Source of the DNA: a virus
DNA: 64,000 bases
Direction: 5' to 3' (one strand)
IMG/VR virus record: IMGVR_UViG_3300006048_000003
Part shown: one piece after another, positions 1 through 64,000 of the stretch
Layout of the letters: the number at the start of each line of letters is the position of its first letter
Position numbering within the stretch: the first letter of the stretch is position 1
Made by a program: the position numbers and the translations under genes
The notes under the pieces: model-generated
The model's input: only the letters and a program-made list of their open reading frames with translations
Told to the model about the DNA's origin: nothing
Databases searched by the model: none

Positions 1-1638
1 AGCCGGACGTCGTCCGTACCGAGAAGCGTTCATTGGCGGTCCGCCACCCCCAGGGAAGGGTGTGTTGGGAGGCATCGGGGCACACGCTGGCCCCCCCGCA
101 CCACCCCCCAGCATCTGCTGAAGGACTTGCGTCATTTGGGATGACAGATTGAAAAGTTCTTCCATCGGATTACCACCAGTTGAAGGAGGAGCAGAAGGTC
201 CGGAAGGCATTCCACCGCCCATCTCAGGCGGCATCGGTTCGGGTCCACCTTCCATGCCCCCACCTTGATCGGGAGGACCATCGTAGTCCTCTTCATCGTC
301 TTCGGCGTAGTAGCCGGGGGAACCCCGTCCCCTGCGACCAGAACGAGCGTATCGGCTGTTGGCCATTGGTGGGGCAGGGCCACCACGATTCTGGCGGTCA
401 TCCAACATCCGTCCGACGTGTCCCCCCAGTTGTGTTCCGACGCGGCTTCCCACGGCTCGCCCAGCGATAGCTCCGGGGGGGCCACCGAAGTATCCCCCTG
501 CGGCTCCACCAACCATGCCACCACCGACACCACCCACACCACGACCGATTGTCTCACCCCTGCCCATCGGACGGGGAGGTGTCATCGAACCGGGATTGGC
601 GTAGACGGCTCCGGTGTTCGTGTGTCGGTGCGGAACCGCTTCGGGAGGATTCCCGCCGCGTGGTTGATTGCCGTCCCAATACGCTGTGGAACGTCCGTAG
701 CGTGCATTGGGTTGCTGGTCGTTGTTCATCATCCCCATCACACCGCCATCCATTCCCGGCATCCCATAAGGAACCGATGGAGGGGCCATGTACTGTTGGG
801 GATATTGAACCGTCTGAGACGGAGGATATTCCCCGTAACCGGCTGGAACGGACTGGCCTTGCATGTATTCGGGGTACTGAGGAACCGGCTGCGGCGGAAC
901 TGCCGGACCTGTCCATTGTTGGTTCGGATTCATCGGTCGTACATCTCCCAGAGTAAGTCGATACATCGTTGGGATGGGTTGTCCCGATGACCGAGCGTAA
1001 TTGATCTGATTGCGGCGATTGGGAAGGTCACTCGTATAGCTCAGACTGCCTGCATCGGGAAGCCAGGGCTTGTTGTAAAGAGTCGGTGTGCGTCCCTCGG
1101 AATAGGCCACCACACCGAGATCGAGGAACGGGTCGCGGCTCAGGAGAGCTACACCTGTGATTTGCTCGGTGTCGTCGTAGTACTCACTCGACCGGTATGG
1201 ATAGTTCCTCCTGACGGGGAGGAACTGCGGGTCCAGCCACTCGTCCACGACGATGGCGGGTTCCCCGGAAGGACCGAAACGTTGCACCCGTGCGTTGCGG
1301 TAGAAGCCTGCAAGAGGGGGTTGGTGTGTTTCCGGCTTACCCGGTTCGGTGTGCCCCAGCGTCATCCGAATTGGAACGCCACCTTGACGTTCCATCCGTT
1401 GCATGTTCTGAGCAATCCGATGGAGCTTGGGAAGATCAACCGAAATGAGTTTCTTGGTATTCGGGTCTTCCCGCTGGTGAGGCTTAAATATGGGCACCCC
1501 CTCAATCCTGGCCCATTTTGATGCATCATTTAGCCTTTGACTGAACGTTGCGGTGGCATCAGGACCATATGGTATTTCCTGAACCGAAGGATCAGCAACG
1601 GGGGATACCGAGTTGTCGTAGAAAGTTGGACGTCTCAT
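1..1638 (-). CDS. Mu-like prohead protease fused to a low-complexity scaffold-like region (3' end beyond window; absent from the supplied ORF track)
   Basis: Manual translation: open frame from ATG 1638 to position 1 with no stop. MRRPTFYD...TLGHTEP...YPYRSSEYYDD...GVALLSRDPFLDLG resembles Mu-type head protease His/Ser motifs, followed by a Gly/Pro/Gln-rich tail. Lies in the head-gene neighbourhood. Confidence 0.7.
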   Translation of the reverse strand, partial: MRRPTFYDNSVSPVADPSVQEIPYGPDATATFSQRLNDASKWARIEGVPIFKPHQREDPNTKKLISVDLPKLHRIAQNMQRMERQGGVPIRMTLGHTEPGKPETHQPPLAGFYRNARVQRFGPSGEPAIVVDEWLDPQFLPVRRNYPYRSSEYYDDTEQITGVALLSRDPFLDLGVVAYSEGRTPTLYNKPWLPDAGSLSYTSDLPNRRNQINYARSSGQPIPTMYRLTLGDVRPMNPNQQWTGPAVPPQPVPQYPEYMQGQSVPAGYGEYPPSQTVQYPQQYMAPPSVPYGMPGMDGGVMGMMNNDQQPNARYGRSTAYWDGNQPRGGNPPEAVPHRHTNTGAVYANPGSMTPPRPMGRGETIGRGVGGVGGGMVGGAAGGYFGGPPGAIAGRAVGSRVGTQLGGHVGRMLDDRQNRGGPAPPMANSRYARSGRRGRGSPGYYAEDDEEDYDGPPDQGGGMEGGPEPMPPEMGGGMPSGPSAPPSTGGNPMEELFNLSSQMTQVLQQMLGGGAGGPACAPMPPNTPFPGGGGPPMNASRYGRRPA

Positions 1639-2261
1639 GCTGGTGCCCTCCTACGAGACTGCACCTTTTGCGTCATCATTCTCTCCAAAGTCCACCCACG
1701 ACGAAGACGATTCATAAACGTGTTGAAGTTAATCCCCAACTCCCTCGCCCAAAGCACTGCACACTGCGTCTTGTCGTTGTACGTGATCATTACACTACGT
1801 CTTGTGTGACACAGTTGTTCCGAATCAGTCGACCACTTGCAGTTTCCCGGCTCGTAATTGCCGTCATTATTGACTCGATCAATTGAATGTTCAAGGGAAG
1901 GACGTTCCCCCATATCTGCCCTGAAATTCTCGAATGTCAGCCACCGCTCGCAGACAGTGATCCCACGTCCCCCGTAGTTCTTGTAGCCTGGATTCTTCGG
2001 ATTCGTGCAACGCTGGATCATCCCCTCCCAGACTGCGTATTCTGGTGAATTCACCTGTCCGTGGATTGTCCCCCACAGATTTTCCTTATTCCGTCGAGCA
2101 GTATTCTCTGAGTTGTAATGTCCACACGAAACCGTCAGGCCGCGACGGATGCTGTAATCGTAGATCTCCTTCTGTTTTCCACACTCGCACTGGTAAATGC
2201 CGTAATACGGCTTGCTGCCGTTGCCAACACGTGTGAGTTGGTTACGCTTAACAGTAGACAT
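1635..2261 (-). CDS. HNH homing endonuclease
   Basis: EYAVWEGMIQRC...YGGRGITVCERW...HSIDRVNNDGNYEPGNCKW. SD AAGGAG precedes ATG 2261. The frame is also open upstream to ATG 2489. Confidence 0.85.
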   Translation of the reverse strand: MSTVKRNQLTRVGNGSKPYYGIYQCECGKQKEIYDYSIRRGLTVSCGHYNSENTARRNKENLWGTIHGQVNSPEYAVWEGMIQRCTNPKNPGYKNYGGRGITVCERWLTFENFRADMGERPSLEHSIDRVNNDGNYEPGNCKWSTDSEQLCHTRRSVMITYNDKTQCAVLWARELGINFNTFMNRLRRGWTLERMMTQKVQSRRRAPA

Positions 2262-2329
2262 CGTTTGCTCCTTGAAAGCAATGGTGTTCAGAAGCACGCT
2301 AGGGGTGGCACCCTGGCGTGTTTCGTTTG

Positions 2330-2489
2330 GAGAGGATAAAACCCATTTGGCAGGATCGTTCATCTTCTGAGAGAATTCCGCCGTCGCATCCGGTCCGTAG
2401 GGGATCTCGTCGTGCTGTCCTTGAGGTTGTGCAGCAGGCACACCGGGGGAGACTAAACCAGAAGTGTCATAGAATGTGGGACGTCGCAT
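2330..2489 (-). other. Second, recoded copy of the protease gene 5' end, in frame with the HNH ORF
   Basis: MRRPTFYD...EIPYGPDATAEFSQKMNDPAKW versus MRRPTFYD...EIPYGPDATATFSQRLNDASKW at 1638. Confidence 0.75.
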
Positions 2490-2512
2490 TGTTCCGGTCT
2501 TGTATTTGACCG

Positions 2513-2558
2513 GAACCAGGGGGCAATGCTGAACCAGGAAGGCAAAGCCCCCTGGTTC
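2513..2558. other. 12-bp inverted repeat upstream of the protease/HNH unit
   Basis: GAACCAGGGGGC-(22 nt)-GCCCCCTGGTTC; function unknown. Confidence 0.4.
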
Positions 2559-2700
2559 TCAGTCGAGTCGGGTAGCTACTCCCGCCCCTTTTCTTCGCAC
2601 TAGAATAACGCTACGGCAAGGACTTACGTAAAGCAATCGAAATATTACAGAATTTTTGCCACCAGGAACTGTGTTTGCCGGAAATGTAATGTATGCTTGT

Positions 2701-2736
2701 GCAGACACCCCACTGCAACGGGTTAGTAGTTGCAAC
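2701..2736 (+). repeat. Dispersed CRISPR-repeat-like unit (only copy in + sense; upstream of a + strand gene)
   Basis: GCAGACACCCCAC-TGCAAC-GGGTTAGTA-GTTGCA-AC; 25 nt before ATG 2762; identical to 30492-30527. Confidence 0.9.
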
Positions 2737-2761
2737 CGTACTCCCAGCCCCGAAACTCACT

Positions 2762-2995
2762 ATGCAATACATCACTGTTCACGAAATTCGAGGAGGGGAG
2801 GACACCATAGCAGGAACTATTTCCTTCGACGGAAGGCACCTGATCCCCAACCCACCCCATGACCCTGTCCTGATTCGGTTGATTGAGGATGTTCAGGGAT
2901 CTCCTTACCCCCTTGATGATTTACACGCCAAGTTCCGGGGAATCTACCTTCATACATCCCCACCCCAGAACGTCGAGAATGTCCAGCCTGCTTAG
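2762..2995 (+). CDS. Hypothetical protein (77 aa)
   Basis: ORF MQYITVHEIRGG...; isolated + strand gene preceded by a repeat unit. Confidence 0.55.
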   Translation: MQYITVHEIRGGEDTIAGTISFDGRHLIPNPPHDPVLIRLIEDVQGSPYPLDDLHAKFRGIYLHTSPPQNVENVQPA

Positions 2996-4839
2996 GTCGG
3001 GTACGCCAAATGTGCCACGTAGTGATGCCGTCCTGACATGACGTTATCGTATCGTCTCTTGACGTGACCAATCGCTTCCGGCTCAATTCCGTGATGGTGC
3101 AATTCCGATTCAATCTCTGGCCACTTTCCCGCCAATGGGGTCAGATCCGGCATCCGCAAGCGATTTTGGGCAGCGTGATCTAAGATTTCCCTGTTCGTGT
3201 GGTTATCTTCCGCCTCGTCATCGGTCGGGAACGACAAGCCGTGATCGATCAGGACCAACTTGCCTTGCGGGGACACCAACCAGTTCCCCATATGCCTATC
3301 GGTGTTGCCAATCAAGTAATCGAATACTGCTGCCCGTGCCGCGTCGGTGTCCCCATCGTACTCGCTTCCTCGTGGTGCTCGGAAAGCGACCTGACCGTCC
3401 ATGAACTGCTGAATCGATCCAATCTCGCCGTTGTGGTTCCGAACCGTCGTTGGGGGGACTAGGTCATGCATTCCAATGACGTCTGCCAGGGCTGATGCGG
3501 CAGCTTCCCTTCGGTAATGCGTTCCAGGCTGAATAGCTGACCGCAGAGGATGTTCCCCGTTGCTCGGCTTGAAGACACCCTTCATTCCCCCTGAAAGGTG
3601 AAGCAGACGCACTTCCTTCGGATCTTTGTGACCGATGGAGGATTCCTGCTCCGCGTTCAGTTGGGAGAGCATTTCCTTCTCGGGACTCAGTGGACGTCCG
3701 GATGTCGTTTGTGTGGGCTGGACGTTCTGTGGCGTGGTGGAGACGAGATTACGGAAGATATCCCCGTGGGGGTCTTCATCGTGCGATGGTGACGCTCCCA
3801 GTGCCCTGACCGTGTGAGCGTACTCGGGTCCGGACAGGGAACCCAAGTACGATTCGAGGTAGTGCTTGAAGTTAGGCTTGCGGGCTGCATCCTGAATGTT
3901 CTGAACGTGTTGGGGGACGTTGGTGGGCTGGGAATCAGGTGGAGCATCATCGTATCGACTCGCTGCGAAGAAGTCCTCTGGGATGGTTTCATTGGGACGC
4001 CAATCGACTTGGTCGGGTTCGTACTCTAACTTGTGCAAATTCCACTGATTCTGACCGCTTGGCTGGTGTGCAAAATCTGCCTCCGGGTGATCCAAAAAAG
4101 CAATCCTTCCATTTCCCGCGAAACCATTGTTGGAAGCCCATCTTTTCCAAGAGTCGTGCAGCATTCCCACACTCACCTCGGGATGATTCCCGATTACAGA
4201 CCCAAAATGCTTTCGGAGCCAGGCCTGACGTCCCATCAGTGCAGGTAGACTTTCCGCAGGAACATCCCTAGCTACAACTCGATGAGTCAGAGGACTCGAA
4301 TATTCCAATCGGGAATAACGTGAGTATCCCCACTCTTCGGAATCAGGCACAGGATAGTTCGGTTGGGGCTGAACAGGCTGTTGTGGGGGGACGTAAATTC
4401 CTGGTGCGGGTGGATTGTAAATCCGCTTCTTGGGTGCGTAAATCGGCTGATTGGTGGGCTGCACGGGTGGAGGAAGTTCACAGTCGTCGTAGAGGCTTAA
4501 TTGTTCCGGAGGTTGTGCCAGTGACCAGAACTCAGCTTTAGGTCCACTCCCACCCGCACGATTACTTCTCCTGTCCACTGTGAAATGTCCTTGATTCAGT
4601 CCGTGGGACAGAGCCGCGTCGAGTGACGGACCCCATAGTCGAATCTTCTGAACGAGAGCTTTCTTGGTGAGTTCCCCGTGATTGGCAAGCGTCTGGTGAA
4701 CCAGGGAAAACACTTCCTCCGGTGTCTTCTGTGCCCGATTGGTGACGTATCGTTTCTGAGCCGCAGCCCCCTGCTGACGCCGACGCTGATCCAAGAACGC
4801 TTGGACTTCGGGTGTCACGACTTTTCGGGGAGTGGGCAC
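2992..4839 (-). CDS. Protein with C-terminal PI3/PI4-kinase-like (HipA-like) domain, putative virion-associated effector
   Basis: GVFKP...YRREAAA...DLVPPT...GSIQQF...FDYLIGNTDRHMGNW...LVLIDHGLSF. Confidence 0.75.
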   Translation of the reverse strand: MPTPRKVVTPEVQAFLDQRRRQQGAAAQKRYVTNRAQKTPEEVFSLVHQTLANHGELTKKALVQKIRLWGPSLDAALSHGLNQGHFTVDRRSNRAGGSGPKAEFWSLAQPPEQLSLYDDCELPPPVQPTNQPIYAPKKRIYNPPAPGIYVPPQQPVQPQPNYPVPDSEEWGYSRYSRLEYSSPLTHRVVARDVPAESLPALMGRQAWLRKHFGSVIGNHPEVSVGMLHDSWKRWASNNGFAGNGRIAFLDHPEADFAHQPSGQNQWNLHKLEYEPDQVDWRPNETIPEDFFAASRYDDAPPDSQPTNVPQHVQNIQDAARKPNFKHYLESYLGSLSGPEYAHTVRALGASPSHDEDPHGDIFRNLVSTTPQNVQPTQTTSGRPLSPEKEMLSQLNAEQESSIGHKDPKEVRLLHLSGGMKGVFKPSNGEHPLRSAIQPGTHYRREAAASALADVIGMHDLVPPTTVRNHNGEIGSIQQFMDGQVAFRAPRGSEYDGDTDAARAAVFDYLIGNTDRHMGNWLVSPQGKLVLIDHGLSFPTDDEAEDNHTNREILDHAAQNRLRMPDLTPLAGKWPEIESELHHHGIEPEAIGHVKRRYDNVMSGRHHYVAHLAYPT

Positions 4840-4847
4840 GGATTACC

Positions 4848-5543
4848 TCAACTCGGAATTTGCTGAACAGGAACAGGCTCCTCATAAGGAGCATTGCGGA
4901 GTCTTTGAATCATCTGCTCATAGTTCTGCCAATCGTGGTCACCCCAATCTTCTGGATCACCGTGCATATCAACTGAATTGACGACTTCATTAGCCAGGTG
5001 ATTCCCCAAATTCGACAGATGCACGTCTGCGTGGTAGTGGGGTTCGGTCCCGCTTGTATCTGCCGTCACAACACGCAGGTGATTACGTGGAATTTTCTTT
5101 CGATACGCTTCTGGTTCCACCATGTCTTCAGGACGAAAGTTTCCCCTCATTCGATTGTTCATGATATGCAATTCCGGGAACACTCCCGGCTGATCGATAT
5201 TCTGGTCAATGTGATCGAGAGCGTTCTCGATGTGCTCGGCAGTGAAGCGTCCTGGAACAATCCGCCCTTCATGCAAAATAACGTGTTGTTTGGGCTGTCG
5301 AAGTAGTGCAGCTTCTTGCCCACGACCCGACTCTTCTAGGGCGTCCGCCAATGGCCCTCGAACCCCGTGAAGTGGCTCGTTCTCACCCCATCGGTGGGGG
5401 TTATTGTCTGGATGATTCAGTTGCCCCATCATATTGTTGATGGTGTCCTGATCCGCGTACTGGGTTTGCTGGATTGGCACGTCCCCCCGATGGCCACGTT
5501 GACCGTGAAGGGGACGATGGAAAATGTCCTTGATGATGCCCAC
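4848..5543 (-). CDS. Hypothetical protein with TIGR02996-like motif
   Basis: GPLADALEESGRGQEAALLRQP. Confidence 0.55.
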   Translation of the reverse strand: MGIIKDIFHRPLHGQRGHRGDVPIQQTQYADQDTINNMMGQLNHPDNNPHRWGENEPLHGVRGPLADALEESGRGQEAALLRQPKQHVILHEGRIVPGRFTAEHIENALDHIDQNIDQPGVFPELHIMNNRMRGNFRPEDMVEPEAYRKKIPRNHLRVVTADTSGTEPHYHADVHLSNLGNHLANEVVNSVDMHGDPEDWGDHDWQNYEQMIQRLRNAPYEEPVPVQQIPS

Positions 5544-5575
5544 AAAAAACCCTCAACTGCGAGGAAGAGTCTTGT

Positions 5576-5611
5576 TTTACTCCTACGAACCGGGAGTAAT
5601 CGGTGTATGCC
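5576..5611 (-). repeat. Dispersed repeat-like unit (covariant stem)
   Basis: Sense GGCATACACCGAT-TACTCC-CGGTTCGTA-GGAGTA-AA; 32 nt before GTG 5543. Confidence 0.75.
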
Positions 5612-5625
5612 CGGAACAACACTCA

Positions 5626-5661
5626 GTTGCAACTACGAACCCGTTGCAGTGGGACTTTACC
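5626..5661 (-). repeat. Dispersed repeat-like unit, tandem with 5576-5611
   Basis: Sense GGTAAAGTCCCAC-TGCAAC-GGGTTCGTA-GTTGCA-AC; contains the stop codon (5657) of the upstream ORF. Confidence 0.9.
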
Positions 5662-6169
5662 CACGCAGATTCTGGTACGCACGCATGGTCGCTTCCTGAA
5701 CCCGATCTACCAGTTCCCGCCAGGCGTCGTGATCGTTCTCGATATCGATCCCCGTGTCTCGTGCCAGACCATCCAAATATCCATTGTCATGCCCTTCATA
5801 CGGCTCGAAATCCCCTACTGATGTTTGATTGGGATACCACACACCCTGCCGCATCCCACCCGCGATCCCGGCAGCTTCGTTTTCTGAGTTGGCAGATTGG
5901 TCGTCATGAACAATCCCACCACCAACGCGAACGTGATTCCCCAAATGAGTCATCACGGAGCCATTGAGGAATCCACCATGATCCCTCAACTGCATATTGG
6001 CGAGAGCACCATCAATCCGTTTCCATGCCGCCTCGTCGGAGCGTCCGTTCTCGTCTAGCCAATCCGCGTAGACCCAATGACGGGTGGAATCATGTGGATT
6101 CTCGTCAATAGATCTCTGGAAATCACCATCGGAATGGGAGTAATTCGTGGGCTGCACGTTTGTAGTCAC
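5657..6169 (-). CDS. TIGR02996-like domain protein flanked by repeat units
   Basis: IDENPHDSTRHWVYADWLDENGRSDEA; SD GAGGAG before GTG 6169. Confidence 0.7.
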   Translation of the reverse strand: MTTNVQPTNYSHSDGDFQRSIDENPHDSTRHWVYADWLDENGRSDEAAWKRIDGALANMQLRDHGGFLNGSVMTHLGNHVRVGGGIVHDDQSANSENEAAGIAGGMRQGVWYPNQTSVGDFEPYEGHDNGYLDGLARDTGIDIENDHDAWRELVDRVQEATMRAYQNLRG

Positions 6170-6190
6170 GATGACTCCTCGTCGGTTGGA

Positions 6191-6226
6191 TTTGCAGCTA
6201 CAAACCCACTGCACTGGGATACCCAA
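6191..6226 (-). repeat. Dispersed repeat-like unit
   Basis: Sense TTGGGTATCCCAG-TGCAGT-GGGTTTGTA-GCTGCA-AA; between portal stop (6233) and GTG 6169. Confidence 0.85.
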
Positions 6227-6232
6227 ACACTA

Positions 6233-9200
6233 CTATACGATTCCCCATTTGGCAAATACCCGATGTGTCTCCGGGAACTTCTGCTTCAGGGTTTCCCTTC
6301 CGTTGGGGGTCGCATGGGCAAGTCGGAAGGCTTCCCCGAATCCTTCGGTTGGGTCAATGGCAGAATATTCGTTCAAGTTCCCACTCTTGATTTCCTTGTG
6401 CCAGGCTTTCTTCCACTCATCCGATGTCGAGAGTTGGTGGTATCCCCCTTCCTTCCCCGCAGGATGGGACCAATCAAGTGCATGGGCGACTTCATGGGCC
6501 AGGACGCCCATCGGGTCATTTCCCCCCGCGTGGAGGTGAACGTGCCCCACATCCGGGTCGTGGAAGCCGTTGGGGGCTGTGAACTGACTGTTCGGGTCAT
6601 CCGCAGCCTGTCCCGTGGCCTTCGTCCAGTGATTCCCCACATGCTCCTGTGACTGATGCGAAACGATGTGACTCAGCCTGCCTTGTCGGAGTCGTTCGAT
6701 CACGTTCGGTGAAAAGCTCTTGAGCATGTCGAACGTCTGTCCTGCCAGGTGAGCAGCCTGATCCGGATCTTGGACGTGGTGAACCAGAGCATTCGCGATG
6801 GAAGACGCGAAGGTATCGTGATTCGTCCAATCGACGGGATGGTGAACGCTGCCAGTGTCTTGTTGCTGCTGGGGCTGTGCGTCATCGTATCGGGACGCCT
6901 GGGTCGGAGGTTGCTGTGTTCCCAGATTCTTGACGTATGCTTGCCGGAACGCTTCCTCCATCGCGTGACGGGATGGCCATGCAAATGTCTGCGTCGAATC
7001 ATCCCACCTGCCGTGATGGGGCTTCACCTTGCCGTCTGGGTCGGCCTCCCCGGTCCATGCCCACGTTTCACCGGGGATGTGATATCCAAAGTTCTCAACT
7101 CCTTTTGGGAATCTCCCGTCGTTCGTCCCATAAGCAAAACCCCCCGGTGAGGCGACAACCCACGGTCGATCCGCGAATTCCTGCTGTCGGTGTCGTGGGA
7201 TTTTCGGTGGCTTCCAGGTGGAATACCATTCCCCGAGATTCCTTCGGAATTGAGCTTCTTCTGGCTGGCCGTTCTCTTCCAGGAAGTCCGCGTATGCCCC
7301 ATGCGTGGTGTATTCGTGGGGATTCTCGTCAATCTTCCGCTCGAAGTCCTCGGCGGTAGGTTCCATGTACATAGCCGGTTTCGGATAACCCGAGAATCCC
7401 GGCTTGCGTGGTGGGGAGTGCTGGAACATCACAGAGCCAGGAATGTATTGCCCCTTCCGGTAGGGTTTGTCACGATACGTCATTGCGACCGGAGCTTGAC
7501 GACGCTCGTACCTCGTGAACCCAATCGGCTGTTGGGGTTTCCTCCGATCCTGTCCGAACGACGGAATGAAAGTGTTGTTTCCTCCAGGGAAACCCATGTA
7601 TCGCTGATGACCCAACACGGGACCATTCACCGGGGGAGTCCCTGGTTGCTTCCCTGACGAAAAGAATTGCATTGGAGGGCTGATTCCCCCTCCTGGCGGA
7701 ACAGCGTGTCCTGGCATCGGTCCGGGAATCCCCGCAGGGGAGGGAACCTGAGCCAGTTGCATTGGTGGGGCTGTGGGTTGCACGCCCATCATCATGCTCG
7801 GATCGAGGGGACTTCCAGGAGGAACCGGTCCCTGTCCTGGCATCCCGTCCGGAGGCATCACGGGGGGAAGTTGTCCCATCTGCGGCAATTCCGGCCCCTG
7901 TGGACCCATTTTGGTCACGATGGTGGGTCCACCGGGGAACGCCTGAATGACGACCTCATCCCCCTCTTCTGGTCGGGAGAAATCACCCGCTTCCATCAGT
8001 TCATCGAGCTTGATGTACCCGCCCATGCTCAAGATCAACTTGCCCGACTGGACTTTCTCTTTCTTTTCCAAGTCGGGGAGGATGCTCTTGAACCTGACCG
8101 GGAACTTTGCCCACGGGAAGTTGTACTTCTTCAGGGGAGCCAGAAGATCGTTAGTCAAAACTTCGTCAAGACGATTGGTGTCATATACTAACAACTCATC
8201 CTTCGTTGCTCTCGAAAGCTCGGCACGTCCGGTGCCTCCAAGCCCATCCCCCTTATCCGCTCCGGAGGACATGCTCTGACCAACGAACAGCCTCTCAATG
8301 TGTCGGTCGAAGAAGTCCCTCACCAAGTCTTGAAGTGCTTTCAGTCCAGCACTGTTCATCTGGATCTGTTCGACTGCATTCCAGTTCTGGTCAGGACGAC
8401 GCGGGCAAACAATTGCAGCTTTCCCAATGATTTTGTTGGCGTTGATTTCTGCCTGGAGCTTCCCGGCTGCGTCCCCTGCGGGGTAATTGAAAACGAGCAG
8501 GTCCATCTGCCCGATGGCCTGCATGTAAGTGATCATCCAGGTCAGGGCGTCGGTACGAAGGACATAGAGCCAGTACACCATTCCCCGCAAACCCAATCCC
8601 TGAATACTACCCGCTAAGATTCCCTCGAAGAAGTCGGCTGGTTCCCGAACGTGCTGATGGATCACAAACCGTTCTCGCCACTGTTCCCGTTGAAGGACAA
8701 GGGCACATCCACCCCGGTCGGTGTAACGTAGATCCCCGTCCCCCCATGTTTCAGCCTGAATGCCTTTGTCCTTGTCGAAGGATTCCTTCCAGTCCCCACC
8801 CCACTTGGCTCCGTGGTTGGCGTACCAGGAGGTAGTCATCGAATCCATCAAGATCGCGGGGATGCCATCGAAGGTGTACTGGATGGAATCGCCGTGAACG
8901 GGGCTCCACGTCTGGTCTTTGCATCGCTGATTCTTGCCGTAGACCCAGAAGTTGTTGCAGTCAGGATCACGCTGGAAGAATCCCTGCACGGCGGATCGAC
9001 CGAACCACACTCCTTGTAGAAGTGACCACTTCAACATCGAGAACTGTGGAGTAGATTCCACGATCTTGGTCATGGAATCCCGAACGTACATCTGCTTGCT
9101 GTCGCGGTCATCATCGACCTCTATCCTCCAGTCGCGGTTCATTGTCGGTAAAAGTCTCTCCCACAGAAGCCCCCACAGGAACCCATCCCGTCGCATGGCC

Positions 9201-9433
9201 CTGGCATTTACGTAACTGTCACGCATACTCTCATCAAATTTGCTGCTGAACATTCTCTGAGCTGCGTTATATACCGCCTGCACAGCATGAGATGGAGGAA
9301 CTAACAAACGACCATTACCTATCATTGGCGAGCCGTCTGGAAGCGTGAAGTCCTCCAGCTTGAAGTTCTTCCGAGGCGGGACAGCCCTGAAAACCTCTAA
9401 GTCTTTTGCCAGGTCGTCAATGACGGTGGGCAT
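6233..9433 (-). CDS. Portal protein (DUF935/Mu gp29-like) with C-terminal TIGR02996-like and HEXXH metallopeptidase-like domains
   Basis: GLGLRGMVYWLY...IERLFVGQSMSS resembles the DUF935 core; then a Pro/Gly linker, YADFLEENG and VLAHEVAHALD...EGFGEAF. Confidence 0.7.
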   Translation of the reverse strand: MPTVIDDLAKDLEVFRAVPPRKNFKLEDFTLPDGSPMIGNGRLLVPPSHAVQAVYNAAQRMFSSKFDESMRDSYVNARAMRRDGFLWGLLWERLLPTMNRDWRIEVDDDRDSKQMYVRDSMTKIVESTPQFSMLKWSLLQGVWFGRSAVQGFFQRDPDCNNFWVYGKNQRCKDQTWSPVHGDSIQYTFDGIPAILMDSMTTSWYANHGAKWGGDWKESFDKDKGIQAETWGDGDLRYTDRGGCALVLQREQWRERFVIHQHVREPADFFEGILAGSIQGLGLRGMVYWLYVLRTDALTWMITYMQAIGQMDLLVFNYPAGDAAGKLQAEINANKIIGKAAIVCPRRPDQNWNAVEQIQMNSAGLKALQDLVRDFFDRHIERLFVGQSMSSGADKGDGLGGTGRAELSRATKDELLVYDTNRLDEVLTNDLLAPLKKYNFPWAKFPVRFKSILPDLEKKEKVQSGKLILSMGGYIKLDELMEAGDFSRPEEGDEVVIQAFPGGPTIVTKMGPQGPELPQMGQLPPVMPPDGMPGQGPVPPGSPLDPSMMMGVQPTAPPMQLAQVPSPAGIPGPMPGHAVPPGGGISPPMQFFSSGKQPGTPPVNGPVLGHQRYMGFPGGNNTFIPSFGQDRRKPQQPIGFTRYERRQAPVAMTYRDKPYRKGQYIPGSVMFQHSPPRKPGFSGYPKPAMYMEPTAEDFERKIDENPHEYTTHGAYADFLEENGQPEEAQFRRNLGEWYSTWKPPKIPRHRQQEFADRPWVVASPGGFAYGTNDGRFPKGVENFGYHIPGETWAWTGEADPDGKVKPHHGRWDDSTQTFAWPSRHAMEEAFRQAYVKNLGTQQPPTQASRYDDAQPQQQQDTGSVHHPVDWTNHDTFASSIANALVHHVQDPDQAAHLAGQTFDMLKSFSPNVIERLRQGRLSHIVSHQSQEHVGNHWTKATGQAADDPNSQFTAPNGFHDPDVGHVHLHAGGNDPMGVLAHEVAHALDWSHPAGKEGGYHQLSTSDEWKKAWHKEIKSGNLNEYSAIDPTEGFGEAFRLAHATPNGRETLKQKFPETHRVFAKWGIV

Positions 9434-9451
9434 GATGAGTCACTAAATAAG

Positions 9452-9492
9452 AACAAGCGGGTCGCGGGTTGTGGTCCCGACGCCCGCTTGCT
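9452..9492 (-). terminator. Putative intrinsic terminator after the CRISPR/repeat region
   Basis: Sense CAAGCGGG...CCCGCTTG stem followed by TTCTTATTT. Confidence 0.55.
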
Positions 9493-9547
9493 ACGAATTG
9501 TACCATCTCGATGTGAAGAAACTACAGAGAAGTGACGTGCTTTCGCT

Positions 9548-9583
9548 TCTACTTCAATCGACCCGAAGCAGTGGGATTGTCAG
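9548..9583 (-). repeat. Dispersed repeat-like unit (covariant stem)
   Basis: Sense CTGACAATCCCAC-TGCTTC-GGGTCGATT-GAAGTA-GA. Confidence 0.75.
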
Positions 9584-9598
9584 ATACTACAGCGACGA

Positions 9599-9634
9599 GT
9601 TGCAACTACTAACCCGCCACGGTGGATTGCTTGT
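9599..9634 (-). repeat. Dispersed repeat-like unit, tandem with 9548-9583
   Basis: Sense ACAAGCAATCCAC-CGTGGC-GGGTTAGTA-GTTGCA-AC; the TAG stop of ORF 9609 lies in the loop. Confidence 0.8.
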
Positions 9635-9908
9635 TCAGCTTCGGATCGACCTTCGTGGGTGTCGGTACGGGTTCCACCGTCGTCTTCGACTTGATGTAGT
9701 CCGCACACGCCTTCAATAACTGCGACGTCTGGCCGTAGAAGAACGCGGGGGAAGGATGTCCTGCCATCAGAGAACCACCCAGAGAGGCTTCTGCTTGCCG
9801 GTCGATGCCGGATGCCGTCTCGTCACACATTTTGATGAGCACAGCCGGATCAGTCAGATCCGGTGCTCCGGGGAAATCCAATCGAGGAAGCGGGGATGTC
9901 TCAGTCAC
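9609..9908 (-). CDS. Hypothetical protein (99 aa) lying between repeat units
   Basis: SD CAGGAG before GTG 9908; ORF track gives 9609..9983. Confidence 0.6.
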   Translation of the reverse strand: MTETSPLPRLDFPGAPDLTDPAVLIKMCDETASGIDRQAEASLGGSLMAGHPSPAFFYGQTSQLLKACADYIKSKTTVEPVPTPTKVDPKLNKQSTVAG

Positions 9909-9939
9909 GAAAATGGTCTCCTGTTGTTGAAATTTACTG

Positions 9940-9975
9940 TCTGCTTCAATTGACCCGAAGCAGTGGGATTGTCCG
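9940..9975 (-). repeat. Dispersed repeat-like unit (covariant stem)
   Basis: Sense CGGACAATCCCAC-TGCTTC-GGGTCAATT-GAAGCA-GA. Confidence 0.8.
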
Positions 9976-9997
9976 CCAGACACGATCCTTCATCGCC

Positions 9998-10033
9998 TTC
10001 ACCCCTACAAACCGGGAGCAATCGGTTGTTCTT
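9998..10033 (-). repeat. Dispersed repeat-like unit, tandem with 9940-9975
   Basis: Sense AAGAACAACCGAT-TGCTCC-CGGTTTGTA-GGGGTG-AA; the TAG stop of ORF 10005 lies in the loop. Confidence 0.75.
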
Positions 10034-10286
10034 GACTCTTCGCCAACGTCTCCAGTGTATTCCCACCCGACAGCAAAGCACAGACGATCTTTTCCACGAA
10101 GAGTGGGGAAAGTTCATACTGGCCATGCTGATTCAGGGCGTAATACACATTCTTCCCTGACGGTTGGAGAGGCTGTTCCCCTTCCACCTTCGGAAGGGTG
10201 ACGCCCTTGAAGTTCTGGAGTTGGGCAAGAATCTTGGCGAGTCGTTGGGACTCTTGCCCCACAGCTAACATATCAATCGGATTCAT
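10005..10286 (-). CDS. Hypothetical protein (93 aa) directly after the last array repeat
   Basis: SD AAAGGAG before ATG 10286. Confidence 0.65.
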   Translation of the reverse strand: MNPIDMLAVGQESQRLAKILAQLQNFKGVTLPKVEGEQPLQPSGKNVYYALNQHGQYELSPLFVEKIVCALLSGGNTLETLAKSQEQPIAPGL

Positions 10287-10314
10287 TCATTCTCCTTTGG
10301 TGGATCGACTGCCG

Positions 10315-10789
10315 GTTGCAACTACTAACCCGTTGCACTGGGATTGTTACGTCTCTTCTGTGTGAGGCACCAACCCAGCGGCTTGTGGTTGCAACTACAA
10401 ACCGGTTGCACTCGGTATGTCACGCCGACGCCGAGCAGTTGGCGGCACTCGAACGCAAGTTGCAACTACAAACCGGTTGCACTGGGATTGTTACCTAGCT
10501 TCGACTTCCGTGCCGCATTCATTGCTTCGCCCCTCGATTGCAACTACTAACCCGTTGCACTGGGATTGTTACGATGCTTGTGCTGCTTGTGGTTGTCCAC
10601 TCGAAGATGTTGCAACTACTAACCCGTTGCACTGGGATTGTTACCGAAATAAAGGTTCGGGAACTCTGCCATAGGCGCCGTTGCAACTACTAACCCGTTG
10701 CACTGGGATTGTTACAGCCGTCGCCAGGTCCGGCGGCACGAGGAGGCCGGTGTGTTGCAACTACTAACCCGTTGCACTGGGATTGTTAC
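10315..10789 (-). CRISPR. CRISPR array: 7 repeats (36 nt), 6 spacers (35-42 nt)
   Basis: Sense consensus GTAACAATCCCAGTGCAACGGGTTAGTAGTTGCAAC. Repeats start (+ coordinates) at 10315, 10388, 10459, 10537, 10609, 10680 and 10754. The most variant copies are leader-distal; the leader/promoter lies between the array and the cas gene. Confidence 0.97.
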
Positions 10790-10793
10790 TGCC

Positions 10794-10822
10794 ACTCTAC
10801 AACACGCCCGCTTCCCAAGCAA
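10794..10822 (-). promoter_or_regulatory. Sigma70-like promoter of the array
   Basis: TTGCTT-17-TAGAGT; the -10 element ends 4 nt before the first repeat. Confidence 0.65.
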
Positions 10823-10911
10823 ATTATTCCTGTTCCGCGAGCGGTTCCCAATTTGACCCATGATCCTTCACATTGAACCCCTATCAAGCGGGGGGTCATC
10901 GCCTGGAAATC

Positions 10912-12816
10912 CTAGACGCGAGCGGGTACTTTCGCCCCAGAAGCCCCCAAAGCCCTGTTTAACAAGTTCGTGGCGGCATTCACTGCCCGATCCCTCTTTT
11001 CACCACCACAGGACTCGCAGCGAATCCAGCGGCCCGACTTCGGGTGGTCACACGATTCCCCACACTGACAACACGTCGTCACGATGTTCCTGGCGGACTC
11101 AGTAACTTCGTTCATGTATCTTGTTATCTCGTCCCGGAGTTGGGCACAGGAAGACAGTGCCCGATATCGCTTGTTGACGATATCGTTCCCGTTCTCGACT
11201 TCAGGATTCTCAGCCAACTTGTTCCAGTCAATTTCCGCGATCACCACGTCCTTGTACTGATAGCTCAGGTCAATCGCCACTTTTCGGAAGAAATCCTTCC
11301 GCCAGTTCTTGATCTTGTCCCGCTTGTGTGCCCTCCAGTCGCACAGGTGTTTGCTCTGCAAACGCCCCCCGGTGTACTGATTCCTTCCCGTGGTTGGGTT
11401 GAGTTGGATTCTCCCCCACATTCTTTGGAAGATCTCTTCGTCTCCGGGAATCCGATGATCCTTCCACCACCAAATGAGCCACATGAACCTGTCGGCACTT
11501 CGCCACTGAATCAGAGTCTGGGCACGCTCGGTCCACTCTTCGGGAAGGGGATTCGGGTAGTTCACGAACCAGTCGACCAGTTCAGCCCTTTCAGCTTCAA
11601 ACAAGGTATCCCGAATGGACTGGAGGGTGTCAAGATAGGACCACCCCTCCACCAATTCTTTGGGAATACGGACGGTTCCGGTCACACCATCATCACCAAC
11701 CCACTCGGTAACGCGGATTTCCCCATCAATCAGACGCCAACCCAACGCCACCGCGACAGTCCCTTCCTGTGCCCGATCCTGTCCGGCCGGGTGATACGTC
11801 CACGCATCCCGTGCGATGTCGAACTGAACATCCCACCGGTAATGAGTTCCAATCTTCCTGCGGGACAGGTGAACCCACTTCACTTCACCGTCTTCGGGGA
11901 GAGGACGCGACATGACAGCCGGAATCGACGCCATCACCGGCTTTCCCTTTTCGTCCGACGATACACGAAAGTGGATGACGACGTACTTCGGATGGGGAGC
12001 CGTCAGCGGTGGTTGATACGTCCTTTCGATCCAGCAATTCGTGTTGGGGGTGAAGACATCACAGGTCCGAAGAGATGACCCCCCCACGTGAGCGAACGTT
12101 GGCTTCTTGCTGCGTGGATGGATCTTGGGATTGCCTTTGGAGTCCAAAACTGGCTCCTTCGGGGATGTCTTGTCGGGCTTCCGTTGGAACTGAACCGAGA
12201 TAACTTCCTCCCCCCGCCACGACTTGAACTTCGGGGGTGGGCCGGTTCTCTTTACACGTCCCACCACTTGCAGGGAAGTAGCCCAGTACAACCCACCTTC
12301 CACCGCCGCGTTGCGGGCATCTGCCTTTCGTTGTTCAAACGACTTATCGTTGTCCTTCAGGTCGGCTTTCACCTTCGGGTCGGCAAACGCGGCGTCCCGC
12401 TGATCAGAATAGAACTCCCATGCCTGGGACACCACACGCTTCTGAGCGTTGATTTGCTCCACTAGTTCGGGGTCTGACATCAACTGCCGGTTCTGACTGT
12501 TCGACTGGCTGAGTTCATCCCGAAGCTCCTGGAGGCGTTCCTGCTGCTCCTGGGCTGCGTTGTGGAGGGTCGTCAGAGCCGGAAAGTGTCTGACCAGGAT
12601 TGGGTCGATGGCTTCCCTGCGGGCACGCTCGATTTCTACCAACTTGTTCTGGAACTGGTGAGCGAGCTTCATCTGGGTAACTGCCAGGTCGTGTCCATCG
12701 AACCTCTGACGGAGGGCTTTCGTGCCGTCAGGATTGATTTCACGCGGACCGGAAAGGAACCCCCGGCAACCGTAGTTGTACTTGCGAGTCGGTTTGCTCT
12801 TGTTACCGAATGCCAT
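10912..12816 (-). CDS. cas12m: Cas12m-like (type V-M/V-U1) effector, 634 aa, predicted nuclease-dead
   Basis: N-terminal YNYG...QMKLAHQFQNKLVEIERARR, GLYWAT and PKFKSWRGE...SVQFQ resemble Cas12m. RuvC-I VAVALGWR, RuvC-II VVIAEIDW, RuvC-III DRAVNAATNL, CxxC/CxxC zinc ribbon. Adjacent to the array; SD GGAG before ATG 12816. Confidence 0.85.
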   Translation of the reverse strand: MAFGNKSKPTRKYNYGCRGFLSGPREINPDGTKALRQRFDGHDLAVTQMKLAHQFQNKLVEIERARREAIDPILVRHFPALTTLHNAAQEQQERLQELRDELSQSNSQNRQLMSDPELVEQINAQKRVVSQAWEFYSDQRDAAFADPKVKADLKDNDKSFEQRKADARNAAVEGGLYWATSLQVVGRVKRTGPPPKFKSWRGEEVISVQFQRKPDKTSPKEPVLDSKGNPKIHPRSKKPTFAHVGGSSLRTCDVFTPNTNCWIERTYQPPLTAPHPKYVVIHFRVSSDEKGKPVMASIPAVMSRPLPEDGEVKWVHLSRRKIGTHYRWDVQFDIARDAWTYHPAGQDRAQEGTVAVALGWRLIDGEIRVTEWVGDDGVTGTVRIPKELVEGWSYLDTLQSIRDTLFEAERAELVDWFVNYPNPLPEEWTERAQTLIQWRSADRFMWLIWWWKDHRIPGDEEIFQRMWGRIQLNPTTGRNQYTGGRLQSKHLCDWRAHKRDKIKNWRKDFFRKVAIDLSYQYKDVVIAEIDWNKLAENPEVENGNDIVNKRYRALSSCAQLRDEITRYMNEVTESARNIVTTCCQCGESCDHPKSGRWIRCESCGGEKRDRAVNAATNLLNRALGASGAKVPARV

Positions 12817-12844
12817 GCTTGGGAACTCCAGAAGGTGGGAAATC

Positions 12845-12880
12845 TTCGCAGCTACCAACCCGCTGCGATGGGAACAGGCA
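12845..12880 (-). repeat. Repeat-like unit in the cas12m 5' UTR
   Basis: Sense TGCCTGTTCCCAT-CGCAGC-GGGTTGGTA-GCTGCG-AA; a perfect alternative 6-bp stem between the -10 element and the SD. Confidence 0.8.
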
Positions 12881-12909
12881 ACCCTAGCATGAGATTCGTT
12901 AAAAGGCAA
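12881..12909 (-). promoter_or_regulatory. Sigma70-like promoter of cas12m
   Basis: TTGCCT-17-TAGGGT with extended TG. Confidence 0.65.
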
Positions 12910-12910
12910 A

Positions 12911-13519
12911 TTATCGTCCCGGTGGTCTGATTCTCCTGTTCGTGAATGTCCTCCTGCCGTCCATTCCCCCTTCGTTCTGATATCCCATCGAATCACCGTC
13001 TTCCTCGAACGGAACTCCGGTAATACTCCCGTCGTCGTGGACAGTGATTACCATCACTCTGCCACCCTGGGGGCTTTGTAGAGTCATTCCCACGCGAACC
13101 GGGAAACCGACATGGAACCGGACGGTGGTGATCTCTGTCTGTCCTTGCTGGACTTCAGGAACGACCGGATTGAACATCCGGACCACTTCCATGCACGCCC
13201 AGTTCATGTCGAACAGAATTGGTTGGAGAAGATTCCCCAACTGGAACCGGAAGTCATTCTCAGGGTCATTACTCCGAGGACCAGCAAACATATCTCTCGT
13301 GGCGAATCCCACAACAAACGCTTGCAAGTTATGAGCAGTCTGTACCATTCCCGCTTCGAGGAGGGCATCATAGAGAGGAATGGCCGCTGTGGGGTCAGGA
13401 GGTGTTAATTCCTCTCCGGACTCTGGCAGATAGCCAACGGACCCCACCAGACGCCACGCCAGATTACCGATGTTGTCGGACCTGCGGACGGGTCCAACTT
13501 GTTGTTCTTGTTCTGCCAT
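12911..13519 (-). CDS. Hypothetical protein
   Basis: 202-aa ORF in the minus-strand run. Confidence 0.6.
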   Translation of the reverse strand: MAEQEQQVGPVRRSDNIGNLAWRLVGSVGYLPESGEELTPPDPTAAIPLYDALLEAGMVQTAHNLQAFVVGFATRDMFAGPRSNDPENDFRFQLGNLLQPILFDMNWACMEVVRMFNPVVPEVQQGQTEITTVRFHVGFPVRVGMTLQSPQGGRVMVITVHDDGSITGVPFEEDGDSMGYQNEGGMDGRRTFTNRRIRPPGR

Positions 13520-13555
13520 GTGAAATCACTTGTCCTTCGTTCGATTTAATGGAAA

Positions 13556-13882
13556 CTACTGTCCTCGCCGGGCACTCAGTTTCCCACCCATCGTTAGTGG
13601 GGAAGTTGGTCCTGTTGTCTTTGCTGGTGCTGTAGGGTCTTTATCTTCTTTCGTTTGGATGACGACTGCGAGTATCTGACTCTCGACTAGAATAATGCAC
13701 CTTTCCCCGTTAATGAAGATTGAGGTGTTCTCAACGTAGAGGACAACATCTCCAACTTTGACATTACGTCCAGTACCCACCTGCACAACAGTGCCACGCA
13801 ACGGCTTTCCATCGGAATCGTCGGATGGGAACTCAACACGCACCAACACCCGATCACCGAGAAGACGAATGGATTCTTTCAT
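13556..13882 (-). CDS. groES: GroES-like co-chaperonin
   Basis: IRLLGDRVLVR...GTVVQVGTG...VKVGDVVLY...ILVESQILAVV. Confidence 0.8.
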   Translation of the reverse strand: MKESIRLLGDRVLVRVEFPSDDSDGKPLRGTVVQVGTGRNVKVGDVVLYVENTSIFINGERCIILVESQILAVVIQTKEDKDPTAPAKTTGPTSPLTMGGKLSARRGQ

Positions 13883-14094
13883 TTCTGTTTCTTTTTGGGT
13901 TCGCAGGGAACGACACTAACGTATTTGTTGATTCGGGCAACACCACGGTCATGAACACTCGTAGCATGTCCCGCACTGATAAGCAAAAAGACTTCTCGGA
14001 ATTCGTCGGTATCGAGAAGGGGCCAGTCCTGAATGAAGACGGCGTATCGCTTGTCGGATGGTGGTGGAGGCTCTCTGGGCGTGGGAGTGTTCAT
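13879..14094 (-). CDS. Hypothetical protein
   Basis: 71-aa ORF with overlapping start/stop. Confidence 0.5.
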   Translation of the reverse strand: MNTPTPREPPPPSDKRYAVFIQDWPLLDTDEFREVFLLISAGHATSVHDRGVARINKYVSVVPCEPKKKQK

Positions 14095-14354
14095 TTGTTT
14101 TGCCCAGGAAGAACGGAAAATCCGCTGCTTTCAAAATGAGTGATGGGTTTTCCGTTTGCATCGGTGAACATATCACTACACAAACGACCCGAATACACCG
14201 TCCAGAGATTACCCCATATCTCCACAAGCAGTCGATCTACTCCGTTAGTGTACCCCCGAACCCGACGTTCCCCGTCTCCGTACTCAATATCAAATTCCAT
14301 TTGATGGCGGGACTTCATGTGGGCATCAACACGGGTGTTTACTTCAATGTTCAT
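14091..14354 (-). CDS. Hypothetical protein
   Basis: 87-aa ORF with overlapping start/stop. Confidence 0.5.
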   Translation of the reverse strand: MNIEVNTRVDAHMKSRHQMEFDIEYGDGERRVRGYTNGVDRLLVEIWGNLWTVYSGRLCSDMFTDANGKPITHFESSGFSVLPGQNK

Positions 14355-14542
14355 TTCGTCTCCGGTTTGGGCTTCTCACGGATCACACGCCAGAATTCCT
14401 TCGCGTTATCCAGTGACATCTTGACGCAATCACAACACATCGGGACGTCGGTGAATGTGCCGTGGATGTAGATATGACTGTCCACAGCATTTTCAGCCAG
14501 TCCCCCACAGCGGTAGCAGTTCTGGATCGGATTAACTTTCAT
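14351..14542 (-). CDS. Small Zn-finger-like protein
   Basis: CYRCG...CCDC; ATGA overlap at 14542. Confidence 0.5.
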   Translation of the reverse strand: MKVNPIQNCYRCGGLAENAVDSHIYIHGTFTDVPMCCDCVKMSLDNAKEFWRVIREKPKPETK

Positions 14543-16551
14543 TTTCGTGCTCCTGTCGCAAGAACGGTGTCTATCAACGAAGGTGCCCGATTGAGTTCCT
14601 GCTCCGACGCTAACTTCTCGTCTATTTCCTTGAGTGGAATCACGGACATTCGGCAGTAGGTATCGTCCACTCCAAGAGAAATGAACAGATTGCTTCCGTG
14701 AACCACAGCCCCACCAGGCCAGCAAACGAACCGCTTCACCACGTTGTCATTGTCTTTGCTGTCTGGCCAAAGCAAAGGAGTTGGTGTCTGTCTCCAGACA
14801 TTGAACGGTGGTTCGGGATTGAATGCCACACAGCCAGCGGAATACACACTGCCTTGCAGACGCTTCCGGCACCCGTGTACAATTGACCACATCTCGTAAC
14901 GCTGTTCCTTCTCACTCCACACTTTGATCGGGGACGCTCCACCTCGAATGACCCCACCTGCCCAGGGCAACTTGTTCGGAGTACGCCACGTCTGGCGGTC
15001 GGACATCACGATCATTTCCGGCTTGTGTGCGTAAACCCAGTGAATTTTCCCGTTGTGCTCCCACGCGACCCAGTTCTTCTCATACTTGTTAGAATTTGGT
15101 GACTCGAATACGAAGGTGTCCTCGATGCTTTTAAGGTCATCTGCGAACCGGACGTATCCGACCTGCACCAGCTTCGGGGGATACCCGTCCGGCAAACTGA
15201 ATGAAGCGTGGAGTCTGCCTTCGTACAGAAACAGTCGGGGGTCTTCGAGTCGGGTGGCCTGAGCGTGTTTCGATGCCAGCGAGGATACAGCCGTCACAGA
15301 CCATTCCCCAAGCCAGTCTTCCTGGGTGTTCTGCAACACCCAAATTCCAGTACGGCTATGACCCCAACTGTCCCGCGTGGCGAGGATCAATTGCCCCCGA
15401 TACTCTGCCACCGAACAATTAAAGTGTCCGTCCGGAACGGGAAGTCGAGTTCTTTCTACGTCAGGTGTCACGAACTGTCGGTATTCACACGTCTCGCAGG
15501 ATCGCACAGGAACGTCGGCTTCCTTGATTTTGGCCCCCACCTTCGTGAAGCAGTGATCTCCGTAACGACCACACTTCGCCAGAGGTATCGTCCTTCCCCC
15601 TTCCAGGACACCGATTTCGTTGCTCCACTCCGACCGGTACATACAGGGAAGTGGGTCCGAATATTGGAGTATCACCTGATCCATCTCCGGGGTGATGTGA
15701 AGAGGATCTTGAATCTCCCGTCCCGTCAGGAGTGCCTGGACGTCCCCGTGGTGCCTGCTCTCCGTGACACCGAGGGGTAACGATGGTTCGCTGCTACTAA
15801 CCCGCTGCGATGGGTCTGGGGCAGTTCGTGTGACATTTCCATCGGAATTAACCCCCGATAGTGGGTTGTCGCTAACGTCGATACAGGATGGTGCCCATTC
15901 CGGTTTCCCGGTGCCTGCGTAGTCGAATGTTCGCTGCGTTACAATGGACGGGAGGACCGCACACCAGTTCAAAAGTCCCTTCTTCAGGACACGTTCCCAG
16001 AGTTGCTGATCCAGGTTCCGGTGTGCCGCCCGCATGTGCTCCAGAAGAACCGGGAGAGCACGTCTGCGGAGCATAATGGCGTGTGTGCCGAAAGGTTCGT
16101 TTAGTCTGCACAGACGCGAATCAGGCAATCCAATGCGTTCCGTCACCTTGTTCCAGCAATTAGGCTGCACTTCTGCGGAGCCGAGAAACACCAGATCCCA
16201 CTCCGGGAAGTCGGAATAGAGTTGGCGTTGGAGCAGTTCCAGTTCAGTGTGGTAGTTCTCAGGGAGGGAGACGTCGTCCTCGAAGATGATGTATTCGTGA
16301 TTGTCGCGATGAACCCACTCCTGACCCGACAACCAGATGTGCTGCCAGAGATTCCACGTCGAAAGGTTGAGAGAGACGTGACCAGACGGCAGGTGCTTTC
16401 CCGGCTCGTATTCGAGTGTGGTGGAAAGTCCCCAAGTACGTCCGTGGCTGGCCTTCCAGTACGTCGCGTCAATCCCCCGCTCTGCAAGGTGTTCCTTGCA
16501 GGCTTGGGTTCGTTCGGGAAGCTCTTCGCAGTGAATCACATAATACTTCAC
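14539..16551 (-). CDS. GT25-like glycosyltransferase fused to a GH130/GH43-like beta-propeller
   Basis: N-terminal YYVIHCEELPER...IIFEDDV; C-terminal FNCSV...LEDPRLF...EKNWV...IRGGASP...CWPGG; GTG start 1 nt after the previous stop. Confidence 0.7.
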   Translation of the reverse strand: MKYYVIHCEELPERTQACKEHLAERGIDATYWKASHGRTWGLSTTLEYEPGKHLPSGHVSLNLSTWNLWQHIWLSGQEWVHRDNHEYIIFEDDVSLPENYHTELELLQRQLYSDFPEWDLVFLGSAEVQPNCWNKVTERIGLPDSRLCRLNEPFGTHAIMLRRRALPVLLEHMRAAHRNLDQQLWERVLKKGLLNWCAVLPSIVTQRTFDYAGTGKPEWAPSCIDVSDNPLSGVNSDGNVTRTAPDPSQRVSSSEPSLPLGVTESRHHGDVQALLTGREIQDPLHITPEMDQVILQYSDPLPCMYRSEWSNEIGVLEGGRTIPLAKCGRYGDHCFTKVGAKIKEADVPVRSCETCEYRQFVTPDVERTRLPVPDGHFNCSVAEYRGQLILATRDSWGHSRTGIWVLQNTQEDWLGEWSVTAVSSLASKHAQATRLEDPRLFLYEGRLHASFSLPDGYPPKLVQVGYVRFADDLKSIEDTFVFESPNSNKYEKNWVAWEHNGKIHWVYAHKPEMIVMSDRQTWRTPNKLPWAGGVIRGGASPIKVWSEKEQRYEMWSIVHGCRKRLQGSVYSAGCVAFNPEPPFNVWRQTPTPLLWPDSKDNDNVVKRFVCWPGGAVVHGSNLFISLGVDDTYCRMSVIPLKEIDEKLASEQELNRAPSLIDTVLATGARK
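15787..15822 (-). repeat. Repeat-like unit embedded in frame in an inter-domain linker
   Basis: Sense GCCCCAGACCCAT-CGCAGC-GGGTTAGTA-GCAGCG-AA; canonical loop; closely resembles 12845-12880. Confidence 0.65.
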
Positions 16552-16552
16552 T

Positions 16553-17419
16553 TCACACCCTCGATGGTCCTGTTGCCGTTCCAATGACCCAATCAAGTGA
16601 ACTCGAATGTCCCGCAGGAACTGCCCGCCCCTCAATGTCTGAAGTGATTGGATCATTGTGTCGAATCGGAGCCGGTCCCGCATCCAGTGTGTCCACACCC
16701 TGACCGCCTGAATTCAATCGCACGTCAACCATCGGCGGCAGGCACTCAAATTCAATCCCTGGCCACACGTCGCAAGTATAGTGATCGAGTTTGCCCTGTA
16801 CGGGAACCATCGGGCGGAAACTATCCCAACCACGCACACGGAAGTACTCAGAATAGGGAAACGGACGAGACTCGAAGAACTCTCGCACGTTCGTGTGCTG
16901 AAGTGCATTCTCCCCAATCGGGAAACCGGAGTGCGTAGTCAGCTTCACCTTCTGAATTGGCTGTGCGGTATCCGGACAGGGGGAAAACAGCCCCTCATGA
17001 CCACAGTCCCGCTTATTTGGATGCCACACCAACTGATCCGCGTGCTTGAGGAAGTCTTCGGCTGAGCAGGTTACGTGCGATATGAAACCACGAGTGAATT
17101 CCCACTTGTTTGGCACCAATAAAACAAATGGACGCATACTCTCCCACAGCTTATCAGTCAACTCCCGCTCGCGGTCACGAAGACCAGGCAATCTCGCCTT
17201 CTCGTCACACACAGAACAGTGAATTACACAGCAACTCGCGTCATCGTGCGATGCTGCGTATTCAATCTTCGCCAACTCTACCTGCACACGAATAAACTCT
17301 GCTCGCTCCGACTGACCATGCTCCTCGTACCAGTCCGCCATCGCCAGACGCACCGAATCCTCATCCGGATTGGTGATGATGGATCGCAGGAGTAGATTAA
17401 AGTCGTTCATATTATTCAA
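16553..17419 (-). CDS. TIGR02996-like domain protein
   Basis: LLRSIITNPDEDSVRLAMADWYEEHGQSERAEFIRVQVELA. Confidence 0.8.
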   Translation of the reverse strand: MNNMNDFNLLLRSIITNPDEDSVRLAMADWYEEHGQSERAEFIRVQVELAKIEYAASHDDASCCVIHCSVCDEKARLPGLRDRERELTDKLWESMRPFVLLVPNKWEFTRGFISHVTCSAEDFLKHADQLVWHPNKRDCGHEGLFSPCPDTAQPIQKVKLTTHSGFPIGENALQHTNVREFFESRPFPYSEYFRVRGWDSFRPMVPVQGKLDHYTCDVWPGIEFECLPPMVDVRLNSGGQGVDTLDAGPAPIRHNDPITSDIEGRAVPAGHSSSLDWVIGTATGPSRV

Positions 17420-17433
17420 CGGCAGTTCGACGG

Positions 17434-17469
17434 ATTACAACTACGAACCCGTTGCACTGGGATGCCGAC
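17434..17469 (-). repeat. Dispersed repeat-like unit
   Basis: Sense GTCGGCATCCCAG-TGCAAC-GGGTTCGTA-GTTGTA-AT; 14 nt before ATG 17419. Confidence 0.85.
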
Positions 17470-17479
17470 TCCATTTCGC

Positions 17480-17515
17480 TTCCCACCTACGAACCCGATG
17501 AGTTGGGTTGACTCT
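17480..17515 (-). repeat. Dispersed repeat-like unit, tandem with 17434-17469
   Basis: Sense AGAGTCAACCCAA-CTCATC-GGGTTCGTA-GGTGGG-AA; all 6 pairs valid with G-U; the TAG stop (17487) lies in the loop. Confidence 0.65.
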
Positions 17516-17738
17516 CCAGAAAATCAATTTCACTGTCGATCCACTTCTGCCCCTCTCCCCGAATCTCGTCAATGTCAAATATGGTAGACCCAATATCCGA
17601 AATGTTAACTTGGAAGTATGTCCTTTCCGGACCACACCAAGAAAACCGGATGTGATGTCCACGATAAGCCATCACCACTTCCGGGGAATGTGGTGCGTTG
17701 GGCATCATCAGTAGCCAATCGTAGAATTCCGACGTCAT
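17487..17738 (-). CDS. Hypothetical protein
   Basis: 83-aa ORF. Confidence 0.55.
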   Translation of the reverse strand: MTSEFYDWLLMMPNAPHSPEVVMAYRGHHIRFSWCGPERTYFQVNISDIGSTIFDIDEIRGEGQKWIDSEIDFLESQPNSSGS

Positions 17739-17953
17739 TTCTGCCCCTCAATGGCGTCTCCGATAGCCCGGCAGATTCCCTTCTTGTGGTTGCATGTGTA
17801 ACGCTTAGCTGAGTCACGAGCGACCTGGGCCGAATTCCTCTGGACCTGCTTCAACGCAGCCAGAATGATTTCCTTCGACATGATGTTTGGGTAGATGTCA
17901 AGAGAAGCCGCTACGTCATTTGCAGCTTTCTGGGCTTGTTCTTCCAGCGTCAC
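17735..17953 (-). CDS. Hypothetical protein
   Basis: GTGA overlap with the upstream stop. Confidence 0.5.
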   Translation of the reverse strand: MTLEEQAQKAANDVAASLDIYPNIMSKEIILAALKQVQRNSAQVARDSAKRYTCNHKKGICRAIGDAIEGQK

Positions 17954-18183
17954 GATTTCTTCTCCCGCTCCGCTATGCAGAGCCGTTGGAGTTGTCTGCC
18001 CAGAACCGTGGTGAGAATGAACTGATACTCCACGACCGTCAGATTGTGTTCCTGAATCCACGGGTTCAGGAACTTCAACAGTTTCTCAGCAGCGGACTCG
18101 ATGGCCCGGTCACGAGGATGGACTGGCTCCACAATCCCCGCCAGATCGACCTGTGGTGCTTGTTTGGTCTGATCGTCTGTCAC
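17950..18183 (-). CDS. Hypothetical protein
   Basis: 77-aa ORF. Confidence 0.55.
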   Translation of the reverse strand: MTDDQTKQAPQVDLAGIVEPVHPRDRAIESAAEKLLKFLNPWIQEHNLTVVEYQFILTTVLGRQLQRLCIAEREKKS

Positions 18184-18566
18184 ATGCCACCATCTTTCAC
18201 GGTAACAGGACGAAGATTGACAGTGGCTTTAATTTTCCCACCACTACTGTTCTGTCGAGCGGTGGCCACCTGCCAGTAGCTGCCTGGACTTGAAGGTAGA
18301 GTCAGATACCCATTACTGGAACAAATCAGAATATCCCCATCCCGAATTATTCCAACAAATTCCGGGTCGATTGCCACCTCACAGTCACTGCCCAGACCGT
18401 AGCAAAGTATCTCTCCATTGATGACGGGACCGGAAATTCCACAACAACGACTGTTCGGATTGCCCAACAAACAGTGTCCGTAACGATGATGATCCAACAT
18501 AACCGCACGTCCCACTGGAATCAGTGGATTAGCAGGGAACCAAGCGTCGTTGGGATTGATAGTCAC
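18180..18566 (-). CDS. Hypothetical protein
   Basis: GTG start re-called downstream of the repeat unit. Confidence 0.5.
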   Translation of the reverse strand: MTINPNDAWFPANPLIPVGRAVMLDHHRYGHCLLGNPNSRCCGISGPVINGEILCYGLGSDCEVAIDPEFVGIIRDGDILICSSNGYLTLPSSPGSYWQVATARQNSSGGKIKATVNLRPVTVKDGGM

Positions 18567-18590
18567 TATGCCATCCGCCCTTTGAGGGAT

Positions 18591-18626
18591 TCCACATCGA
18601 TAAACCGGATGCGTTCGGTTTAGTAG
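18591..18626 (-). repeat. Dispersed repeat-like unit (divergent)
   Basis: Sense CTACTAAACCGAA-CGCATC-CGGTTTATC-GATGTG-GA; contains the TAA stop (18620) of the upstream gene. Confidence 0.6.
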
Positions 18627-19120
18627 TTCATGGATGTCACCCACCACTCAGAGCCAATATGAAATACCGTGTGGTGCCCCAAATCAATCAACCCCAAAAC
18701 GGAAGGACGATACTCTTTGGGGGGTGGAACGTACTCTAATGCAAAGAAACTCACATTGCCTGTATCGGAGGTGATGAGCCACTTTAAGCATTCCGGAGCG
18801 GTATCGTATGGCCACACCCGCTGCACAGTATCGACAGATCCCGGAGGAACGCCACACACTGCCAGGATGTAAGTGAGGGGTATCAGTTCCAAGAAACCTT
18901 TGTTGTCGTCATTCTTGCCAACTGCCCATGGTTCCGTCTTTTCGTGCTCTCCGATCTCTTCCCGTCTCCACAATACAACGGATTCTGGATACTTCCTCAT
19001 CCACTGAGCCAGTTCGGGCTTCTCCTTCTCGTCCAGGAAGTCCGCGAATACACCCTTCGCCACGTGATCGGTGGGGTACAGTGCGATCTGCTGAAGGAAT
19101 TCCAGTTCGTCGTGTTCCAT
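18620..19120 (-). CDS. TIGR02996-like domain protein
   Basis: FLQQIALYPTDHVAKGVFADFLDEK. Confidence 0.7.
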   Translation of the reverse strand: MEHDELEFLQQIALYPTDHVAKGVFADFLDEKEKPELAQWMRKYPESVVLWRREEIGEHEKTEPWAVGKNDDNKGFLELIPLTYILAVCGVPPGSVDTVQRVWPYDTAPECLKWLITSDTGNVSFFALEYVPPPKEYRPSVLGLIDLGHHTVFHIGSEWWVTSMNY

Positions 19121-19124
19121 GTGG

Positions 19125-19667
19125 CTACTTGTCCTTCAGGTCCATTCCGGAATCGTCGTTGGCTTCGATCTCACGTTCCCGCGTGGCTTCCTCAATCCTC
19201 CGCATCGCCTCATCGAAGAACTCACGAACAATCGGGGAGACTGGAACCACTCGCCCTTGATCGTCCAAATGAACCATTTGTCCTGCCTGGATATCCGATC
19301 CGGCGGTGTATTGCTGTGTACCCCACACACCCACTGTGGTCTGCGTTTTCGGTTGCTTGTCTGCCTTATCCAACTGAGCGGCAAGACGCATCAGTGAGGC
19401 GTTCATGTCGAATACATCGAACCACAACCAATAAAGCAGGTTCATCTGAAGAACTTTCCACGCATCCCCATAAGAATCAGGAGAAAAAGCGTTCGTCAAC
19501 GCGATATTCAGTGTCCCCGTCAGTCGGCACGCATCTTCATGACGATCCTGAATCTTCAGTTCGTCCAGCAGAGCACCGACGACCGAGAAGTCACGCTCGA
19601 AGATGAGCTTCTCAGCCATCAGACCGATATTCGTGGCAGCGGCACGGGGAATGTCAGGAAGTTTCAT
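19125..19667 (-). CDS. Hypothetical protein
   Basis: Start re-called at MKLPDIP. Confidence 0.55.
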   Translation of the reverse strand: MKLPDIPRAAATNIGLMAEKLIFERDFSVVGALLDELKIQDRHEDACRLTGTLNIALTNAFSPDSYGDAWKVLQMNLLYWLWFDVFDMNASLMRLAAQLDKADKQPKTQTTVGVWGTQQYTAGSDIQAGQMVHLDDQGRVVPVSPIVREFFDEAMRRIEEATREREIEANDDSGMDLKDK

Positions 19668-19694
19668 TTTTAGACCTGTAGACGGTTTCTGTTG

Positions 19695-19730
19695 GTTGCA
19701 ACTACAAACGCGTCGCACTGGGATTATTCC
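19695..19730 (-). repeat. Dispersed repeat-like unit
   Basis: Sense GGAATAATCCCAG-TGCGAC-GCGTTTGTA-GTTGCA-AC; contains the TAA stop (19724); 27 nt before ATG 19667. Confidence 0.85.
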
Positions 19731-19936
19731 CACTCTGTCGGAAGTTCGCCTTCCACCAATTCGTATCCATTCGCGACCTGACGGCGTATGAAATCCAGAA
19801 CGACCCCACGATCCGGATTAGAGTAAAAACACGTCACCGTCAGGGTGCGTTTCTCCCCATCCTGGTTGTGCCCAACGAGCTTCCACCTCTCGCAGATTCC
19901 GATCTTCACCAAGATCCACGTCATCAGTATGAGCAC
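19724..19936 (-). CDS. Hypothetical protein
   Basis: Short ORF after the promoter at 19969-19997; start uncertain. Confidence 0.45.
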   Translation of the reverse strand: MLILMTWILVKIGICERWKLVGHNQDGEKRTLTVTCFYSNPDRGVVLDFIRRQVANGYELVEGELPTEWE

Positions 19937-19968
19937 AAAACACCCCGTTGCATTCGGATTACTGCGAA

Positions 19969-19997
19969 ACTCTAGCACGCAATCCGTGGAAAGGCAA
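19969..19997 (-). promoter_or_regulatory. Sigma70-like promoter
   Basis: TTGCCT-17-TAGAGT with extended TG. Confidence 0.6.
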
Positions 19998-20009
19998 ATC
20001 GGGACGGGA

Positions 20010-21710
20010 TTATCTTCTGGCGTGAGTCCTTCCGTTCAAGTACGGATAGGGGGAATCGGTGAAGTCGTCACTATGTCCACCGACAACTGAAGGCAAATCG
20101 TGGCTGATTTCGTGGTAGCACACCAACATCGCATCGGCATCGTCGGGGCTTCTCCCCAAGCGTTCCTTGATTTTCTTCTTGATCTCCACCTGATACGCTT
20201 TGTTGGGCAGAATCTCGTAACTCGGTGTCAGGAGTTGGAGTTTCAATTTCTTCAGGACGTCCTGAGGCAGATCCGACAGGTCCATTTCGCTCTCCATCGC
20301 CTTCTTCTTGGCTTCAAACCAAATCTGTGCCCTTTTGTTGTCGTACACGTAAGCTCCAGTCGAGTCCATGATGAGGGAATTCTCCGCGACGTTCAATCCA
20401 ATCCAGTCCCCAAAGCCATTGCAGTGAGACATCACCCCATATCCAGGTCCATCAAGCTCCACAATGACCCTCACTTGTGACGCCTGAAGACGTGGACGGG
20501 TGGGAATTGCGGCCCATGAGTTGTACTTCTCAGCCCACAATTCGGACAAGTCCTTGAGACGTTGTGCCGTCTTCTCCGGACCCCACCCGTTGTGGGATTC
20601 ATGGTGGAGGCTCTTCCTACCTGATCTAACGTGCATACTAGTATCATCATCTCCGAACAAAGCAACGTCACAGCCAATTGTGATTCCCCACTTCTGCCAC
20701 CAGCAGTGCTCGTGAGTGTACTTCGGTGTGATGGCTCGTAACCACGCCAGTTCGCTCCAAACGGTGTCCACGCCTTCCGTGGGGCGGATACCCTGCACAC
20801 GAGCTTTGAACATGGGTCCGGGTCTGTGAAACTTGCCGGATTGAGGTGGCCATTCGATGTCGGTGGGAAGTCGATCTTCTTCACTGACCGGATCAGACCA
20901 TTCCTTCACCCAGCCGTCGACCATCGCGAGCGTGACGGCGTTGGGAATAATCGGCTCTTGTCCTGCCAGTTGAGCCTTGATATTCGGGTGATCGAGTGCT
21001 GAAATATTGTGAACTTTCCACTTGGGGTTGCCGTCCGGACCTTCTGCCAAGTCCTCAAGGTAGCTCTGGGAAGCTGTCGTGATGGGATTCCCAATCGCGA
21101 ACCATCCGTGATCGCTGTCGGGCTGGTACATCGTGTTCGTCGTGATCCAATAAACCGAGTCGATCCCCTCGGACTCGTCAAATATGAACAACATGCAAGA
21201 ACGGTGCTTACCCTGAGACGCTTCTCCGCTGCCCTGTGTGCGTCCCTTGATCCAGTGATCGTCGTAATCGAACAAGTCGGCTGCTTTGGGTGCCAACTTG
21301 CCCACATAAGGAATCTTGGCTTTGTTGAGGAGCATCCGGACTTCTGACCAGAGAACCGTTTCGACGTGATCCTTCGTAGGAGCGGTAATGACAACAACAC
21401 CAGGATTTCGTGTGTAGTACCACCATACGGCCAACACCGCAGCCAAAAAACTCTTACCTAACGAGTGACCAGAATTGACTTTGATTCGTCCTGGGAACTT
21501 CCGAATGATTGTTTCTTGATCTTCCGTAAGAGTAACGTCGAGAACTTCCTTCGCGAACCTGACTGGGTCATGAACATACTTCACCATCTCGTCCTTTTGT
21601 GAGACGGATGGGTCGGGGCGGCAAGCGTGTTCCAGTTGCTTTGCAGTGTACTTGCTCTTCAGTCCTGCCGCCAGAGCCTTCAGCTTGTCCAGGTCGATGG
21701 GAAGGGCCAC
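20010..21710 (-). CDS. terL: Terminase large subunit
   Basis: Walker A SGHSLGKS, Walker B FIFDESE, nuclease IGCDVALFGDDDT...SPDDADA. Confidence 0.9.
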   Translation of the reverse strand: MALPIDLDKLKALAAGLKSKYTAKQLEHACRPDPSVSQKDEMVKYVHDPVRFAKEVLDVTLTEDQETIIRKFPGRIKVNSGHSLGKSFLAAVLAVWWYYTRNPGVVVITAPTKDHVETVLWSEVRMLLNKAKIPYVGKLAPKAADLFDYDDHWIKGRTQGSGEASQGKHRSCMLFIFDESEGIDSVYWITTNTMYQPDSDHGWFAIGNPITTASQSYLEDLAEGPDGNPKWKVHNISALDHPNIKAQLAGQEPIIPNAVTLAMVDGWVKEWSDPVSEEDRLPTDIEWPPQSGKFHRPGPMFKARVQGIRPTEGVDTVWSELAWLRAITPKYTHEHCWWQKWGITIGCDVALFGDDDTSMHVRSGRKSLHHESHNGWGPEKTAQRLKDLSELWAEKYNSWAAIPTRPRLQASQVRVIVELDGPGYGVMSHCNGFGDWIGLNVAENSLIMDSTGAYVYDNKRAQIWFEAKKKAMESEMDLSDLPQDVLKKLKLQLLTPSYEILPNKAYQVEIKKKIKERLGRSPDDADAMLVCYHEISHDLPSVVGGHSDDFTDSPYPYLNGRTHARR

Positions 21711-21713
21711 GAA

Positions 21714-24700
21714 TCACCCCGTTTGGCCCTGCTGACGATTTGCCATGAACGATTGATGGAAAGCGGCTTCCATTCCCTTGTAAGTTGGCCAGGAGTATTG
21801 CATCCCTATGAATCTTGGAACGTGATCTGGAGCAGTGTAAAAATCACCGTCTCGGTGGGACTGGCGATATTGTGGTAAATGCTCTGGATCAACACCACTT
21901 GGCAAAGATCCGGAATAGATTCGATGGGGGAATTGCTGTGCATCGGCATTCTTGAGAGACAAATACTGCTGCGGATCGTACATGCCATGATTCTGTGAGT
22001 GCCAATCCCCCATCGCCTGTCGGAAGTCGGCTTCGTCGTGGTGTCCCTGTTCCCGCAAGAAGTCTGAATACACGTAATGCCCCATCGGATCGAGGGGATT
22101 GCCCCCTAGTTCAGGATAGATACTGGCCTGGAACGCTGCGTGAGGATCGGTCCACTGCTCCTGGGAGGAATCGTCGTCAGCGTACAGGGATAGATGTTCC
22201 TCACCTGTGTCTTCACTCAACCGGGGGGCTGGTGCGGGGGCAACCGGTGGTGTCTGACTCAACTCATTGGCGTTCCGATGGGCTTCTTCCTGGCTGTGTC
22301 CCATCCATCGGGACGGCATCCGAAGGGAGATTCCCCCATCCTGCGGATGGAACTTCCACACGTCGTATCTGTGAGGATTAGGATTCTCAGGAAATCCTTC
22401 CCCTTCCGTTACAAAATAGTGCCCACCAATTCCACTATGGACGGGTCCGTGTGGGATGTGTTCCCCGGAACCCTCTACCCCAAACGAGGGGAAGAACCCG
22501 TAGTGCTTCGATGGGTGTCCCCCATAAGCTGCTGTCCACCCATACTCTTCCCCGTTCGCCTTCCGGATGTCATCAAAGGTCGGAATCGCTCCGGCATGGA
22601 CTTCTCCGGTCTGTGGATGATGGGCTACCCACGCATCTCCAGGATGATTCCGCAGGAAGTGGAGTGTGTCCGGACTGACGGAATTGGGGTCTTTTTCTTC
22701 TAGCCAATCGGCGTACACTCCCCGTGCCACGGTATCGTTCGGATGCTCCTGAATAGCATGATGGAAGGCTTCGTGGGAGTAATCCGTTCGGGCGTACATC
22801 GAATACCGCTGGTCCCCGTCCTGCTCCATGACCGGGGACAGATTCGGATAGTTATTCAAGTGTGTTCGGGACTGTGATACCCAATCGGCGATGTCGTCCC
22901 GTTCCTGCCACTCCTGCTGGGGTGGCGAGTAGTCGTAATTCACGGATTCCTGATACGCCTCCGGGTAGTATCGCTGTCCCTCGAACGGCTTATCCTTGCC
23001 CCGGAAGTCACTGTGGTCCTCGTGGAGTGTGCCGCCCCCACTACTCCAGGCGGTATCGGAGTACTGGGCAGCTTGCGTTTGCTGGGATTGACCAAGAAGC
23101 TCGGCCTGACGTTCGGGGTGAAGTCTGGCGAATCCCAACGCGGCGGCATCATCGGCGGCTCGACGGCTTTCGTGGTGCGTCCAGTATTCTCGGTCCTGTG
23201 CGTTTGCATAAGAAGGATTCGTGCTTTCCATCGCATCTAACCAGTCGCGTGGAAGGGCATTGGAGACGTTTGGGTAATGGGAATTCTCGTCATGTCCCCA
23301 ATCCCACGATTCTGGGTAAGGCTGGCCATCATACCCCTCTGCTTTGGGATTCCAATGAGTTGCGTAACGACGATGCATTCCCAACGCCCGGTATCCCGCC
23401 GCTCGTGGGTCATTCTGATCCTCCAGATAATCCGCTAAGATCATTCGCGTCTGGTGGTCGTGGGGGGTCTCGTCCAACATCCGGTGGAAATCCTCCTCGG
23501 ACGTCATGTAATCCATCCGACTGTACCGAGCAGCTTGTGTTGGTTCGTCCTGAGTGGGCTGGACTTCGTAGGAGCCATGAATCATTCCATCGCTGCCAAC
23601 GTAAAGGTCATGCTCGCCGTGCTTCTCAGCAGCGTCCTGAAGATCGTACCCATGATCCCCGTAGACTTCTGGCTTCTCCCAAAACCCCGCACCATGCCCG
23701 TTTCGTGACACCCAGAAGTCGTGTGCGTGATCACTACTCCCACTACTGGTATCCGCCAATTTCTCCTGATTTGTGGCTCTGAAGTGACGGAAGTCTGCCA
23801 GCATCGCAGCCATTGTTGCTGGGTGAATGTTGTGGTAAGTGTGATTTTCGTCTAATGGCTCCCCAGCGTCTGGGTCGGTGGAGGACCATAACGCCGTGTC
23901 CATGTACTGCTGAAATCCTGGTTCCAAGTGATCAGGGCGAATCATATACCCCTGAATATTCGGACGGTACTGACGATGAAGTTGCTGAGACAGAGCGTGA
24001 GCATCCTGAATACCACCATCCGGGTCGAGATAAGCATGTTTCCGTGTATCTCTCAGAATCGCTGCTTGTCGGGCATAGTCCTGATTCCCCGTGTCGGCGT
24101 GCAAGTCATCCAGATAATCAGCCGCTACCAGTCGGGGCGTCATGTCGAAGTGGGGTGATTGTTCGTGTTGCCATCCCCTCCAGGCTCGGGGACTGATGGA
24201 GGAGAGCATCGCAGGGAGTTCTTGCTCGGAAACGTAATCGGTTCGACTGTACCGACTCATCATCTGGGGCTGGAAATCAGGCTGTGACGGTAAGTGCGGC
24301 TCCATGTAAGCGTGAATCGCCTGCCGCATCGGTTCGGGAAGATCTTGGGTCAGGTGGGCCAGGTGTTCCTTCGAGTCTACAGGAACGTGGTATTGGAGAT
24401 ACCCCCCATTACCAAATCGGAGGGGATTACCATGAGGGGCGTGGGTGACTGTCAAAGCACCACTCCGTGCCCCAGTATCATAATATTTCTTGGAAATGTG
24501 AGGGGTAAGCCCAATCTGCTGATGGGGAGTCGGTCCGTGTGGACCGGGGGTTCCATCCTCCACCACGCTCGGAAGTTGGATGGAGTAGTCGTAAGGGAAC
24601 CACAGCCCAGGATAAAAAGGTGGACGCATCTGCTCCGGATCACGGGAATGCCAGTACGCTTGCCGTGCCAGATGTGCCCCCGGCATTCCCTGTTCCTCAA

Positions 24701-27614
24701 GGAAATCCGCGAATGGTCCCAGTCCCGATGCATCGTTCTGGGACACGATTCCATGCATCATCGCGTCGTGAGTATCAGGATCGCCGGATTGAACGTAGTG
24801 CGTTCCCATGTGCTCGTCGTAGGACTCCGTGACGTCCGTATCCCCGAAGTCGTAATTCGTCCTTCCGTAACGCGAGAAGTTCACATCCTCACTGACTTCC
24901 CGCTGTTCCAACCCAGAAGCCTGCTGGGGAACGGGTGGATGTGTCTGGGACAGTTGATGTGCTGTCTGGTGAGCCTGCTGTGCCGCTTTCTCAGGGAATT
25001 CTCCCACATTCCCATGAACACCTGCTTCGTGGGATATCCCCCCTGTGTCGGGATGGAACTGCCAGACGTCGTGAGCTTCCTCCCCGTCATGACCCTCGAA
25101 ATCGTCACGGGACGTGAAGTAGACGCCCCCAGGACCACTATGGGGTTCCCCGTGGGAGGTGTGACGCTCACCCTGATTGTTGACCCACCCGTAGTGCTCG
25201 TTGGGGAACATCTCGTTGAAGTGGGACGTCTCCCCGTTGGCTTTACGGATGTCGTCCCAGGTGTAGTGCGGACCTGCCTTTACTTCCCCCGTCTGCGGGT
25301 GTGTCGAAATCCAGGCGTTTCCTTGATGGGTTCTCAGGAAGTTCAGTGTGTCCGGGTGGACGGTATGAGGAGCGTAGTCCTCCAACCAATCAGCATAGAT
25401 CTGCCTATTTACTGCGTCATGAGGAGCTTCCTGGGCACGTGCCTGAAACGCCTGGTGGGAGTAGTCAGTACGGGAATACGGGGTTTTGTTCCTCCAATAG
25501 TCCCTATCGGGGTGTTCCCCACCTGAAAACCCTCCTGCGGAATCCCCGGTATCGTCGTAATTCGACTGCTCATCTTCGTCCTCGTTGTACCACCTGTCGT
25601 GGTTTGGGGAATCCTGTCCATCCCCACCCGCTCCAGAGCCACTGAATCCGTACATGGAGCCGTCTGCGTCGTCGTACCGGGCGTTCTGTTCGGGTGGTGT
25701 CTGGGACTCCAGGTATTCGGCTGAATTCAACAGACGAGCACGCAGGGTCGGGGACACCTTCGGATGATCTGCCCATTCTCGAAGGGATGGGGCATCCATG
25801 ACAGCAGTGTGGGACGGAAAGGACAGACTTCCGCCCGTTCTTCGGTGAACCAGGGCACTTCCGGGAACGTCAGTGGACCGGATAGTCCATGTCTGGTCCC
25901 CATCACGAACAACTGTGCTTGGTTCCCCTGCCAATTGTGCCTTGTGGGAAATGCCCTGCTTGTTGTGAACAAGCGGAGAACCTGATTCGACCAAGTTCCG
26001 GTAAAAGGGAGCGTGGGGTTCCCCGGCTTCATCCAGTGCATCTGCCAAGACCCCCCCGGCTGTGGTGTCCTGAACGTAGTTGTGGTTGTACTCGTCAGCC
26101 CACTGTCTTTGACTGTTCTCAACCCCCTGACGAATGGTTTCCCCTAAATCGAGGGTGTACATCGTCCCTGTGTGGCCACCAGATTGCGTAGGAACGTCAC
26201 TGTGGGGCGAAAGGGGGTCCGGATGGCCAAAGTGTGCGTAGAGGTGCGAAACTTCGTCTGGAGTCATTGCAGCACTGTAAGACGGCTCATCATTCTCCGT
26301 AGGGGTCCAATTAACGGCATGAACGACAGGTCGGGCTTCTGCGTCTGATGCCCACTTCTGACTCGCGGGATACCAGCCACCCGTCAACTGCAACGTACCG
26401 CCATCCCCCGTTGGAACGACACGTCGAGATGTGCCGTCGTGTGGATGCCACCGATGATCAACCGGACCACCCGCAAGCTGTTCCGCATGGCGATGCAAAT
26501 TCCCCAACCATCCATTGCCCACCCCATGATGACTCGGATTGTCTGCGGAACTCCGATACGACACATCCCTGTCCACAATCGTGGCTCGTGGATCGTCGTG
26601 GTCGGCTAACTTACCCACCAAGACATGATCCACGTAGGCATTCGGGTCCATGCTCCCGGCTCCGGGTGCGGAGTTCAGAATTTCATGGATTTCATTGATA
26701 GGAGCCGCGTAGTCGGTTGGGTCTCCATCGGCATACCGTGAAAACTGTCGTCCTGCCTGAGCTTGCTTGGGGAACCCTGCCGGGGATACCCAGGGAGAAC
26801 CGAACTGTTCCAGGCTTTGAGTTGATCCGGGGGCGATACTTCCGGGGATTGTGGGTGGGGGAAGTCTCATGTCGGTGAAGGACGGGTAGCCGAAGGAATC
26901 GTCGTCGTAACGGCTTAATTGCTGGGGTTCTTCATGATCCTCTGGCAAGTTTGGGTCGGCGTGGTAAACATGCTCGATGGTCTTCTGTCGAACGTGCTCA
27001 GGAAGATCGGCTAGCATCTCGTTCAGATGGCGGTGGGACAGCACAGGGACACGGTAATCAATTCCGATTTCCTGTGGGGCAGAATAGGAGTTATGATAGA
27101 TACGTAGATATGAGCCAGTTCGAGGTTCCTTCACAGGAACCTCCCTTTTTACAGCCTGAATACTCGCAAATCCCGGAACATCGTGTCGGTGAACAGGATC
27201 GATATAGACATTCGCTTCCCCATTACTGTCCCTTATGGAATCGACGTCCTCAGTATGATACAGCCTTTGGAACCCATTCGGACGATACTTGGCTCCTTCC
27301 GCCATCAACAAACCCCCTGGCTGTCCGTACTGCTGAAGATGGTCCGCCAACATCGCCAGGGGAGTACCTTCATGTTCATCCGCTGTCAGAACTGCATTGT
27401 GTAGCTCATCGTGAACCTGCCGGAATTCATCATCGTAATTCGTCGGTTCATTGGAATACTGAGCGTAACAGTCGTAGCTTTGGAACTCCGGATTCGGATA
27501 CACGTTGCAACTACTAACCCGTTGCACTGGGATAGGCATAAACTCCTGCAACCCCTTCAGGAAAATGTGAAGGGCGTCCTGAACCTGCTGGAGGGCTTCG
27601 TATTCCGGATTCAC
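21714..27614 (-). CDS. 1966-aa modular (polyvalent-like) protein with about 9 TIGR02996-like modules
   Basis: Recurrent xADxLxExG motifs, two clearly paralogous internal modules, recurrent [SA]RY[DSAG] linker motif; lies between terS and terL. Confidence 0.75.
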   Translation of the reverse strand: MNPEYEALQQVQDALHIFLKGLQEFMPIPVQRVSSCNVYPNPEFQSYDCYAQYSNEPTNYDDEFRQVHDELHNAVLTADEHEGTPLAMLADHLQQYGQPGGLLMAEGAKYRPNGFQRLYHTEDVDSIRDSNGEANVYIDPVHRHDVPGFASIQAVKREVPVKEPRTGSYLRIYHNSYSAPQEIGIDYRVPVLSHRHLNEMLADLPEHVRQKTIEHVYHADPNLPEDHEEPQQLSRYDDDSFGYPSFTDMRLPPPTIPGSIAPGSTQSLEQFGSPWVSPAGFPKQAQAGRQFSRYADGDPTDYAAPINEIHEILNSAPGAGSMDPNAYVDHVLVGKLADHDDPRATIVDRDVSYRSSADNPSHHGVGNGWLGNLHRHAEQLAGGPVDHRWHPHDGTSRRVVPTGDGGTLQLTGGWYPASQKWASDAEARPVVHAVNWTPTENDEPSYSAAMTPDEVSHLYAHFGHPDPLSPHSDVPTQSGGHTGTMYTLDLGETIRQGVENSQRQWADEYNHNYVQDTTAGGVLADALDEAGEPHAPFYRNLVESGSPLVHNKQGISHKAQLAGEPSTVVRDGDQTWTIRSTDVPGSALVHRRTGGSLSFPSHTAVMDAPSLREWADHPKVSPTLRARLLNSAEYLESQTPPEQNARYDDADGSMYGFSGSGAGGDGQDSPNHDRWYNEDEDEQSNYDDTGDSAGGFSGGEHPDRDYWRNKTPYSRTDYSHQAFQARAQEAPHDAVNRQIYADWLEDYAPHTVHPDTLNFLRTHQGNAWISTHPQTGEVKAGPHYTWDDIRKANGETSHFNEMFPNEHYGWVNNQGERHTSHGEPHSGPGGVYFTSRDDFEGHDGEEAHDVWQFHPDTGGISHEAGVHGNVGEFPEKAAQQAHQTAHQLSQTHPPVPQQASGLEQREVSEDVNFSRYGRTNYDFGDTDVTESYDEHMGTHYVQSGDPDTHDAMMHGIVSQNDASGLGPFADFLEEQGMPGAHLARQAYWHSRDPEQMRPPFYPGLWFPYDYSIQLPSVVEDGTPGPHGPTPHQQIGLTPHISKKYYDTGARSGALTVTHAPHGNPLRFGNGGYLQYHVPVDSKEHLAHLTQDLPEPMRQAIHAYMEPHLPSQPDFQPQMMSRYSRTDYVSEQELPAMLSSISPRAWRGWQHEQSPHFDMTPRLVAADYLDDLHADTGNQDYARQAAILRDTRKHAYLDPDGGIQDAHALSQQLHRQYRPNIQGYMIRPDHLEPGFQQYMDTALWSSTDPDAGEPLDENHTYHNIHPATMAAMLADFRHFRATNQEKLADTSSGSSDHAHDFWVSRNGHGAGFWEKPEVYGDHGYDLQDAAEKHGEHDLYVGSDGMIHGSYEVQPTQDEPTQAARYSRMDYMTSEEDFHRMLDETPHDHQTRMILADYLEDQNDPRAAGYRALGMHRRYATHWNPKAEGYDGQPYPESWDWGHDENSHYPNVSNALPRDWLDAMESTNPSYANAQDREYWTHHESRRAADDAAALGFARLHPERQAELLGQSQQTQAAQYSDTAWSSGGGTLHEDHSDFRGKDKPFEGQRYYPEAYQESVNYDYSPPQQEWQERDDIADWVSQSRTHLNNYPNLSPVMEQDGDQRYSMYARTDYSHEAFHHAIQEHPNDTVARGVYADWLEEKDPNSVSPDTLHFLRNHPGDAWVAHHPQTGEVHAGAIPTFDDIRKANGEEYGWTAAYGGHPSKHYGFFPSFGVEGSGEHIPHGPVHSGIGGHYFVTEGEGFPENPNPHRYDVWKFHPQDGGISLRMPSRWMGHSQEEAHRNANELSQTPPVAPAPAPRLSEDTGEEHLSLYADDDSSQEQWTDPHAAFQASIYPELGGNPLDPMGHYVYSDFLREQGHHDEADFRQAMGDWHSQNHGMYDPQQYLSLKNADAQQFPHRIYSGSLPSGVDPEHLPQYRQSHRDGDFYTAPDHVPRFIGMQYSWPTYKGMEAAFHQSFMANRQQGQTG
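27504..27539 (-). repeat. Repeat-like unit in frame near the N-terminus of the 1966-aa ORF
   Basis: Sense ATGCCTATCCCAG-TGCAAC-GGGTTAGTA-GTTGCA-AC encodes MPIPVQRVSSCN; preceded by GGAG. Confidence 0.9.
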
Positions 27615-36765: not shown

Positions 36766-37719
36766 TCACGCTTTGTGAACGATTTCCCATGCCCCCACAC
36801 AGAGCATCGCATGACCTGATACCTTATCAAAAAGCGGCTTGTCGAAGCAGCACACGACCTTGTAGCCCATCTCCGAACGCTTGTCGCCCTTGAGCATCAT
36901 GGTCCGTGCTGTTGCCAGAAGCATGAGACGAATACTTTCGGGATCTTCCTCCTTGATGTCTTCGAGGACTTTCGCCACCTCGCCCCAACTGGCTTTGCCC
37001 TGGAAGGGAAGGAGAGTCTTCACCAGATCGAACACTGCCCGCTCCACCCCCACACCACCCACTGCTGCCAGACGCTGCTTGGGGTCGGTGATCTTGATGA
37101 CCTTCTGAAGTTCCTTCACGGCGTTGCGGGCACTCCCGTTGGCCACTTCCACGATCTTGTCGACCACCCGACTATCGAGTTCCACGCCTTCTTTGGTGGC
37201 GATGTACGTGACGAGGTAAGCTAGGTCTTCGTGTTTGATGGGCTTGATTCCCACCATCACACACCGTCCCCGAATGGTGGGGAGGATCTGCTTGGGTTCG
37301 GTGGTGCAAAGGCAAAAGATCACGTGGGGCTGTGATCGCTCCATCACCATCAGGAAGGCTTCCTGTGCCCCCTTGCTGCGACGGAGGGTCTGGAATTCGT
37401 CCAGAACCCACATCCTCTTGCCGCCACCGATGGCGGATGCCGTAACCGCATCCTCTAGGTCACGAATGAATTCCGTTGGTTTTGCGATGGTCCCGCAGTT
37501 CACCTCGGATAAGTCGAACTCGTTGATCTTTTGGTCTCTGGCAATGACGCCCGCAAGCGTGGTCTTCCCGCCTCCTGTTCCCCCGTGGAACATCACACAG
37601 CGAGGAATGTCCTTGCCCCACGACTTGACGATGGCGACAGCTTCCGGCTGTCCCACCACCTCGTCCAGAGTCTGGGGACGGTATCGCACATCCAGATCGT
37701 CACTTTCGTCTTTTGCCAT
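36766..37719 (-). CDS. dnaX: Clamp loader AAA+ (DnaX/RFC-like)
   Basis: YRPQTLDEVVGQ, GGTGGGKTT, VLDEFQ, TIRGRC. Confidence 0.85.
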   Translation of the reverse strand: MAKDESDDLDVRYRPQTLDEVVGQPEAVAIVKSWGKDIPRCVMFHGGTGGGKTTLAGVIARDQKINEFDLSEVNCGTIAKPTEFIRDLEDAVTASAIGGGKRMWVLDEFQTLRRSKGAQEAFLMVMERSQPHVIFCLCTTEPKQILPTIRGRCVMVGIKPIKHEDLAYLVTYIATKEGVELDSRVVDKIVEVANGSARNAVKELQKVIKITDPKQRLAAVGGVGVERAVFDLVKTLLPFQGKASWGEVAKVLEDIKEEDPESIRLMLLATARTMMLKGDKRSEMGYKVVCCFDKPLFDKVSGHAMLCVGAWEIVHKA

Positions 37720-37786
37720 CGAAACTTCACTCCCGTTACGAACTATACAACTGTTCTAGTCGAATGCAAATCACTTTTTGAAAAGA

Positions 37787-38593
37787 TTACTTCCACACTT
37801 CCGGGTCCGACATGCCGTCGAGCAAATCGTCCTTCGTCTTCGATTGGAAGTCCGACGCCGGAAGCAGGAACTCTTCTTCGAGTGCTAATGCCACGCGGCT
37901 GCGAATCGTGTCGCAGAATTCCTTTTCCCGTTCAATAATAAGACACAATCTTCCTTCCAGAACTGCTGCCTCGGCTGTTGTGCCCGATCCTCCGAAGGGG
38001 TCAAGAACAATGTCTCCGGGACGGGAATAATGCCGGATCAGTTGCCGCATGAGCATCAAAGGCTTGCCGCCCATGTGCTTCCGGTCACGCCATCCGGGTT
38101 CGGCCACGTACCCACCGGGAAGTGTTCCCCACTTATGCTGCTTGGCGGTGCGGCTGACAATGATCCAGTCTGTCCACGAAGAAGGACCATCACCACTCAA
38201 ACGAACGCCCCGCCCCGGCTGAAAGAACGGCAACGGAGCGAACACGTACCGTCCCGCCTCTTCCATGTGCCGAATGATGTACGGGGCGTTGGTGTGGTCG
38301 TTCATGACCACAACCCACCCCGAACAGACCCGACACATCTCCGGAACGAAATTCGCGATATCCTTGAGAGTCCACGCTGCGTAGCCCAACGTCTTTCTGT
38401 ATCCCCCGTCGTACCCTTTGTCGCCGGGACTCCGACCGATCACGCTGTCATGTCCCTTGTGTGTTCTTTCGCTGAACGGAGGGTCGGTTATGCACGCGGC
38501 CACGCACCCGGAAGGAAGTCGCGGAAGCACGTCATCGGAGTCCTCGTTCAGGACGACCACGGACTCTTCGGGAGTGGGTAGACGAATCTTCAC
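37787..38593 (-). CDS. DNA amino-methyltransferase (beta class, N4C/N6A)
   Basis: ITDPPF precedes VLDPFGGSGTT. Confidence 0.85.
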   Translation of the reverse strand: MKIRLPTPEESVVVLNEDSDDVLPRLPSGCVAACITDPPFSERTHKGHDSVIGRSPGDKGYDGGYRKTLGYAAWTLKDIANFVPEMCRVCSGWVVVMNDHTNAPYIIRHMEEAGRYVFAPLPFFQPGRGVRLSGDGPSSWTDWIIVSRTAKQHKWGTLPGGYVAEPGWRDRKHMGGKPLMLMRQLIRHYSRPGDIVLDPFGGSGTTAEAAVLEGRLCLIIEREKEFCDTIRSRVALALEEEFLLPASDFQSKTKDDLLDGMSDPEVWK

Positions 38594-38919
38594 GACAACT
38601 CCGCAATGATGACCAGAAGTCGCTCACACTGTTCCCTGTCGAACATCCCAATGTGAGCCTTCTCACGGGGAAGATCCATCACTCTTCGGAGCCACCGGTA
38701 CGCTTCATTCCGATTGGCAAACTTCTTCTTTCCATACCACAACGGATCGAACTTGGCATGGCATTGACTGCGAAGTTTCCGAGTCGGCTCATCAGCCGGG
38801 GTGGATGTCGACCCAGACCAGCAAGCCACTGTACACCCATCAACGGAGCAATAAAACCGAACGCCGTACTGCGTCTTCTGTCCGATCAGTCGGGTGTTGT
38901 GAGTGGGACAGTTCATCAC
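38590..38919 (-). CDS. DUF3268-like zinc-finger protein
   Basis: CPTH...FYCSVDGC...TPAD...CHAKFDPLW...HIGMFD. Confidence 0.7.
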   Translation of the reverse strand: MMNCPTHNTRLIGQKTQYGVRFYCSVDGCTVACWSGSTSTPADEPTRKLRSQCHAKFDPLWYGKKKFANRNEAYRWLRRVMDLPREKAHIGMFDREQCERLLVIIAELS

Positions 38920-40379
38920 GCCCATGATCCGTAAAGTTTTTGCCACTTGGCTTCATCAGCGGGAACCCACTTCCCGCCCCTCTCCACAAGCGACATCTTG
39001 TCGAACCAACTTCGGTCCACAGGGCAAGACTCGACTTCACACTCCAGAGGCACGTTAATCCACTTCCAGTCCCGCATGACACACCGAACCATCGCATCCC
39101 GGACGATGAAGATGACGTCTTCACGCTCCGAAGGAACAACATCCATCACCACGCAATCATGTATTTGGGCGATGATCCGACTTCCCATCTTGTACTTCTT
39201 GAGCGTTCGGTTGATGGTAATGATCGCCTTGAGCAGGCAGTGATAAGCCGACCCCTGGATCGCGTAGTTCGTAATGTCGTTGCGGGCATGGGGACCAGTC
39301 ATGATAAAGCCGGTCTTGAACTGACAGCCCCCATCCCGCTGGTAGGCAGATACCCAGTCCTTCCTCCACTGACCATACACCGGAAACCTCTCACCCCAAA
39401 AGTCCGCTTCCATCTCTTTCAAATGGTCTTCAAAGGTATTCTTGATGGGGGAAAGCTGTGGATCGCAATTGCCCAGTTCCTCGATCCCCTTATCGCGAAG
39501 GTGATCACGAAGCAGAACAGTGGAGTCCTTCAGCTTCAAATCGGACATCATGTCCCACACGTTCGGTGCAATCTTGGCGTAGAAACTGCCGTAGAAAAAC
39601 GGGAACGTAACCTGATTCTTCGCCAGGTGACGGATCGCTTTGGTGACCTGATTCTCCTCCAACAAGAACACCTGCTTGGCGACGTCCATGTGCATGTCTT
39701 TACCCGACTCGATGTATTCCTTCATCGTCGGGTCCAGGTGGTAGCACTCGGATATTCTTACCTCCTGTTGTGCGTAGTCGAATTCGAGTATCTGGTTCCC
39801 CCGTCGCGGAAGCATGGACTTCCGGATCATCTCAGCCAGCATCGGCATCCGATTCGGCTGATTTTGGACGTTAAAATCCGAGCACGAACTTCTGAATGAA
39901 GATACAACGTTATGGTGATACACAGGATGAGAATACCAGTCCCCGTCCTGATGCTGCACTATCTCTCGGTGGATGCCCACCAGGAAGGTGTCCCGTCCTT
40001 TCCGAAGGTGCTGCATCTCCAGATACATCTTCACAATCGGAAGGTTGATTCCCTCCAGAGCTTTCTCGGATGCGGACGCACGCTTGCCACTCTTGGTCTT
40101 GACCTTCGATTTGTGTCCTTTCTCCGTAAACACAATCGTCGCCAGTTGCTCGGCACTGGCCAGATTCGTCCTGTCTCCGAACTGCCGGGACCACAGTCGG
40201 TAGTCGTCGTCCTGACGCATCTTCTGTTCGAGGCTCTTGATCTGTTCCGCCGTGTCCGTGAGAGCCTTCTCCAGGTAATCCCTATCAATCCGTATTCCGT
40301 GTCCTTCTATCTCAGATAAGGCCAAAGTTCCTTCAAGGAGTAGCTGGCAGGCTTCATCGGTCGGGGTGAAGGTCTTCAC
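38916..40379 (-). CDS. polA: Family A DNA polymerase, polymerase domain only
   Basis: Motif A DYAQQEVRI, motif B RHLAKNQVTFPFFYG, motif C QIHDCV; no exonuclease domain. Confidence 0.9.
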   Translation of the reverse strand: MKTFTPTDEACQLLLEGTLALSEIEGHGIRIDRDYLEKALTDTAEQIKSLEQKMRQDDDYRLWSRQFGDRTNLASAEQLATIVFTEKGHKSKVKTKSGKRASASEKALEGINLPIVKMYLEMQHLRKGRDTFLVGIHREIVQHQDGDWYSHPVYHHNVVSSFRSSCSDFNVQNQPNRMPMLAEMIRKSMLPRRGNQILEFDYAQQEVRISECYHLDPTMKEYIESGKDMHMDVAKQVFLLEENQVTKAIRHLAKNQVTFPFFYGSFYAKIAPNVWDMMSDLKLKDSTVLLRDHLRDKGIEELGNCDPQLSPIKNTFEDHLKEMEADFWGERFPVYGQWRKDWVSAYQRDGGCQFKTGFIMTGPHARNDITNYAIQGSAYHCLLKAIITINRTLKKYKMGSRIIAQIHDCVVMDVVPSEREDVIFIVRDAMVRCVMRDWKWINVPLECEVESCPVDRSWFDKMSLVERGGKWVPADEAKWQKLYGSWA

Positions 40380-40759
40380 TGTTTCTTTTCCTGATCGGCA
40401 ATCTCTTGCAACTGGATCGCCCGTGACACTGCCGCCAACACACCCTTCAAGTCATCCAACTCACTACCTTTGCCACGATTCCCACAACAGAGTAGTTTCT
40501 TGATCGCATGGGCACGGGCAGGACAGGTCACCCCAAACGCAACCAGAACTGCGTAAACATCCACAGAAATTGGCTGTCTCACGTTGTCAGGCTTCGCGGA
40601 GTGTATCAGCCGAAGGTATTTCTTTCCTTCGTGCTTATCGATACCAACGGCTCCTGACTTTGACTCAGGAGTGGTTTGCGGACTCTTGGGAGTAGGCAAA
40701 TTACACCTTCTTGTATTTGGGACGCCAAAAACCTGCTGCATCCTGCTCGAAGTCACCAA
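40376..40759 (-). CDS. DUF3310-like protein
   Basis: VDVYAVLVAFGV...HAIKKLLCCGNRGKG; start uncertain. Confidence 0.55.
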   Translation of the reverse strand: MVTSSRMQQVFGVPNTRRCNLPTPKSPQTTPESKSGAVGIDKHEGKKYLRLIHSAKPDNVRQPISVDVYAVLVAFGVTCPARAHAIKKLLCCGNRGKGSELDDLKGVLAAVSRAIQLQEIADQEKKQ

Positions 40760-42620
40760 TGAGCATTGGTTCCCTCTTCTTCATCTCCACGACAATCCGG
40801 CTGAACACGTGAAGGATTTCTTCCTCCGCAGCAGGCTCACACCGCATCGTCATGACATGGCGAATCGCTCGGATGTTCCCCGTCCACACACCACCTGTCG
40901 CACATCCCATCCCAACGATACGGCGGAACAGAGAGGTGAGTTCCTTCTTCTGCTTGAAGGAGGACTCTGGTTTCAATTCGTCGGCCCAGACTGCCTCTAA
41001 TACCTTGTACCACTCCTGTTGGGCACCAAAGGCACGTTGCATTACAATCCGAGTCAATTCCTTCTTGTGTTCAACATCCAACGGAGTTGCCGTCTCATGT
41101 CCATTCCTGATACATTCCAAGATCACGTAAGGACTCCAGTGTAGGTAGTTCCTAGCGACGTCGTCCTCTCTTGCTGATCCCTGAATGTACGTCGGTTCCC
41201 AGTAAGGAATGTTTTCCCCGAACCGGATGAACCGCATCGAACCTTCCGAGATGGCCCACCCCGCTCGATGCCTGTTCATTTCCCCAGTAAATATGCGAGA
41301 CACGTTCTCGATTGCAAACGAGTAGACAGCGTGCTCAAGAACACTATTTCCACACCAAACCGGGTATCCGTTCCGTCGAACATACAAAACATGCTGCGTG
41401 TCTTCCGGCATCTGTGCACAAAACACCTCGCCAGACCAGTCTTCAACCCAACTAGTCCGGCCCTCAGAACCAGCGTACTTGTTGACTTCCGGCTTCAAAC
41501 TCCGGGAGGATAAAATGGACATCTGAATGAGAGGCTTTGTTCCGTATGATGTCGGCCGGTCTTCCGGTCCGTACACTTTACGTACGTTAGCTGCGATCCC
41601 GACGTGTAAACAGAGTTGCATGATCTGACCGGAAAGAACCTCACTGGTCGTGTGAAAAGAATCGTCGGCAACTCCTTCGTGGCCGTCTGACTGCATCAGA
41701 CCTTCCAACAGGCCAGCAAGCCCGTCACGCGACGATTGAATCAAAACCCCCGAAGGGATGCACTTCTCGCCGTCGGCGTAGATTTCAGAGAACAGATGAC
41801 GGTACGATGCCGGGAATCCCAAAGAGTACCGATCCGTACCGTCGTATCTAATTTCCCACTCGCCCGGCTGCAATTGATTCAGTTGATCAACCACCCGGTA
41901 CAGCCACGTCACTTTCCTGGGACGACGAAGCCGGAATCGAACGGTAAGGCCACTCTCGTAACTCCCGTCGCCGATTGAAAATCCGAGCAACCGCAGCACA
42001 TCCGCCGGGTATCCCACCTCGCAAGTGGAGTCCCACGTTTGGGCCGATTTCAAATAAGCGTGGGAGCCAGCGTCAAGCGAGTCTGCTCGAATCAGCTTAA
42101 AGTCTTCACGCTTGCGCCCGTTTCTAGTTGTAGTGGGGCAAACATACATCTGGTGGTTAGGAGTGACCAGCAGGTCAACCCCGCGGGTTTCCACCCGATA
42201 CATGCGTCCGGTGTAATCGACGGCGGTCACCGCATCCGGACGGCAGTACACCAAACCGCCTGATTTATTCAACGTAGCCAGGTAATCCTGCCGAGTGACT
42301 TCTGGCCACGGCTTCCACCCGGCAGACGTCAACACGTCGGTTTCCGAGTCATAACATCCGTGGCCGGTCTTGAGAATATTATCGATGTACTCGCCCCAGT
42401 CAGAACGGACCTTCGACAGGTTCGGATTTTGAGTCGTATCGAAACTTAAATAACATCGTTTGGCCGATACACCAATCGTCAACGCGGAGTCAGTCACCGT
42501 TTCCGGCGGGGGAAACGTGTAATCCTTGACTCCCTTGAACTCCAGCCATCGCTTCATTTCGTCGCGGTCGGCTGTCGTCTTCTGGATGAAAAAGATTTCA
42601 ATGGGAACTTTGGTCGGCAT
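40701..42620 (-). CDS. thyX: Flavin-dependent thymidylate synthase with intein
   Basis: GH[intein]SVLEH...VSR...RHR...SEGSMRF; promoter and SD precede ATG 42620. Confidence 0.9.
   Translation of the reverse strand: MPTKVPIEIFFIQKTTADRDEMKRWLEFKGVKDYTFPPPETVTDSALTIGVSAKRCYLSFDTTQNPNLSKVRSDWGEYIDNILKTGHGCYDSETDVLTSAGWKPWPEVTRQDYLATLNKSGGLVYCRPDAVTAVDYTGRMYRVETRGVDLLVTPNHQMYVCPTTTRNGRKREDFKLIRADSLDAGSHAYLKSAQTWDSTCEVGYPADVLRLLGFSIGDGSYESGLTVRFRLRRPRKVTWLYRVVDQLNQLQPGEWEIRYDGTDRYSLGFPASYRHLFSEIYADGEKCIPSGVLIQSSRDGLAGLLEGLMQSDGHEGVADDSFHTTSEVLSGQIMQLCLHVGIAANVRKVYGPEDRPTSYGTKPLIQMSILSSRSLKPEVNKYAGSEGRTSWVEDWSGEVFCAQMPEDTQHVLYVRRNGYPVWCGNSVLEHAVYSFAIENVSRIFTGEMNRHRAGWAISEGSMRFIRFGENIPYWEPTYIQGSAREDDVARNYLHWSPYVILECIRNGHETATPLDVEHKKELTRIVMQRAFGAQQEWYKVLEAVWADELKPESSFKQKKELTSLFRRIVGMGCATGGVWTGNIRAIRHVMTMRCEPAAEEEILHVFSRIVVEMKKREPMLIGDFEQDAAGFWRPKYKKV
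41346..42356 (-). mobile_element. Intein with LAGLIDADG endonuclease (337 aa)
   Basis: CYDSETDVLT...LLVTPNHQMY...LLGFSIGDGS...LLEGLMQSDG...YVRRNGYPVWCGN|S. Confidence 0.9.
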
Positions 42621-42647
42621 GTCGCCCCTCACAAATGTGGTATCGGT

Positions 42648-42676
42648 AGTATGGGACACGAATTGCTGAAAGGCAA
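42648..42676 (-). promoter_or_regulatory. Sigma70-like promoter of thyX
   Basis: TTGCCT-17-CATACT. Confidence 0.55.
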
Positions 42677-42693
42677 ATTTTACAAAGGGGAAA

Positions 42694-43818
42694 TTATCCG
42701 CATCCCGAACTGGACTGGCAATCTTGACACTGTAAGCAGGTTCCGACCCGAACGACCCGAATGCTTCCACAGTTCGTACAGGGATCGCCGGTGAAGCCCA
42801 TTTCCCTTGCTGCCTGAATCGAAGTTCCTTCCAGGGGAGTCATTTCGGACCACAACGCCCTCCACCTCGGGGTGTGATTCGGTGCGTCGTAAGTCCGGAC
42901 AGGTCGATTGATGAGAAGATGTGCCCCCCACTCGGTCAGTTTCTCGACTACACCCTCACATCCGTGGACGGCAGGCTCATCCGGGGCATTGATTGTGACC
43001 CGCTGTCCGACCTGGAGAGTAGGCGACTTCATTCGAGAAACCTCTCGCTTGTGCCTCGTGTAGCGATTCGTCATCTGGGCACGAGTTCTCTTCAACTCTT
43101 TACCAATGTCCCGAAGTGTGCGTCCGTCCGCTACTCCCAACACCATCACTCGTGCCTCACGAGCCGTCCACGATTTGTGACGCTTCGCCACTGGGGAGGA
43201 GACTCGCGTGCGGACATTCTTGTAGCACGTCCGACATACACCACGCCGAAAGATTGTCTTCTCTTTCTGGCAAGAGGGACAGACACCCTTCTTGCCCCTG
43301 CCCGTGGCGTGACACTCGACAATTCGGGTATGCCGCGAGCGGTTCCCAACCTGACCTGCACACGATGCCTGGCAAAACCGTTGATCAATTTTATTCTGAA
43401 CGAAAGGGTGGTTGCACCAAGCACACTCCAACACCACGACAGGCTTCTTGGTATGCTCACGGGGCCGTTCACCTACTCTCCGTCCATTTGCAAGGCAAGA
43501 GCATTTTCTAGAACAGAAAAAAATCCTCTTATGAGGAATTACTTCAAACTCTGCACCACACTCTTCGCATTTGCGAAATACAACCTCACGAGTCTTCTTG
43601 ACGACATCAAATCGTTTCCGAATGGTGACGATTCCCGAAGCAGCGTCGGGACGTCCACGACCAAACCGAAAGCCGATGTTCCCGCCAATCCGTTCTGTTC
43701 GCTGCTCTTCAATCCCCAATCGCGAGAATCCGTCACTCTCTTCGAGGGATTCCCAGAACTCCTGCATTTCTTCGCTAGGAGTCCAGTATTCCCAGGATGG
43801 AGGGAATTCTTCGGGCAT
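42694..43818 (-). CDS. Multi-zinc-finger/HTH protein ending in an NrdJ-like zinc ribbon
   Basis: Several CxxC pairs; GRTLRDIGKEL; C-terminal GFTGDPCTNCGS...GTCLQCQDC. Confidence 0.5.
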   Translation of the reverse strand: MPEEFPPSWEYWTPSEEMQEFWESLEESDGFSRLGIEEQRTERIGGNIGFRFGRGRPDAASGIVTIRKRFDVVKKTREVVFRKCEECGAEFEVIPHKRIFFCSRKCSCLANGRRVGERPREHTKKPVVVLECAWCNHPFVQNKIDQRFCQASCAGQVGNRSRHTRIVECHATGRGKKGVCPSCQKEKTIFRRGVCRTCYKNVRTRVSSPVAKRHKSWTAREARVMVLGVADGRTLRDIGKELKRTRAQMTNRYTRHKREVSRMKSPTLQVGQRVTINAPDEPAVHGCEGVVEKLTEWGAHLLINRPVRTYDAPNHTPRWRALWSEMTPLEGTSIQAAREMGFTGDPCTNCGSIRVVRVGTCLQCQDCQSSSGCG

Positions 43819-43828
43819 GGGAGTTCTC

Positions 43829-44404
43829 CTACTCCGAGTACATCCGGGAAGCCACCGGACCAGATGAGTCTGCGTACCGTCCCTTATATGGTTTACGCTC
43901 ACCTTGAAGCGTGTGGAACGTCAACTGGCCAATTCGCATTCCGGGATAAATCATGACCGGGTGAACGCAGGTGATCTCCAGCGTGAACTGTCCCCGCCAT
44001 CCGTCGTCACCACGTCCCGCTGTCAGGTGGATTTGAATGCCCAGTCGACCGACCGAAGAACGTCCGTCGATGTAGGGAACCAGTCCCTGACACTCGATCC
44101 ATTCCTCCGTGCTGCCCAGATACAGAATTCCTGGCCTGAGCAAGAATCCTGTATCGGGAATGCGAATCCTAGAAACTTCCGGATTCCGCGAATCAATGCC
44201 ATCAATGAACCCGCCCCCAAAACAGGGATCTTGCATCGGAGTTAAAACATACCACGACACCGAATTTCCAAGATGGATGTCGTAGGAGTTCGGCCCTGCC
44301 AGTTCGGGGTCGAATGGGTCAATCTTCAGGAACGGTAAGGTTTCCGGACTGTTTCGACTGGACTCCACGATCCGAACAATTTCAGGACCGGTCAGTATTG
44401 GCAC
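43829..44404 (-). CDS. dcd: dCTP deaminase
   Basis: PNSYDIHL...GRSSVGRLG...DDGWRGQFTLEI...GMRIGQL. Confidence 0.9.
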   Translation of the reverse strand: MPILTGPEIVRIVESSRNSPETLPFLKIDPFDPELAGPNSYDIHLGNSVSWYVLTPMQDPCFGGGFIDGIDSRNPEVSRIRIPDTGFLLRPGILYLGSTEEWIECQGLVPYIDGRSSVGRLGIQIHLTAGRGDDGWRGQFTLEITCVHPVMIYPGMRIGQLTFHTLQGERKPYKGRYADSSGPVASRMYSE

Positions 44405-45650
44405 GACGGAGCCTTTCCTTCTGAATTCGAGCTACTTCCCACTCTAGTCTAGAATCGAACCCGTTGTATCGGAGCAGTTGCCCCATGTCCAATTCCCGTA
44501 TTCGGTTGATTGCGTAACCACCCTTATCTGTCGAATGCAAATACGGCTCGATGTGGGAGTTGTAGTCCGGCATACCCAAAAGACAGAACGCCTGAAATTT
44601 TAATCCCGTAATCCCCGACTGATCCTTCCGCTCCCCACCTTCCTTGCCACCACGAGGGTCCAACGTGTGAGCCGTCAACATCGTACAGTGATCCCAGCCC
44701 CGAACCTCAATGCCCAGCTTCTCCCGAATCCAATTATGCTCGAACTTGATGTTGGTCCCACGCTTAGTCACCCTCGAATCAAGAAGAAGACGCTTCATCT
44801 CAGGCAAGACAGGACCATACCACGGGAACGCGATGGTTTCGATTCCCTCCCAACAGATTGAACAGGTCACGATTTCCGACAGCCGATGATGCGGCTTCTT
44901 CATGTTCGTTTCCAAGTCGAAAACGATTGTGCCGCCTGTGTACTTTTTGATGCGTTCTGCCGCTTCGGATGCGGAGTGGATGCACTCGATTTCCTTCTCG
45001 TAGTCCGGGGGACCGTCTGGCCACGGCCTTCCCTGTAATTGCACGGCTTCCGTCAGGTGACGCTCGTAATCCATCCGCTTGACGGGGTCTTTGTCCTCTT
45101 TGGACTTGTCCCGGCCATGATAGAAGAAACTGGCGGGTTGATACGTCGGACAAATCCACGAGTTGATCTGCCGTGCGGGAATCTTCCATCCTACCCACCG
45201 TTCGATTGGACCGACTTTGGGCTTCCAGAGCCACCCAATCAACGACCGGACGGCGTCGTGTCCCAGAAGAATGATCGTGGACGGATTCAGTTCCTTGATC
45301 GTCCTGATCAAGTTTGGACGGCAATGATCGACGGCATTTGCAGGGGTTGATTCGGGGGGCTTGCAAATGACGGCGTTGTAGAGCCAGCAATCCCGCCGAA
45401 CTTCGATTCCGTACTTGCGGAGGGTAGACTTCAGATCACGACCAGTCGGTCCCACGAAGGGCTTTCCCTCTGTGTCCTCGTCTTGACCTGGCCTTTCAGA
45501 GACAATCAAAATCCCCTTTCGTCCTTCCCCATCCACCGGCATCTTCGGTGTCTTGCAAGTACGAAATAAAGAACAGGCATCGCAATTGGCCCGAAGGGGG
45601 GTCTCCACTTTGGTTGGGGCGAAGGCGTCAGGGGAAAAGAATCCGTCCAT
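44382..45650 (-). CDS. Family-4 uracil-DNA glycosylase-like domain fused to a PolA-type 3'-5' exonuclease
   Basis: CDACSL...SERPGQDEDTEGKPFVGPTG...AVIC...HCRPNL; then VFDLET...NIKFE...YNGFD. Confidence 0.8.
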   Translation of the reverse strand: MDGFFSPDAFAPTKVETPLRANCDACSLFRTCKTPKMPVDGEGRKGILIVSERPGQDEDTEGKPFVGPTGRDLKSTLRKYGIEVRRDCWLYNAVICKPPESTPANAVDHCRPNLIRTIKELNPSTIILLGHDAVRSLIGWLWKPKVGPIERWVGWKIPARQINSWICPTYQPASFFYHGRDKSKEDKDPVKRMDYERHLTEAVQLQGRPWPDGPPDYEKEIECIHSASEAAERIKKYTGGTIVFDLETNMKKPHHRLSEIVTCSICWEGIETIAFPWYGPVLPEMKRLLLDSRVTKRGTNIKFEHNWIREKLGIEVRGWDHCTMLTAHTLDPRGGKEGGERKDQSGITGLKFQAFCLLGMPDYNSHIEPYLHSTDKGGYAINRIRELDMGQLLRYNGFDSRLEWEVARIQKERLRRANTDRS

Positions 45651-45652
45651 AC

Positions 45653-46066
45653 TCACTTCCAAGCAAGGATCATCGCAAGAACTTCGGGACCGACTACGGA
45701 CCAATCCACCACCGGACGTCCACCGGCTTTTCCACTCCCACGGAGCGGACACCCATACGCCGCATCATCCACGTACAAATTCGCGTATACCTTCGGGGAT
45801 TGCGTCCAGGAAGCCTGCGTGGGGTTCTCATTGACAGCGTGAAACTCTACCCCATTCCTGCGGCAGAATTCCACCGCTTCCGTCAGAACAGGGGCATTCT
45901 CACATCCTGGACCCGTCCGACCATCACTCCGCATCGTCCACAGGATCAGCTTCGCCCCTGCTTCCTGCCACATCTTCATCCACTCGAACGCTCCCGAAAC
46001 GGGTGGACCGATTTCGGGGAACTCATGTACCACAATCGTCCCGTCGAAGTCCACGCAAATGATCAT
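45653..46066 (-). CDS. HAD-superfamily hydrolase-like protein
   Basis: ICVDFDGTI...LILWTMR...YVDD. Confidence 0.75.
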   Translation of the reverse strand: MIICVDFDGTIVVHEFPEIGPPVSGAFEWMKMWQEAGAKLILWTMRSDGRTGPGCENAPVLTEAVEFCRRNGVEFHAVNENPTQASWTQSPKVYANLYVDDAAYGCPLRGSGKAGGRPVVDWSVVGPEVLAMILAWK

Positions 46067-46075
46067 TGAAATCCC

Positions 46076-46375
46076 TCAAATGTAAAACTCTTTCCCGCAG
46101 CGTTTGCACTTCATTGTGACGAAATGAAATGGCTCACCATGCCCACTATCAGGGTAGTCGTGATAATCCCGATCATCACACGACATCTCACAGACAGCTT
46201 CCATGTCAAGACGGTAGAAGGCAAGGAATCGTCGCCACGCACGGTACAGCAATCCTAGTTTCCTCGGTTCTGGCGGGTAACACATCGGACAGTCTTCCCA
46301 GCCACCGTTTTCCTTCCAATCGCCTGGTGATGGCACCATCCCCAAATCTTTGCAAAGAGGACAAAGACTACTCAT
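46076..46375 (-). CDS. Cys-rich hypothetical protein
   Basis: Start re-called. Confidence 0.45.
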   Translation of the reverse strand: MSSLCPLCKDLGMVPSPGDWKENGGWEDCPMCYPPEPRKLGLLYRAWRRFLAFYRLDMEAVCEMSCDDRDYHDYPDSGHGEPFHFVTMKCKRCGKEFYI

Positions 46376-47468
46376 CGTCATCACTCCCGTAGTCGCCGTC
46401 GGAGTCCTCATCGTCGGCAGGGACTGTGACGGCTTCCCGTGGGGGCTTCTCCTTGCCTTCTGTCGATTTCCCAAGAACTGAGACGAAGGACCATTTGTCA
46501 CCCACCACCTTCAACCGCCCATCGCTCAACTGGCAGGCGTCGTAAGCCTTCACCAGACGACTCAGGTGTTGGGCTTTGATCCGGAACGCGAACGCTTCCC
46601 CGTCGTAGGAGATGTCGAGTTCTTCCTCGGCCCACCCTTGCGGCCCACCACCATACACCGTCATTCGACCAGGAGTGAGCTTCACGACCAGCTTATCATC
46701 CTTGCCGTTGGCGAACACGCTGGCAATCTTGGCTGCGACTTCTGCCCCTTTGGGCAGGATGGCAGGTGTTCCCTCGAACGAGAGGAGCCGCGTGACTCCG
46801 TCCGTGGGATAGTCGTCCATATGCCTGCGGCAGGAAAAGATTAAGGTCTTGTTCCGGAAGTGAACCCAATCGGGAGTTGTTCCGATCTTGGTCAATCCCA
46901 AAGGCACCATCTGGGACAGGGTTTCGGCCAGTACCAGAAACGACTCCGTCACCCCGGATCGGACCATGAACCGTGTAGCCTGTCGCTTGTCGCAGCTTTC
47001 CAGGTATTCGGGGTGAATGTGGATACAGCGTGCCTTGAACTCTTCCGTGGTCCCGGCTGCGGTGATTTCGGTTTGCTCCACAGCCCGTGAGAAGTCTTCT
47101 GGAAGCAGCGTCCACGATTCCGGCAGTGATACGTCTTCGAGTGCCAGAGTGATCTCCGCTTCAAGCCTGACGGCGGACTTCTTGCGTCCTGCTTTCATGG
47201 TGAACTGATTGTCCTTGATCGCGATGTCGATTTCATCGTCATTGATGGCTTCGACCCATCGCATCAGGGGTTCAGCAGCAACCGCCCCCGTGATGTCGTC
47301 AGGAAGTCCGGACTGAGTGCGAACACAGATTTCGCCGTTGAAAGCGTAAGCCCACGAATCCTGAAAAACGACCGCCTTACTCTGCTCCAATGTTCCCTTC
47401 TTTGACAATCCAGGTTGAACACGACCAAGAAGATTCAGGAACGTCTCTCGGTTGATTCGATGAGTCAT
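46368..47468 (-). CDS. dnaN: Sliding clamp (DnaN-like)
   Basis: 366 aa; INRETFLNLLGRV, DYP, AFRIKAQHL pattern; near the clamp loader and polymerase. Confidence 0.7.
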   Translation of the reverse strand: MTHRINRETFLNLLGRVQPGLSKKGTLEQSKAVVFQDSWAYAFNGEICVRTQSGLPDDITGAVAAEPLMRWVEAINDDEIDIAIKDNQFTMKAGRKKSAVRLEAEITLALEDVSLPESWTLLPEDFSRAVEQTEITAAGTTEEFKARCIHIHPEYLESCDKRQATRFMVRSGVTESFLVLAETLSQMVPLGLTKIGTTPDWVHFRNKTLIFSCRRHMDDYPTDGVTRLLSFEGTPAILPKGAEVAAKIASVFANGKDDKLVVKLTPGRMTVYGGGPQGWAEEELDISYDGEAFAFRIKAQHLSRLVKAYDACQLSDGRLKVVGDKWSFVSVLGKSTEGKEKPPREAVTVPADDEDSDGDYGSDDDE

Positions 47469-47584
47469 ACATACTCCGTGGAACTACCATCCGCACCTAC
47501 AAATCAGGCACGGTTTAGTGACAATTCTATGGCAGGTCACATGCTTCCGCGATTACGAACTCGTCGCGGTGGGAATGGTTTGAG

Positions 47585-47726
47585 TGGTTCCGCAGGGAAT
47601 CGAACCCTGTAGCAGTGCGTTTACGCCTCCGCACCATCAGCCCTTTTTTGCCCCCGCTTTACACAGCACCTATCGCTGCTTCATCGTGGGATGGGTTTTA
47701 CGTTGTCCCCAGCAACGCCCGGAACC
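47585..47726 (-). ncRNA. tRNA-like RNA (142 nt) with canonical acceptor stem and T-arm
   Basis: GGTTCCG...CAGGG-TTCGATT-CCCTG-CGGAACC-A; enlarged interior, no clear anticodon. Confidence 0.55.
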
Positions 47727-47932
47727 TCCGTGCCGCTGTGTCTTTCCACTGCGGCGGTAATGTCACAGGTGTCCAGGCCATTTCGGGTGACTGTCCCCAC
47801 ACTACGTCGCCTGGCTTGACGCTACTTCCCCCTAGTCGTCTCAGGGTTTTCGATTTCCGGCTTTTTCATTCCCTCTTGCGAGGGCGGGTCGATCTCCAAG
47901 ACCAGTTCGCGACGGAAAAGTTCTGTGTTCCA

Positions 47933-48415
47933 TCATCCCCGACAACCAACTCCCCTGCTCCGAAATCGCTTGAACGGACAGAGGGTAGTGACCCGTTCAT
48001 TCTTCAATCCCACCAGGGGAATCAGTGGATCGGTCAGGATCAGCCCCTCGACGTAATAATCGACGGCGGGCATGTTCTTCAGGTAAACTTTGATGTCGAC
48101 CGTTCCTTTGGGCCAGTTCGGTCCGAATGACCACGCGAAGATGTTCCCCTTGACGGCACATTTACCCTTGTCGAGTAATTCAGGTTCCAGACTCCAGATC
48201 TCGTAATTCACCGGCTCGTTTTCCGGTTCGACGGTTCCGCTGAATCCCCAGAACCCCCCTTTGCCCATCGGGACGGTCTCGTTGTCTTCCGGGACGTTGA
48301 TTTTCAGTTTGTTGACGAGGGACTTGCTGGAAACCACCTTTCGTTCAGGAACAAGGGAAGTCGCAACCGCGAAGATCACTACCAATCCCATCAGGGTTTT
48401 CATCAAGTGCTCCAT
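47933..48415 (-). CDS. Putative secreted/membrane protein
   Basis: N-terminal hydrophobic segment. Confidence 0.5.
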   Translation of the reverse strand: MEHLMKTLMGLVVIFAVATSLVPERKVVSSKSLVNKLKINVPEDNETVPMGKGGFWGFSGTVEPENEPVNYEIWSLEPELLDKGKCAVKGNIFAWSFGPNWPKGTVDIKVYLKNMPAVDYYVEGLILTDPLIPLVGLKNERVTTLCPFKRFRSRGVGCRG

Positions 48416-48443
48416 GCGTGAAAAAGTTCTGACCCCTAATCAA

Positions 48444-48583
48444 AGATCTTGGAAGGAATCGAACCTTCCGTCTCTGGCTATTGAACGTGGCCTGACCGGT
48501 ACTACGTGCTGCGTTGATAGCAGCATCATTTAACCAGCGGAGCCTAATTACGCCAGCGGGTTCACCAGAACCACCCCAAGAGC
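48444..48583 (-). ncRNA. tRNA-like RNA (140 nt) with expanded anticodon loop
   Basis: GCTCTTG/CAAGATC (6/7), GGTTC-TGGT-GAACC, CTGGC...GCCAG, GAAGG-TTCGATT-CCTTC. Confidence 0.5.
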
Positions 48584-48724
48584 AACTGCTCGACTTTGCT
48601 AACCATGTGTGACTGTCAAGCAAGCCACACTTGATTCCCTCCGATGACACCAAATAAAGTCAGGACTCGCCAGTCACGCCCGCACCTCAAGAGATCGCAC
48701 CTTCTGACCAACGAGTCCTGACAG

Positions 48725-48798
48725 TGGTAACGCCGGGACTCGAACCCGGAACATCAGGGTTAGAAACCCCGTGCTCTATCCATTTGAGCTACGCTACC
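48725..48798 (-). tRNA. tRNA-Arg (anticodon TCT)
   Basis: GGTAGCG acceptor, GCTC/GAGC D-stem, CGGGG-TTTCTAA-CCCTG, GGTTCGAGTCC T-arm; CCA not encoded. Confidence 0.9.
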
Positions 48799-48800
48799 AA

Positions 48801-48917
48801 TCCGAAGCAATCAAAGTAGTGAGTTCCTGAGTCGCACAGGACGTCTCATCACACCTTCAGGGGCAGATCGCTAGCAACCTTCCCCCGATCCGGCCGGATA
48901 ACTTTGACTGCTTCGGC
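48801..48917 (-). ncRNA. Putative structured small RNA heading the tRNA cluster
   Basis: CCGAAGCAGTCAAAGT/ACTTTGATTGCTTCGG 16-bp closing stem with internal hairpins, starting just after a promoter. Confidence 0.45.
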
Positions 48918-48923
48918 ACCACT

Positions 48924-48952
48924 CTTATAGTCCACATTTCCGTGAAAGGCAA
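48924..48952 (-). promoter_or_regulatory. Sigma70-like promoter of the RNA cluster
   Basis: TTGCCT-17-TATAAG. Confidence 0.65.
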
Positions 48953-48953
48953 A

Positions 48954-50099
48954 TTAAACGGAACCGTATTTTTTTCTTTTCTTGGCTCCGGGTTGAGGAG
49001 TCTTGCCCCTCCCATTCAGGAAATGCCCCCACTTGCCCGCGTAGGGACCACGAGTCACCTTCTTCTTCCAGACGTACAAGCCATACACCATCCGCAGTCG
49101 GGTGGGGACGTGGTTGTTGACGGTGTGGGTCAGGGACTTCTCAGTCTTCTTCGGAAACTTGAGTCCCAGAAGCCTGACAAGCTGTGCCTTCGTGACGCAG
49201 GAATCCTTCTGCCCTGCCTCTTTCAGAATACGAACGATTTCGTAGGCCACCCCTTTGGTCGGTACAGGGAGGGGGCTGGCGTCGTAGTGAGCCACCATCT
49301 CATCCCAGGTCATGTCCTTGTTGCCGACACGGTAGACACCCTTCTTCCGCTTCTTCGCCTTCAGTGGTTTGCGGCGGACGTACTTCCGCTTCGGTTTGGG
49401 CTGTGGGGGTGGGATGAGAAGTTCCGGCTCTGTGCAGGTGCCTGAGAACAGTTCATTGATCTCGTCATCGAATTCTGTCTCGATTTCCTCGATGACACGA
49501 TCGACCTCTTCATCGGGGGCTTCAATCACGGAAACCGCTGGATCACGGTTAATATTCAAATTCGTATCCAGCAGTCCTTCCACCCCACTCGCCCGTTCTT
49601 CGCTCCTATCAACCGGGAGCAATCGGTCTGATTCAACCGTCCCTGAAAGAGGAGGAGTCTCCACGACATTCGACCCGTCGTGGTGGGTTTGAAGAGGAGT
49701 TGGTTCCAGTGGAGTGTCCCCCTCCTCCAAAAGATCGGGGATGCCATTCACGACACTGTCACCACTTTCCAAAGCAACGTGATCTTCCGAACCATCGGAA
49801 TTCACCAGAACAACTTCCACAGTCGCCGGGGGAGCTTGGGATTCCCGAACTTCTGGCTCGACGTCGTCAACCACTTCCACCGTCCCTCCTCCAAATTGAT
49901 GAGCGTAAATCTTATCGTAAAGGTCCAAATCGTCCTGGGACGACTTCAAGGACTCCACCTGTTCCGGTGATTCCAGGAACTTGGTAATTCCCGTTCCCTC
50001 GTTCACGCGAACGGACAGCTTGCCCACTGGCCACGATCCTGCGTCGGGGACTCCGATGGTTCCCAGAAGTTTCACCAGTTCTGAACGAGATACCAACAT
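48954..50099 (-). CDS. Hypothetical acidic protein with basic, winged-helix-like C-terminus
   Basis: Start re-called at MLVSRSE. Confidence 0.55.
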   Translation of the reverse strand: MLVSRSELVKLLGTIGVPDAGSWPVGKLSVRVNEGTGITKFLESPEQVESLKSSQDDLDLYDKIYAHQFGGGTVEVVDDVEPEVRESQAPPATVEVVLVNSDGSEDHVALESGDSVVNGIPDLLEEGDTPLEPTPLQTHHDGSNVVETPPLSGTVESDRLLPVDRSEERASGVEGLLDTNLNINRDPAVSVIEAPDEEVDRVIEEIETEFDDEINELFSGTCTEPELLIPPPQPKPKRKYVRRKPLKAKKRKKGVYRVGNKDMTWDEMVAHYDASPLPVPTKGVAYEIVRILKEAGQKDSCVTKAQLVRLLGLKFPKKTEKSLTHTVNNHVPTRLRMVYGLYVWKKKVTRGPYAGKWGHFLNGRGKTPQPGAKKRKKYGSV

Positions 50100-50133
50100 C
50101 GCTTGCCTTTTGTCGTGACCACGCCGAAGCCGT

Positions 50134-50169
50134 GTTACGGCAACTAACCCGCCGCAATGGGGTACTAGT
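50134..50169 (-). repeat. Dispersed repeat-like unit directly after a promoter
   Basis: Sense ACTAGTACCCCAT-TGCGGC-GGGTTAGTT-GCCGTA-AC; 34 nt before ATG 50099. Confidence 0.75.
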
Positions 50170-50197
50170 ATCCTACCCTGTAATACACATAAGGCAA
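50170..50197 (-). promoter_or_regulatory. Sigma70-like promoter
   Basis: TTGCCT-16-TAGGAT. Confidence 0.5.
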
Positions 50198-50308
50198 ATT
50201 CATTTCGAGTCACGGTCTGACTTTATCGCGAACGTTGCTTGCTTCTCTGTGTCTTACAGGGGTATAGTATTTGCACACAAGACGCTTCGCCCGACTGGAG
50301 GTGACAGA

Positions 50309-50494
50309 ATGACTCGGGAAGATCGACTCCGACTGGCTGAGTTCCTGGCGAGGGAACCGCTCGTCTCTGAAGAAGAAGCTCGCAGCGAACTGGGACTGAC
50401 TCCGAAGTGGATGGAAGAATTATCTTCCCCGACCACTCCGGAACCGAAAAAGGAAATCCGTCGTCCTTCGGATCGAAAGCCAGTGCTTGCCTAG
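50309..50494 (+). CDS. Small protein, divergently transcribed
   Basis: SD GGAGGT before ATG 50309; promoter TTGCTT-18-TATAGT at 50239-50268. Confidence 0.55.
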   Translation: MTREDRLRLAEFLAREPLVSEEEARSELGLTPKWMEELSSPTTPEPKKEIRRPSDRKPVLA

Positions 50495-51879
50495 AAAGAA
50501 CTGAGCAGGCACGGCTGACCGATTGCCAAACAGCCTGCGTACCACGCACATCGGTTCTCACCGAATTCCAGTCCACGCCCCACAACCCAGTTTCTCCGCG
50601 ACAGACCTAGTTGTTTCTCTTTGGGGGTCTGATTGATTCCCACCATTCCCGTGACGAATGCCATCTTCAGGTGATATCCCCCAATGTGTTCCCGTTTCAA
50701 CACGCGAGCTTCAAACCCTTCCCGATTACACTGAGTCGCGGTCAGGACGAGCGTGTGTCGCTTCTGGGACATCGAACGCATCGCCATCCAGGTTTCCCTT
50801 TCCTGATCAAGCTTATCCAACTTCCGGTCGATGGGTGCCGCTAAATCCGCGTAGTCAAAACAAACGATGTCGGGGAAGAATCCGTCCCTGGCACACTCAT
50901 CCAGAATCGCGTCTGCCGCTGTAACGGACAGTGTCCCGGCTGGATTGTTCCATAGTTTCAGATGACCACTCTCTGCCATCTGAGCGAACACTTCCCTGAC
51001 GTGGGGAACTGTGATGCACGTCCGGTCTTCCCACTCCACTGCCACGTCAGGCATTTCTCCGTCGTTCGATTCCAACTTGACCGGCATCGGAATCCGCTTG
51101 GTCCTGTTCCCGTCCGCATCGAATGGACGCTCCGTGGACCGGCAAGCAAAGCGAATCATCACGTCTTCCCGCGTGTCGTCGCCCATCTCAAAGTAAGCCA
51201 CCTTCAGTCCCTGCTGCACGGCTCGAATGGTGATATCCTGAAGGTCGTATGACTTCCCCCCTTTTTCTTTGGACAAGAAAGACACGAATCCACCCCTGCG
51301 AAGGGCTTTGTCGTAGAAATTCCCCATTGCACCGGGAAGTTCCAGCATGGACTCCGTTCGCCTCTCGAAAGCGGCTTCCAGTGCTGCCTGGTCCGTCAGG
51401 ACGTCGATTCCTGAACCAAGTCCCAGTTCAATCTTGCGGCTTTTCTCTACGAGAGCATGAGCCTGCTCGACGTCCCCACGTTCCAGGCAAGCTGTCATCT
51501 GGGCTGCCAGGTCTTTCAGACGGACACCCTCGAAATACCTCCCCGCGATGTCGAGCAGGTGATCCGGGGTAAGCTGTTGTTTCAGTCTTTCGGTTTCCGC
51601 AGATAGCCCCGACAGGAGACTTCCCACTGCTCCCACAAGTTCAGCGTCTTTGTTGGTGTCGGCCCACTCGTGGAAGTACTGCTGGACGGCACCTTTCGGG
51701 GCGGTGTTATACTTTCGATAATGAACAACTGCCCACTGTACGATAAGATTCGCATGTCGGGAACTGAAGAGTCCATGATCTTTCCATTTCTGGGCGACTG
51801 CCGCGAGGACTTTCTTTGACACGATGCATCCAATCATCACCTGACGTTCTGCTGTTCCATCGCGTTGAGTGACTTTCAT
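50491..51879 (-). CDS. dnaB: DnaB-like replicative helicase
   Basis: SKEKGGKS, YFEMG, CFDYADL, TATQCNR. Confidence 0.8.
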   Translation of the reverse strand: MKVTQRDGTAERQVMIGCIVSKKVLAAVAQKWKDHGLFSSRHANLIVQWAVVHYRKYNTAPKGAVQQYFHEWADTNKDAELVGAVGSLLSGLSAETERLKQQLTPDHLLDIAGRYFEGVRLKDLAAQMTACLERGDVEQAHALVEKSRKIELGLGSGIDVLTDQAALEAAFERRTESMLELPGAMGNFYDKALRRGGFVSFLSKEKGGKSYDLQDITIRAVQQGLKVAYFEMGDDTREDVMIRFACRSTERPFDADGNRTKRIPMPVKLESNDGEMPDVAVEWEDRTCITVPHVREVFAQMAESGHLKLWNNPAGTLSVTAADAILDECARDGFFPDIVCFDYADLAAPIDRKLDKLDQERETWMAMRSMSQKRHTLVLTATQCNREGFEARVLKREHIGGYHLKMAFVTGMVGINQTPKEKQLGLSRRNWVVGRGLEFGENRCAWYAGCLAIGQPCLLSSF

Positions 51880-51902
51880 GGTGGACGACCTTCCGTGATT
51901 TC

Positions 51903-52613
51903 TTATGTTCCTGCCAGTTCAAAGGTCAACGCATCCAGCCCTACTAACTGCCGTCCGAACGCCACACACGCCTGCGAGATGTCTTCGTGAGCAAGTTCTT
52001 CTGTATCGTACTGATAGTCTTGAAAATCTACTTCAGAAGGATACGTATAGTCAACTCTCCCCTTGAGCAGCATCTTGAAGGACATCGGCAGGGCAGTTCC
52101 TGTCCCATCGTGGTGAATTCTGAGGGATGTCCCAATCCGAATAAAAGTACCCGGACGTTGCAGATATCCCCCCACAACTAAATCCGTCAACTTCACATGC
52201 TGAACCGGATGATGACGAAAGATCACCTTCGCCAGACGCATGAACTCCATAACGGTAATTTCGATTCGATGAAAGAAGCCACGACGGAACTCCCACGCAT
52301 TCATTGACCCAACGAGAGGACTCCCTACTTTGTCCCACGTCTTTGACCAGTGATACAGATCCTTCGACCACGCTGGATGAAGTAACTCAGCCGAACGCTT
52401 CACGAGCGGAACGGCGGAATTCTCGCACATCTCGCGGTTGTGGTAACTCAGAAAGTAACTGGAATCGAATGTCGCCAGTTGACACTGAACACGAATGAAC
52501 TCGGCTTTCTCGGGCTGGTTGTTCTCGTCCAACCAGTCAGCGTAGATGAGCCGCACGTCGTTGTCGGTCGGATTAAGGAGAATCCCCTGATGGAGTGCTT
52601 CGCCGTCAGTCAT
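51903..52613 (-). CDS. TIGR02996-like domain protein
   Basis: ILLNPTDNDVRLIYADWLDENNQPEKAEFIRVQC...FRRGF. Confidence 0.85.
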   Translation of the reverse strand: MTDGEALHQGILLNPTDNDVRLIYADWLDENNQPEKAEFIRVQCQLATFDSSYFLSYHNREMCENSAVPLVKRSAELLHPAWSKDLYHWSKTWDKVGSPLVGSMNAWEFRRGFFHRIEITVMEFMRLAKVIFRHHPVQHVKLTDLVVGGYLQRPGTFIRIGTSLRIHHDGTGTALPMSFKMLLKGRVDYTYPSEVDFQDYQYDTEELAHEDISQACVAFGRQLVGLDALTFELAGT

Positions 52614-53317
52614 TTCACTTCCTCCAAGACTCGATTCCACGACCCGTCATCTTCCCCCGCCCATCGGATAAGGATTCCCTTGAGGTAACTAGATGCCAGG
52701 TCATGCGTTGGCGTCCACGTATGGGGAACCAGATCTCCTGACCACTCTGCCCACCTTCCGTACTTACGATGAACCGACTTGAAGAAATCCGTCAGGTATC
52801 CCGCCACATCCAAGTAGACGACCAGTTCCCGATAAGCGTCCTTCACTTTCGGATCGGTCGACGTGGCTAGTTTGGACTTGAAGGACTTCAGGTTCTGAAC
52901 CGAACGGCAGACAACACCCCGAAGTTGTTTCTCGGTGTTGACGAGCCAAGTCAGTTCCTGAGTCATTTCCAGAACGTCCCTTTCCTCCTGAGACAGTTCC
53001 GCCTGTTTTCCGTCAAGCAACACGGCTCGTTCAATCTCCTCCCCGATCCAGTCCCAGTTGTTACGAAAGTCGTCCCCGCTCTGGACCTTCGGACGTTCGA
53101 TCTTGAGTTGGATGTACTTGTTTACACGGGTGACGACGACTTCTTCTCCATGCTGATTGATGAGAAGCTCGAACGCCTTCTCCCAACGGGCTTGACGCTT
53201 GCGGGTCCACCCCATCGCCTGAATGTGATCCCGAATCTTTTCGGCCATGCCGCGTGCGAGAATTCCCGCTCTGTCTTGCTTGGCGGTCCCGAAGTCGATG
53301 TCGAAAGTGTCATCCAT
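52610..53317 (-). CDS. Hypothetical protein
   Basis: Start re-called at MDDTFD. Confidence 0.55.
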   Translation of the reverse strand: MDDTFDIDFGTAKQDRAGILARGMAEKIRDHIQAMGWTRKRQARWEKAFELLINQHGEEVVVTRVNKYIQLKIERPKVQSGDDFRNNWDWIGEEIERAVLLDGKQAELSQEERDVLEMTQELTWLVNTEKQLRGVVCRSVQNLKSFKSKLATSTDPKVKDAYRELVVYLDVAGYLTDFFKSVHRKYGRWAEWSGDLVPHTWTPTHDLASSYLKGILIRWAGEDDGSWNRVLEEVK

Positions 53318-53822
53318 CTTTCTTCCCCACCAAAACCTTCTGGAGTGCCAGTCGGGTCTTGTTAATCCAGTCCATGTAAAGAGCATCCAGATCGTCACCC
53401 ATTGCCACGGCACCGCCAGTTTCCATGATCTGCACAGCCCCGTCCACCACACGATTCTTGATCGCGTTGTCGTACCGGATGCCCGCGACCATCGCATCGA
53501 ACATATCAGTACAGGCGGAAATCAACTTGGCGTTGGCTCTCCCTCTCCGGTCTTCCGTGCCCGATGTAATCACGAAGACGTGAGCCAGTTCTGACCATGC
53601 GTTCCTTCCTGACGCACTGTCAATCTTGGCGTAGGGAACGTGACTTTCCCGATCATCGTGGTAGAGTACTTCCTGCTCCTCGAAATCCGGAAACTCGACT
53701 GTCCACGGACCCGGAGAGAACTGTGGATAAATGGAATCCACATCACACAAGTCCGATTCCAGCTTCGGATCGATTGGCACAATTTCCAGTTTCGGATTGA
53801 TGGGAACGATTTCAGACATCAC
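53310..53822 (-). CDS. Hypothetical protein
   Basis: FSPGPW...ANAKLISAC phage-type motif. Confidence 0.55.
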   Translation of the reverse strand: MMSEIVPINPKLEIVPIDPKLESDLCDVDSIYPQFSPGPWTVEFPDFEEQEVLYHDDRESHVPYAKIDSASGRNAWSELAHVFVITSGTEDRRGRANAKLISACTDMFDAMVAGIRYDNAIKNRVVDGAVQIMETGGAVAMGDDLDALYMDWINKTRLALQKVLVGKKDG

Positions 53823-54376
53823 GAGGTCTCCATTGGATTGATTTCAACGACAGGCTTCTTGCTATCCATCCCCATTCGCATCAGGGGCTGCTCCGACTCT
53901 AGCACGGGACTAACCATCTTGCTGGTAAAAGAACTGAAACAGCGAAAATCCTGCACGAATCCTTTCCACAAAGAAATTTCCATCGAACAGGCGTAAATCT
54001 TCGATTCATTCCGGGAACGCCACCCCACACCTTCCAGACCAATTCGCATCCACACCTTGCGTCCATTGACCATAAAAATGGGATTTCCCTGAATGTACGA
54101 GTCCATCGAACCCACGCGATACGGCTTGTGAAGCTTCAAGGTCGCGGGAACAAGTCTCTTCCAGTTGTCACTGACCCACTTGTACCCGGCTCGGGGCATT
54201 CGATCCGTGCCTCCTACTTTCATCGAGCAGGACACTCGTATGAATTCAACTGTCGCCTTTACCAAATCGTCCGTGTCCGGGGATGCGTGTTCCTCCAGCC
54301 AGTCCCCATACATCAGCCGGGGCACGTCTTCCTGGGGATTGGCTCGAATCGCATCGAGTAGTGACTGACATTCCAT
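53819..54376 (-). CDS. TIGR02996-like domain protein
   Basis: LLDAIRANPQEDVPRLMYGDWLEE. Confidence 0.85.
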   Translation of the reverse strand: MECQSLLDAIRANPQEDVPRLMYGDWLEEHASPDTDDLVKATVEFIRVSCSMKVGGTDRMPRAGYKWVSDNWKRLVPATLKLHKPYRVGSMDSYIQGNPIFMVNGRKVWMRIGLEGVGWRSRNESKIYACSMEISLWKGFVQDFRCFSSFTSKMVSPVLESEQPLMRMGMDSKKPVVEINPMETS

Positions 54377-54390
54377 CTGGTCTACACCCC

Positions 54391-54426
54391 TTGACTCCTA
54401 CAAACCGGGAGCAATCGGATTACTTT
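54391..54426 (-). repeat. Dispersed repeat-like unit
   Basis: Sense AAAGTAATCCGAT-TGCTCC-CGGTTTGTA-GGAGTC-AA; contains the TAA stop (54420); 14 nt before ATG 54376. Confidence 0.75.
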
Positions 54427-54662
54427 TCATCAACGGGACGGGTCGTTGAAGTGCGGACCCCTTTTATGAAACCACGTCCGAACCTTCCGGTCCTGTCACC
54501 GACCTGCTCCCCGATATTCTCCGCGTCAGGAAGAATAATCTTGGGTTTTGGTTCTGGTGGGGGAGTGGGCTTCCAGGGCTGAAACACGAACAGGAACAAA
54601 CTGACAACGAACACAACACCCAACAAAATCAGCCATCCAGGGGGTTTTTCATCGTTTCTCAT
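54420..54662 (-). CDS. Small membrane protein
   Basis: One transmembrane segment. Confidence 0.55.
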   Translation of the reverse strand: MRNDEKPPGWLILLGVVFVVSLFLFVFQPWKPTPPPEPKPKIILPDAENIGEQVGDRTGRFGRGFIKGVRTSTTRPVDEK

Positions 54663-54670
54663 GGAAATCC

Positions 54671-54907
54671 TCACTTCGACTTCTTGCGTTTCCGTGTCTT
54701 CTTGGGTTCCGGGGGAGGTGGATTGACGAACTCCTCCACCTGGATTTCCAGTGCCTCGTACCGCTGCATGTCCTCTTCCCAAGCTCTTTTACAAAGTCGG
54801 TACTGAACCGGAGTCAAAACGAACCGCTGCTTCACTTTGACACGGAATTCAAAGACTTTCTGCCAATCTTCAGCGGACAAGAAGGTTTTCTTGCGTGTGA
54901 CATCCAT
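54671..54907 (-). CDS. Hypothetical protein
   Basis: SD CAGGAG before ATG 54907. Confidence 0.55.
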   Translation of the reverse strand: MDVTRKKTFLSAEDWQKVFEFRVKVKQRFVLTPVQYRLCKRAWEEDMQRYEALEIQVEEFVNPPPPEPKKTRKRKKSK

Positions 54908-54937
54908 TCGTGGGCACTCCTGTTCATGCGTCTGGGA

Positions 54938-63787: not shown

Positions 63788-64000
63788 AAATTGCACGACG
63801 CTCTGGTCGAATACGACGAACACGGAATTGCAACTGGATACCTGAAAAGTCTGAACCAAGCTCGTGAAGTTCTTGGACTACCGTCCTTGAAGGAGAGAGA
63901 TTAGTGGCAAAGAAAAAACAGAAGGGGATTGTCGTTCCACACTCGCCTGCCCCGTGGCGATGGCACGACAACGGACGGGACTTGCTAGACGCCAACGGGA

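What the first reader, a model, noticed from the sequence alone, without database searches (positions are those of the whole stretch)
9548..10350. The array runs on into repeat-ORF-repeat cassettes
Seen: last array repeat, 93-aa ORF, repeat pair, 99-aa ORF, repeat pair, terminator-like hairpin. Each ORF starts about 30 nt after one repeat and its TAG lies in the loop of the next. The same bracketing occurs for 5657..6169 and for the gene pair 54420..54907. Inference: genes sit like giant spacers in a CRISPR transcript, so processing could yield monocistronic mRNAs. Alternatively, the repeats could be recombination points for gaining and losing accessory genes, as in cassette arrays. The two small ORFs are candidate accessory or modulator proteins of the effector.
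Basis: partly seen in the sequence, partly recalled or inferred. Interest (0 to 1): 0.72.

Follow-up and report, generated by a model that had tools for sequence, protein, structure and literature searches.

The report
Phage genes bracketed by Cas12m handles
In a soil phage, the CRISPR array of a nuclease-dead Cas12m runs straight into two small head-module genes that sit between copies of the CRISPR repeat hairpin, so the Cas protein probably binds or cuts ordinary phage messages at these sites; this would be a new use of a CRISPR protein but has not been tested at the bench.

Summary
On the minus strand the order is cas12m (12816..10912), a leader with promoter-like sites, 7 repeats (10789..10315), ORF93, two repeat-like hairpins, ORF99, two more hairpins, then a conserved GC hairpin with a U-rich tail, and the portal gene.

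- **One correction.** The 1066-aa gene is a Mu-type portal. The effector is the 634-aa Cas12m upstream of the array.
- **The hairpins are selected RNA.** They keep the Cas12m crRNA scaffold (stem plus pseudoknot) through compensatory changes, on the gene-sense strand.
- **They belong to a larger set.** About 24 solitary copies lie at gene junctions in the window.
- **The layout is conserved.** It recurs in four relatives, each with its own spacers.
- **The two ORFs are real but are not Cas12m accessories.** Homologues sit next to the portal in a relative (L037) with no cas12m, array or hairpin in the 12 kb held.
- **Indel evidence is mixed.** Some breakpoints between close relatives fall inside hairpins and others do not.

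Best reading (about 0.5): Cas12m binds, and perhaps cuts 5' of, these handles in a shared CRISPR-mRNA transcript. A cut at every handle would remove the stop codons of ORF93 and ORF99. No RNA data could be obtained.

The parts
12845..12880 (-). Solitary repeat-like handle 28 nt upstream of the cas12m ATG
   Evidence: CM hit of 33.3 bits, E 2.6e-6. Equivalent hairpins precede cas12m in L001, L002 and L005.
10912..12816 (-). cas12m, 634 aa, with Ala at the RuvC catalytic positions
   Evidence: PDB 23vw_A Cas12m, E 2.2e-43. An identical 634-aa called protein is P0001. A357, A527 and A611 are nearly invariant in the 30-member clade.
10823..10887 (-). Leader with two sigma-70-like promoter matches
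   Evidence: Consensus scan. The leader is almost identical in L033, although the flanks are about 86% identical.
10315..10789 (-). CRISPR array: 7 repeats of 36 nt and 6 spacers of 35-42 nt
   Evidence: The stem-pseudoknot sits at the 3' end of the repeat on the minus strand, the type V orientation.
10005..10286 (-). ORF93, a small two-helix protein; its last 8-9 codons and its TAG are encoded by the next handle
   Evidence: Gene call. Homologues at 92, 74, 59 and 39% identity. Homologue in the Cas12m-free locus L037, hhalign probability 96%. AF2 pLDDT 72.
9998..10033 (-). Handle overlapping the ORF93 stop (variant stem, pseudoknot CCG/CGG)
   Evidence: CM E 1.4e-6. The orthologous site shows three different compensated stems in the window, L033 and L035.
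9940..9975 (-). Handle 31 nt upstream of the ORF99 start
   Evidence: CM E 1.2e-7. Intact in L033; its 5' half is deleted in L035.
9609..9908 (-). ORF99, a small two-helix protein from a family of mostly 85-120-aa proteins
   Evidence: Gene call. 96 representatives in the profile search. Homologues near portals in L036 and L037. AF2 pLDDT 71.
9599..9634 (-). Handle overlapping the ORF99 stop (weak stem with three G-U pairs; perfect in L033)
   Evidence: CM E 3.4e-6.
9548..9583 (-). Last handle of the unit
   Evidence: CM E 8.1e-7. Conserved in L033 and L035.
9497..9524 (-). Conserved promoter-like motif TAGTTT-N16-TACAAT
   Evidence: A single match in the window against 0.01 expected. Identical in L033 and L035. 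L001 has TAGTTT-N17-TATAAT at the same place.
9444..9492 (-). GC-rich hairpin (about 16 bp) plus U-rich tail, 10 nt before the portal ATG: the likely end of the CRISPR-ORF transcript and/or a 5' stem-loop of the portal message
   Evidence: RNA fold. Near-invariant in L033 and L035. An equivalent hairpin is present in L001.
6233..9433 (-). Portal protein, 1066 aa (not the effector)
   Evidence: PF06074 Portal_Mu, E 4.5e-28.
6191..6226 (-). Handle 21 nt upstream of ORF170
   Evidence: CM E 3.9e-8. L001 has a handle at the same junction after its portal.
5657..6169 (-). ORF170, the second bracketed gene
   Evidence: Gene call. Its stop lies at positions 3-5 of handle 5626.
5576..5661 (-). Handle pair 5661..5626 and 5611..5576 (14-nt gap), followed by a terminator-like hairpin at 5565..5550
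54391..54973 (-). Third bracketed unit: handle 54973..54938, genes 54907..54420, handle 54426..54391
   Evidence: CM E 8.6e-8 and 3.4e-5. An ATG lies 30 nt after the first handle and 14 nt after the second.

Best explanation
ORF93 and ORF99 are old residents of the phage head module, lying just upstream of the portal. In the lineage that acquired a nuclease-dead Cas12m and its array, cas12m and the array lie directly upstream of them. Copies of the crRNA handle now occupy the gene junctions.

The array and the two genes are most likely made as one transcript. It would start at the leader promoter (about 10851..10823) and run to the conserved hairpin at 9492..9453.

Cas12m recognises each handle as it recognises its own repeats. 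It binds there and probably cuts just 5' of the scaffold. The result would be crRNAs from the array and handle-capped messages from the genes.

Each downstream ribosome-binding site lies about 12-22 nt after a handle, where a guide would sit. A bound Cas12m could therefore set the translation or stability of that message.

In the tandem pairs, the first handle (which holds the upstream stop codon) would stay as the 3' end of the upstream message. The second would head the next message.

Shown here: the anatomy, the RNA-level selection, the match to the Cas12m scaffold, the conservation in relatives, and the absence from L037, a relative with no cas12m in the stretch held.

Inferred: co-transcription, Cas12m binding, cleavage, and the direction of any regulatory effect.
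For: 1. The handles are real and numerous. The covariance model finds 7 array repeats plus 24 solitary copies at E <= 0.07. All are in the sense of the local gene, including the single plus-strand copy, which precedes a plus-strand gene.
2. The RNA structure is under selection. Stem and pseudoknot are 97% paired, with 18 cells changed on both sides, and 0 of 500 shuffles reach this. Across 44 elements the non-Watson-Crick pairs are 33 G-U against 7 A-C, which fits only the sense-strand RNA.
3. The conserved part matches what Cas12m holds. Positions 6-36 are conserved and positions 1-5 are not. In the Cas12m2 structure the scaffold is a pseudoknot plus stem, and nucleotides -36 to -30 are disordered (PMC10442227).
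4. Cas12m proteins process their own pre-crRNA within the repeat, independently of RuvC (PMC11013384). An all-Ala RuvC therefore need not abolish processing.
5. Position is consistent. At 13 junctions the proximal handle lies 14-34 nt before the start codon. About 0.7 would be expected by chance; this is my estimate from about 85 genes in 64 kb.
6. The layout is conserved. Array, ORF93, handles, ORF99, handles and hairpin recur in L033/L034, L035 and L001, with different spacers. At the orthologous ORF93-stop site the stem reads CTCC/GGGG, CAGC/GCTG or CAAC/GTTG, while the encoded peptide changes.
7. The handles track the array. L001's array repeats and six of its solitary handles share a flipped pseudoknot pair (G..C instead of C..G) that no window copy has.
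8. L037 has the same gene triad, with no cas12m, array or handle in the 12.3 kb held. The model also finds no handle in L036 (11.3 kb), where the ORF99 homologue lies five genes upstream of the portal.
9. No terminator-like or promoter-like site lies between the array and ORF93.
Against: - No transcript data exist for this phage. Neither co-transcription nor cleavage is shown.
- If every handle were cut upstream of its scaffold, ORF93 and ORF99 would lose their last 6-9 codons and their stop codons. The same holds for the 83-aa gene at 17738..17487.
- Positions 1-5, where a cut is expected, are not conserved in the solitary copies.
- The handles are dispensable at single junctions. L035 lacks half of one handle and has a truncated last repeat. 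In a 60%-identity relative the next ORF starts 3 nt after the ORF93 stop (no DNA held).
- Gene conversion within a genome could produce the shared repeat flavour without any protein. One handle class (stem GCTCC/GGAGY) is the same in the window and in L001.
- More distant Cas12m phages (L002, L005, L006) show handles only in arrays and before cas12m within +-10 kb.
Confidence: 0.5

Rival explanations
1. The hairpins serve mainly as recombination points. Short shared sequences at gene junctions let related phages swap, gain and lose accessory genes, as in cassette arrays.
For: - L035 has a deletion whose two ends lie inside adjacent handles, leaving a chimeric unit. L033 lacks 12 nt of the short gap.
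- L001 carries an extra ORF109 that ends in a handle, and has 4 handles where the window has 2.
- Gene content differs between the window and L001 at handle-bearing junctions: portal to kinase, and the 84-aa to 77-aa interval.
- Handles 2701 and 30492 are identical over exactly 36 nt, including the otherwise variable first 8 nt.
Against: - Compensatory stem and pseudoknot changes, and the G-U excess on the sense strand, show selection on an RNA fold. A recombination role does not require that.
- No integrase or other site-specific recombinase was found among about 45 ORFs scanned.
- The strongest divergence in ORF93 (L035) is internal to the gene, not at the handles.
- ORF93 and ORF99 are ancestral syntenic genes, not mobile cargo.
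Confidence: 0.15
2. The solitary handles are decoys. They soak up a Cas12m, either the host's (an RNA anti-CRISPR) or the phage's own to tune its free level, and have no role in the flanking genes.
For: Phage solitary repeat units that mimic CRISPR repeats and sequester Cas proteins are known (PMC10651486). There are many copies in the window, and all keep the protein-bound part of the scaffold.
Against: - The handles match the phage's own array and follow its flavour in L001.
- They sit at a fixed distance before start codons and always in gene sense. A free-standing decoy does not need this.
- No host genome or host V-M system could be examined.
Confidence: 0.1
3. The hairpins are Cas12m-independent RNA elements, acting as stability, RNase or attenuation signals. 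They only share ancestry with the CRISPR repeat.
For: - Structured intergenic repeats are common in bacteria and phages (general knowledge).
- Several junctions work without them in relatives.
- The hairpin classes with other stems differ from the array repeat at up to 12 of 36 positions.
Against: - What is conserved is the pseudoknot plus stem of the Cas12m scaffold, not just any hairpin.
- The model found none in L036 or L037, 23.6 kb in all with no cas12m.
- They lack U-tracts, so they are not intrinsic terminators.
Confidence: 0.1
4. The tandem pairs are mini-arrays. Their 10-25-nt gaps would act as short guides that send Cas12m to DNA targets for transcriptional control, like crRNA-like regulators.
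For: Mini-arrays with short or partly matching spacers regulate cas and cargo genes in other systems (10.1101/2023.03.03.530964; 10.1101/2023.03.10.532045). Cas12m acts by binding DNA (PMC11013384).
Against: - No match of 14 nt or more to any gap or post-handle sequence was found outside other handles, in the window or in relatives, beyond chance level.
- Gap lengths differ between close relatives (22 nt against 10 nt) and the gap is lost in L035.
- The handle ends (AAC, GAA, AGA) do not resemble the T-rich PAM that I recall for Cas12m.
Confidence: 0.07

Closest known systems
Type V-M CRISPR-Cas12m (MmCas12m, Cas12m2, GoCas12m; PMC10442227, PMC11013384)
   Same: Homologous effector (E 2e-43 to a solved Cas12m). 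36-nt repeats whose 3' part folds into a pseudoknot plus stem. No adaptation genes nearby. A RuvC site unable to cut DNA. Self-processing of pre-crRNA is reported for the family.
   Different: This system is phage-encoded. Ala is nearly invariant at the RuvC positions across the clade. The repeat scaffold is copied about 24 times outside the array, in front of ordinary genes, and the array is continuous with protein-coding genes.
Solitary repeat units and mini-arrays in cas loci (Shmakov et al., 10.1101/2023.03.03.530964; CreR, 10.1101/2023.03.10.532045)
   Same: Stand-alone repeat-like sequences occur near the effector gene, including directly upstream of it (reported for 34-49% of V-A loci).
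   Different: The known cases are one or two units within the cas locus. Where understood, they act as guides with partial matches to promoters. Here the units are spread over at least 52 kb at gene junctions, on the mRNA itself, with no detectable target.
RNA anti-CRISPRs (Racrs; PMC10651486)
   Same: Repeat mimics encoded as solitary units in a phage genome.
   Different: Racrs mimic the host's repeats and are separate small RNAs. These units mimic the phage's own array and are embedded in 5' UTRs and gene ends.
Engineered single transcripts that combine an mRNA with a Cas12a array (recalled from the literature, not checked here)
   Same: One RNA carries both coding sequence and repeat-flanked units, and the effector releases the parts by cutting at repeats.
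   Different: That design is synthetic. This would be a natural counterpart, and with a DNA-binding-only effector.
Integron gene cassettes with attC sites
   Same: Small promoterless genes in one orientation, each followed by an imperfect hairpin repeat.
   Different: No integrase was found. The fold is constrained on the sense RNA strand, not as single-stranded DNA. The two genes are ancestral and syntenic rather than mobile.
Myxophage MV-1 Cas12m locus (10.64898/2026.09.14.751636)
   Same: A phage-encoded Cas12m next to an array, without cas1, cas2 or cas4.
   Different: MV-1 is described as keeping a D-E-D RuvC triad and an ordinary array of 8 spacers. No dispersed handles or genes within the array transcript are reported.

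Membership tests
Type V-M CRISPR-Cas | Cas12m-family effector | tested here: met
   phmmer against PDB chains: 23vw_A Cas12m at E 2.2e-43, and Cas12m2 8hhl at E 1.2e-4.
Type V-M CRISPR-Cas | Adjacent CRISPR array with varying spacers | tested here: met
   7 repeats and 6 spacers. The spacers differ in L033 and L035, although the flanks are about 86-90% identical.
Type V-M CRISPR-Cas | crRNA scaffold made of a pseudoknot plus a stem at the 3' end of the repeat | tested here: met
   Pairs 15-17/26-28 and 20-25/35-40 are 97% paired, with compensatory changes. This matches the description of the Cas12m2 crRNA.
Type V-M CRISPR-Cas | Non-canonical RuvC site with no DNA cleavage | tested here: inconclusive
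   In the alignment to 23vw_A, Ala replaces Asp at RuvC-I and RuvC-III, and probably replaces the RuvC-II Glu. Activity cannot be tested here.
Type V-M CRISPR-Cas | Effector processes its own pre-crRNA within the repeat | not testable with these tools
   Reported for MsCas12m and Cas12m2. No RNA data exist for this phage.
Integron-like cassette array | Site-specific (tyrosine) recombinase next to the array | tested here: not met
   No integrase or recombinase family was found in about 45 ORFs of the window.
Integron-like cassette array | Hairpin sites acting as folded DNA, with cassettes that differ between relatives at those sites | tested here: inconclusive
   The G-U excess (33 against 7) points to RNA, not DNA. 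Some indels do end in handles, but the two ORFs are syntenic even in the Cas12m-free locus L037.
crRNA-like regulators (scaRNA, CreA, CreR, mini-arrays) | Spacer with partial complementarity to a promoter or gene target | tested here: not met
   The gap and post-handle sequences have no match of 14 nt or more beyond chance, other than to other handles. Only the window and the fetched loci were searched.
RNA anti-CRISPR (Racr) | Solitary unit that mimics the repeats of the host's CRISPR system | not tested
   No host genome is held. The units match the phage's own array.

The most novel reading that the evidence does not exclude
A phage lineage has turned a nuclease-dead Cas12m and its crRNA handle into a way of punctuating and controlling its own operons. 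The CRISPR array and structural genes share transcripts. Cas12m binds or cuts at about 20 handle-marked gene junctions, so a Cas effector would act as a guide-independent, handle-directed regulator of mRNAs.
Probability: 0.4. Interest if true: 0.85.

Novelty: new variant of a known kind. Interest (0 to 1): 0.7.

Why it matters
If Cas12m reads these handles on messages, CRISPR effectors can be recruited for post-transcriptional control simply by copying the repeat scaffold in front of genes, with no guide-target pairing. That would add a mode to the known regulatory uses of CRISPR parts: tracr-L, scaRNA, CreA/CreR and Racrs.

It would also be a natural counterpart of engineered transcripts that mix arrays and mRNAs. 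It offers a compact RNA tag with its binding protein for tools.

The case also shows how an array can fuse with neighbouring genes after cas12m enters a phage head module.

The two small proteins should not be pursued as Cas12m partners on the present evidence.

Tried and rejected
- Whole genome: none is held for this window. L001's record is not searchable.

**Searches for relatives that found nothing useful**
- IMG/VR scans with the repeat and with Cas12m found nothing.
- The GTDB genome scan with the Cas12m alignment found nothing.
- The JGI metagenome scan gave only distant relatives at 27-35% identity, plus one locus I already had.
- In the phage collection, Cas12m matched only Virus Rctr197k at 25% identity, and the portal matched nothing.

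**Protospacer searches**
- The whole array against the phage and plasmid collections gave no match.
- Two 20-mers from spacers against IMG/VR gave no match.
- The targets and the PAM therefore remain unknown.

**ORF93 and ORF99**
- No Pfam or PHROG hit.
- The ESM Atlas gave nothing usable.
- Foldseek against the PDB with the ORF93 model gave only generic helical hairpins at E > 0.6. I read nothing into them.
- The predicted complex of Cas12m, ORF93 and ORF99 gave no verdict, with a score of 0.03 against a mark of 0.32. This is neither for nor against binding.

**Ideas rejected**
- The 1066-aa gene as the effector: it is the portal.
- The handles as intrinsic terminators: they have no U-tract and the scan does not flag them.
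Full report
**What is at 9548-10350**

All genes in this part of the window run on the minus strand.

- The 36-nt repeat, read on that strand, has its hairpin at the 3' end. This is the type V orientation.
- The array has 7 repeats (10789..10315) and 6 spacers of 35-42 nt.
- Upstream lies a 634-aa gene (12816..10912). It matches a solved Cas12m at E 2.2e-43, and independent gene calling gives the same protein letter for letter (P0001).
- Between array and portal the order is: last repeat (a perfect copy), 28 nt with a GGAG, ORF93 (10286..10005), handle 10033..9998, 22 nt, handle 9975..9940, 31 nt with an AGGAG, ORF99 (9908..9609), handle 9634..9599, 15 nt, handle 9583..9548.
- Then follow a promoter-like motif (9524..9497), a 16-bp GC hairpin with a U-rich tail (9492..9444), and the portal ATG at 9433.
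- For ORF170 (6169..5657) and for 54907..54420 the bracketing is also real. There the upstream stop lies at the 5' edge of the next handle.

**The hairpins are real and are selected as RNA**

- A covariance model built from the repeat and its variants finds 7 array repeats and 24 solitary copies in the window at E <= 0.07.
- Twenty-three of the solitary copies are on the minus strand. The one plus-strand copy (2701) precedes a plus-strand gene.
- On an alignment of 22 copies, the 6-bp stem and a 3-bp pseudoknot (upstream CCC or CCG with loop GGG or CGG) are 97% paired. Eighteen cells are changed on both sides, and no shuffle of 500 reaches these values.
- Over 44 elements from four phages, the non-Watson-Crick pairs are 33 G-U against 7 A-C. 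The fold therefore works only on the gene-sense RNA.
- Positions 6-36 of the solitary copies are conserved and positions 1-5 are not.
- This matches the Cas12m2 structure. There the scaffold is a pseudoknot stacked on a stem, and the first seven repeat nucleotides are disordered (PMC10442227).
- The solitary copies therefore keep what the protein holds.

**The effector**

- In the alignment to the solved Cas12m, Ala replaces the RuvC-I and RuvC-III aspartates, and probably the RuvC-II glutamate.
- These Ala residues are nearly invariant in a clade of 30 proteins, all in phage-like contexts.
- Cas12m proteins bind DNA without cutting it. They process pre-crRNA within the repeat in a Mg-dependent, RuvC-independent way (PMC11013384).
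- The loss of RuvC residues therefore does not argue against processing.

**Relatives with cas12m**

- The same phage occurs at 100% identity in at least three samples.
- L033/L034 (about 86-92%), L035 (about 89%) and L001 (Cas12m 68%) all show the same order: array, ORF93 homologue, handles, ORF99 homologue, handles, promoter-like motif, hairpin. Their spacers differ.
- The number and state of the handles vary. Between the two ORFs there are two in the window and two in L033, where the gap is 12 nt shorter. L001 has four.
- L035 has one handle plus a half. A deletion there has both ends inside handles and leaves a chimeric unit.
- L035 also has a truncated last repeat.
- In a 60%-identity relative the next ORF starts 3 nt after the ORF93 stop, so no intact handle fits there (no DNA is held).
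- L001 has an extra ORF109 that ends in a handle.
- At the orthologous ORF93-stop site the stem is rewritten three ways with full compensation, while the encoded C-terminal peptide changes. The RNA is constrained there, not the protein tail.
- L001's array repeats and six of its solitary handles share a flipped pseudoknot pair that no window copy has.
- More distant Cas12m phages (L002, L005, L006) have ordinary arrays. Within 10 kb they show handles only in front of cas12m.

**Relatives without cas12m**

- A profile search places ORF99 in a family with 96 representatives, mostly of 85-120 aa.
- Two members could be seen in context. In L037 the order is: a homologue of the window's 670-aa protein (44% identity), a 92-aa ORF93 homologue (hhalign probability 96%, E 2e-9), a 103-aa ORF99 homologue (41%), then the portal (49%).
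- In L037 an ordinary 28-nt spacer separates the two small genes, and the 12.3 kb held contains no cas12m and no array.
- The covariance model finds no hit at E <= 1 in L037, nor in L036.
- The two small genes are therefore ancestral head-module genes. In the Cas12m-bearing lineage, cas12m and the array lie upstream of them.
- The handles were seen only in loci that carry cas12m. This rests on few, related lineages.
- The ORFs were not found in the other Cas12m loci examined.
- Both model as two-helix hairpins without informative matches.

**How it most likely works**

- The leader carries two sigma-70-like sites and is almost unchanged in L033.
- Nothing that looks like a terminator or promoter separates the array from ORF93.
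- The first strong hairpin with a U-rich tail comes after handle 9548 and is nearly invariant in relatives.
- I therefore read 10850..9450 as one transcription unit of about 1.4 kb.
- Cas12m should bind every handle in it. If it cuts 5' of the scaffold, as reported for its family, the array gives crRNAs and each gene message begins with a bound handle.
- The ribosome-binding site of each such message then lies where a guide would lie.
- That geometry recurs at 13 junctions in the window, at 14-34 nt, and in front of cas12m itself (12845).
- It suggests control of translation or stability. The sign of the effect is unknown.

**A difficulty**

- The handles that hold the stop codons of ORF93 and ORF99 would, if cut, leave stop-less messages.
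- The tandem pairs offer a way out: a cut before the second handle leaves the first as a protected 3' end.
- Terminating ribosomes would also melt the first handle.
- This is inference, and it needs end-mapping.

**Rivals**

- A primary role in recombination explains some indels, but not the RNA-level covariation or the ancestral synteny. No recombinase was found. I keep recombination as a likely side effect.
- Decoys for a host Cas12m cannot be excluded without the host genome. They do not explain the fixed distance to start codons.
- Cas12m-independent RNA signals fit poorly with the exact scaffold and with the absence from L036 and L037.
- Short guides from the tandem gaps found no targets.

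**Comparison and novelty**

- The locus is a type V-M system by effector, array and scaffold.
- Stand-alone repeats near effector genes are known, and so are phage repeat mimics.
- A phage Cas12m was first reported in a 2026 preprint, with an ordinary array.
- My literature searches found no description of an array continuous with protein genes, or of handles placed before many genes of the same genome.
- I class this as a new variant of a known kind.
I reached the first three independently before that look-up.

**Limits**

There are no RNA data, no host genome, no PAM and no protospacers. Only one relative at intermediate distance (L001) covers more than a few kb.

Noticed in passing
L001:11811-11952: The first spacer of L001's array is complementary to the 3' end of its own cas12m gene: a 47-nt inverted repeat, 81% complementary, around the first repeat. 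TTC lies on the PAM side. This is either a self-targeting or autoregulatory spacer, or a long RNA stem. The window has no equivalent.
   Followed up: partly
window 2701-2736 and 30492-30527: Two handles on opposite strands, 28 kb apart, are identical over exactly 36 nt, including the first 8 nt that vary among other copies. The identity stops at the unit's edges. This suggests recent copying of a unit of exactly repeat length.
   Followed up: partly
window 9444-9524 (also L033, L035, L001): The promoter-like motif TAGTTT-N16/17-TAnAAT, followed at once by a GC hairpin and a U-rich tail, is more conserved than its flanks and sits 10 nt before the portal ATG. It may be both the terminator of the CRISPR-ORF unit and the start of the portal message.
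   Followed up: partly
window 6049-6159 and the N-termini of genes starting at 17410, 19120, 30415 and 54376; also inside the portal and the 1966-aa gene: A domain of about 40 aa (ADWL..G motif, phrog_18306) recurs at the start of several proteins, many of them preceded by handles. It may be a virion-targeting or repeat-companion module, and it hints at a planctomycete-like host.
   Followed up: no
window 31000-47000: The replication module carries no handle at all. It holds a RecA-like protein, a gp32-like protein, a clamp-loader ATPase, a methylase, DNA polymerase A, ThyX and UDG. Handles cluster in the head and packaging region (2.7-30.5 kb) and in 47.5-55 kb, as expected for a regulon tied to one temporal class.
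   Followed up: partly
window 15787-15873 and 49599-49695: Two handle pairs lie inside long open frames: the 670-aa gene and the ORF 50099..48954. They are in frame and add no stop. L001's orthologue of the 670-aa gene has no handle there, and the site falls in a diverged linker.
   Followed up: partly
window 6233-6530 (portal C-terminus) and 2992-4839: The last 90 residues of the portal protein match Pfam ATLF (E 1.5e-7). The neighbouring 615-aa protein has a PI3/PI4-kinase-like motif (E 2e-11). These are unusual cargo domains in a head module.
   Followed up: no
L005:9453-9969: A more distant Cas12m phage has a second, degenerate array upstream of cas12m. Its last repeat ends 31 nt before the cas12m ATG, so cas12m itself sits like a terminal long spacer.
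   Followed up: no

Follow-up and report, generated by a model that had tools for sequence, protein, structure and literature searches.

A phage-borne Cas12m-family protein with an all-alanine RuvC site and crRNA-like handles dispersed along the phage genome

Why would a phage keep a type V CRISPR effector, with a CRISPR array beside it, if alanine stands at all three positions where RuvC nucleases carry their catalytic residues? The question is raised by a locus in a 64,000-nt stretch of viral DNA, which was analysed at its full length and is referred to below as the window. Among the genes of the window are those for portal, TerL, TerS, UvsX, SSB, PolA, ThyX and DnaB, and the carrier of the effector gene is a soil or rhizosphere phage of roughly 104 kb. 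No RNA sequencing run was found to contain the phage, and the DNA contigs matched to it reflected mainly assembly breaks at the repeats; one soil sample also contained a strain that diverges from it. Cas12m has been reported before from phages and prophages. The effector gene and the parts of it that matter here are as follows.

10912..12816, minus strand: cas12m-like gene, predicted to be RuvC-inactive, 634 aa (P0001); from the translation, PDB sequence matches (23vw, 8pm4, 8hhl, 8hio) and AF2 with Foldseek
11746..11748, minus strand: codon of A357, RuvC-I position (canonical D; H in GoCas12m and MmCas12m); from alignments
11236..11238, minus strand: codon of A527, RuvC-II position (E or D in relatives), followed by E528; from alignments
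10984..10986, minus strand: codon of A611, RuvC-III position (second D of DxD-x-NAA); from alignments and direct reading of the sequence
11008..11073, minus strand: zinc ribbon CxxC...CxxC (C582, C585, C600, C603); invariant columns in the alignment

P0001 is a member of the Cas12m (type V-M) family both by sequence and by fold. It matched PDB chain 23vw_A, deposited as Cas12m, with a phmmer E-value of 1.3e-43, and the profile of its clade matched 23vw (2.7e-82), 8pm4 (1.9e-43, residues 30-619) and 8hhl (1.4e-42); in the profile alignment the REC and WED lobes aligned over their full length with DNA-binding Cas12m. TnpB models matched weakly (NCBIfam, 22 bits vs a cut-off of 425). The AF2 model (pLDDT 87.5, pTM 0.78) comprised a WED domain, a helical REC lobe with a long insertion, a RuvC domain with a helical insertion and the zinc ribbon, as expected of the Cas12m fold. 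Cas12m2 and GoCas12m took Foldseek ranks 1-4 (TM 0.69-0.76; 8hhl 0.71/0.76), and the next family was Cas12f, at TM 0.35-0.44.

The motifs VAVALGWR, VVIAEIDW and DRAVNAA are present in the translation of P0001. In the phmmer alignment they paired with AAIDLGWR, IVLEEF and DQDYNAA of 23vw_A, which implies that A357, A527 and A611 fall on D, E and D. When the clade profile was laid on GoCas12m (8pm4), the alanine columns corresponded to the H, D and D of AVHLGWR, VVDDSD and YDTDLSA, in agreement with the published triad H322-D497-D590. In a MAFFT alignment of 167 family representatives, D-E-D occupied these three columns in 94. E528 fell on the acidic residue that usually follows the catalytic position in the family (ED or EE), and E528, D530 and D609 together were what D-E-D relatives ordinarily carry at +1, +3 and -2. 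According to these three independent alignments, the RuvC triad of P0001 is A357/A527/A611, a fully ablated D/E/D site. The preliminary description had proposed a phage-encoded Cas12m-like effector with an intact zinc ribbon and alanine at all three catalytic positions, and had regarded the RuvC-II register as its least certain point. The sequence and fold matches, the phage genes of the window and the four invariant cysteines uphold that proposal, and the register can be considered settled on the alignments, with A527 in place of the catalytic E.

The A-A-A combination lies outside the described site types, which include H-D-D, D-E-D, N-E-D, D-N-D and N-D-D as well as the H-E-K or H-Q-K sites of further Cas12m clades (PMC10442227). 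Since the triad varies within Cas12m and does not define the family, we regard A-A-A as a new variant of a family member. The earlier premise that characterised Cas12m proteins do not cut and silence by binding holds, but their sites are not universally non-canonical: those characterised comprise canonical D-E-D, H-D-D and N-D-D, and none cuts dsDNA (PMC11013384), all of them binding without cutting and all silencing. Three alanines, which the preliminary description took for a more complete loss, are not a step to a new activity, because D-E-D Cas12m already binds without cutting. Pre-crRNA processing in Cas12m is RuvC-independent, so that a dead site is no argument against crRNA maturation. 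The loss may nevertheless matter for binding. H-D-D Cas12m keeps the non-target strand in its RuvC pocket by way of one Mg2+ ion; an all-Ala pocket cannot do so, and for this reason the stability of the R-loop could differ or be lost.

The Ala-type site is carried by at least 33 representatives that are 36-68% identical. In the family tree, the 33 Ala-type rows lay on one side of a branch with SH-like support of 99, for which a single change of state suffices, and the tree thus shows a single origin of the site and its retention across at least 33 diverged relatives. With 52 invariant columns and a mean column identity of 47% in the clade alignment, the Ala-type proteins are under constraint and not decaying. 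Their genes adjoined portal genes or sat in an IMG/VR record; a pattern scan of 185,579 species genomes found no Ala-type relative. We inspected the genomic context in four lineages, those of the window and of the loci L003, L004 and L006, all of which were phage-like with a CRISPR array after the gene, and none of which had a nuclease gene linked to the cas12m locus. Most of the 24 viral Cas12m-like loci that we found in IMG/VR were of the D-E-D type.

The array of the window follows the effector gene, as it does in the other three lineages.

10315..10789, minus strand: CRISPR array with seven repeats of 36 nt and six spacers of 35-42 nt; repeats 5 and 6 with 2 and 6 substitutions
10790..10911, minus strand: array leader with two weak sigma-70-like matches, not above chance; from a promoter scan

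Compensatory change was seen at seven of nine pairs of the repeat scaffold, in which 98% of cells were paired, and the pairs matched those of the PmCas12m crRNA (-28..-26/-15..-17 and -23..-20/-3..-6). By this comparison, the repeat is shown to have the predicted fold of the published Cas12m crRNA scaffold, a pseudoknot with a hairpin. In all lineages the arrays held 6-15 unique spacers of normal length, variable between samples, and in two samples with an identical P0014 protein (another dead-site lineage member) the length of the array differed by 965 nt, which implies turnover of spacers. The preliminary description had called the array intact, which the seven repeats and six spacers bear out (10789..10315, minus strand), and had credited it with its own promoter, a claim that did not survive, as the two sigma-70-like matches in the leader compare with 1.3 expected from shuffles. 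Two absences that it had noted were also found by us: no tracrRNA was indicated by an Rfam match or by an antisense repeat near the locus, and no Cas1, Cas2 or Cas4 family was detected in a scan that covered about 46 window ORFs, about a dozen small ORFs lying outside it, or among the precomputed Pfam matches within +/-10 kb.

No protospacer was found for any of the six spacers of the window in the collections searched, and the earlier proposal that the phage represses host or competitor genes accordingly finds no support in them as yet. Comparison of the whole array with 50,697 phage records by blastn gave no protospacer. Exact 22-mers of all six spacers had no match in IMG/VR, S1 (as a 28-mer) and S5 (as a 24-mer) had none in JGI metagenomes, and spacer 1 of L003 had none in IMG/VR; the scans of IMG/VR, JGI and GTDB were exact-word searches, by which mismatched targets would be missed. 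The 22-mer of S1 matched three GTDB genomes from three phyla, all of them at a DTGLLVPP glycosyltransferase motif and ending after 23-24 nt, and these were rejected as protospacers. Within the window only chance-level seeds were seen. Among all the loci compared there was no cross-targeting except for one self-match: in L003, spacer 1 corresponds to a stretch of the cas12m gene of that locus flanked by 5'-TTC, and this is the only hint of a putative PAM-dependent dsDNA binding.

The repeat unit is not confined to the array. We found 21 solitary crRNA-handle units outside it within the window (CM E < 0.01), 10 of which were absent from the training set.

12845..12880, minus strand: handle-like unit in the leader of cas12m, its end 28 nt upstream of the ATG, with the stem CGCAGC/GCTGCG instead of TGCAAC/GTTGCA; CM E 9e-8
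10005..10286, minus strand: orfA, 93 aa, starting 28 nt after the last array repeat, with its stop codon in the next handle's loop; conserved in L003
9609..9908, minus strand: orfB, 99 aa, starting 31 nt after the handle 9940-9975; conserved in L003
9548..10033, minus strand: four handle-like units (9998-10033, 9940-9975, 9599-9634, 9548-9583) bracketing orfA and orfB
2701..2736, plus strand: solitary handle, the sole plus-strand unit, 25 nt before the ATG of a plus-strand ORF
5576..6226, minus strand: solitary handles 5576-5611, 5626-5661 and 6191-6226, at junctions around the gene 5657..6169, just after the portal gene
15787..19730, minus strand: solitary handles 15787-15822 (inside an ORF), 17434-17469, 17480-17515, 18591-18626 and 19695-19730
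27504..30527, minus strand: solitary handles 27504-27539 (perfect 26-nt core, at the start of a 1966-aa gene), 30443-30478 and 30492-30527
47546..54973, minus strand: solitary handles 47546-47581, 49599-49634, 50134-50169, 54391-54426 and 54938-54973

All solitary handles run in the sense of the local genes. Taken alone, they had 92% of cells paired vs 74% in shuffles, and their pseudoknot fold was kept by compensatory changes. Many lie 14-34 nt upstream of a start codon, that of cas12m included. An SD-like motif with a start codon 10-40 nt downstream was present in 10 of 22 handles, whereas random placement gave a mean of 2.8 and a maximum of 9 in 2000 trials; the SD falls in the would-be guide segment after the handle, and the stop codons of upstream genes fall in the handle loops. 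In sequence the solitary handles agree with the array of the phage that carries them, and from phage to phage they co-vary with it. The position in the cas12m leader was occupied in L003, L004 and L006 too, i.e. in all four lineages, and the position after the portal gene was conserved in L003. No Pfam or PHROG family was found for orfA, orfB or a 202-aa neighbour. Heavy scattering was seen in the window lineage and in L003, with hardly any solitary handles in the 39-kb record of the P0014 lineage. As that lineage has a dead site and almost no solitary handles, the scattering is not tied to the Ala site as such; lone handles also occurred at L015, a viral locus with D-E-D Cas12m. The preliminary description had considered only the effector and its array. 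The dispersed units, one of them in the leader of the effector's own gene, suggest that RNAs of the phage itself are acted on, in addition to or in place of the role proposed there.

We consider that P0001 is a RuvC-ablated type V-M effector that would act as a crRNA-guided DNA binder without cutting and probably also as a binder of handle RNAs, and we give this explanation as a whole a probability of roughly 0.65. P0001 would mature and load crRNAs from its own array by the RuvC-independent route known for Cas12m, and the complex would bind PAM-flanked complementary DNA without cutting it, which would keep the target from being transcribed or replicated. The likeliest targets would be phages that compete with this one, or other mobile elements, host genes being less likely. 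Because the same handle fold is found at the head of its own mRNA and ahead of some dozen further phage genes, P0001 probably binds these handle-bearing RNAs as well; such binding would amount to feedback on the production of P0001 itself and would affect how the genes preceded by handles are processed or translated. A bolder version can be put forward only tentatively, namely that the dead Cas12m and the handles, at least 21 in number, form a phage-wide regulatory circuit, in which the effector recognises handles at the 5' ends or junctions of phage mRNAs, that of its own gene included, and some dozen genes are cut, stabilised or gated in translation as a result. The CRISPR effector would then have become an RNA-handle-dependent regulator of viral expression, and the loss of the metal site might reflect that shift.

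The strongest rival is that P0001 acts mainly on RNA: it would bind, and perhaps cleave at, the handles in polycistronic phage transcripts, punctuating them and controlling translation of the cistrons behind, with DNA targeting secondary or lost. The 21 sense-strand handles with their conserved fold, their enrichment at 14-34 nt ahead of start codons, where the SD occupies the would-be guide segment, the stop codons in the loops and the conserved leader handle of four lineages all favour it. So do the lack of DNA targets in the collections searched and the fact that nothing is left of the metal site with which H-D-D Cas12m grips the non-target strand. However, without target recognition there is little to account for the retention of arrays whose spacers have a normal length and vary between samples, and the REC and WED lobes align throughout with those of DNA-binding Cas12m. 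Moreover, handles and dead site are dissociated in both directions, by the P0014 lineage and by L015. On balance we find this rival doubtful.

A role as a counter-defence decoy appears clearly less probable. Here the dead effector would soak up host Cas12m crRNAs, or the lone handles would serve as RNA anti-CRISPRs, in either case disarming a host type V-M system. There are precedents: some phages use solitary repeat units as RNA anti-CRISPRs (PMC10651486), and a RuvC-dead Cas9 encoded by a phage has been suggested to sponge up crRNAs (PMC11656645). A decoy would not be expected, however, to have handles that match and co-vary with the phage's own array, to hold them in fixed places before start codons or to keep spacers of its own, and a V-M system in the host, probably a planctomycete, is putative. 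That P0001 is still a nuclease, through residues outside the canonical triad or a recruited partner, seems very improbable: E528, D530 and D609 remain near the site, and a PDDEXK endonuclease and other nucleases are encoded elsewhere in the phage, but the three residues are ordinary for D-E-D relatives and no replacements, even D-E-D Cas12m does not cut DNA, and none of the four lineages links a nuclease gene to the locus. That the gene is a decaying remnant without function, as the loss of all three catalytic residues might indicate, is hardly credible, as the strong conservation of intact ORFs in at least 33 diverged relatives already contradicts decay, the predicted fold is confident and the arrays and handles co-evolve with the gene.

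P0001 adds a fifth type of active site, A-A-A, to Cas12m. If the preferred explanation of a crRNA-guided binder holds, a phage-restricted branch that has long kept its RNA-guided machinery after discarding every catalytic residue would be a clean natural case for binding alone as the selected function, and the Ala-type proteins would be natural compact dCas scaffolds without a residual metal site, of interest for CRISPRi and base-editor design. The handles before the effector's gene and many other phage genes offer a concrete, easily testable model of CRISPR effectors acting on a virus's own RNAs.

Among known systems, P0001 most resembles type V-M Cas12m (MmCas12m2 8hhl/8hio, GoCas12m 8pm4, 23vw_A, PmCas12m), with which it shares a size of about 600 aa, the WED-REC-RuvC-zinc ribbon order with its long helical insertion in REC, a repeat of 36 nt whose scaffold again consists of a pseudoknot and a hairpin, the lack of tracrRNA and adaptation genes, carriage on a mobile element and, by analogy, an expected binding of DNA without cutting. 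It differs from the published clades (H-E-K/H-Q-K, H-D-D, D-E-D/N-E-D, D-N-D, N-D-D) in its A-A-A triad, and from H-D-D Cas12m in having no acidic residue to hold the Mg2+ that tethers the non-target strand. Also unlike in type V-M Cas12m, the Ala-type branch was seen on phage-like contigs only, a handle heads P0001's own mRNA and many lone handles stand across the phage genome. MvCas12m of myxophage MV-1 (bioRxiv 10.64898/2026.09.14.751636) and prophage V-M (PMC11656645) are likewise phage-borne with an adjacent array, without cas1/2/4 and with no identified targets, but MvCas12m keeps D305/E463/D555 (bioRxiv 10.64898/2026.09.14.751636). Like the TldRs, which are RNA-guided repressors, some of them phage-encoded, P0001 would be a naturally RuvC-dead descendant of TnpB or Cas12. 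TldRs, however, use a single adjacent omega-type guide without a CRISPR array, are TnpB-sized and are linked to fliC or oppF, whereas P0001, with 634 aa and an array, is far closer to Cas12m (E 1e-43) than to TnpB (22 bits vs 425). The lone handles recall the standalone repeat-like regulatory elements (cr-like RNAs), which are lone repeats outside arrays and often precede the effector gene (as in roughly one third of V-A loci), and the phage-carried solitary repeat units of viruses (Racr), which mimic the CRISPR repeats of the host. Unlike in either, the 64 kb hold as many as 21 units, which correspond to the effector and array of the phage itself, a likeness to host repeats being putative; they stand in sense at the junctions of genes, and the SD occupies their guide-equivalent segment. 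Cas12k (V-K CAST) and Cas12c are type V effectors, too, whose binding to DNA is not followed by cleavage; in contrast to Cas12k CAST, no Tn7-like genes (tnsB, tnsC, tniQ) are found among the neighbours in four lineages, and Cas12c needs its RuvC for crRNA processing, whereas Cas12m does not.

The cas12m-like reading frame runs over 12816..10912 on the minus strand, and its translation gives 634 residues. A longer, 694-residue reading from an upstream GTG was set aside, as gene callers on identical contigs use the ATG at 12816, which opens the MAFG...PTRKY motif common to all relatives. The effector had no match above threshold in Pfam, and NCBIfam returned weak TnpB C-terminal matches and nothing else. 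Its best sequence match in the PDB was 23vw_A (E 1.3e-43), deposited as a Cas12m DNA-binding protein, with Cas12m2 next; a profile of its clade gave 2.7e-82 to 23vw, 1.9e-43 to GoCas12m (8pm4, nearly full length) and 1.4e-42 to 8hhl. The AlphaFold2 model, calculated with 28 sequences as input, was confident (pLDDT 87.5, pTM 0.78), and its top structural neighbours were Cas12m2 and GoCas12m (TM 0.69-0.76), with Cas12f and TnpB trailing far behind. The window also encodes a portal, large and small terminase, a UvsX-like recombinase, SSB, a two-part family A polymerase, thymidylate synthase, a DnaB-like helicase, a clamp-loader-like ATPase and a DNA methylase. The PDB matches, the model fold and these phage genes bear out the preliminary description of a phage-encoded Cas12m-like effector.

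The same description held that all three RuvC catalytic positions were Ala, and had doubted the RuvC-II register. In the pairwise alignment to 23vw, VAVALGW fell on AAIDLGW, VVIAEI on IVLEEF (placing A527 on RuvC-II) and DRAVNAA on DQDYNAA. In the profile alignment to GoCas12m, the three Ala columns met the H, D and D of AVHLGWR, VVDDSD and YDTDLSA, which are its reported H322-D497-D590 triad (PMC11013384). The same columns in a MAFFT alignment of 167 family representatives carried D-E-D in 94, and N-x-D, H-x-D or other combinations in a minority. Since the three alignments agree, A357, A527 and A611 are the RuvC-I, -II and -III positions, and the claim of a triple Ala site stands. E528, D530 and D609 were ruled out as replacement catalytic residues, because D-E-D relatives carry them as ordinary neighbours of the catalytic ones. 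The zinc ribbon is intact, as had been noted, with four cysteines invariant within the clade.

A word-indexed search found 25 relatives (37-68% identity). At positions I and III they carry Ala or, in rare cases, Ser, Gly, Leu or Met; position II is also Ala except in P0014 and P0021, which have Glu, and P0013, which has Gly. An exhaustive representative search brought the family to 2668 members and added further Ala-type rows. In a tree built from 182 proteins, one side of a branch with SH-like support of 99 consisted of the 33 Ala-type rows, and one change of state was enough to explain them, versus about 31 in label shuffles; the neighbours of the branch are mostly D-E-D, and the deeper branching is poorly supported. 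The clade retains 52 invariant columns and a mean column identity of 47%, and we read these sequences as having been under long-term constraint since the loss of the site. A pattern scan of 185,579 species (one genome each) gave no clade members. Relatives on long contigs have portal genes beside them; one of these relatives comes from an IMG/VR record.

Viral Cas12m as such is common: family members were found at 24 IMG/VR loci (including L008-L030) on viral contigs of 7-202 kb, with sites mostly D-E-D and some H-M-D or N-D-D, and at most of these loci an array lies directly downstream of the gene.

Sequence identical to the window was found in other samples, on contigs of 28.6 and 103.9 kb, and in several rhizosphere DNA runs. 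A strain about 90-95% identical over 9400-13000 was seen in a 2021 soil metagenome (run X6), and in its contigs parts of the array, and of the region of orfA (a small ORF behind the array), are skipped or replaced. TIGR02996 domains exceeded the curated cut-off in two phage proteins:

6233-9433, minus strand: portal fusion protein with TIGR02996
21714-27614, minus strand: 1966-aa protein with TIGR02996

As this model derives from Gemmata, its origin suggests a planctomycete host. Two ORFs, 38916-40379 (-) and 44382-45752 (-), match different parts of one family A DNA polymerase PHROG, and the thymidylate synthase gene and others lie between them.

The array, previously described as intact, proved to be so: 7 repeats of 36 nt and 6 spacers of 35-42 nt follow the gene on the same strand, beginning 122 nt past its stop codon. 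Three related Ala-type loci (L003, the closest relative; L004; L006, of the P0014 lineage) also have an array at this position, with 8, 8 and 15 repeats respectively; in L006 another array precedes cas12m:

L006:5453-5969 and L006:8063-9132: P0014-lineage arrays flanking cas12m (A-E-A site)

The last upstream repeat of L006 doubles as the leader handle of cas12m, the repeat unit that stands ahead of the gene. In two samples with an identical P0014 protein, the distance from the gene to the next ORF differs by 965 nt (about 13 repeat-spacer units), which points to spacer turnover in this lineage despite the absence of adaptation genes. The repeat fold, a 3-bp pseudoknot helix and a 6-bp hairpin, is kept across phages and units, with 98% of cells paired and both-sided changes in 7/9 pairs; shuffles and slid registers came nowhere near this pairing. 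Each pair has its counterpart at the matching position in the published PmCas12m crRNA.

Directly behind the array, two small ORFs lie between handles, 10005-10286 (-) of 93 aa (orfA) and 9609-9908 (-) of 99 aa (orfB). They are kept in the related phage (L003:8152-8424 and 8650-8952), have no family in Pfam or PHROG, and may serve an accessory or anti-defence role. The cas12m-array-orfA-orfB block ends, just ahead of the portal gene, in a GC-rich hairpin with a T-rich run behind it (9445-9491, minus strand), which was seen by eye and is absent from the terminator-scan output.

Lone copies of the repeat (solitary units) are scattered over the window, among them repeat-like units at 9548 and 9940. 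Its 26-nt core, with up to 3 mismatches, occurred 13 times versus 0 expected, 6 of them outside the array. A covariance model built from 24 units (threshold E < 0.01) found 21 units outside the array, 10 of which were absent from model building. All solitary units run in the sense of the local genes, 20 of them on the minus strand; the lone plus-strand unit precedes a plus-strand ORF. In the solitary units alone, 92% of cells were paired versus 74% in shuffles, and double changes occupied 42 cells versus 14. An SD-like motif and a start codon lay 10-40 nt downstream of 10/22 units, compared with 2.8 on average and at most 9 for random positions (2000 trials), and several further units fit this placement by eye. 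The loops often contain the stop codon of the upstream gene. The cas12m leader unit ends 28 nt ahead of the ATG; in L003, L004 and L006 a unit is found at the corresponding place, at 27, 36 and 32 nt respectively, each with its own compensated stem.

Dense scattering is common to the window and L003, and is not seen in a 39-kb P0014-lineage record. At L015, a D-E-D viral Cas12m locus, two lone units lie outside the array (L015:5798-5825 and L015:10733-10760), one of them 83 nt before the effector start and with a compensated pseudoknot. Scattering thus does not simply go along with the Ala site.

Exact-word scans found no protospacers for the six window spacers (all six in IMG/VR, two in JGI, one in GTDB), and blastn of the whole array against 50,697 phage records gave 0 matches. 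Spacer 1, the leader-proximal one (10716-10753, minus strand), is 71% GC versus 54% for the phage. Its translation, TGLLVPPDLATA, resembles the conserved GxLVPP region of GT4 glycosyltransferases, and an exact 22-mer of it matched three unrelated MAGs; these matches were rejected as protospacers, because they cover that motif only and end there. Spacer 1 of L003 (L003:7907-7941) repeats, in inverted orientation, the 3' end of the cas12m gene of L003 itself (L003:7824-7856, the DRAVNAA region), identical at 30/33 positions with the first 10 nt perfect. A 5'-TTC flank on the non-target strand hints, from this single observation, at a PAM of the TTN type known from MmCas12m and GoCas12m. This one spacer is a candidate for self-repression, or for targeting the same conserved region in rival phages.

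Cas12m proteins with D-E-D, H-D-D and N-D-D sites bind PAM-flanked DNA and leave it uncut (PMC11013384), silence genes or block plasmids and phages, and process pre-crRNA independently of RuvC. Since the Ala-type protein keeps every other family hallmark, the most economical reading, by analogy, is that it acts as published Cas12m do: it would bind PAM-flanked DNA without cutting, silence, and process crRNA without RuvC. The handle in the cas12m leader may provide feedback on its own gene, and through the junction handles the protein may also bind or cut other phage mRNAs.

In V-A and other types, lone repeat-like elements have already been described ahead of effector genes, and some phages carry solitary repeats that act as RNA anti-CRISPRs (PMC10651486); the dispersed handles are the part that would surprise a specialist. 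Prophages are named as carriers of V-M systems in a review (PMC11656645), and a 2026 preprint reports a myxophage with a D-E-D Cas12m (bioRxiv 10.64898/2026.09.14.751636). The site types described for Cas12m are H-E-K/H-Q-K, H-D-D, D-E-D/N-E-D, D-N-D and N-D-D (PMC11013384, PMC10442227), and an Ala-type clade did not come up in the literature searched. In the H-D-D Cas12m2, the pocket grips the non-target strand via one Mg2+ ion (PMC10442227), whereas such a Mg2+-mediated hold is impossible in an all-Ala pocket.

What the first reader, a model, noticed from the sequence alone, without database searches (positions are those of the whole stretch)
12817..12909. cas12m mRNA carries its own repeat handle between promoter and RBS: candidate autoregulation
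Seen: TTGCCT-17-TAGGGT is followed immediately by a repeat variant with a perfect alternative stem (CGCAGC/GCUGCG), then 28 nt containing GGAG, then ATG 12816. Inference: the effector would capture its own leader as a pseudo-crRNA with the SD inside the spacer region, giving negative feedback at the RNA level. This differs from known Cas autorepression, which works by guided binding to promoter DNA.
Basis: partly seen in the sequence, partly recalled or inferred. Interest (0 to 1): 0.85.

Follow-up and report, generated by a model that had tools for sequence, protein, structure and literature searches.

The report
Cas12m mRNA starts with crRNA handle
A soil phage makes the mRNA for its nuclease-dead Cas12m begin with a copy of the CRISPR RNA handle, with the ribosome-binding site where a spacer would sit, so the protein can probably bind its own message and control its own synthesis; this has not been tested at the bench.

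Summary
A promoter (TTGCCT-17-TGcTAGGGT, 12909-12881, minus strand) is followed directly by a 36-nt repeat variant (12880-12845), then 28 nt holding GGAG, then ATG 12816 of a Cas12m homologue.

It is not chance:
- The promoter belongs to a class found three times in the window. The array has a promoter of the same type.
- The hairpin keeps both helices of the crRNA scaffold.
- A repeat-like unit lies 27-50 nt before the start codon in 7 of 12 orthologous loci.
- In two strain variants every change in the stem keeps pairing (C-G to U.G to U-A).

The handle is very probably in the mRNA and selected as RNA. Binding by Cas12m and the feedback are inferences. The sign of the effect is unknown.

The leader is not unique. 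About 21 similar units lie elsewhere in the window, and about 13 units in all sit 13-34 nt before a start codon, so cas12m is one member of a wider set.

A CreR-type DNA target was sought and not found. Solitary repeats upstream of cas12a are already known, so I rate this a new variant of a known kind. No RNA data exist for this phage.

The parts
12904..12909 (-). -35 element TTGCCT, preceded by ATAAT
   Evidence: Read. Belongs to a promoter class recurring at 19969-19997 and 55383-55411. Conserved in L001. Unchanged in the strain variants.
12881..12889 (-). Extended -10 element, TGcTAGGGT
   Evidence: L001 has TGcTAGTCT at the same place.
12873..12875 (-). Predicted transcription start, at scaffold position about -30 (not measured)
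   Evidence: Inferred as 6-7 nt after the -10 element. In MmCas12m2 crRNA, positions -36 to -30 are disordered (PMC10442227).
12845..12880 (-). Repeat variant (psi-repeat), a mimic of the crRNA scaffold
   Evidence: CM hit of 36.3 bits, E 1e-7. All 9 pairs of both helices are formed.
12862..12867 (-). 5' arm of the stem, CGCAGC
   Evidence: Variants show C12867>U (X5, X6) and C12862>U (X5). Both changes keep pairing.
12847..12852 (-). 3' arm of the stem, GCUGCG
   Evidence: In X5, G12847>A compensates C12867>U, giving U-A.
12870..12872 (-). 5' arm (CCC) of the second helix, pairing with GGG 12859-12861
   Evidence: This helix covaries CG<->GC across units. It was not part of the model.
12817..12844 (-). 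Pseudo-spacer, which is the 5' UTR, with SD GGAG at 12826-12829 (guide nt 16-19)
   Evidence: Read. No second target in the window.
10912..12816 (-). cas12m (634 aa) with Ala at all three RuvC catalytic positions
   Evidence: The clade consensus shows the same three Ala. The N-terminus MAFG is conserved across orthologues, which fixes the start codon.
10315..10789 (-). CRISPR array of 7 repeats and 6 spacers
10794..10822 (-). Array promoter of the same type, TTGCTT-17-TAGAGT, ending 4 nt before repeat 1
   Evidence: Read.
12911..13519 (-). Upstream gene (202 aa, no family hit), absent from one strain variant
   Evidence: The joint 12914>13561 is seen in X5.

Best explanation
The cas12m mRNA is transcribed from a phage promoter of the same type as the CRISPR array's promoter. 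It starts almost exactly at the first functional nucleotide of a crRNA scaffold mimic. The 28 nt that follow, where a spacer would be, carry the Shine-Dalgarno sequence. The start codon sits at 'guide' position 29.

Shown: the anatomy, its conservation, and selection on it as RNA structure.

Inferred: free RuvC-dead Cas12m binds this handle as it binds crRNA. It holds the first roughly 20 nt of the pseudo-spacer, as it holds a guide. This keeps the 30S subunit off the RBS. Cas12m synthesis therefore falls when free protein exceeds the available handles (crRNAs and other handle-bearing mRNAs), and rises when they titrate it.

The same logic would apply to the other phage genes whose start codons lie 13-34 nt after a handle. 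That would make Cas12m a RegA-like translational repressor that includes its own message.
For: 1. The effector is a Cas12m homologue with Ala at the three RuvC positions. So is its whole clade. Known Cas12m proteins bind a single crRNA made of a pseudoknot plus a stem, and they process pre-crRNA without RuvC (PMC10442227, PMC11013384).
2. The leader keeps both helices and the loop consensus.
3. The promoter recurs in the window and is conserved in L001. It puts the TSS at scaffold position -30.
4. Seven of 12 loci have a repeat-like unit 27-50 nt before the ATG. These loci are spread over the main clade of the tree. Each has its own compensated stem.
5. Population variants: X6 has C12867>U (U.G). 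X5 has C12867>U plus G12847>A (U-A) and C12862>U (U.G). There is no change in -35, -10, the second helix, the loop or the SD. The leader has 4 changes in 93 nt against 16 in 167 in the adjacent coding sequence.
6. One variant lacks the upstream gene but keeps the sequence from 12914 downwards. The promoter and leader travel with cas12m.
7. Mature Cas12m crRNAs are 50-60 nt (PMC11013384). The protein therefore shields about 20-30 nt of guide, which here covers the SD.
8. Units elsewhere in the window show the same spacing to start codons.
Against: - There are no RNA or protein data. No RNA run holds the phage.
- Binding is inferred from resemblance only.
- The sign of any effect is unknown. A structured, protein-bound 5' end could instead stabilise the mRNA.
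- In L002, L004, L008 and L009 the SD lies 26-40 nt past the handle or is weak, beyond a 17-20-nt guide.
- L004 has a promoter-like motif downstream of its units. L007, L012 and L013 have strong canonical promoters and no unit, so the device is dispensable.
- The leader as a whole is not unusually stable (z = 0.15).
- In L006 and L008 the unit may simply be the terminal repeat of an upstream array.
Confidence: 0.45

Rival explanations
1. Processing and stabilising handle. Cas12m, or the structure alone, defines and protects the 5' end of the cas12m mRNA. It also separates it from read-through transcripts of the upstream gene or upstream array. The effect on expression is then neutral or positive, not negative.
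For: - Cas12m cuts pre-crRNA upstream of the scaffold and stays on the downstream product (PMC10442227, PMC11013384).
- No terminator lies between the upstream gene and the leader.
- In L006 and L008, cas12m follows a 6-8-unit array with no obvious promoter of its own.
- Units sit at many gene junctions, with the upstream stop codon inside them. This resembles intercistronic processing sites.
- The variable handle-to-ATG distance of 27-50 nt fits this reading better than RBS occlusion.
Against: - In the window and L001 the promoter abuts the handle, so no processing is needed there.
- The SD sits at guide nt 16-22 in most units of the window. A pure processing site does not require this regularity.
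- This rival is not exclusive of the feedback model.
Confidence: 0.25
2. Sponge or loading platform. The handle, with the other dispersed units, mainly titrates Cas12m away from crRNAs, or buffers apo-protein. It has no direct effect on translation of the message that carries it.
For: - Phage solitary repeats that bind Cas proteins as decoys are known (Racr, PMC10651486).
- Shmakov et al. proposed effector binding or inhibition for the solitary repeats next to cas12a (10.1101/2023.03.03.530964).
- About 22 units against 7 array repeats in the window.
Against: - Decoys need not sit at a fixed short distance before start codons, nor be sense-oriented at gene junctions.
- This phage carries the cognate effector itself.
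Confidence: 0.1
3. CreR-like regulatory crRNA. The handle plus pseudo-spacer is released as a small guide that takes Cas12m to partly matching DNA, such as its own promoter or a host or rival-phage gene. It would repress transcription there.
For: - CreR RNAs do this for type I and V-A effectors (10.1101/2023.03.10.532045).
- Cas12m silences by binding DNA (PMC11013384).
- L001 carries an array spacer matching its own cas12m 3' end at 31 of 35 positions, next to TTC. DNA-level self-targeting may therefore exist in this group.
Against: - No partial target with a seed match was found within -1000 to +300 of the ATG in 6 of 7 loci. The single 10/12 hit has no T-rich flank and is at chance level.
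- Nothing beyond chance was found in the 64-kb window.
- The pseudo-spacer is not conserved between the window and L001, apart from the SD.
- No terminator or second repeat follows; the RNA runs into the ORF.
- Only 64 kb of a roughly 104-kb contig was searched, and the host is unknown.
Confidence: 0.07
4. Neutral relic. The unit is a decaying terminal repeat of a lost upstream array, or a duplicated leader-repeat module, with no present function.
For: - L006 and L008 still have full upstream arrays, and L004 has a short one.
- Some relatives have lost the unit.
- Codons 4-6 (GGTAACAAG) resemble the start of a next repeat, 38 nt after the handle.
Against: - Compensatory change through a G.U intermediate occurs within one population.
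- Both helices are kept across Cas12m proteins only about 50% identical, while unpaired flanks diverge.
- The leader is more conserved than the adjacent coding sequence.
Confidence: 0.05
5. The hairpin is read by something other than Cas12m, such as a host RNase or another phage protein. Its likeness to the repeat reflects common descent only.
For: No binding data exist. Several genes near the units have no known function.
Against: The conserved features are exactly those of the Cas12m scaffold: two helices and the loop GGNUUnGUA. The unit co-occurs with cas12m in all loci that have it.
Confidence: 0.05

Closest known systems
Solitary repeat units upstream of cas12a in type V-A loci (Shmakov et al. 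2023, 10.1101/2023.03.03.530964)
   Same: A standalone, diverged repeat lies directly upstream of a type V effector gene. It is conserved within clades and has no conserved spacer target. The authors guessed that the RNA binds the effector.
   Different: - Those are bacterial V-A loci. Position relative to TSS and RBS was not analysed, and identity to the repeat was near the detection limit.
- Here the system is a phage V-M system. The unit lies between promoter and RBS, both helices covary, and the unit is one of about 22 across the genome.
CreR / crRNA-like RNAs and tracr-L autorepression (10.1101/2023.03.10.532045; 10.1101/2024.10.29.618823)
   Same: A degenerate repeat near the 5' end of the cas gene lets the effector sense its own abundance relative to crRNAs. 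The result is negative feedback.
   Different: - CreR is a separate small RNA. Its pseudo-spacer pairs with promoter DNA next to a PAM, and repression is transcriptional.
- Here no such target was found. The pseudo-spacer is the RBS of the same message.
TnpB processing its own mRNA into omega-RNA (PMC10278001)
   Same: A protein of the same superfamily binds a structured part of its own mRNA. This couples RNP assembly to its own expression at the RNA level.
   Different: The omega-RNA overlaps the 3' end of tnpB and becomes the working guide. Here the element is in the 5' UTR, and a separate array supplies the guides.
Phage RNA anti-CRISPRs, Racr (PMC10651486)
   Same: Solitary repeat units in a phage genome, transcribed and able to occupy a Cas protein.
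   Different: Racrs mimic the host's repeats to disarm host immunity. Here the units match the phage's own array and effector, and they sit in mRNAs at start sites.
Translational autorepressors that bind an operator at their own RBS (T4 RegA, MS2 coat protein, ribosomal proteins, ThrRS) - from general knowledge
   Same: Proposed mode of action: a protein binds a structure at or just upstream of the SD of its own and other mRNAs, and competes with the 30S subunit.
   Different: None of these is a CRISPR effector, and none uses an operator that mimics a guide-RNA scaffold. This is a functional analogy only.

Membership tests
Type V-M CRISPR-Cas (Cas12m) | Effector homologous to Cas12m | tested here: met
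   PDB 23vw_A 'Cas12m' at E 1.3e-43. Cas12m2 (8hhl/8hio) at E 8e-5.
Type V-M CRISPR-Cas (Cas12m) | Adjacent CRISPR array transcribed in the same direction, with the scaffold at the 3' end of the repeat | tested here: met
   Seven 36-nt repeats at 10315-10789, on the minus strand like the gene.
Type V-M CRISPR-Cas (Cas12m) | crRNA scaffold made of two stacked helices (pseudoknot plus stem) | tested here: met
   Both helices covary: 98% of cells paired, 0 of 500 shuffles reach the observed value; 96.8% on window-only hits. Architecture as in PMC10442227.
Type V-M CRISPR-Cas (Cas12m) | DNA binding without cleavage, with a non-canonical RuvC site | tested here: inconclusive
   Ala stands at all three catalytic positions, against D/E/D in 23vw, and the clade consensus shows the same. 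This implies no RuvC activity. DNA binding itself is not testable here.
Type V-M CRISPR-Cas (Cas12m) | No tracrRNA; effector-dependent processing of pre-crRNA | not tested
   No anti-repeat search was made. Processing cannot be tested without RNA data.
CreR-type regulatory crRNA-like RNA | Degenerate repeat that keeps the effector-binding structure | tested here: met
CreR-type regulatory crRNA-like RNA | Pseudo-spacer partly complementary to the cas promoter, next to a PAM | tested here: not met
   No seed match near the promoter in 7 loci beyond chance. None in the window.
CreR-type regulatory crRNA-like RNA | A separate small RNA gene located upstream of the cas promoter | tested here: not met
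   The unit lies downstream of the promoter and runs into the ORF with no terminator.
Racr (RNA anti-CRISPR) | Solitary repeat in a virus that mimics the host's repeat | not testable with these tools
   The host is unknown and no genome is held for the window. The unit matches the phage's own array.
Translational operator with autogenous control | The protein binds its own mRNA at or near the RBS and lowers initiation | not testable with these tools
   Needs binding, toeprint and reporter assays. Only the geometry is shown: handle at -29 to -57 relative to the AUG, SD at guide nt 16-19.

The most novel reading that the evidence does not exclude
A RuvC-dead, phage-encoded Cas12m has been turned into a post-transcriptional regulator. 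The crRNA scaffold serves as an mRNA operator placed 13-34 nt before the start codons of a dozen or more phage genes, including cas12m itself. One protein would then set translation (or processing) of a whole regulon and of itself, while crRNAs from the array compete for it.
Probability: 0.35. Interest if true: 0.9.

Novelty: new variant of a known kind. Interest (0 to 1): 0.72.

Why it matters
Known feedback on Cas effectors works through guided binding to promoter DNA. This would be a feedback in which the effector reads its own scaffold in the 5' UTR of its own message, and of other phage messages. It would be a new natural use of a CRISPR effector as an RNA-binding translational or processing factor.

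It would also offer a mechanism for the unexplained solitary repeats next to cas12a. It gives a small, orthogonal protein-operator pair for synthetic control of translation. And it shows how a phage may repurpose a nuclease-dead CRISPR system for its own gene regulation.

The element is short and defined, so the idea is directly testable with reporter fusions.

Tried and rejected
- **CreR-like DNA target.** I searched the first 12-17 nt of the pseudo-spacer in the window and around seven loci. Nothing exceeded chance.
- **Targeting of its own locus.** The handle's 3' end (GAA) is purine-rich. The one PAM-like flank seen in this group is TTC/TTT. I judged this unlikely.
- **Array spacer 2 against the cas12m start region** (22 of 29 identities, family D6). 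There is no seed match. The spacer's real relative is elsewhere in the window, at 60603-60637 (28 of 35). I treated the similarity as coincidence.
- **A switch-like alternative fold of the leader.** Only the handle hairpin and a weak UUCCC/GGAG pairing appear, and the z-score is 0.15. Not supported.
- **Known RNA families.** Rfam gave no match. Pfam and PHROGs gave nothing useful for the neighbouring genes.
- **Widening the comparative set.** Scans of viral, metagenome and genome contigs added only two distant relatives.
  - L017 has no upstream direct repeat.
  - The records behind the loci could not be searched.
  - No genome is held for the window.
- **Expression data.** No RNA runs hold the phage.

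Full report
**What is there**

On the minus strand the upstream gene ends at TAA 12913-12911. The following elements come next:
- TTGCCT at 12909-12904.
- A 17-nt spacer containing TG at 12889-12888.
- TAGGGT at 12886-12881.
- Directly after that, a 36-nt stretch (12880-12845) that aligns with the CRISPR repeat.
- 28 nt with GGAG at 12829-12826.
- ATG at 12816.

The ORF of 634 aa is a Cas12m homologue. Its best solved relative is 23vw_A, named 'CRISPR-associated DNA-binding protein Cas12m', at E 1.3e-43. Cas12m2 scores E 8e-5. Pfam finds nothing. The N-terminus MAFG is shared by all orthologues, which fixes ATG 12816 as the start. Seven 36-nt repeats follow the gene at 10315-10789.

The three RuvC catalytic positions are Ala, where 23vw has D, E and D. 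The consensus of 27 relatives shows the same.

**Is the hairpin a real scaffold copy?**

The array repeat forms two helices:
- UGCAAC with GUUGCA.
- CCC with GGG.

These match the 'pseudoknot and stem' described for the MmCas12m2 crRNA, whose positions -36 to -30 are disordered (PMC10442227).

The leader keeps CCC/GGG and the loop. It has CGCAGC/GCUGCG in place of UGCAAC/GUUGCA, which amounts to two compensated pairs.

I aligned 33 units from the window and six other loci. Of all cells, 98% form standard pairs, 7 of 9 pairs change on both sides, and no shuffle reaches the observed values. I had picked those units partly by a hairpin scan, so I repeated the count on the 28 window hits of a covariance model that holds only the stem. 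Pairing is 96.8%. The second helix, which is not in the model, switches CG to GC six times. The model finds the leader unit at 36.3 bits, E 1e-7.

**Is the promoter real?**

The generic sigma-70 scan did not call it. Other evidence supports it:
- TTGCCT-N(15-18)-TANNNT occurs four times on the minus strand against 0.58 expected.
- Three copies share TTGCCTTT...TGCTAG(G/A)GT, at 12881-12909, 19969-19997 and 55383-55411.
- The fourth copy (50170-50197) abuts another repeat-like unit (50134-50173).
- The array itself is preceded by ATAATTTGCTT-17-TAGAGT, ending 4 nt before repeat 1.
- The closest relative, L001 (68% identical Cas12m, syntenic phage with a Mu-type portal), has TTGCCTTT...TGcTAGTCT at the same place.

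A start 6-7 nt after the -10 element falls at about 12874. That is scaffold position -30, the first position that matters in the solved complex. The cas12m message thus looks like the product of a leader-repeat module in which the ORF takes the place of the spacers. The TSS is a prediction, not a measurement.

**Conservation**

I fetched 12 distinct loci by identity look-up of homologues.
- Seven loci have a repeat-like unit before the ATG. The distances are: the window 28 nt, L001 27, L006 31, L002 35, L008 44, L009 46 and L004 50.
- Each unit has its own stem, and these differ from the stem of the locus's own array. Examples are CGCGAC/GUCGCG in L002 and GCAGU/ACUGC in L004 and L008.
- In L006 and L008 the unit is the last repeat of an upstream array of 8 and 6 units.
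- L007, L012, L013 and the outgroups L010 and L011 lack it. L007, L012 and L013 carry canonical promoters instead.
- On a protein tree the carriers are spread over the main clade. This means an old feature with losses, or repeated gain.

**Population evidence for this very hairpin**

Contigs of related strains from other rhizosphere and soil samples were laid on 12650-13050.
- One strain (X6) has C12867>U, turning C-G into U.G.
- A second strain (X5) has C12867>U together with G12847>A, giving U-A. It also has C12862>U, giving U.G, and one change between the SD and the ATG.
- No change falls in the -35, the -10, the second helix, the loop or the SD.
- The leader carries 4 changes in 93 nt. The adjacent coding sequence carries 16 in 167.
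- The wobble pairs exist only on the transcribed strand.
- A further X6 contig has the same promoter followed by yet another unit (...CCCAUCGCACCGGGUUACUAGGU...).
- The X5 strain lacks the upstream gene altogether. Its joint runs from 12914 to 13561, so the sequence from ATAAT-TTGCCT downwards stays with cas12m.

**Context that changes the reading**

The leader is not unique. The model finds about 22 units outside the array in the window. Twenty-one are on the minus strand. The single plus-strand unit precedes a plus-strand gene.

For about 13 units, the leader and the last array repeat among them, an ORF of 77-634 aa starts 13-34 nt after the unit. The SD usually lies at 'guide' nt 16-22. The upstream ORF often ends inside the unit. 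The last array repeat is itself followed, after 28 nt, by AAGGAG and the ATG of a 93-aa ORF. L001 shows the same cassettes.

I confirm it. So cas12m is one member of a set of handle-led genes. Autoregulation would follow from a general device, not from a private one.

**How it most likely works**

Established facts from the literature:
- Cas12m proteins bind one crRNA of 50-60 nt.
- They cut pre-crRNA upstream of the scaffold without using RuvC, and they silence by binding (PMC11013384, PMC10442227).

Inference: the phage protein binds the leader handle as soon as it is made. It holds the first roughly 20 nt that follow, which include the SD, and so hinders the 30S subunit. This gives negative feedback tuned by the pool of competing handles.

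I put 0.45 on this reading. I put 0.25 on a processing or stabilising role, which the longer distances in four loci and the upstream arrays favour. The two readings can coexist.

**Tests of rivals**

- A CreR-type DNA target was not found in the window.
- None was found within -1000 to +300 of the ATG in seven loci.
- The pseudo-spacer is not conserved between the window and L001.
- The leader fold shows no convincing switch.
- Rfam has no match.
- No RNA run holds the phage, so expression, 5' ends and processing remain unknown.

**Comparison with what is known**

- Solitary repeats adjacent to cas12a occur in a third to a half of V-A loci. They have no conserved target, and the authors suggested that the RNA binds the effector (10.1101/2023.03.03.530964).
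- CreR and tracr-L give feedback through promoter DNA (10.1101/2023.03.10.532045, 10.1101/2024.10.29.618823).
- TnpB binds and cuts its own mRNA (PMC10278001).
- Phage Racrs are decoys (PMC10651486).
- A phage-borne Cas12m was reported only recently, and that one has an intact RuvC triad (10.64898/2026.09.14.751636).

New here:
- The unit's position between promoter and RBS.
- The RBS taking the place of the spacer.
- Direct compensatory evolution of the unit within a population.
- A RuvC-dead phage effector.
- Membership in a genome-wide set of such units.

I therefore rate it a new variant of a known kind, with a mechanism that would be new if confirmed.

Noticed in passing
L001:5824-5941: In the closest relative, the first array spacer (5907-5941) is antisense to the 3' end of its own cas12m (5824-5858). 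It matches at 31 of 35 positions, next to TTC. The homologous site in the window matches at 27 of 35, next to TTT. This could be a self- or rival-targeting spacer, or a long RNA hairpin around repeat 1. In L001 the cas12m stop codon (TAG) lies in the loop of array repeat 1.
   Followed up: partly
window 10644-10678 and 60603-60637: Array spacer 2 matches the phage's own genome at 28 of 35 positions on the same strand, with the flank GGTG. This looks like a spacer against a related phage, with the resident copy diverged.
   Followed up: partly
window 19969-19997, 55383-55411, 50170-50197, 10794-10822: A phage promoter class, (ATAAT)TTGCYTTT-N-TGCTAGRGT, all on the minus strand. Two copies abut repeat-like units (the array's repeat 1 and unit 50134-50173). 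The copy at 19969 is followed by a badly degraded unit.
   Followed up: partly
window 15787-15826: A unit almost identical to the cas12m leader unit (28 of 36, same CGCAGC arm, one A.A mismatch) lies in frame inside the 719-aa ORF 14539..16698. Assemblies of a related strain confuse the two units (loose end at 12872).
   Followed up: no
window 12800-12808: Codons 4-6 of cas12m (GGT AAC AAG) read like the first bases of a repeat (GTAACAA), 38 nt after the handle, which is a normal spacer length. L001 has GGGAACAAG at the same place. This may be a relic of an array unit, or coincidence.
   Followed up: no
window 2697-54977: About 22 dispersed repeat-like units. Upstream ORFs often stop inside them, at TAA at scaffold -32 to -30 or at TAG in the loop. 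Two types of 3' end occur: ...GCAAC as in the array, and ...GNRRA as in the cas12m leader.
   Followed up: partly
L002:3916-3936 and L004:3973-3992: A shared motif, ACTTTCTT(T)CCCCTAACG, lies upstream of the unit in L002 but downstream of the units in L004. The units therefore seem to move relative to other leader elements.
   Followed up: no
window 12915-13560: One strain variant (X5) lacks the 202-aa gene upstream of cas12m. Four other bases stand in its place.
   Followed up: no
window 6233-9433: A 1066-aa protein joins a Mu-type portal domain (E 4.5e-28) to a C-terminal stretch that hits the Pfam ATLF metalloprotease-type domain (E 1.5e-7).
   Followed up: no

Follow-up and report, generated by a model that had tools for sequence, protein, structure and literature searches.

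The five hairpin units that lie in frame inside three ORFs of this soil phage are true members of a dispersed family of look-alikes of its Cas12m crRNA scaffold, and the genes carrying them are real protein-coding genes. The window (the whole 64,000-nt stretch analysed, from IMG/VR record IMGVR_UViG_3300006048_000003) contains 31 members of this hairpin family, which are copies of the repeat in the phage's own Cas12m array. On balance, we favour the view that the embedded units were inserted into existing genes and are likely bound by Cas12m on the mRNA. The first-pass annotation had noted the 36-nt repeat in frame at 27504-27539 and 15787-15822, and re-reading of the sequence confirms both copies and their translations; the phase is the one in which the array repeat reads VTIPVQRVSSCN. 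Its description of such copies as dual-coding elements also holds: the ORFs are continuous, in all three of them the codon log-odds are coding-like to either side of the units and non-coding-like inside, and the stem and the pseudoknot are intact in four of the five units. The features are collected in Table 1.

Table 1. Coordinates of the cas12m locus, the embedded handle units and the genes that contain them.
Feature	Position	Strand	Score	Remarks
CRISPR array	10315..10790	-		seven 36-nt repeats, downstream of cas12m; source consensus of units
cas12m (634 aa)	10912..12816	-		PDB 23vw_A match; presumed reader of units
Glycosyltransferase-propeller gene	14539..16551	-		one ORF: GT25-like glycosyltransferase, 76-aa linker, Cys-rich segment, GH130/DUF377-like beta-propeller
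Handle unit	15787..15822	-	39.5 bits, E 5.6e-9	in inter-domain linker; peptide APDPSQRVSSSE
Handle unit	15838..15873	-	16.2 bits, E 0.018	newly recognised partner, same frame; peptide SDNPLSGVNSDG
1966-aa repeat-rich protein	21714..27614	-		TIGR02996 modules; start uncertain
Handle unit	27504..27539	-	47.9 bits, E 2.4e-11	codons 26-37 of the 1966-aa ORF as called; peptide MPIPVQRVSSCN
25 codons from GTG 27614 to unit	27540..27614	-		strongly coding-like codon usage in frame
381-aa ORF	48954..50099	-		N-terminal domain, long acidic linker with unit pair, basic C-terminal domain
Handle unit	49599..49634	-	35.5 bits	CCG/CGG type, in frame, acidic linker; peptide ESDRLLPVDRSE
Handle unit	49660..49695	-	31.7 bits	in frame, other open phase, acidic linker; perfect 7-bp stem

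The product of cas12m matches the PDB Cas12m 23vw_A with an E value of 1.3e-43. The units were scored with covariance model R1, which gave the bits and E values in Table 1, and no Rfam family matches them. Most units stand 10-35 nt 5' of start codons, tandem units are usually spaced 46-61 nt apart, and some upstream ORFs take their TAG stop from unit loops. Solitary units are mostly non-coding (17 of 24, although 86% of the window is coding; P = 2e-10), and the single opposite-strand unit stands ahead of a plus-strand ORF. Two stop-free sense phases are available to a unit and the embedded copies occupy these, all five being sense-oriented and none lying in the stop-containing phase. Antisense units were not found, though two of the three antisense phases are open as well. 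The sequence 3' of the embedded units is the ORF of the gene itself and not an acquired spacer. In addition, the 18 nt after each unit have no second match in the window at <=3 mismatches, and guides aimed at other window sites are therefore rejected. The repeat core has no match among 185,579 species-representative genomes, although the host may be unsampled. A Cas12m search of the phages collection gave only a 25%-identical Cas12m-like match. A second phage has a cas12m at 51% identity and the same repeat, yet 13.8 kb of its sequence is free of dispersed units, so the system can do without dispersal.

In the mRNA, every unit would fold into the 6-7-bp stem and the 3-bp pseudoknot of the array repeat. 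The 3' arm of the stem spans -8 to -3 with a closing G.A at -2, and a G.A is present at pair 19-41 in 11 units. In an alignment of 29 units (A3) 91% of the cells pair, compared to 76% in shuffles, of which none in 500 reaches 91%; 40 cells show double-sided changes, and the pairs 19-25/35-41 and 15-17/26-28 of the unit alignment covary. G.U and A.C combinations occur 16 and 4 times, respectively, on the mRNA strand. The scaffold positions agree with the description of the Cas12m2 scaffold (PMC10442227), the loop being 1 nt longer here. Minimum-free-energy folds of these short unit sequences are no better than those of shuffles. Programmed -1 frameshifting was rejected: a slippery XXXYYYZ heptamer, expected 5-9 nt ahead of the pseudoknot, is missing from the 30 nt that precede each of the five embedded units.

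The embedded units are found in poorly conserved segments of their genes, an N-terminal extension in one gene and an inter-domain linker in each of the other two. One of these linkers belongs to the glycosyltransferase-propeller gene, whose ORF was called as 14539-16698; we take its true start to be GTG 16551, because all homologs begin at about query residue 50. For the 719-aa ORF the AlphaFold model is weak (mean pLDDT 49), with residues 257-421 as low-confidence coil. Here the unit at 15787 and its partner 51 nt upstream, which is within the usual tandem spacing, form a tandem pair of 87 nt or 29 codons. The earlier concern that the 15787 copy could be chance is met by its score and by its identity at 26 of 28 positions to the unit in the cas12m 5' UTR at 12845. 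Its single stem mismatch is real, a central A.A at pair 23-37, and the pseudoknot pairs are intact. Such a mismatch is as expected of a decaying passenger. In the partner the stem is 7 bp long and includes one G.U, and CCC pairs with GGG.

It had been suggested that such repeats are fossils of repeat-separated genes that fused; the embedded unit would then be the old spacer between two genes joined by loss of a stop codon. The tandem pairs elsewhere, which are typical of gene junctions, and the TAG stops contributed by unit loops would fit this origin, but for the pair at 15787/15838 it is contradicted by the homologs. The fused GT25-propeller protein is common to six homologs of 45-49% identity, in which the linker comprises 30-54 residues; that of the phage is thus 22-46 residues longer, and the pair accounts for 29. 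Stand-alone relatives of the single domains, for which a search had been recommended, are more distant. None of the three scanned metagenome loci encoding the fused protein contains units, and the syntenic 101-kb phage contig L004 has neither cas12m nor array in the 22 kb examined. The fusion is therefore older than the pair, and the fossil reading is scarcely credible. By comparison of these sequences, the pair very probably entered the gene when it was already fused. The related proposal of a changed domain stoichiometry is unlikely, and independent expression of the propeller was rejected for want of a usable start. The sole in-frame ATG after the units is no plausible independent start, because the conserved sequence begins upstream of it and its GGAG directly abuts it. 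Conservation of the hairpin, on which the first-pass annotation had made its reading depend, is found at one evolutionary distance and not at the other: distant homologs lack the hairpin, and relatives at about 88-95% identity have it and keep both sites (27504 and 15787). Among the differences listed, 15760-15786 holds ten substitutions common to two relatives and 15787-15873 holds none, which is only suggestive of conservation of the pair. The related contig X7 has a 1-nt deletion at 15770.

The unit at 27504 is the most faithful to the array, since its 28-nt core agrees with the consensus at all 28 positions. Most units precede start codons, the start region is at the guide position in other genes too, and GTG 27503, right after the unit, is in frame with the 1966-aa ORF; this copy could thus be a non-coding 5' UTR unit with translation beginning at 27503. 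The homolog P0005, which begins past the unit at query residue 58, is in agreement with that, and translation of the N-terminal extension is accordingly only putative. However, no Shine-Dalgarno-like motif lies ahead of 27503. In contrast, GTG 27614 has a GGAG at -12, where the well-determined starts in the window span -9 to -14, and overlaps the terS stop as GTGA. The 25 codons between it and the unit outscore 96% of real-gene windows, and no off-frame window reaches their value. Because codon usage is coding-like to either side of the unit and the GGAG is well spaced, a start at GTG 27614 is favoured over the alternatives 27539, whose ATG in the unit has a GGAG 3 nt before it, and 27503, and the 5' UTR reading of this one copy is unlikely. 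Scans of viral contigs with P0001 and P0005 gave no matches, nor did the N-terminal part of the 1966-aa protein match anything in the phages collection. BLASTP between this N-terminus and the L004 homolog gave no significant match, and an apparent NP[ED]F match was discarded. For the 381-aa ORF, no homologs were found at near or shorter lengths.

We infer that the phage lineage first acquired cas12m and the array, and that units then entered pre-existing genes. They would have survived only where they were harmless, that is in sense orientation, in a stop-free phase, with the frame unbroken and in a poorly conserved segment, and the encoded peptides would be tolerated by-products. Insertion after the acquisition of cas12m is quite probable for the linker pair and less so for the units in the other two ORFs, because comparative support exists for that pair. 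Since the units have the same fold as the array repeat, the phage Cas12m most likely binds them where they are folded on the mRNA. Published Cas12m enzymes cut 5' of the scaffold independently of RuvC, and by analogy the phage enzyme may also cut just 5' of an embedded scaffold. Within an ORF, binding would block the message and cutting would sever it, so that less full-length protein would be made as Cas12m accumulates. That Cas12m binds the units on mRNA and so lowers protein output is a tentative proposal, to which the structure of the units points; the ribosome roadblock or mRNA cut site suggested by the first-pass annotation is thus plausible.

The embedded units might also be neutral passengers, a few copies of a spreading family that settled in tolerant gene parts, with any binding by Cas12m being incidental. 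All five are in poorly conserved segments, the one linker that was modelled is of low confidence, the units themselves have non-coding-like codon usage, and the 15787 stem has its mismatch. In addition, in-frame insertions of REP and RPE elements are known and, as far as described in PMC3733652, are thought to be without functional constraint. However, it is hard to see in neutral passengers why the stems and pseudoknot pairs are perfect in four of the five, why the copy at 27504 equals the array core, why every unit is sense-oriented despite two open antisense phases, and why, among the differences listed, the pair is without a substitution common to the two relatives while the adjoining patch has ten. 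This reading is rather unlikely. It is very improbable that the units are RNA anti-CRISPR decoys, which would mimic a host type V-M repeat and titrate the Cas12m of the host. According to the account in PMC10651486, CRISPR-Cas can be inhibited by viral solitary repeat units, and there are many copies in this genome, but the matching Cas12m is encoded by the phage itself, the repeat core is absent from all of the species-representative genomes searched, and decoys would not need sites inside ORFs or beside ribosome-binding sites. Alternatively, the phage might use its own genes as spacers. The handle and the next 17-20 nt of the gene would then constitute a Cas12m guide pairing with the template strand. 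In CRISPR arrays generally, the end of the repeat occupies the PAM position and spares the array, and this would likewise protect the copy in the phage itself. In a superinfecting relative that lacks the insertion, the sequence would adjoin ordinary DNA and could be silenced by the non-cutting Cas12m, and the in-frame copies would be the cost of having guides in conserved, essential genes. We regard this use of self-genes as improbable.

The units have most in common with the crRNA scaffold of the type V-M effectors MmCas12m2, GoCas12m, and MsCas12m (PMC10442227, PMC11013384). Shared are the 36-nt repeat adjoining cas12m, the 6-7-bp stem with a 3' arm ending 2 nt before the guide, the G.A closing pair, the pseudoknot pairing, and the sense-strand RNA signature; the GoCas12m repeats fold into a triplex and a pseudoknot, as far as reported in PMC11013384. 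In contrast to that scaffold, the phage copies are solitary or paired, outside the array, within ORFs, and presumably translated, and the embedded ones are followed by the gene's own coding sequence instead of an acquired spacer. The closest analogues are the in-frame palindromes of Rickettsia and the viral solitary repeat units. The latter (Racr; Camara-Wilpert et al. 2023, PMC10651486) are likewise transcribed, single CRISPR-repeat mimics in phages, but the candidates described there are intergenic, downstream of a promoter, and without associated cas genes, whereas this phage owns the effector, has five intragenic units, and shows no promoter-like site in 27300-27800. The Rickettsia palindromic elements and intragenic REPs (Ogata et al. 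2002, Claverie & Ogata 2003, as cited in PMC3733652) share, as described in that source, hairpin repeats that sit in frame within functional genes, repeat ends that give neighbouring ORFs their TAG stops, and G.T pairing hinting at a role as RNA. As with these elements, a hairpin from a dispersed family is in frame here in a gene whose homologs are without it. However, RPEs and REPs reside on bacterial chromosomes and are tied, where this is known, to RAYT transposases, whereas here the handle of a CRISPR effector is found in a phage; Pfam scans of 40 ORFs revealed no Y1/HUH transposase, and neither a GTAG nor a CGTC tag is present at the ends of the units. The CRISPR-derived regulatory RNAs tracr-L, scaRNA, and crlRNA (bioRxiv 10.1101/2024.12.27.630466) are also repeat-derived and work with a Cas effector that regulates genes instead of destroying invaders, but carry a partial guide to a promoter elsewhere, while the 18 nt next to the units are unmatched in the window.

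In-frame hairpin repeats (Rickettsia, REP families) and solitary CRISPR repeats (phages) were known already. New is that the RNA handle of a CRISPR effector stands within protein-coding genes of the very phage that encodes this effector. Surveys for solitary repeats that mask ORFs would have missed this whole class; the survey defining Racr did so and, in its description in PMC10651486, took intragenic matches as probable false positives. The embedded units are one facet of the phage's larger system of dispersed handles, to which they add moderately. The linker pair provides a dated insertion, a young insert in an old fusion gene, and thereby constrains the spread of the unit family. If Cas12m acts on messages, a DNA-binding CRISPR protein would double as an intragenic regulator of mRNA.

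The embedded copies of the 36-nt repeat of the phage's own Cas12m array (called units here and named by their start coordinate) are members of a dispersed family and lie sense-oriented, in frame, and within poorly conserved segments of their host genes. For the one gene with comparative data, homologs show that the units are younger than the gene. The phage genome of about 104 kb, of which the window is a part, derives from rhizosphere soil metagenomes. The window codes for a Mu-type portal, a small terminase subunit (TerS), and a PDDEXK nuclease, as well as a RecA/UvsX-like protein, gp32, a clamp-loader subunit, a split family A DNA polymerase, ThyX, and dCTP deaminase; nearly every gene is on the minus strand.

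Features of the window
Feature	Position	Strand or orientation	Remark
Cas12m homolog	10912-12816	minus	PDB 23vw_A, E 1.3e-43
Seven-repeat array	10315-10790		next after the cas12m ORF
In-frame tandem units	49660-49695 and 49599-49634		within ORF 48954-50099 (381 aa); not in the first-pass annotation
Partner unit of 15787	15838-15873	same as 15787	51 nt upstream of 15787
Portal ORF	6233-9433		C-terminal stretch matches Pfam ATLF (lethal-factor-like metalloprotease fold), E 1.5e-7; TIGR02996-type modules
Large ORF next to portal ORF	2992-4839		PI3/PI4-kinase-like motif; TIGR02996-type modules
ThyX	40701-42770		LAGLIDADG insert, intein-like in appearance
tRNA-Arg (TCT)	48724-48798	minus
Recurrent promoter-like motif, TTGCCT-17 nt-TAGGGT	12879-12912, 19967-20000, 55381-55414; also 42652, 48928	minus	the motif at 12880 is directly upstream of a unit

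Outside the array the repeat is found as solitary or paired units throughout the window. The 29 units aligned in mRNA sense share a stem of 7 bp, formed by alignment columns 19-25 and 35-41, and a pseudoknot of 3 bp between columns 15-17 and 26-28. Of these stem and pseudoknot cells 91% are paired versus 76% in shuffles, 40 double-sided changes are present, and the observed values were reached by none of 500 shuffles; slid controls have just 25-48% of the cells paired. Sense orientation is reflected in 16 G.U versus 4 A.C, and the sole plus-strand unit (2701-2736) is located 5' of a plus-strand ORF. A covariance model built from the units recovers all 29 and two extra ones, 15838-15873 and 18591-18626. 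The latter is of the CCG/CGG type (18.6 bits), was detected by the covariance model only, and sits right behind the TAA stop of ORF 18620-19120. Rfam contains no family matching the units. The 3' arm of the unit stem occupies positions -8 to -3 with a closing G.A pair at -2, as in the Cas12m2 scaffold (PMC10442227), and the predicted geometry thus agrees with published Cas12m handles. GoCas12m repeats adopt a triplex and pseudoknot fold, and Cas12m cuts pre-crRNA inside the repeat independently of RuvC (PMC11013384).

Although the window is 86% coding, 17 of the 24 non-array units are non-coding (P = 2e-10 under random placement). Five are embedded in three ORFs, and the remaining two (9599, 9998) overlap ORF 3' ends, where the loop TAG is the stop codon. 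The loop TAG terminates the upstream ORF at units 9599-9634, 9998-10033, and 17480-17515, and these units resemble the bacterial GTAG REP ends in supplying stops to ORFs. The tandem units 49660 and 49599 are located in a long acidic linker that joins the N-terminal to a basic C-terminal domain, each in a different open phase; no homologs were found for this ORF.

The first-pass annotation had described two embedded copies, 27504 and 15787, and its description of both is borne out. It had also allowed that 15787, in the linker between a glycosyltransferase and a beta-propeller domain, could be a chance match. This is not so, as the unit scores 39.5 bits and matches the cas12m 5' UTR unit at 26 of 28 positions; its stem is intact except for an A.A mismatch at pair 23-37. 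The partner 15838 has a 7-bp stem including one G.U and a CCC/GGG pseudoknot pairing, and its translated phase (peptide SDNPLSGVNSDG) is the frame of 15787. The linker therefore contains a pair covering 87 nt, or 29 codons; tandem pairs elsewhere in the window are spaced by 46-61 nt. Codon log-odds are non-coding-like inside the pair and coding-like on either flank, and in a weak AlphaFold model of the 719-aa ORF (mean pLDDT 49) residues 257-421 form low-confidence coil between two folded domains.

Such a pair might be the fossil of two genes that fused, as had been suggested. Among 1.8 billion representative proteins there are many single-domain relatives and also fused homologs, for example P0006 (673 aa), which aligns to query residues 52-718 in one stretch. 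Its linker has PPAEHVNTRSP where the unit peptide DPSQRVSSSEP stands; on this comparison of the proteins, P0006 may or may not have an eroded unit at that position. More full-length fusions (635-679 aa) come from cluster members, some of them encoded on contigs of about 104 kb. Six aligned fused homologs (45-49% identity) all begin near query residue 50, and the true start here is thus GTG 16551. The two domains are conserved, as is a Cys-rich segment, whereas the inter-domain linker is hypervariable, with 76 aa in the window's protein versus 30-54 aa in the homologs. None of 11 metagenome loci coding for relatives contains units. One of them, L004 (a 22-kb stretch from a phage contig of 101 kb), is syntenic with the window (566-aa protein, TIGR02996 protein, fusion gene, then portal), and neither cas12m nor an array was found between its fusion gene and its portal. 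The portal homolog of L004 (L004:13017-16166) contains roughly 300 aa of inserted sequence not present in the window's portal. The fusion thus predates the units, the fossil reading fails for this gene, and on the comparative evidence the 15787/15838 pair was inserted into an already existing linker. Separate production of the propeller, the proposed change in domain stoichiometry, is unlikely: conservation starts upstream of the only in-frame ATG past the pair, and the GGAG there abuts this ATG directly, leaving the propeller with no plausible start of its own.

Unit 27504 has the highest covariance score among the solitary units (47.9 bits), its 28-nt core equals the array consensus exactly, and it is not a chance match. 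Whether it is translated depends on which of three in-frame starts the 1966-aa gene uses. GTG 27614 overlaps the terS stop (GTGA) and has GGAG at -12, well-determined starts in the window spanning -9 to -14. For the 25 codons from there to the unit, the codon score exceeds that of 96% of real-gene windows and is reached by no off-frame window. The unit itself is not coding-like; the next 20 codons are. Against a start upstream of the unit counts P0005 (2281 aa, 50% identity), the one homolog in which the N-terminus is conserved: its called Met aligns to query residue 58. We moderately favour GTG 27614; GTG 27503, directly behind the unit and with no Shine-Dalgarno-like motif, is a less likely candidate, and ATG 27539 is improbable, its previously noted GGAG being present but only 3 nt away. 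Translation of unit 27504 is therefore probable, not certain.

The repeat core has no match in 185,579 species-representative genomes and is present in one IMG/VR contig, the phage contig L012, which encodes a Cas12m of 51% identity between two arrays of the same repeat (L012:8437-12128). The 13.8 kb of L012 contain no dispersed units, and dispersal therefore belongs to the lineage of the window phage and not to the system itself. The repeats of the upstream L012 array are degenerate with covarying stems, and the RuvC-II position is Glu in the L012 protein versus Ala in the window's Cas12m. Both sites (27504 and 15787/15838) are also spanned by contigs X6 and X7, which come from a further two soil samples, are about 88-95% identical, and often end at units. 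Among the differences listed, X6 and X7 share at least ten substitutions in 15760-15786 and one at 15874, and none within 15787-15873. With 13 shared differences listed in 15644-15943, we calculate a chance of about 0.01 for none in the 87-nt pair, which is suggestive of the pair being spared. X7 has a 1-nt deletion at 15770, 17 nt downstream of unit 15787 and within the ten-substitution patch, which may reflect either a frameshift in X7 or misalignment of the hypervariable linker.

A -1 frameshifting role is rejected, there being no slippery site in the 30 nt upstream of any embedded unit, and so are guides against other window sites, which have no matches in the window. Host-directed decoys are unlikely, given that the phage itself encodes the effector and that no host array turned up among the species representatives. 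The embedded units may instead be neutral passengers, a serious rival although we consider it rather doubtful; complete stem and pseudoknot are retained in four of the five. In the reading we prefer, an embedded unit on the mRNA would fold into the scaffold of the crRNA repeat, which predicts binding by Cas12m, perhaps with a cut just upstream. Binding or cutting within the ORF would leave the message stalled or severed, with less full-length protein as the result.

In-frame hairpin repeats within functional genes are known as RPEs from Rickettsia, and REP families likewise contribute in-frame hairpins to functional genes and, with their ends, TAG stops to adjoining ORFs (PMC3733652). Solitary CRISPR repeats of phages are Racr candidates, and the survey defining these masked ORFs and regarded matches inside genes as probably false positives (PMC10651486). 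The embedded units join both themes: here the handle of a CRISPR effector lies in frame inside genes of the very phage that encodes the effector.
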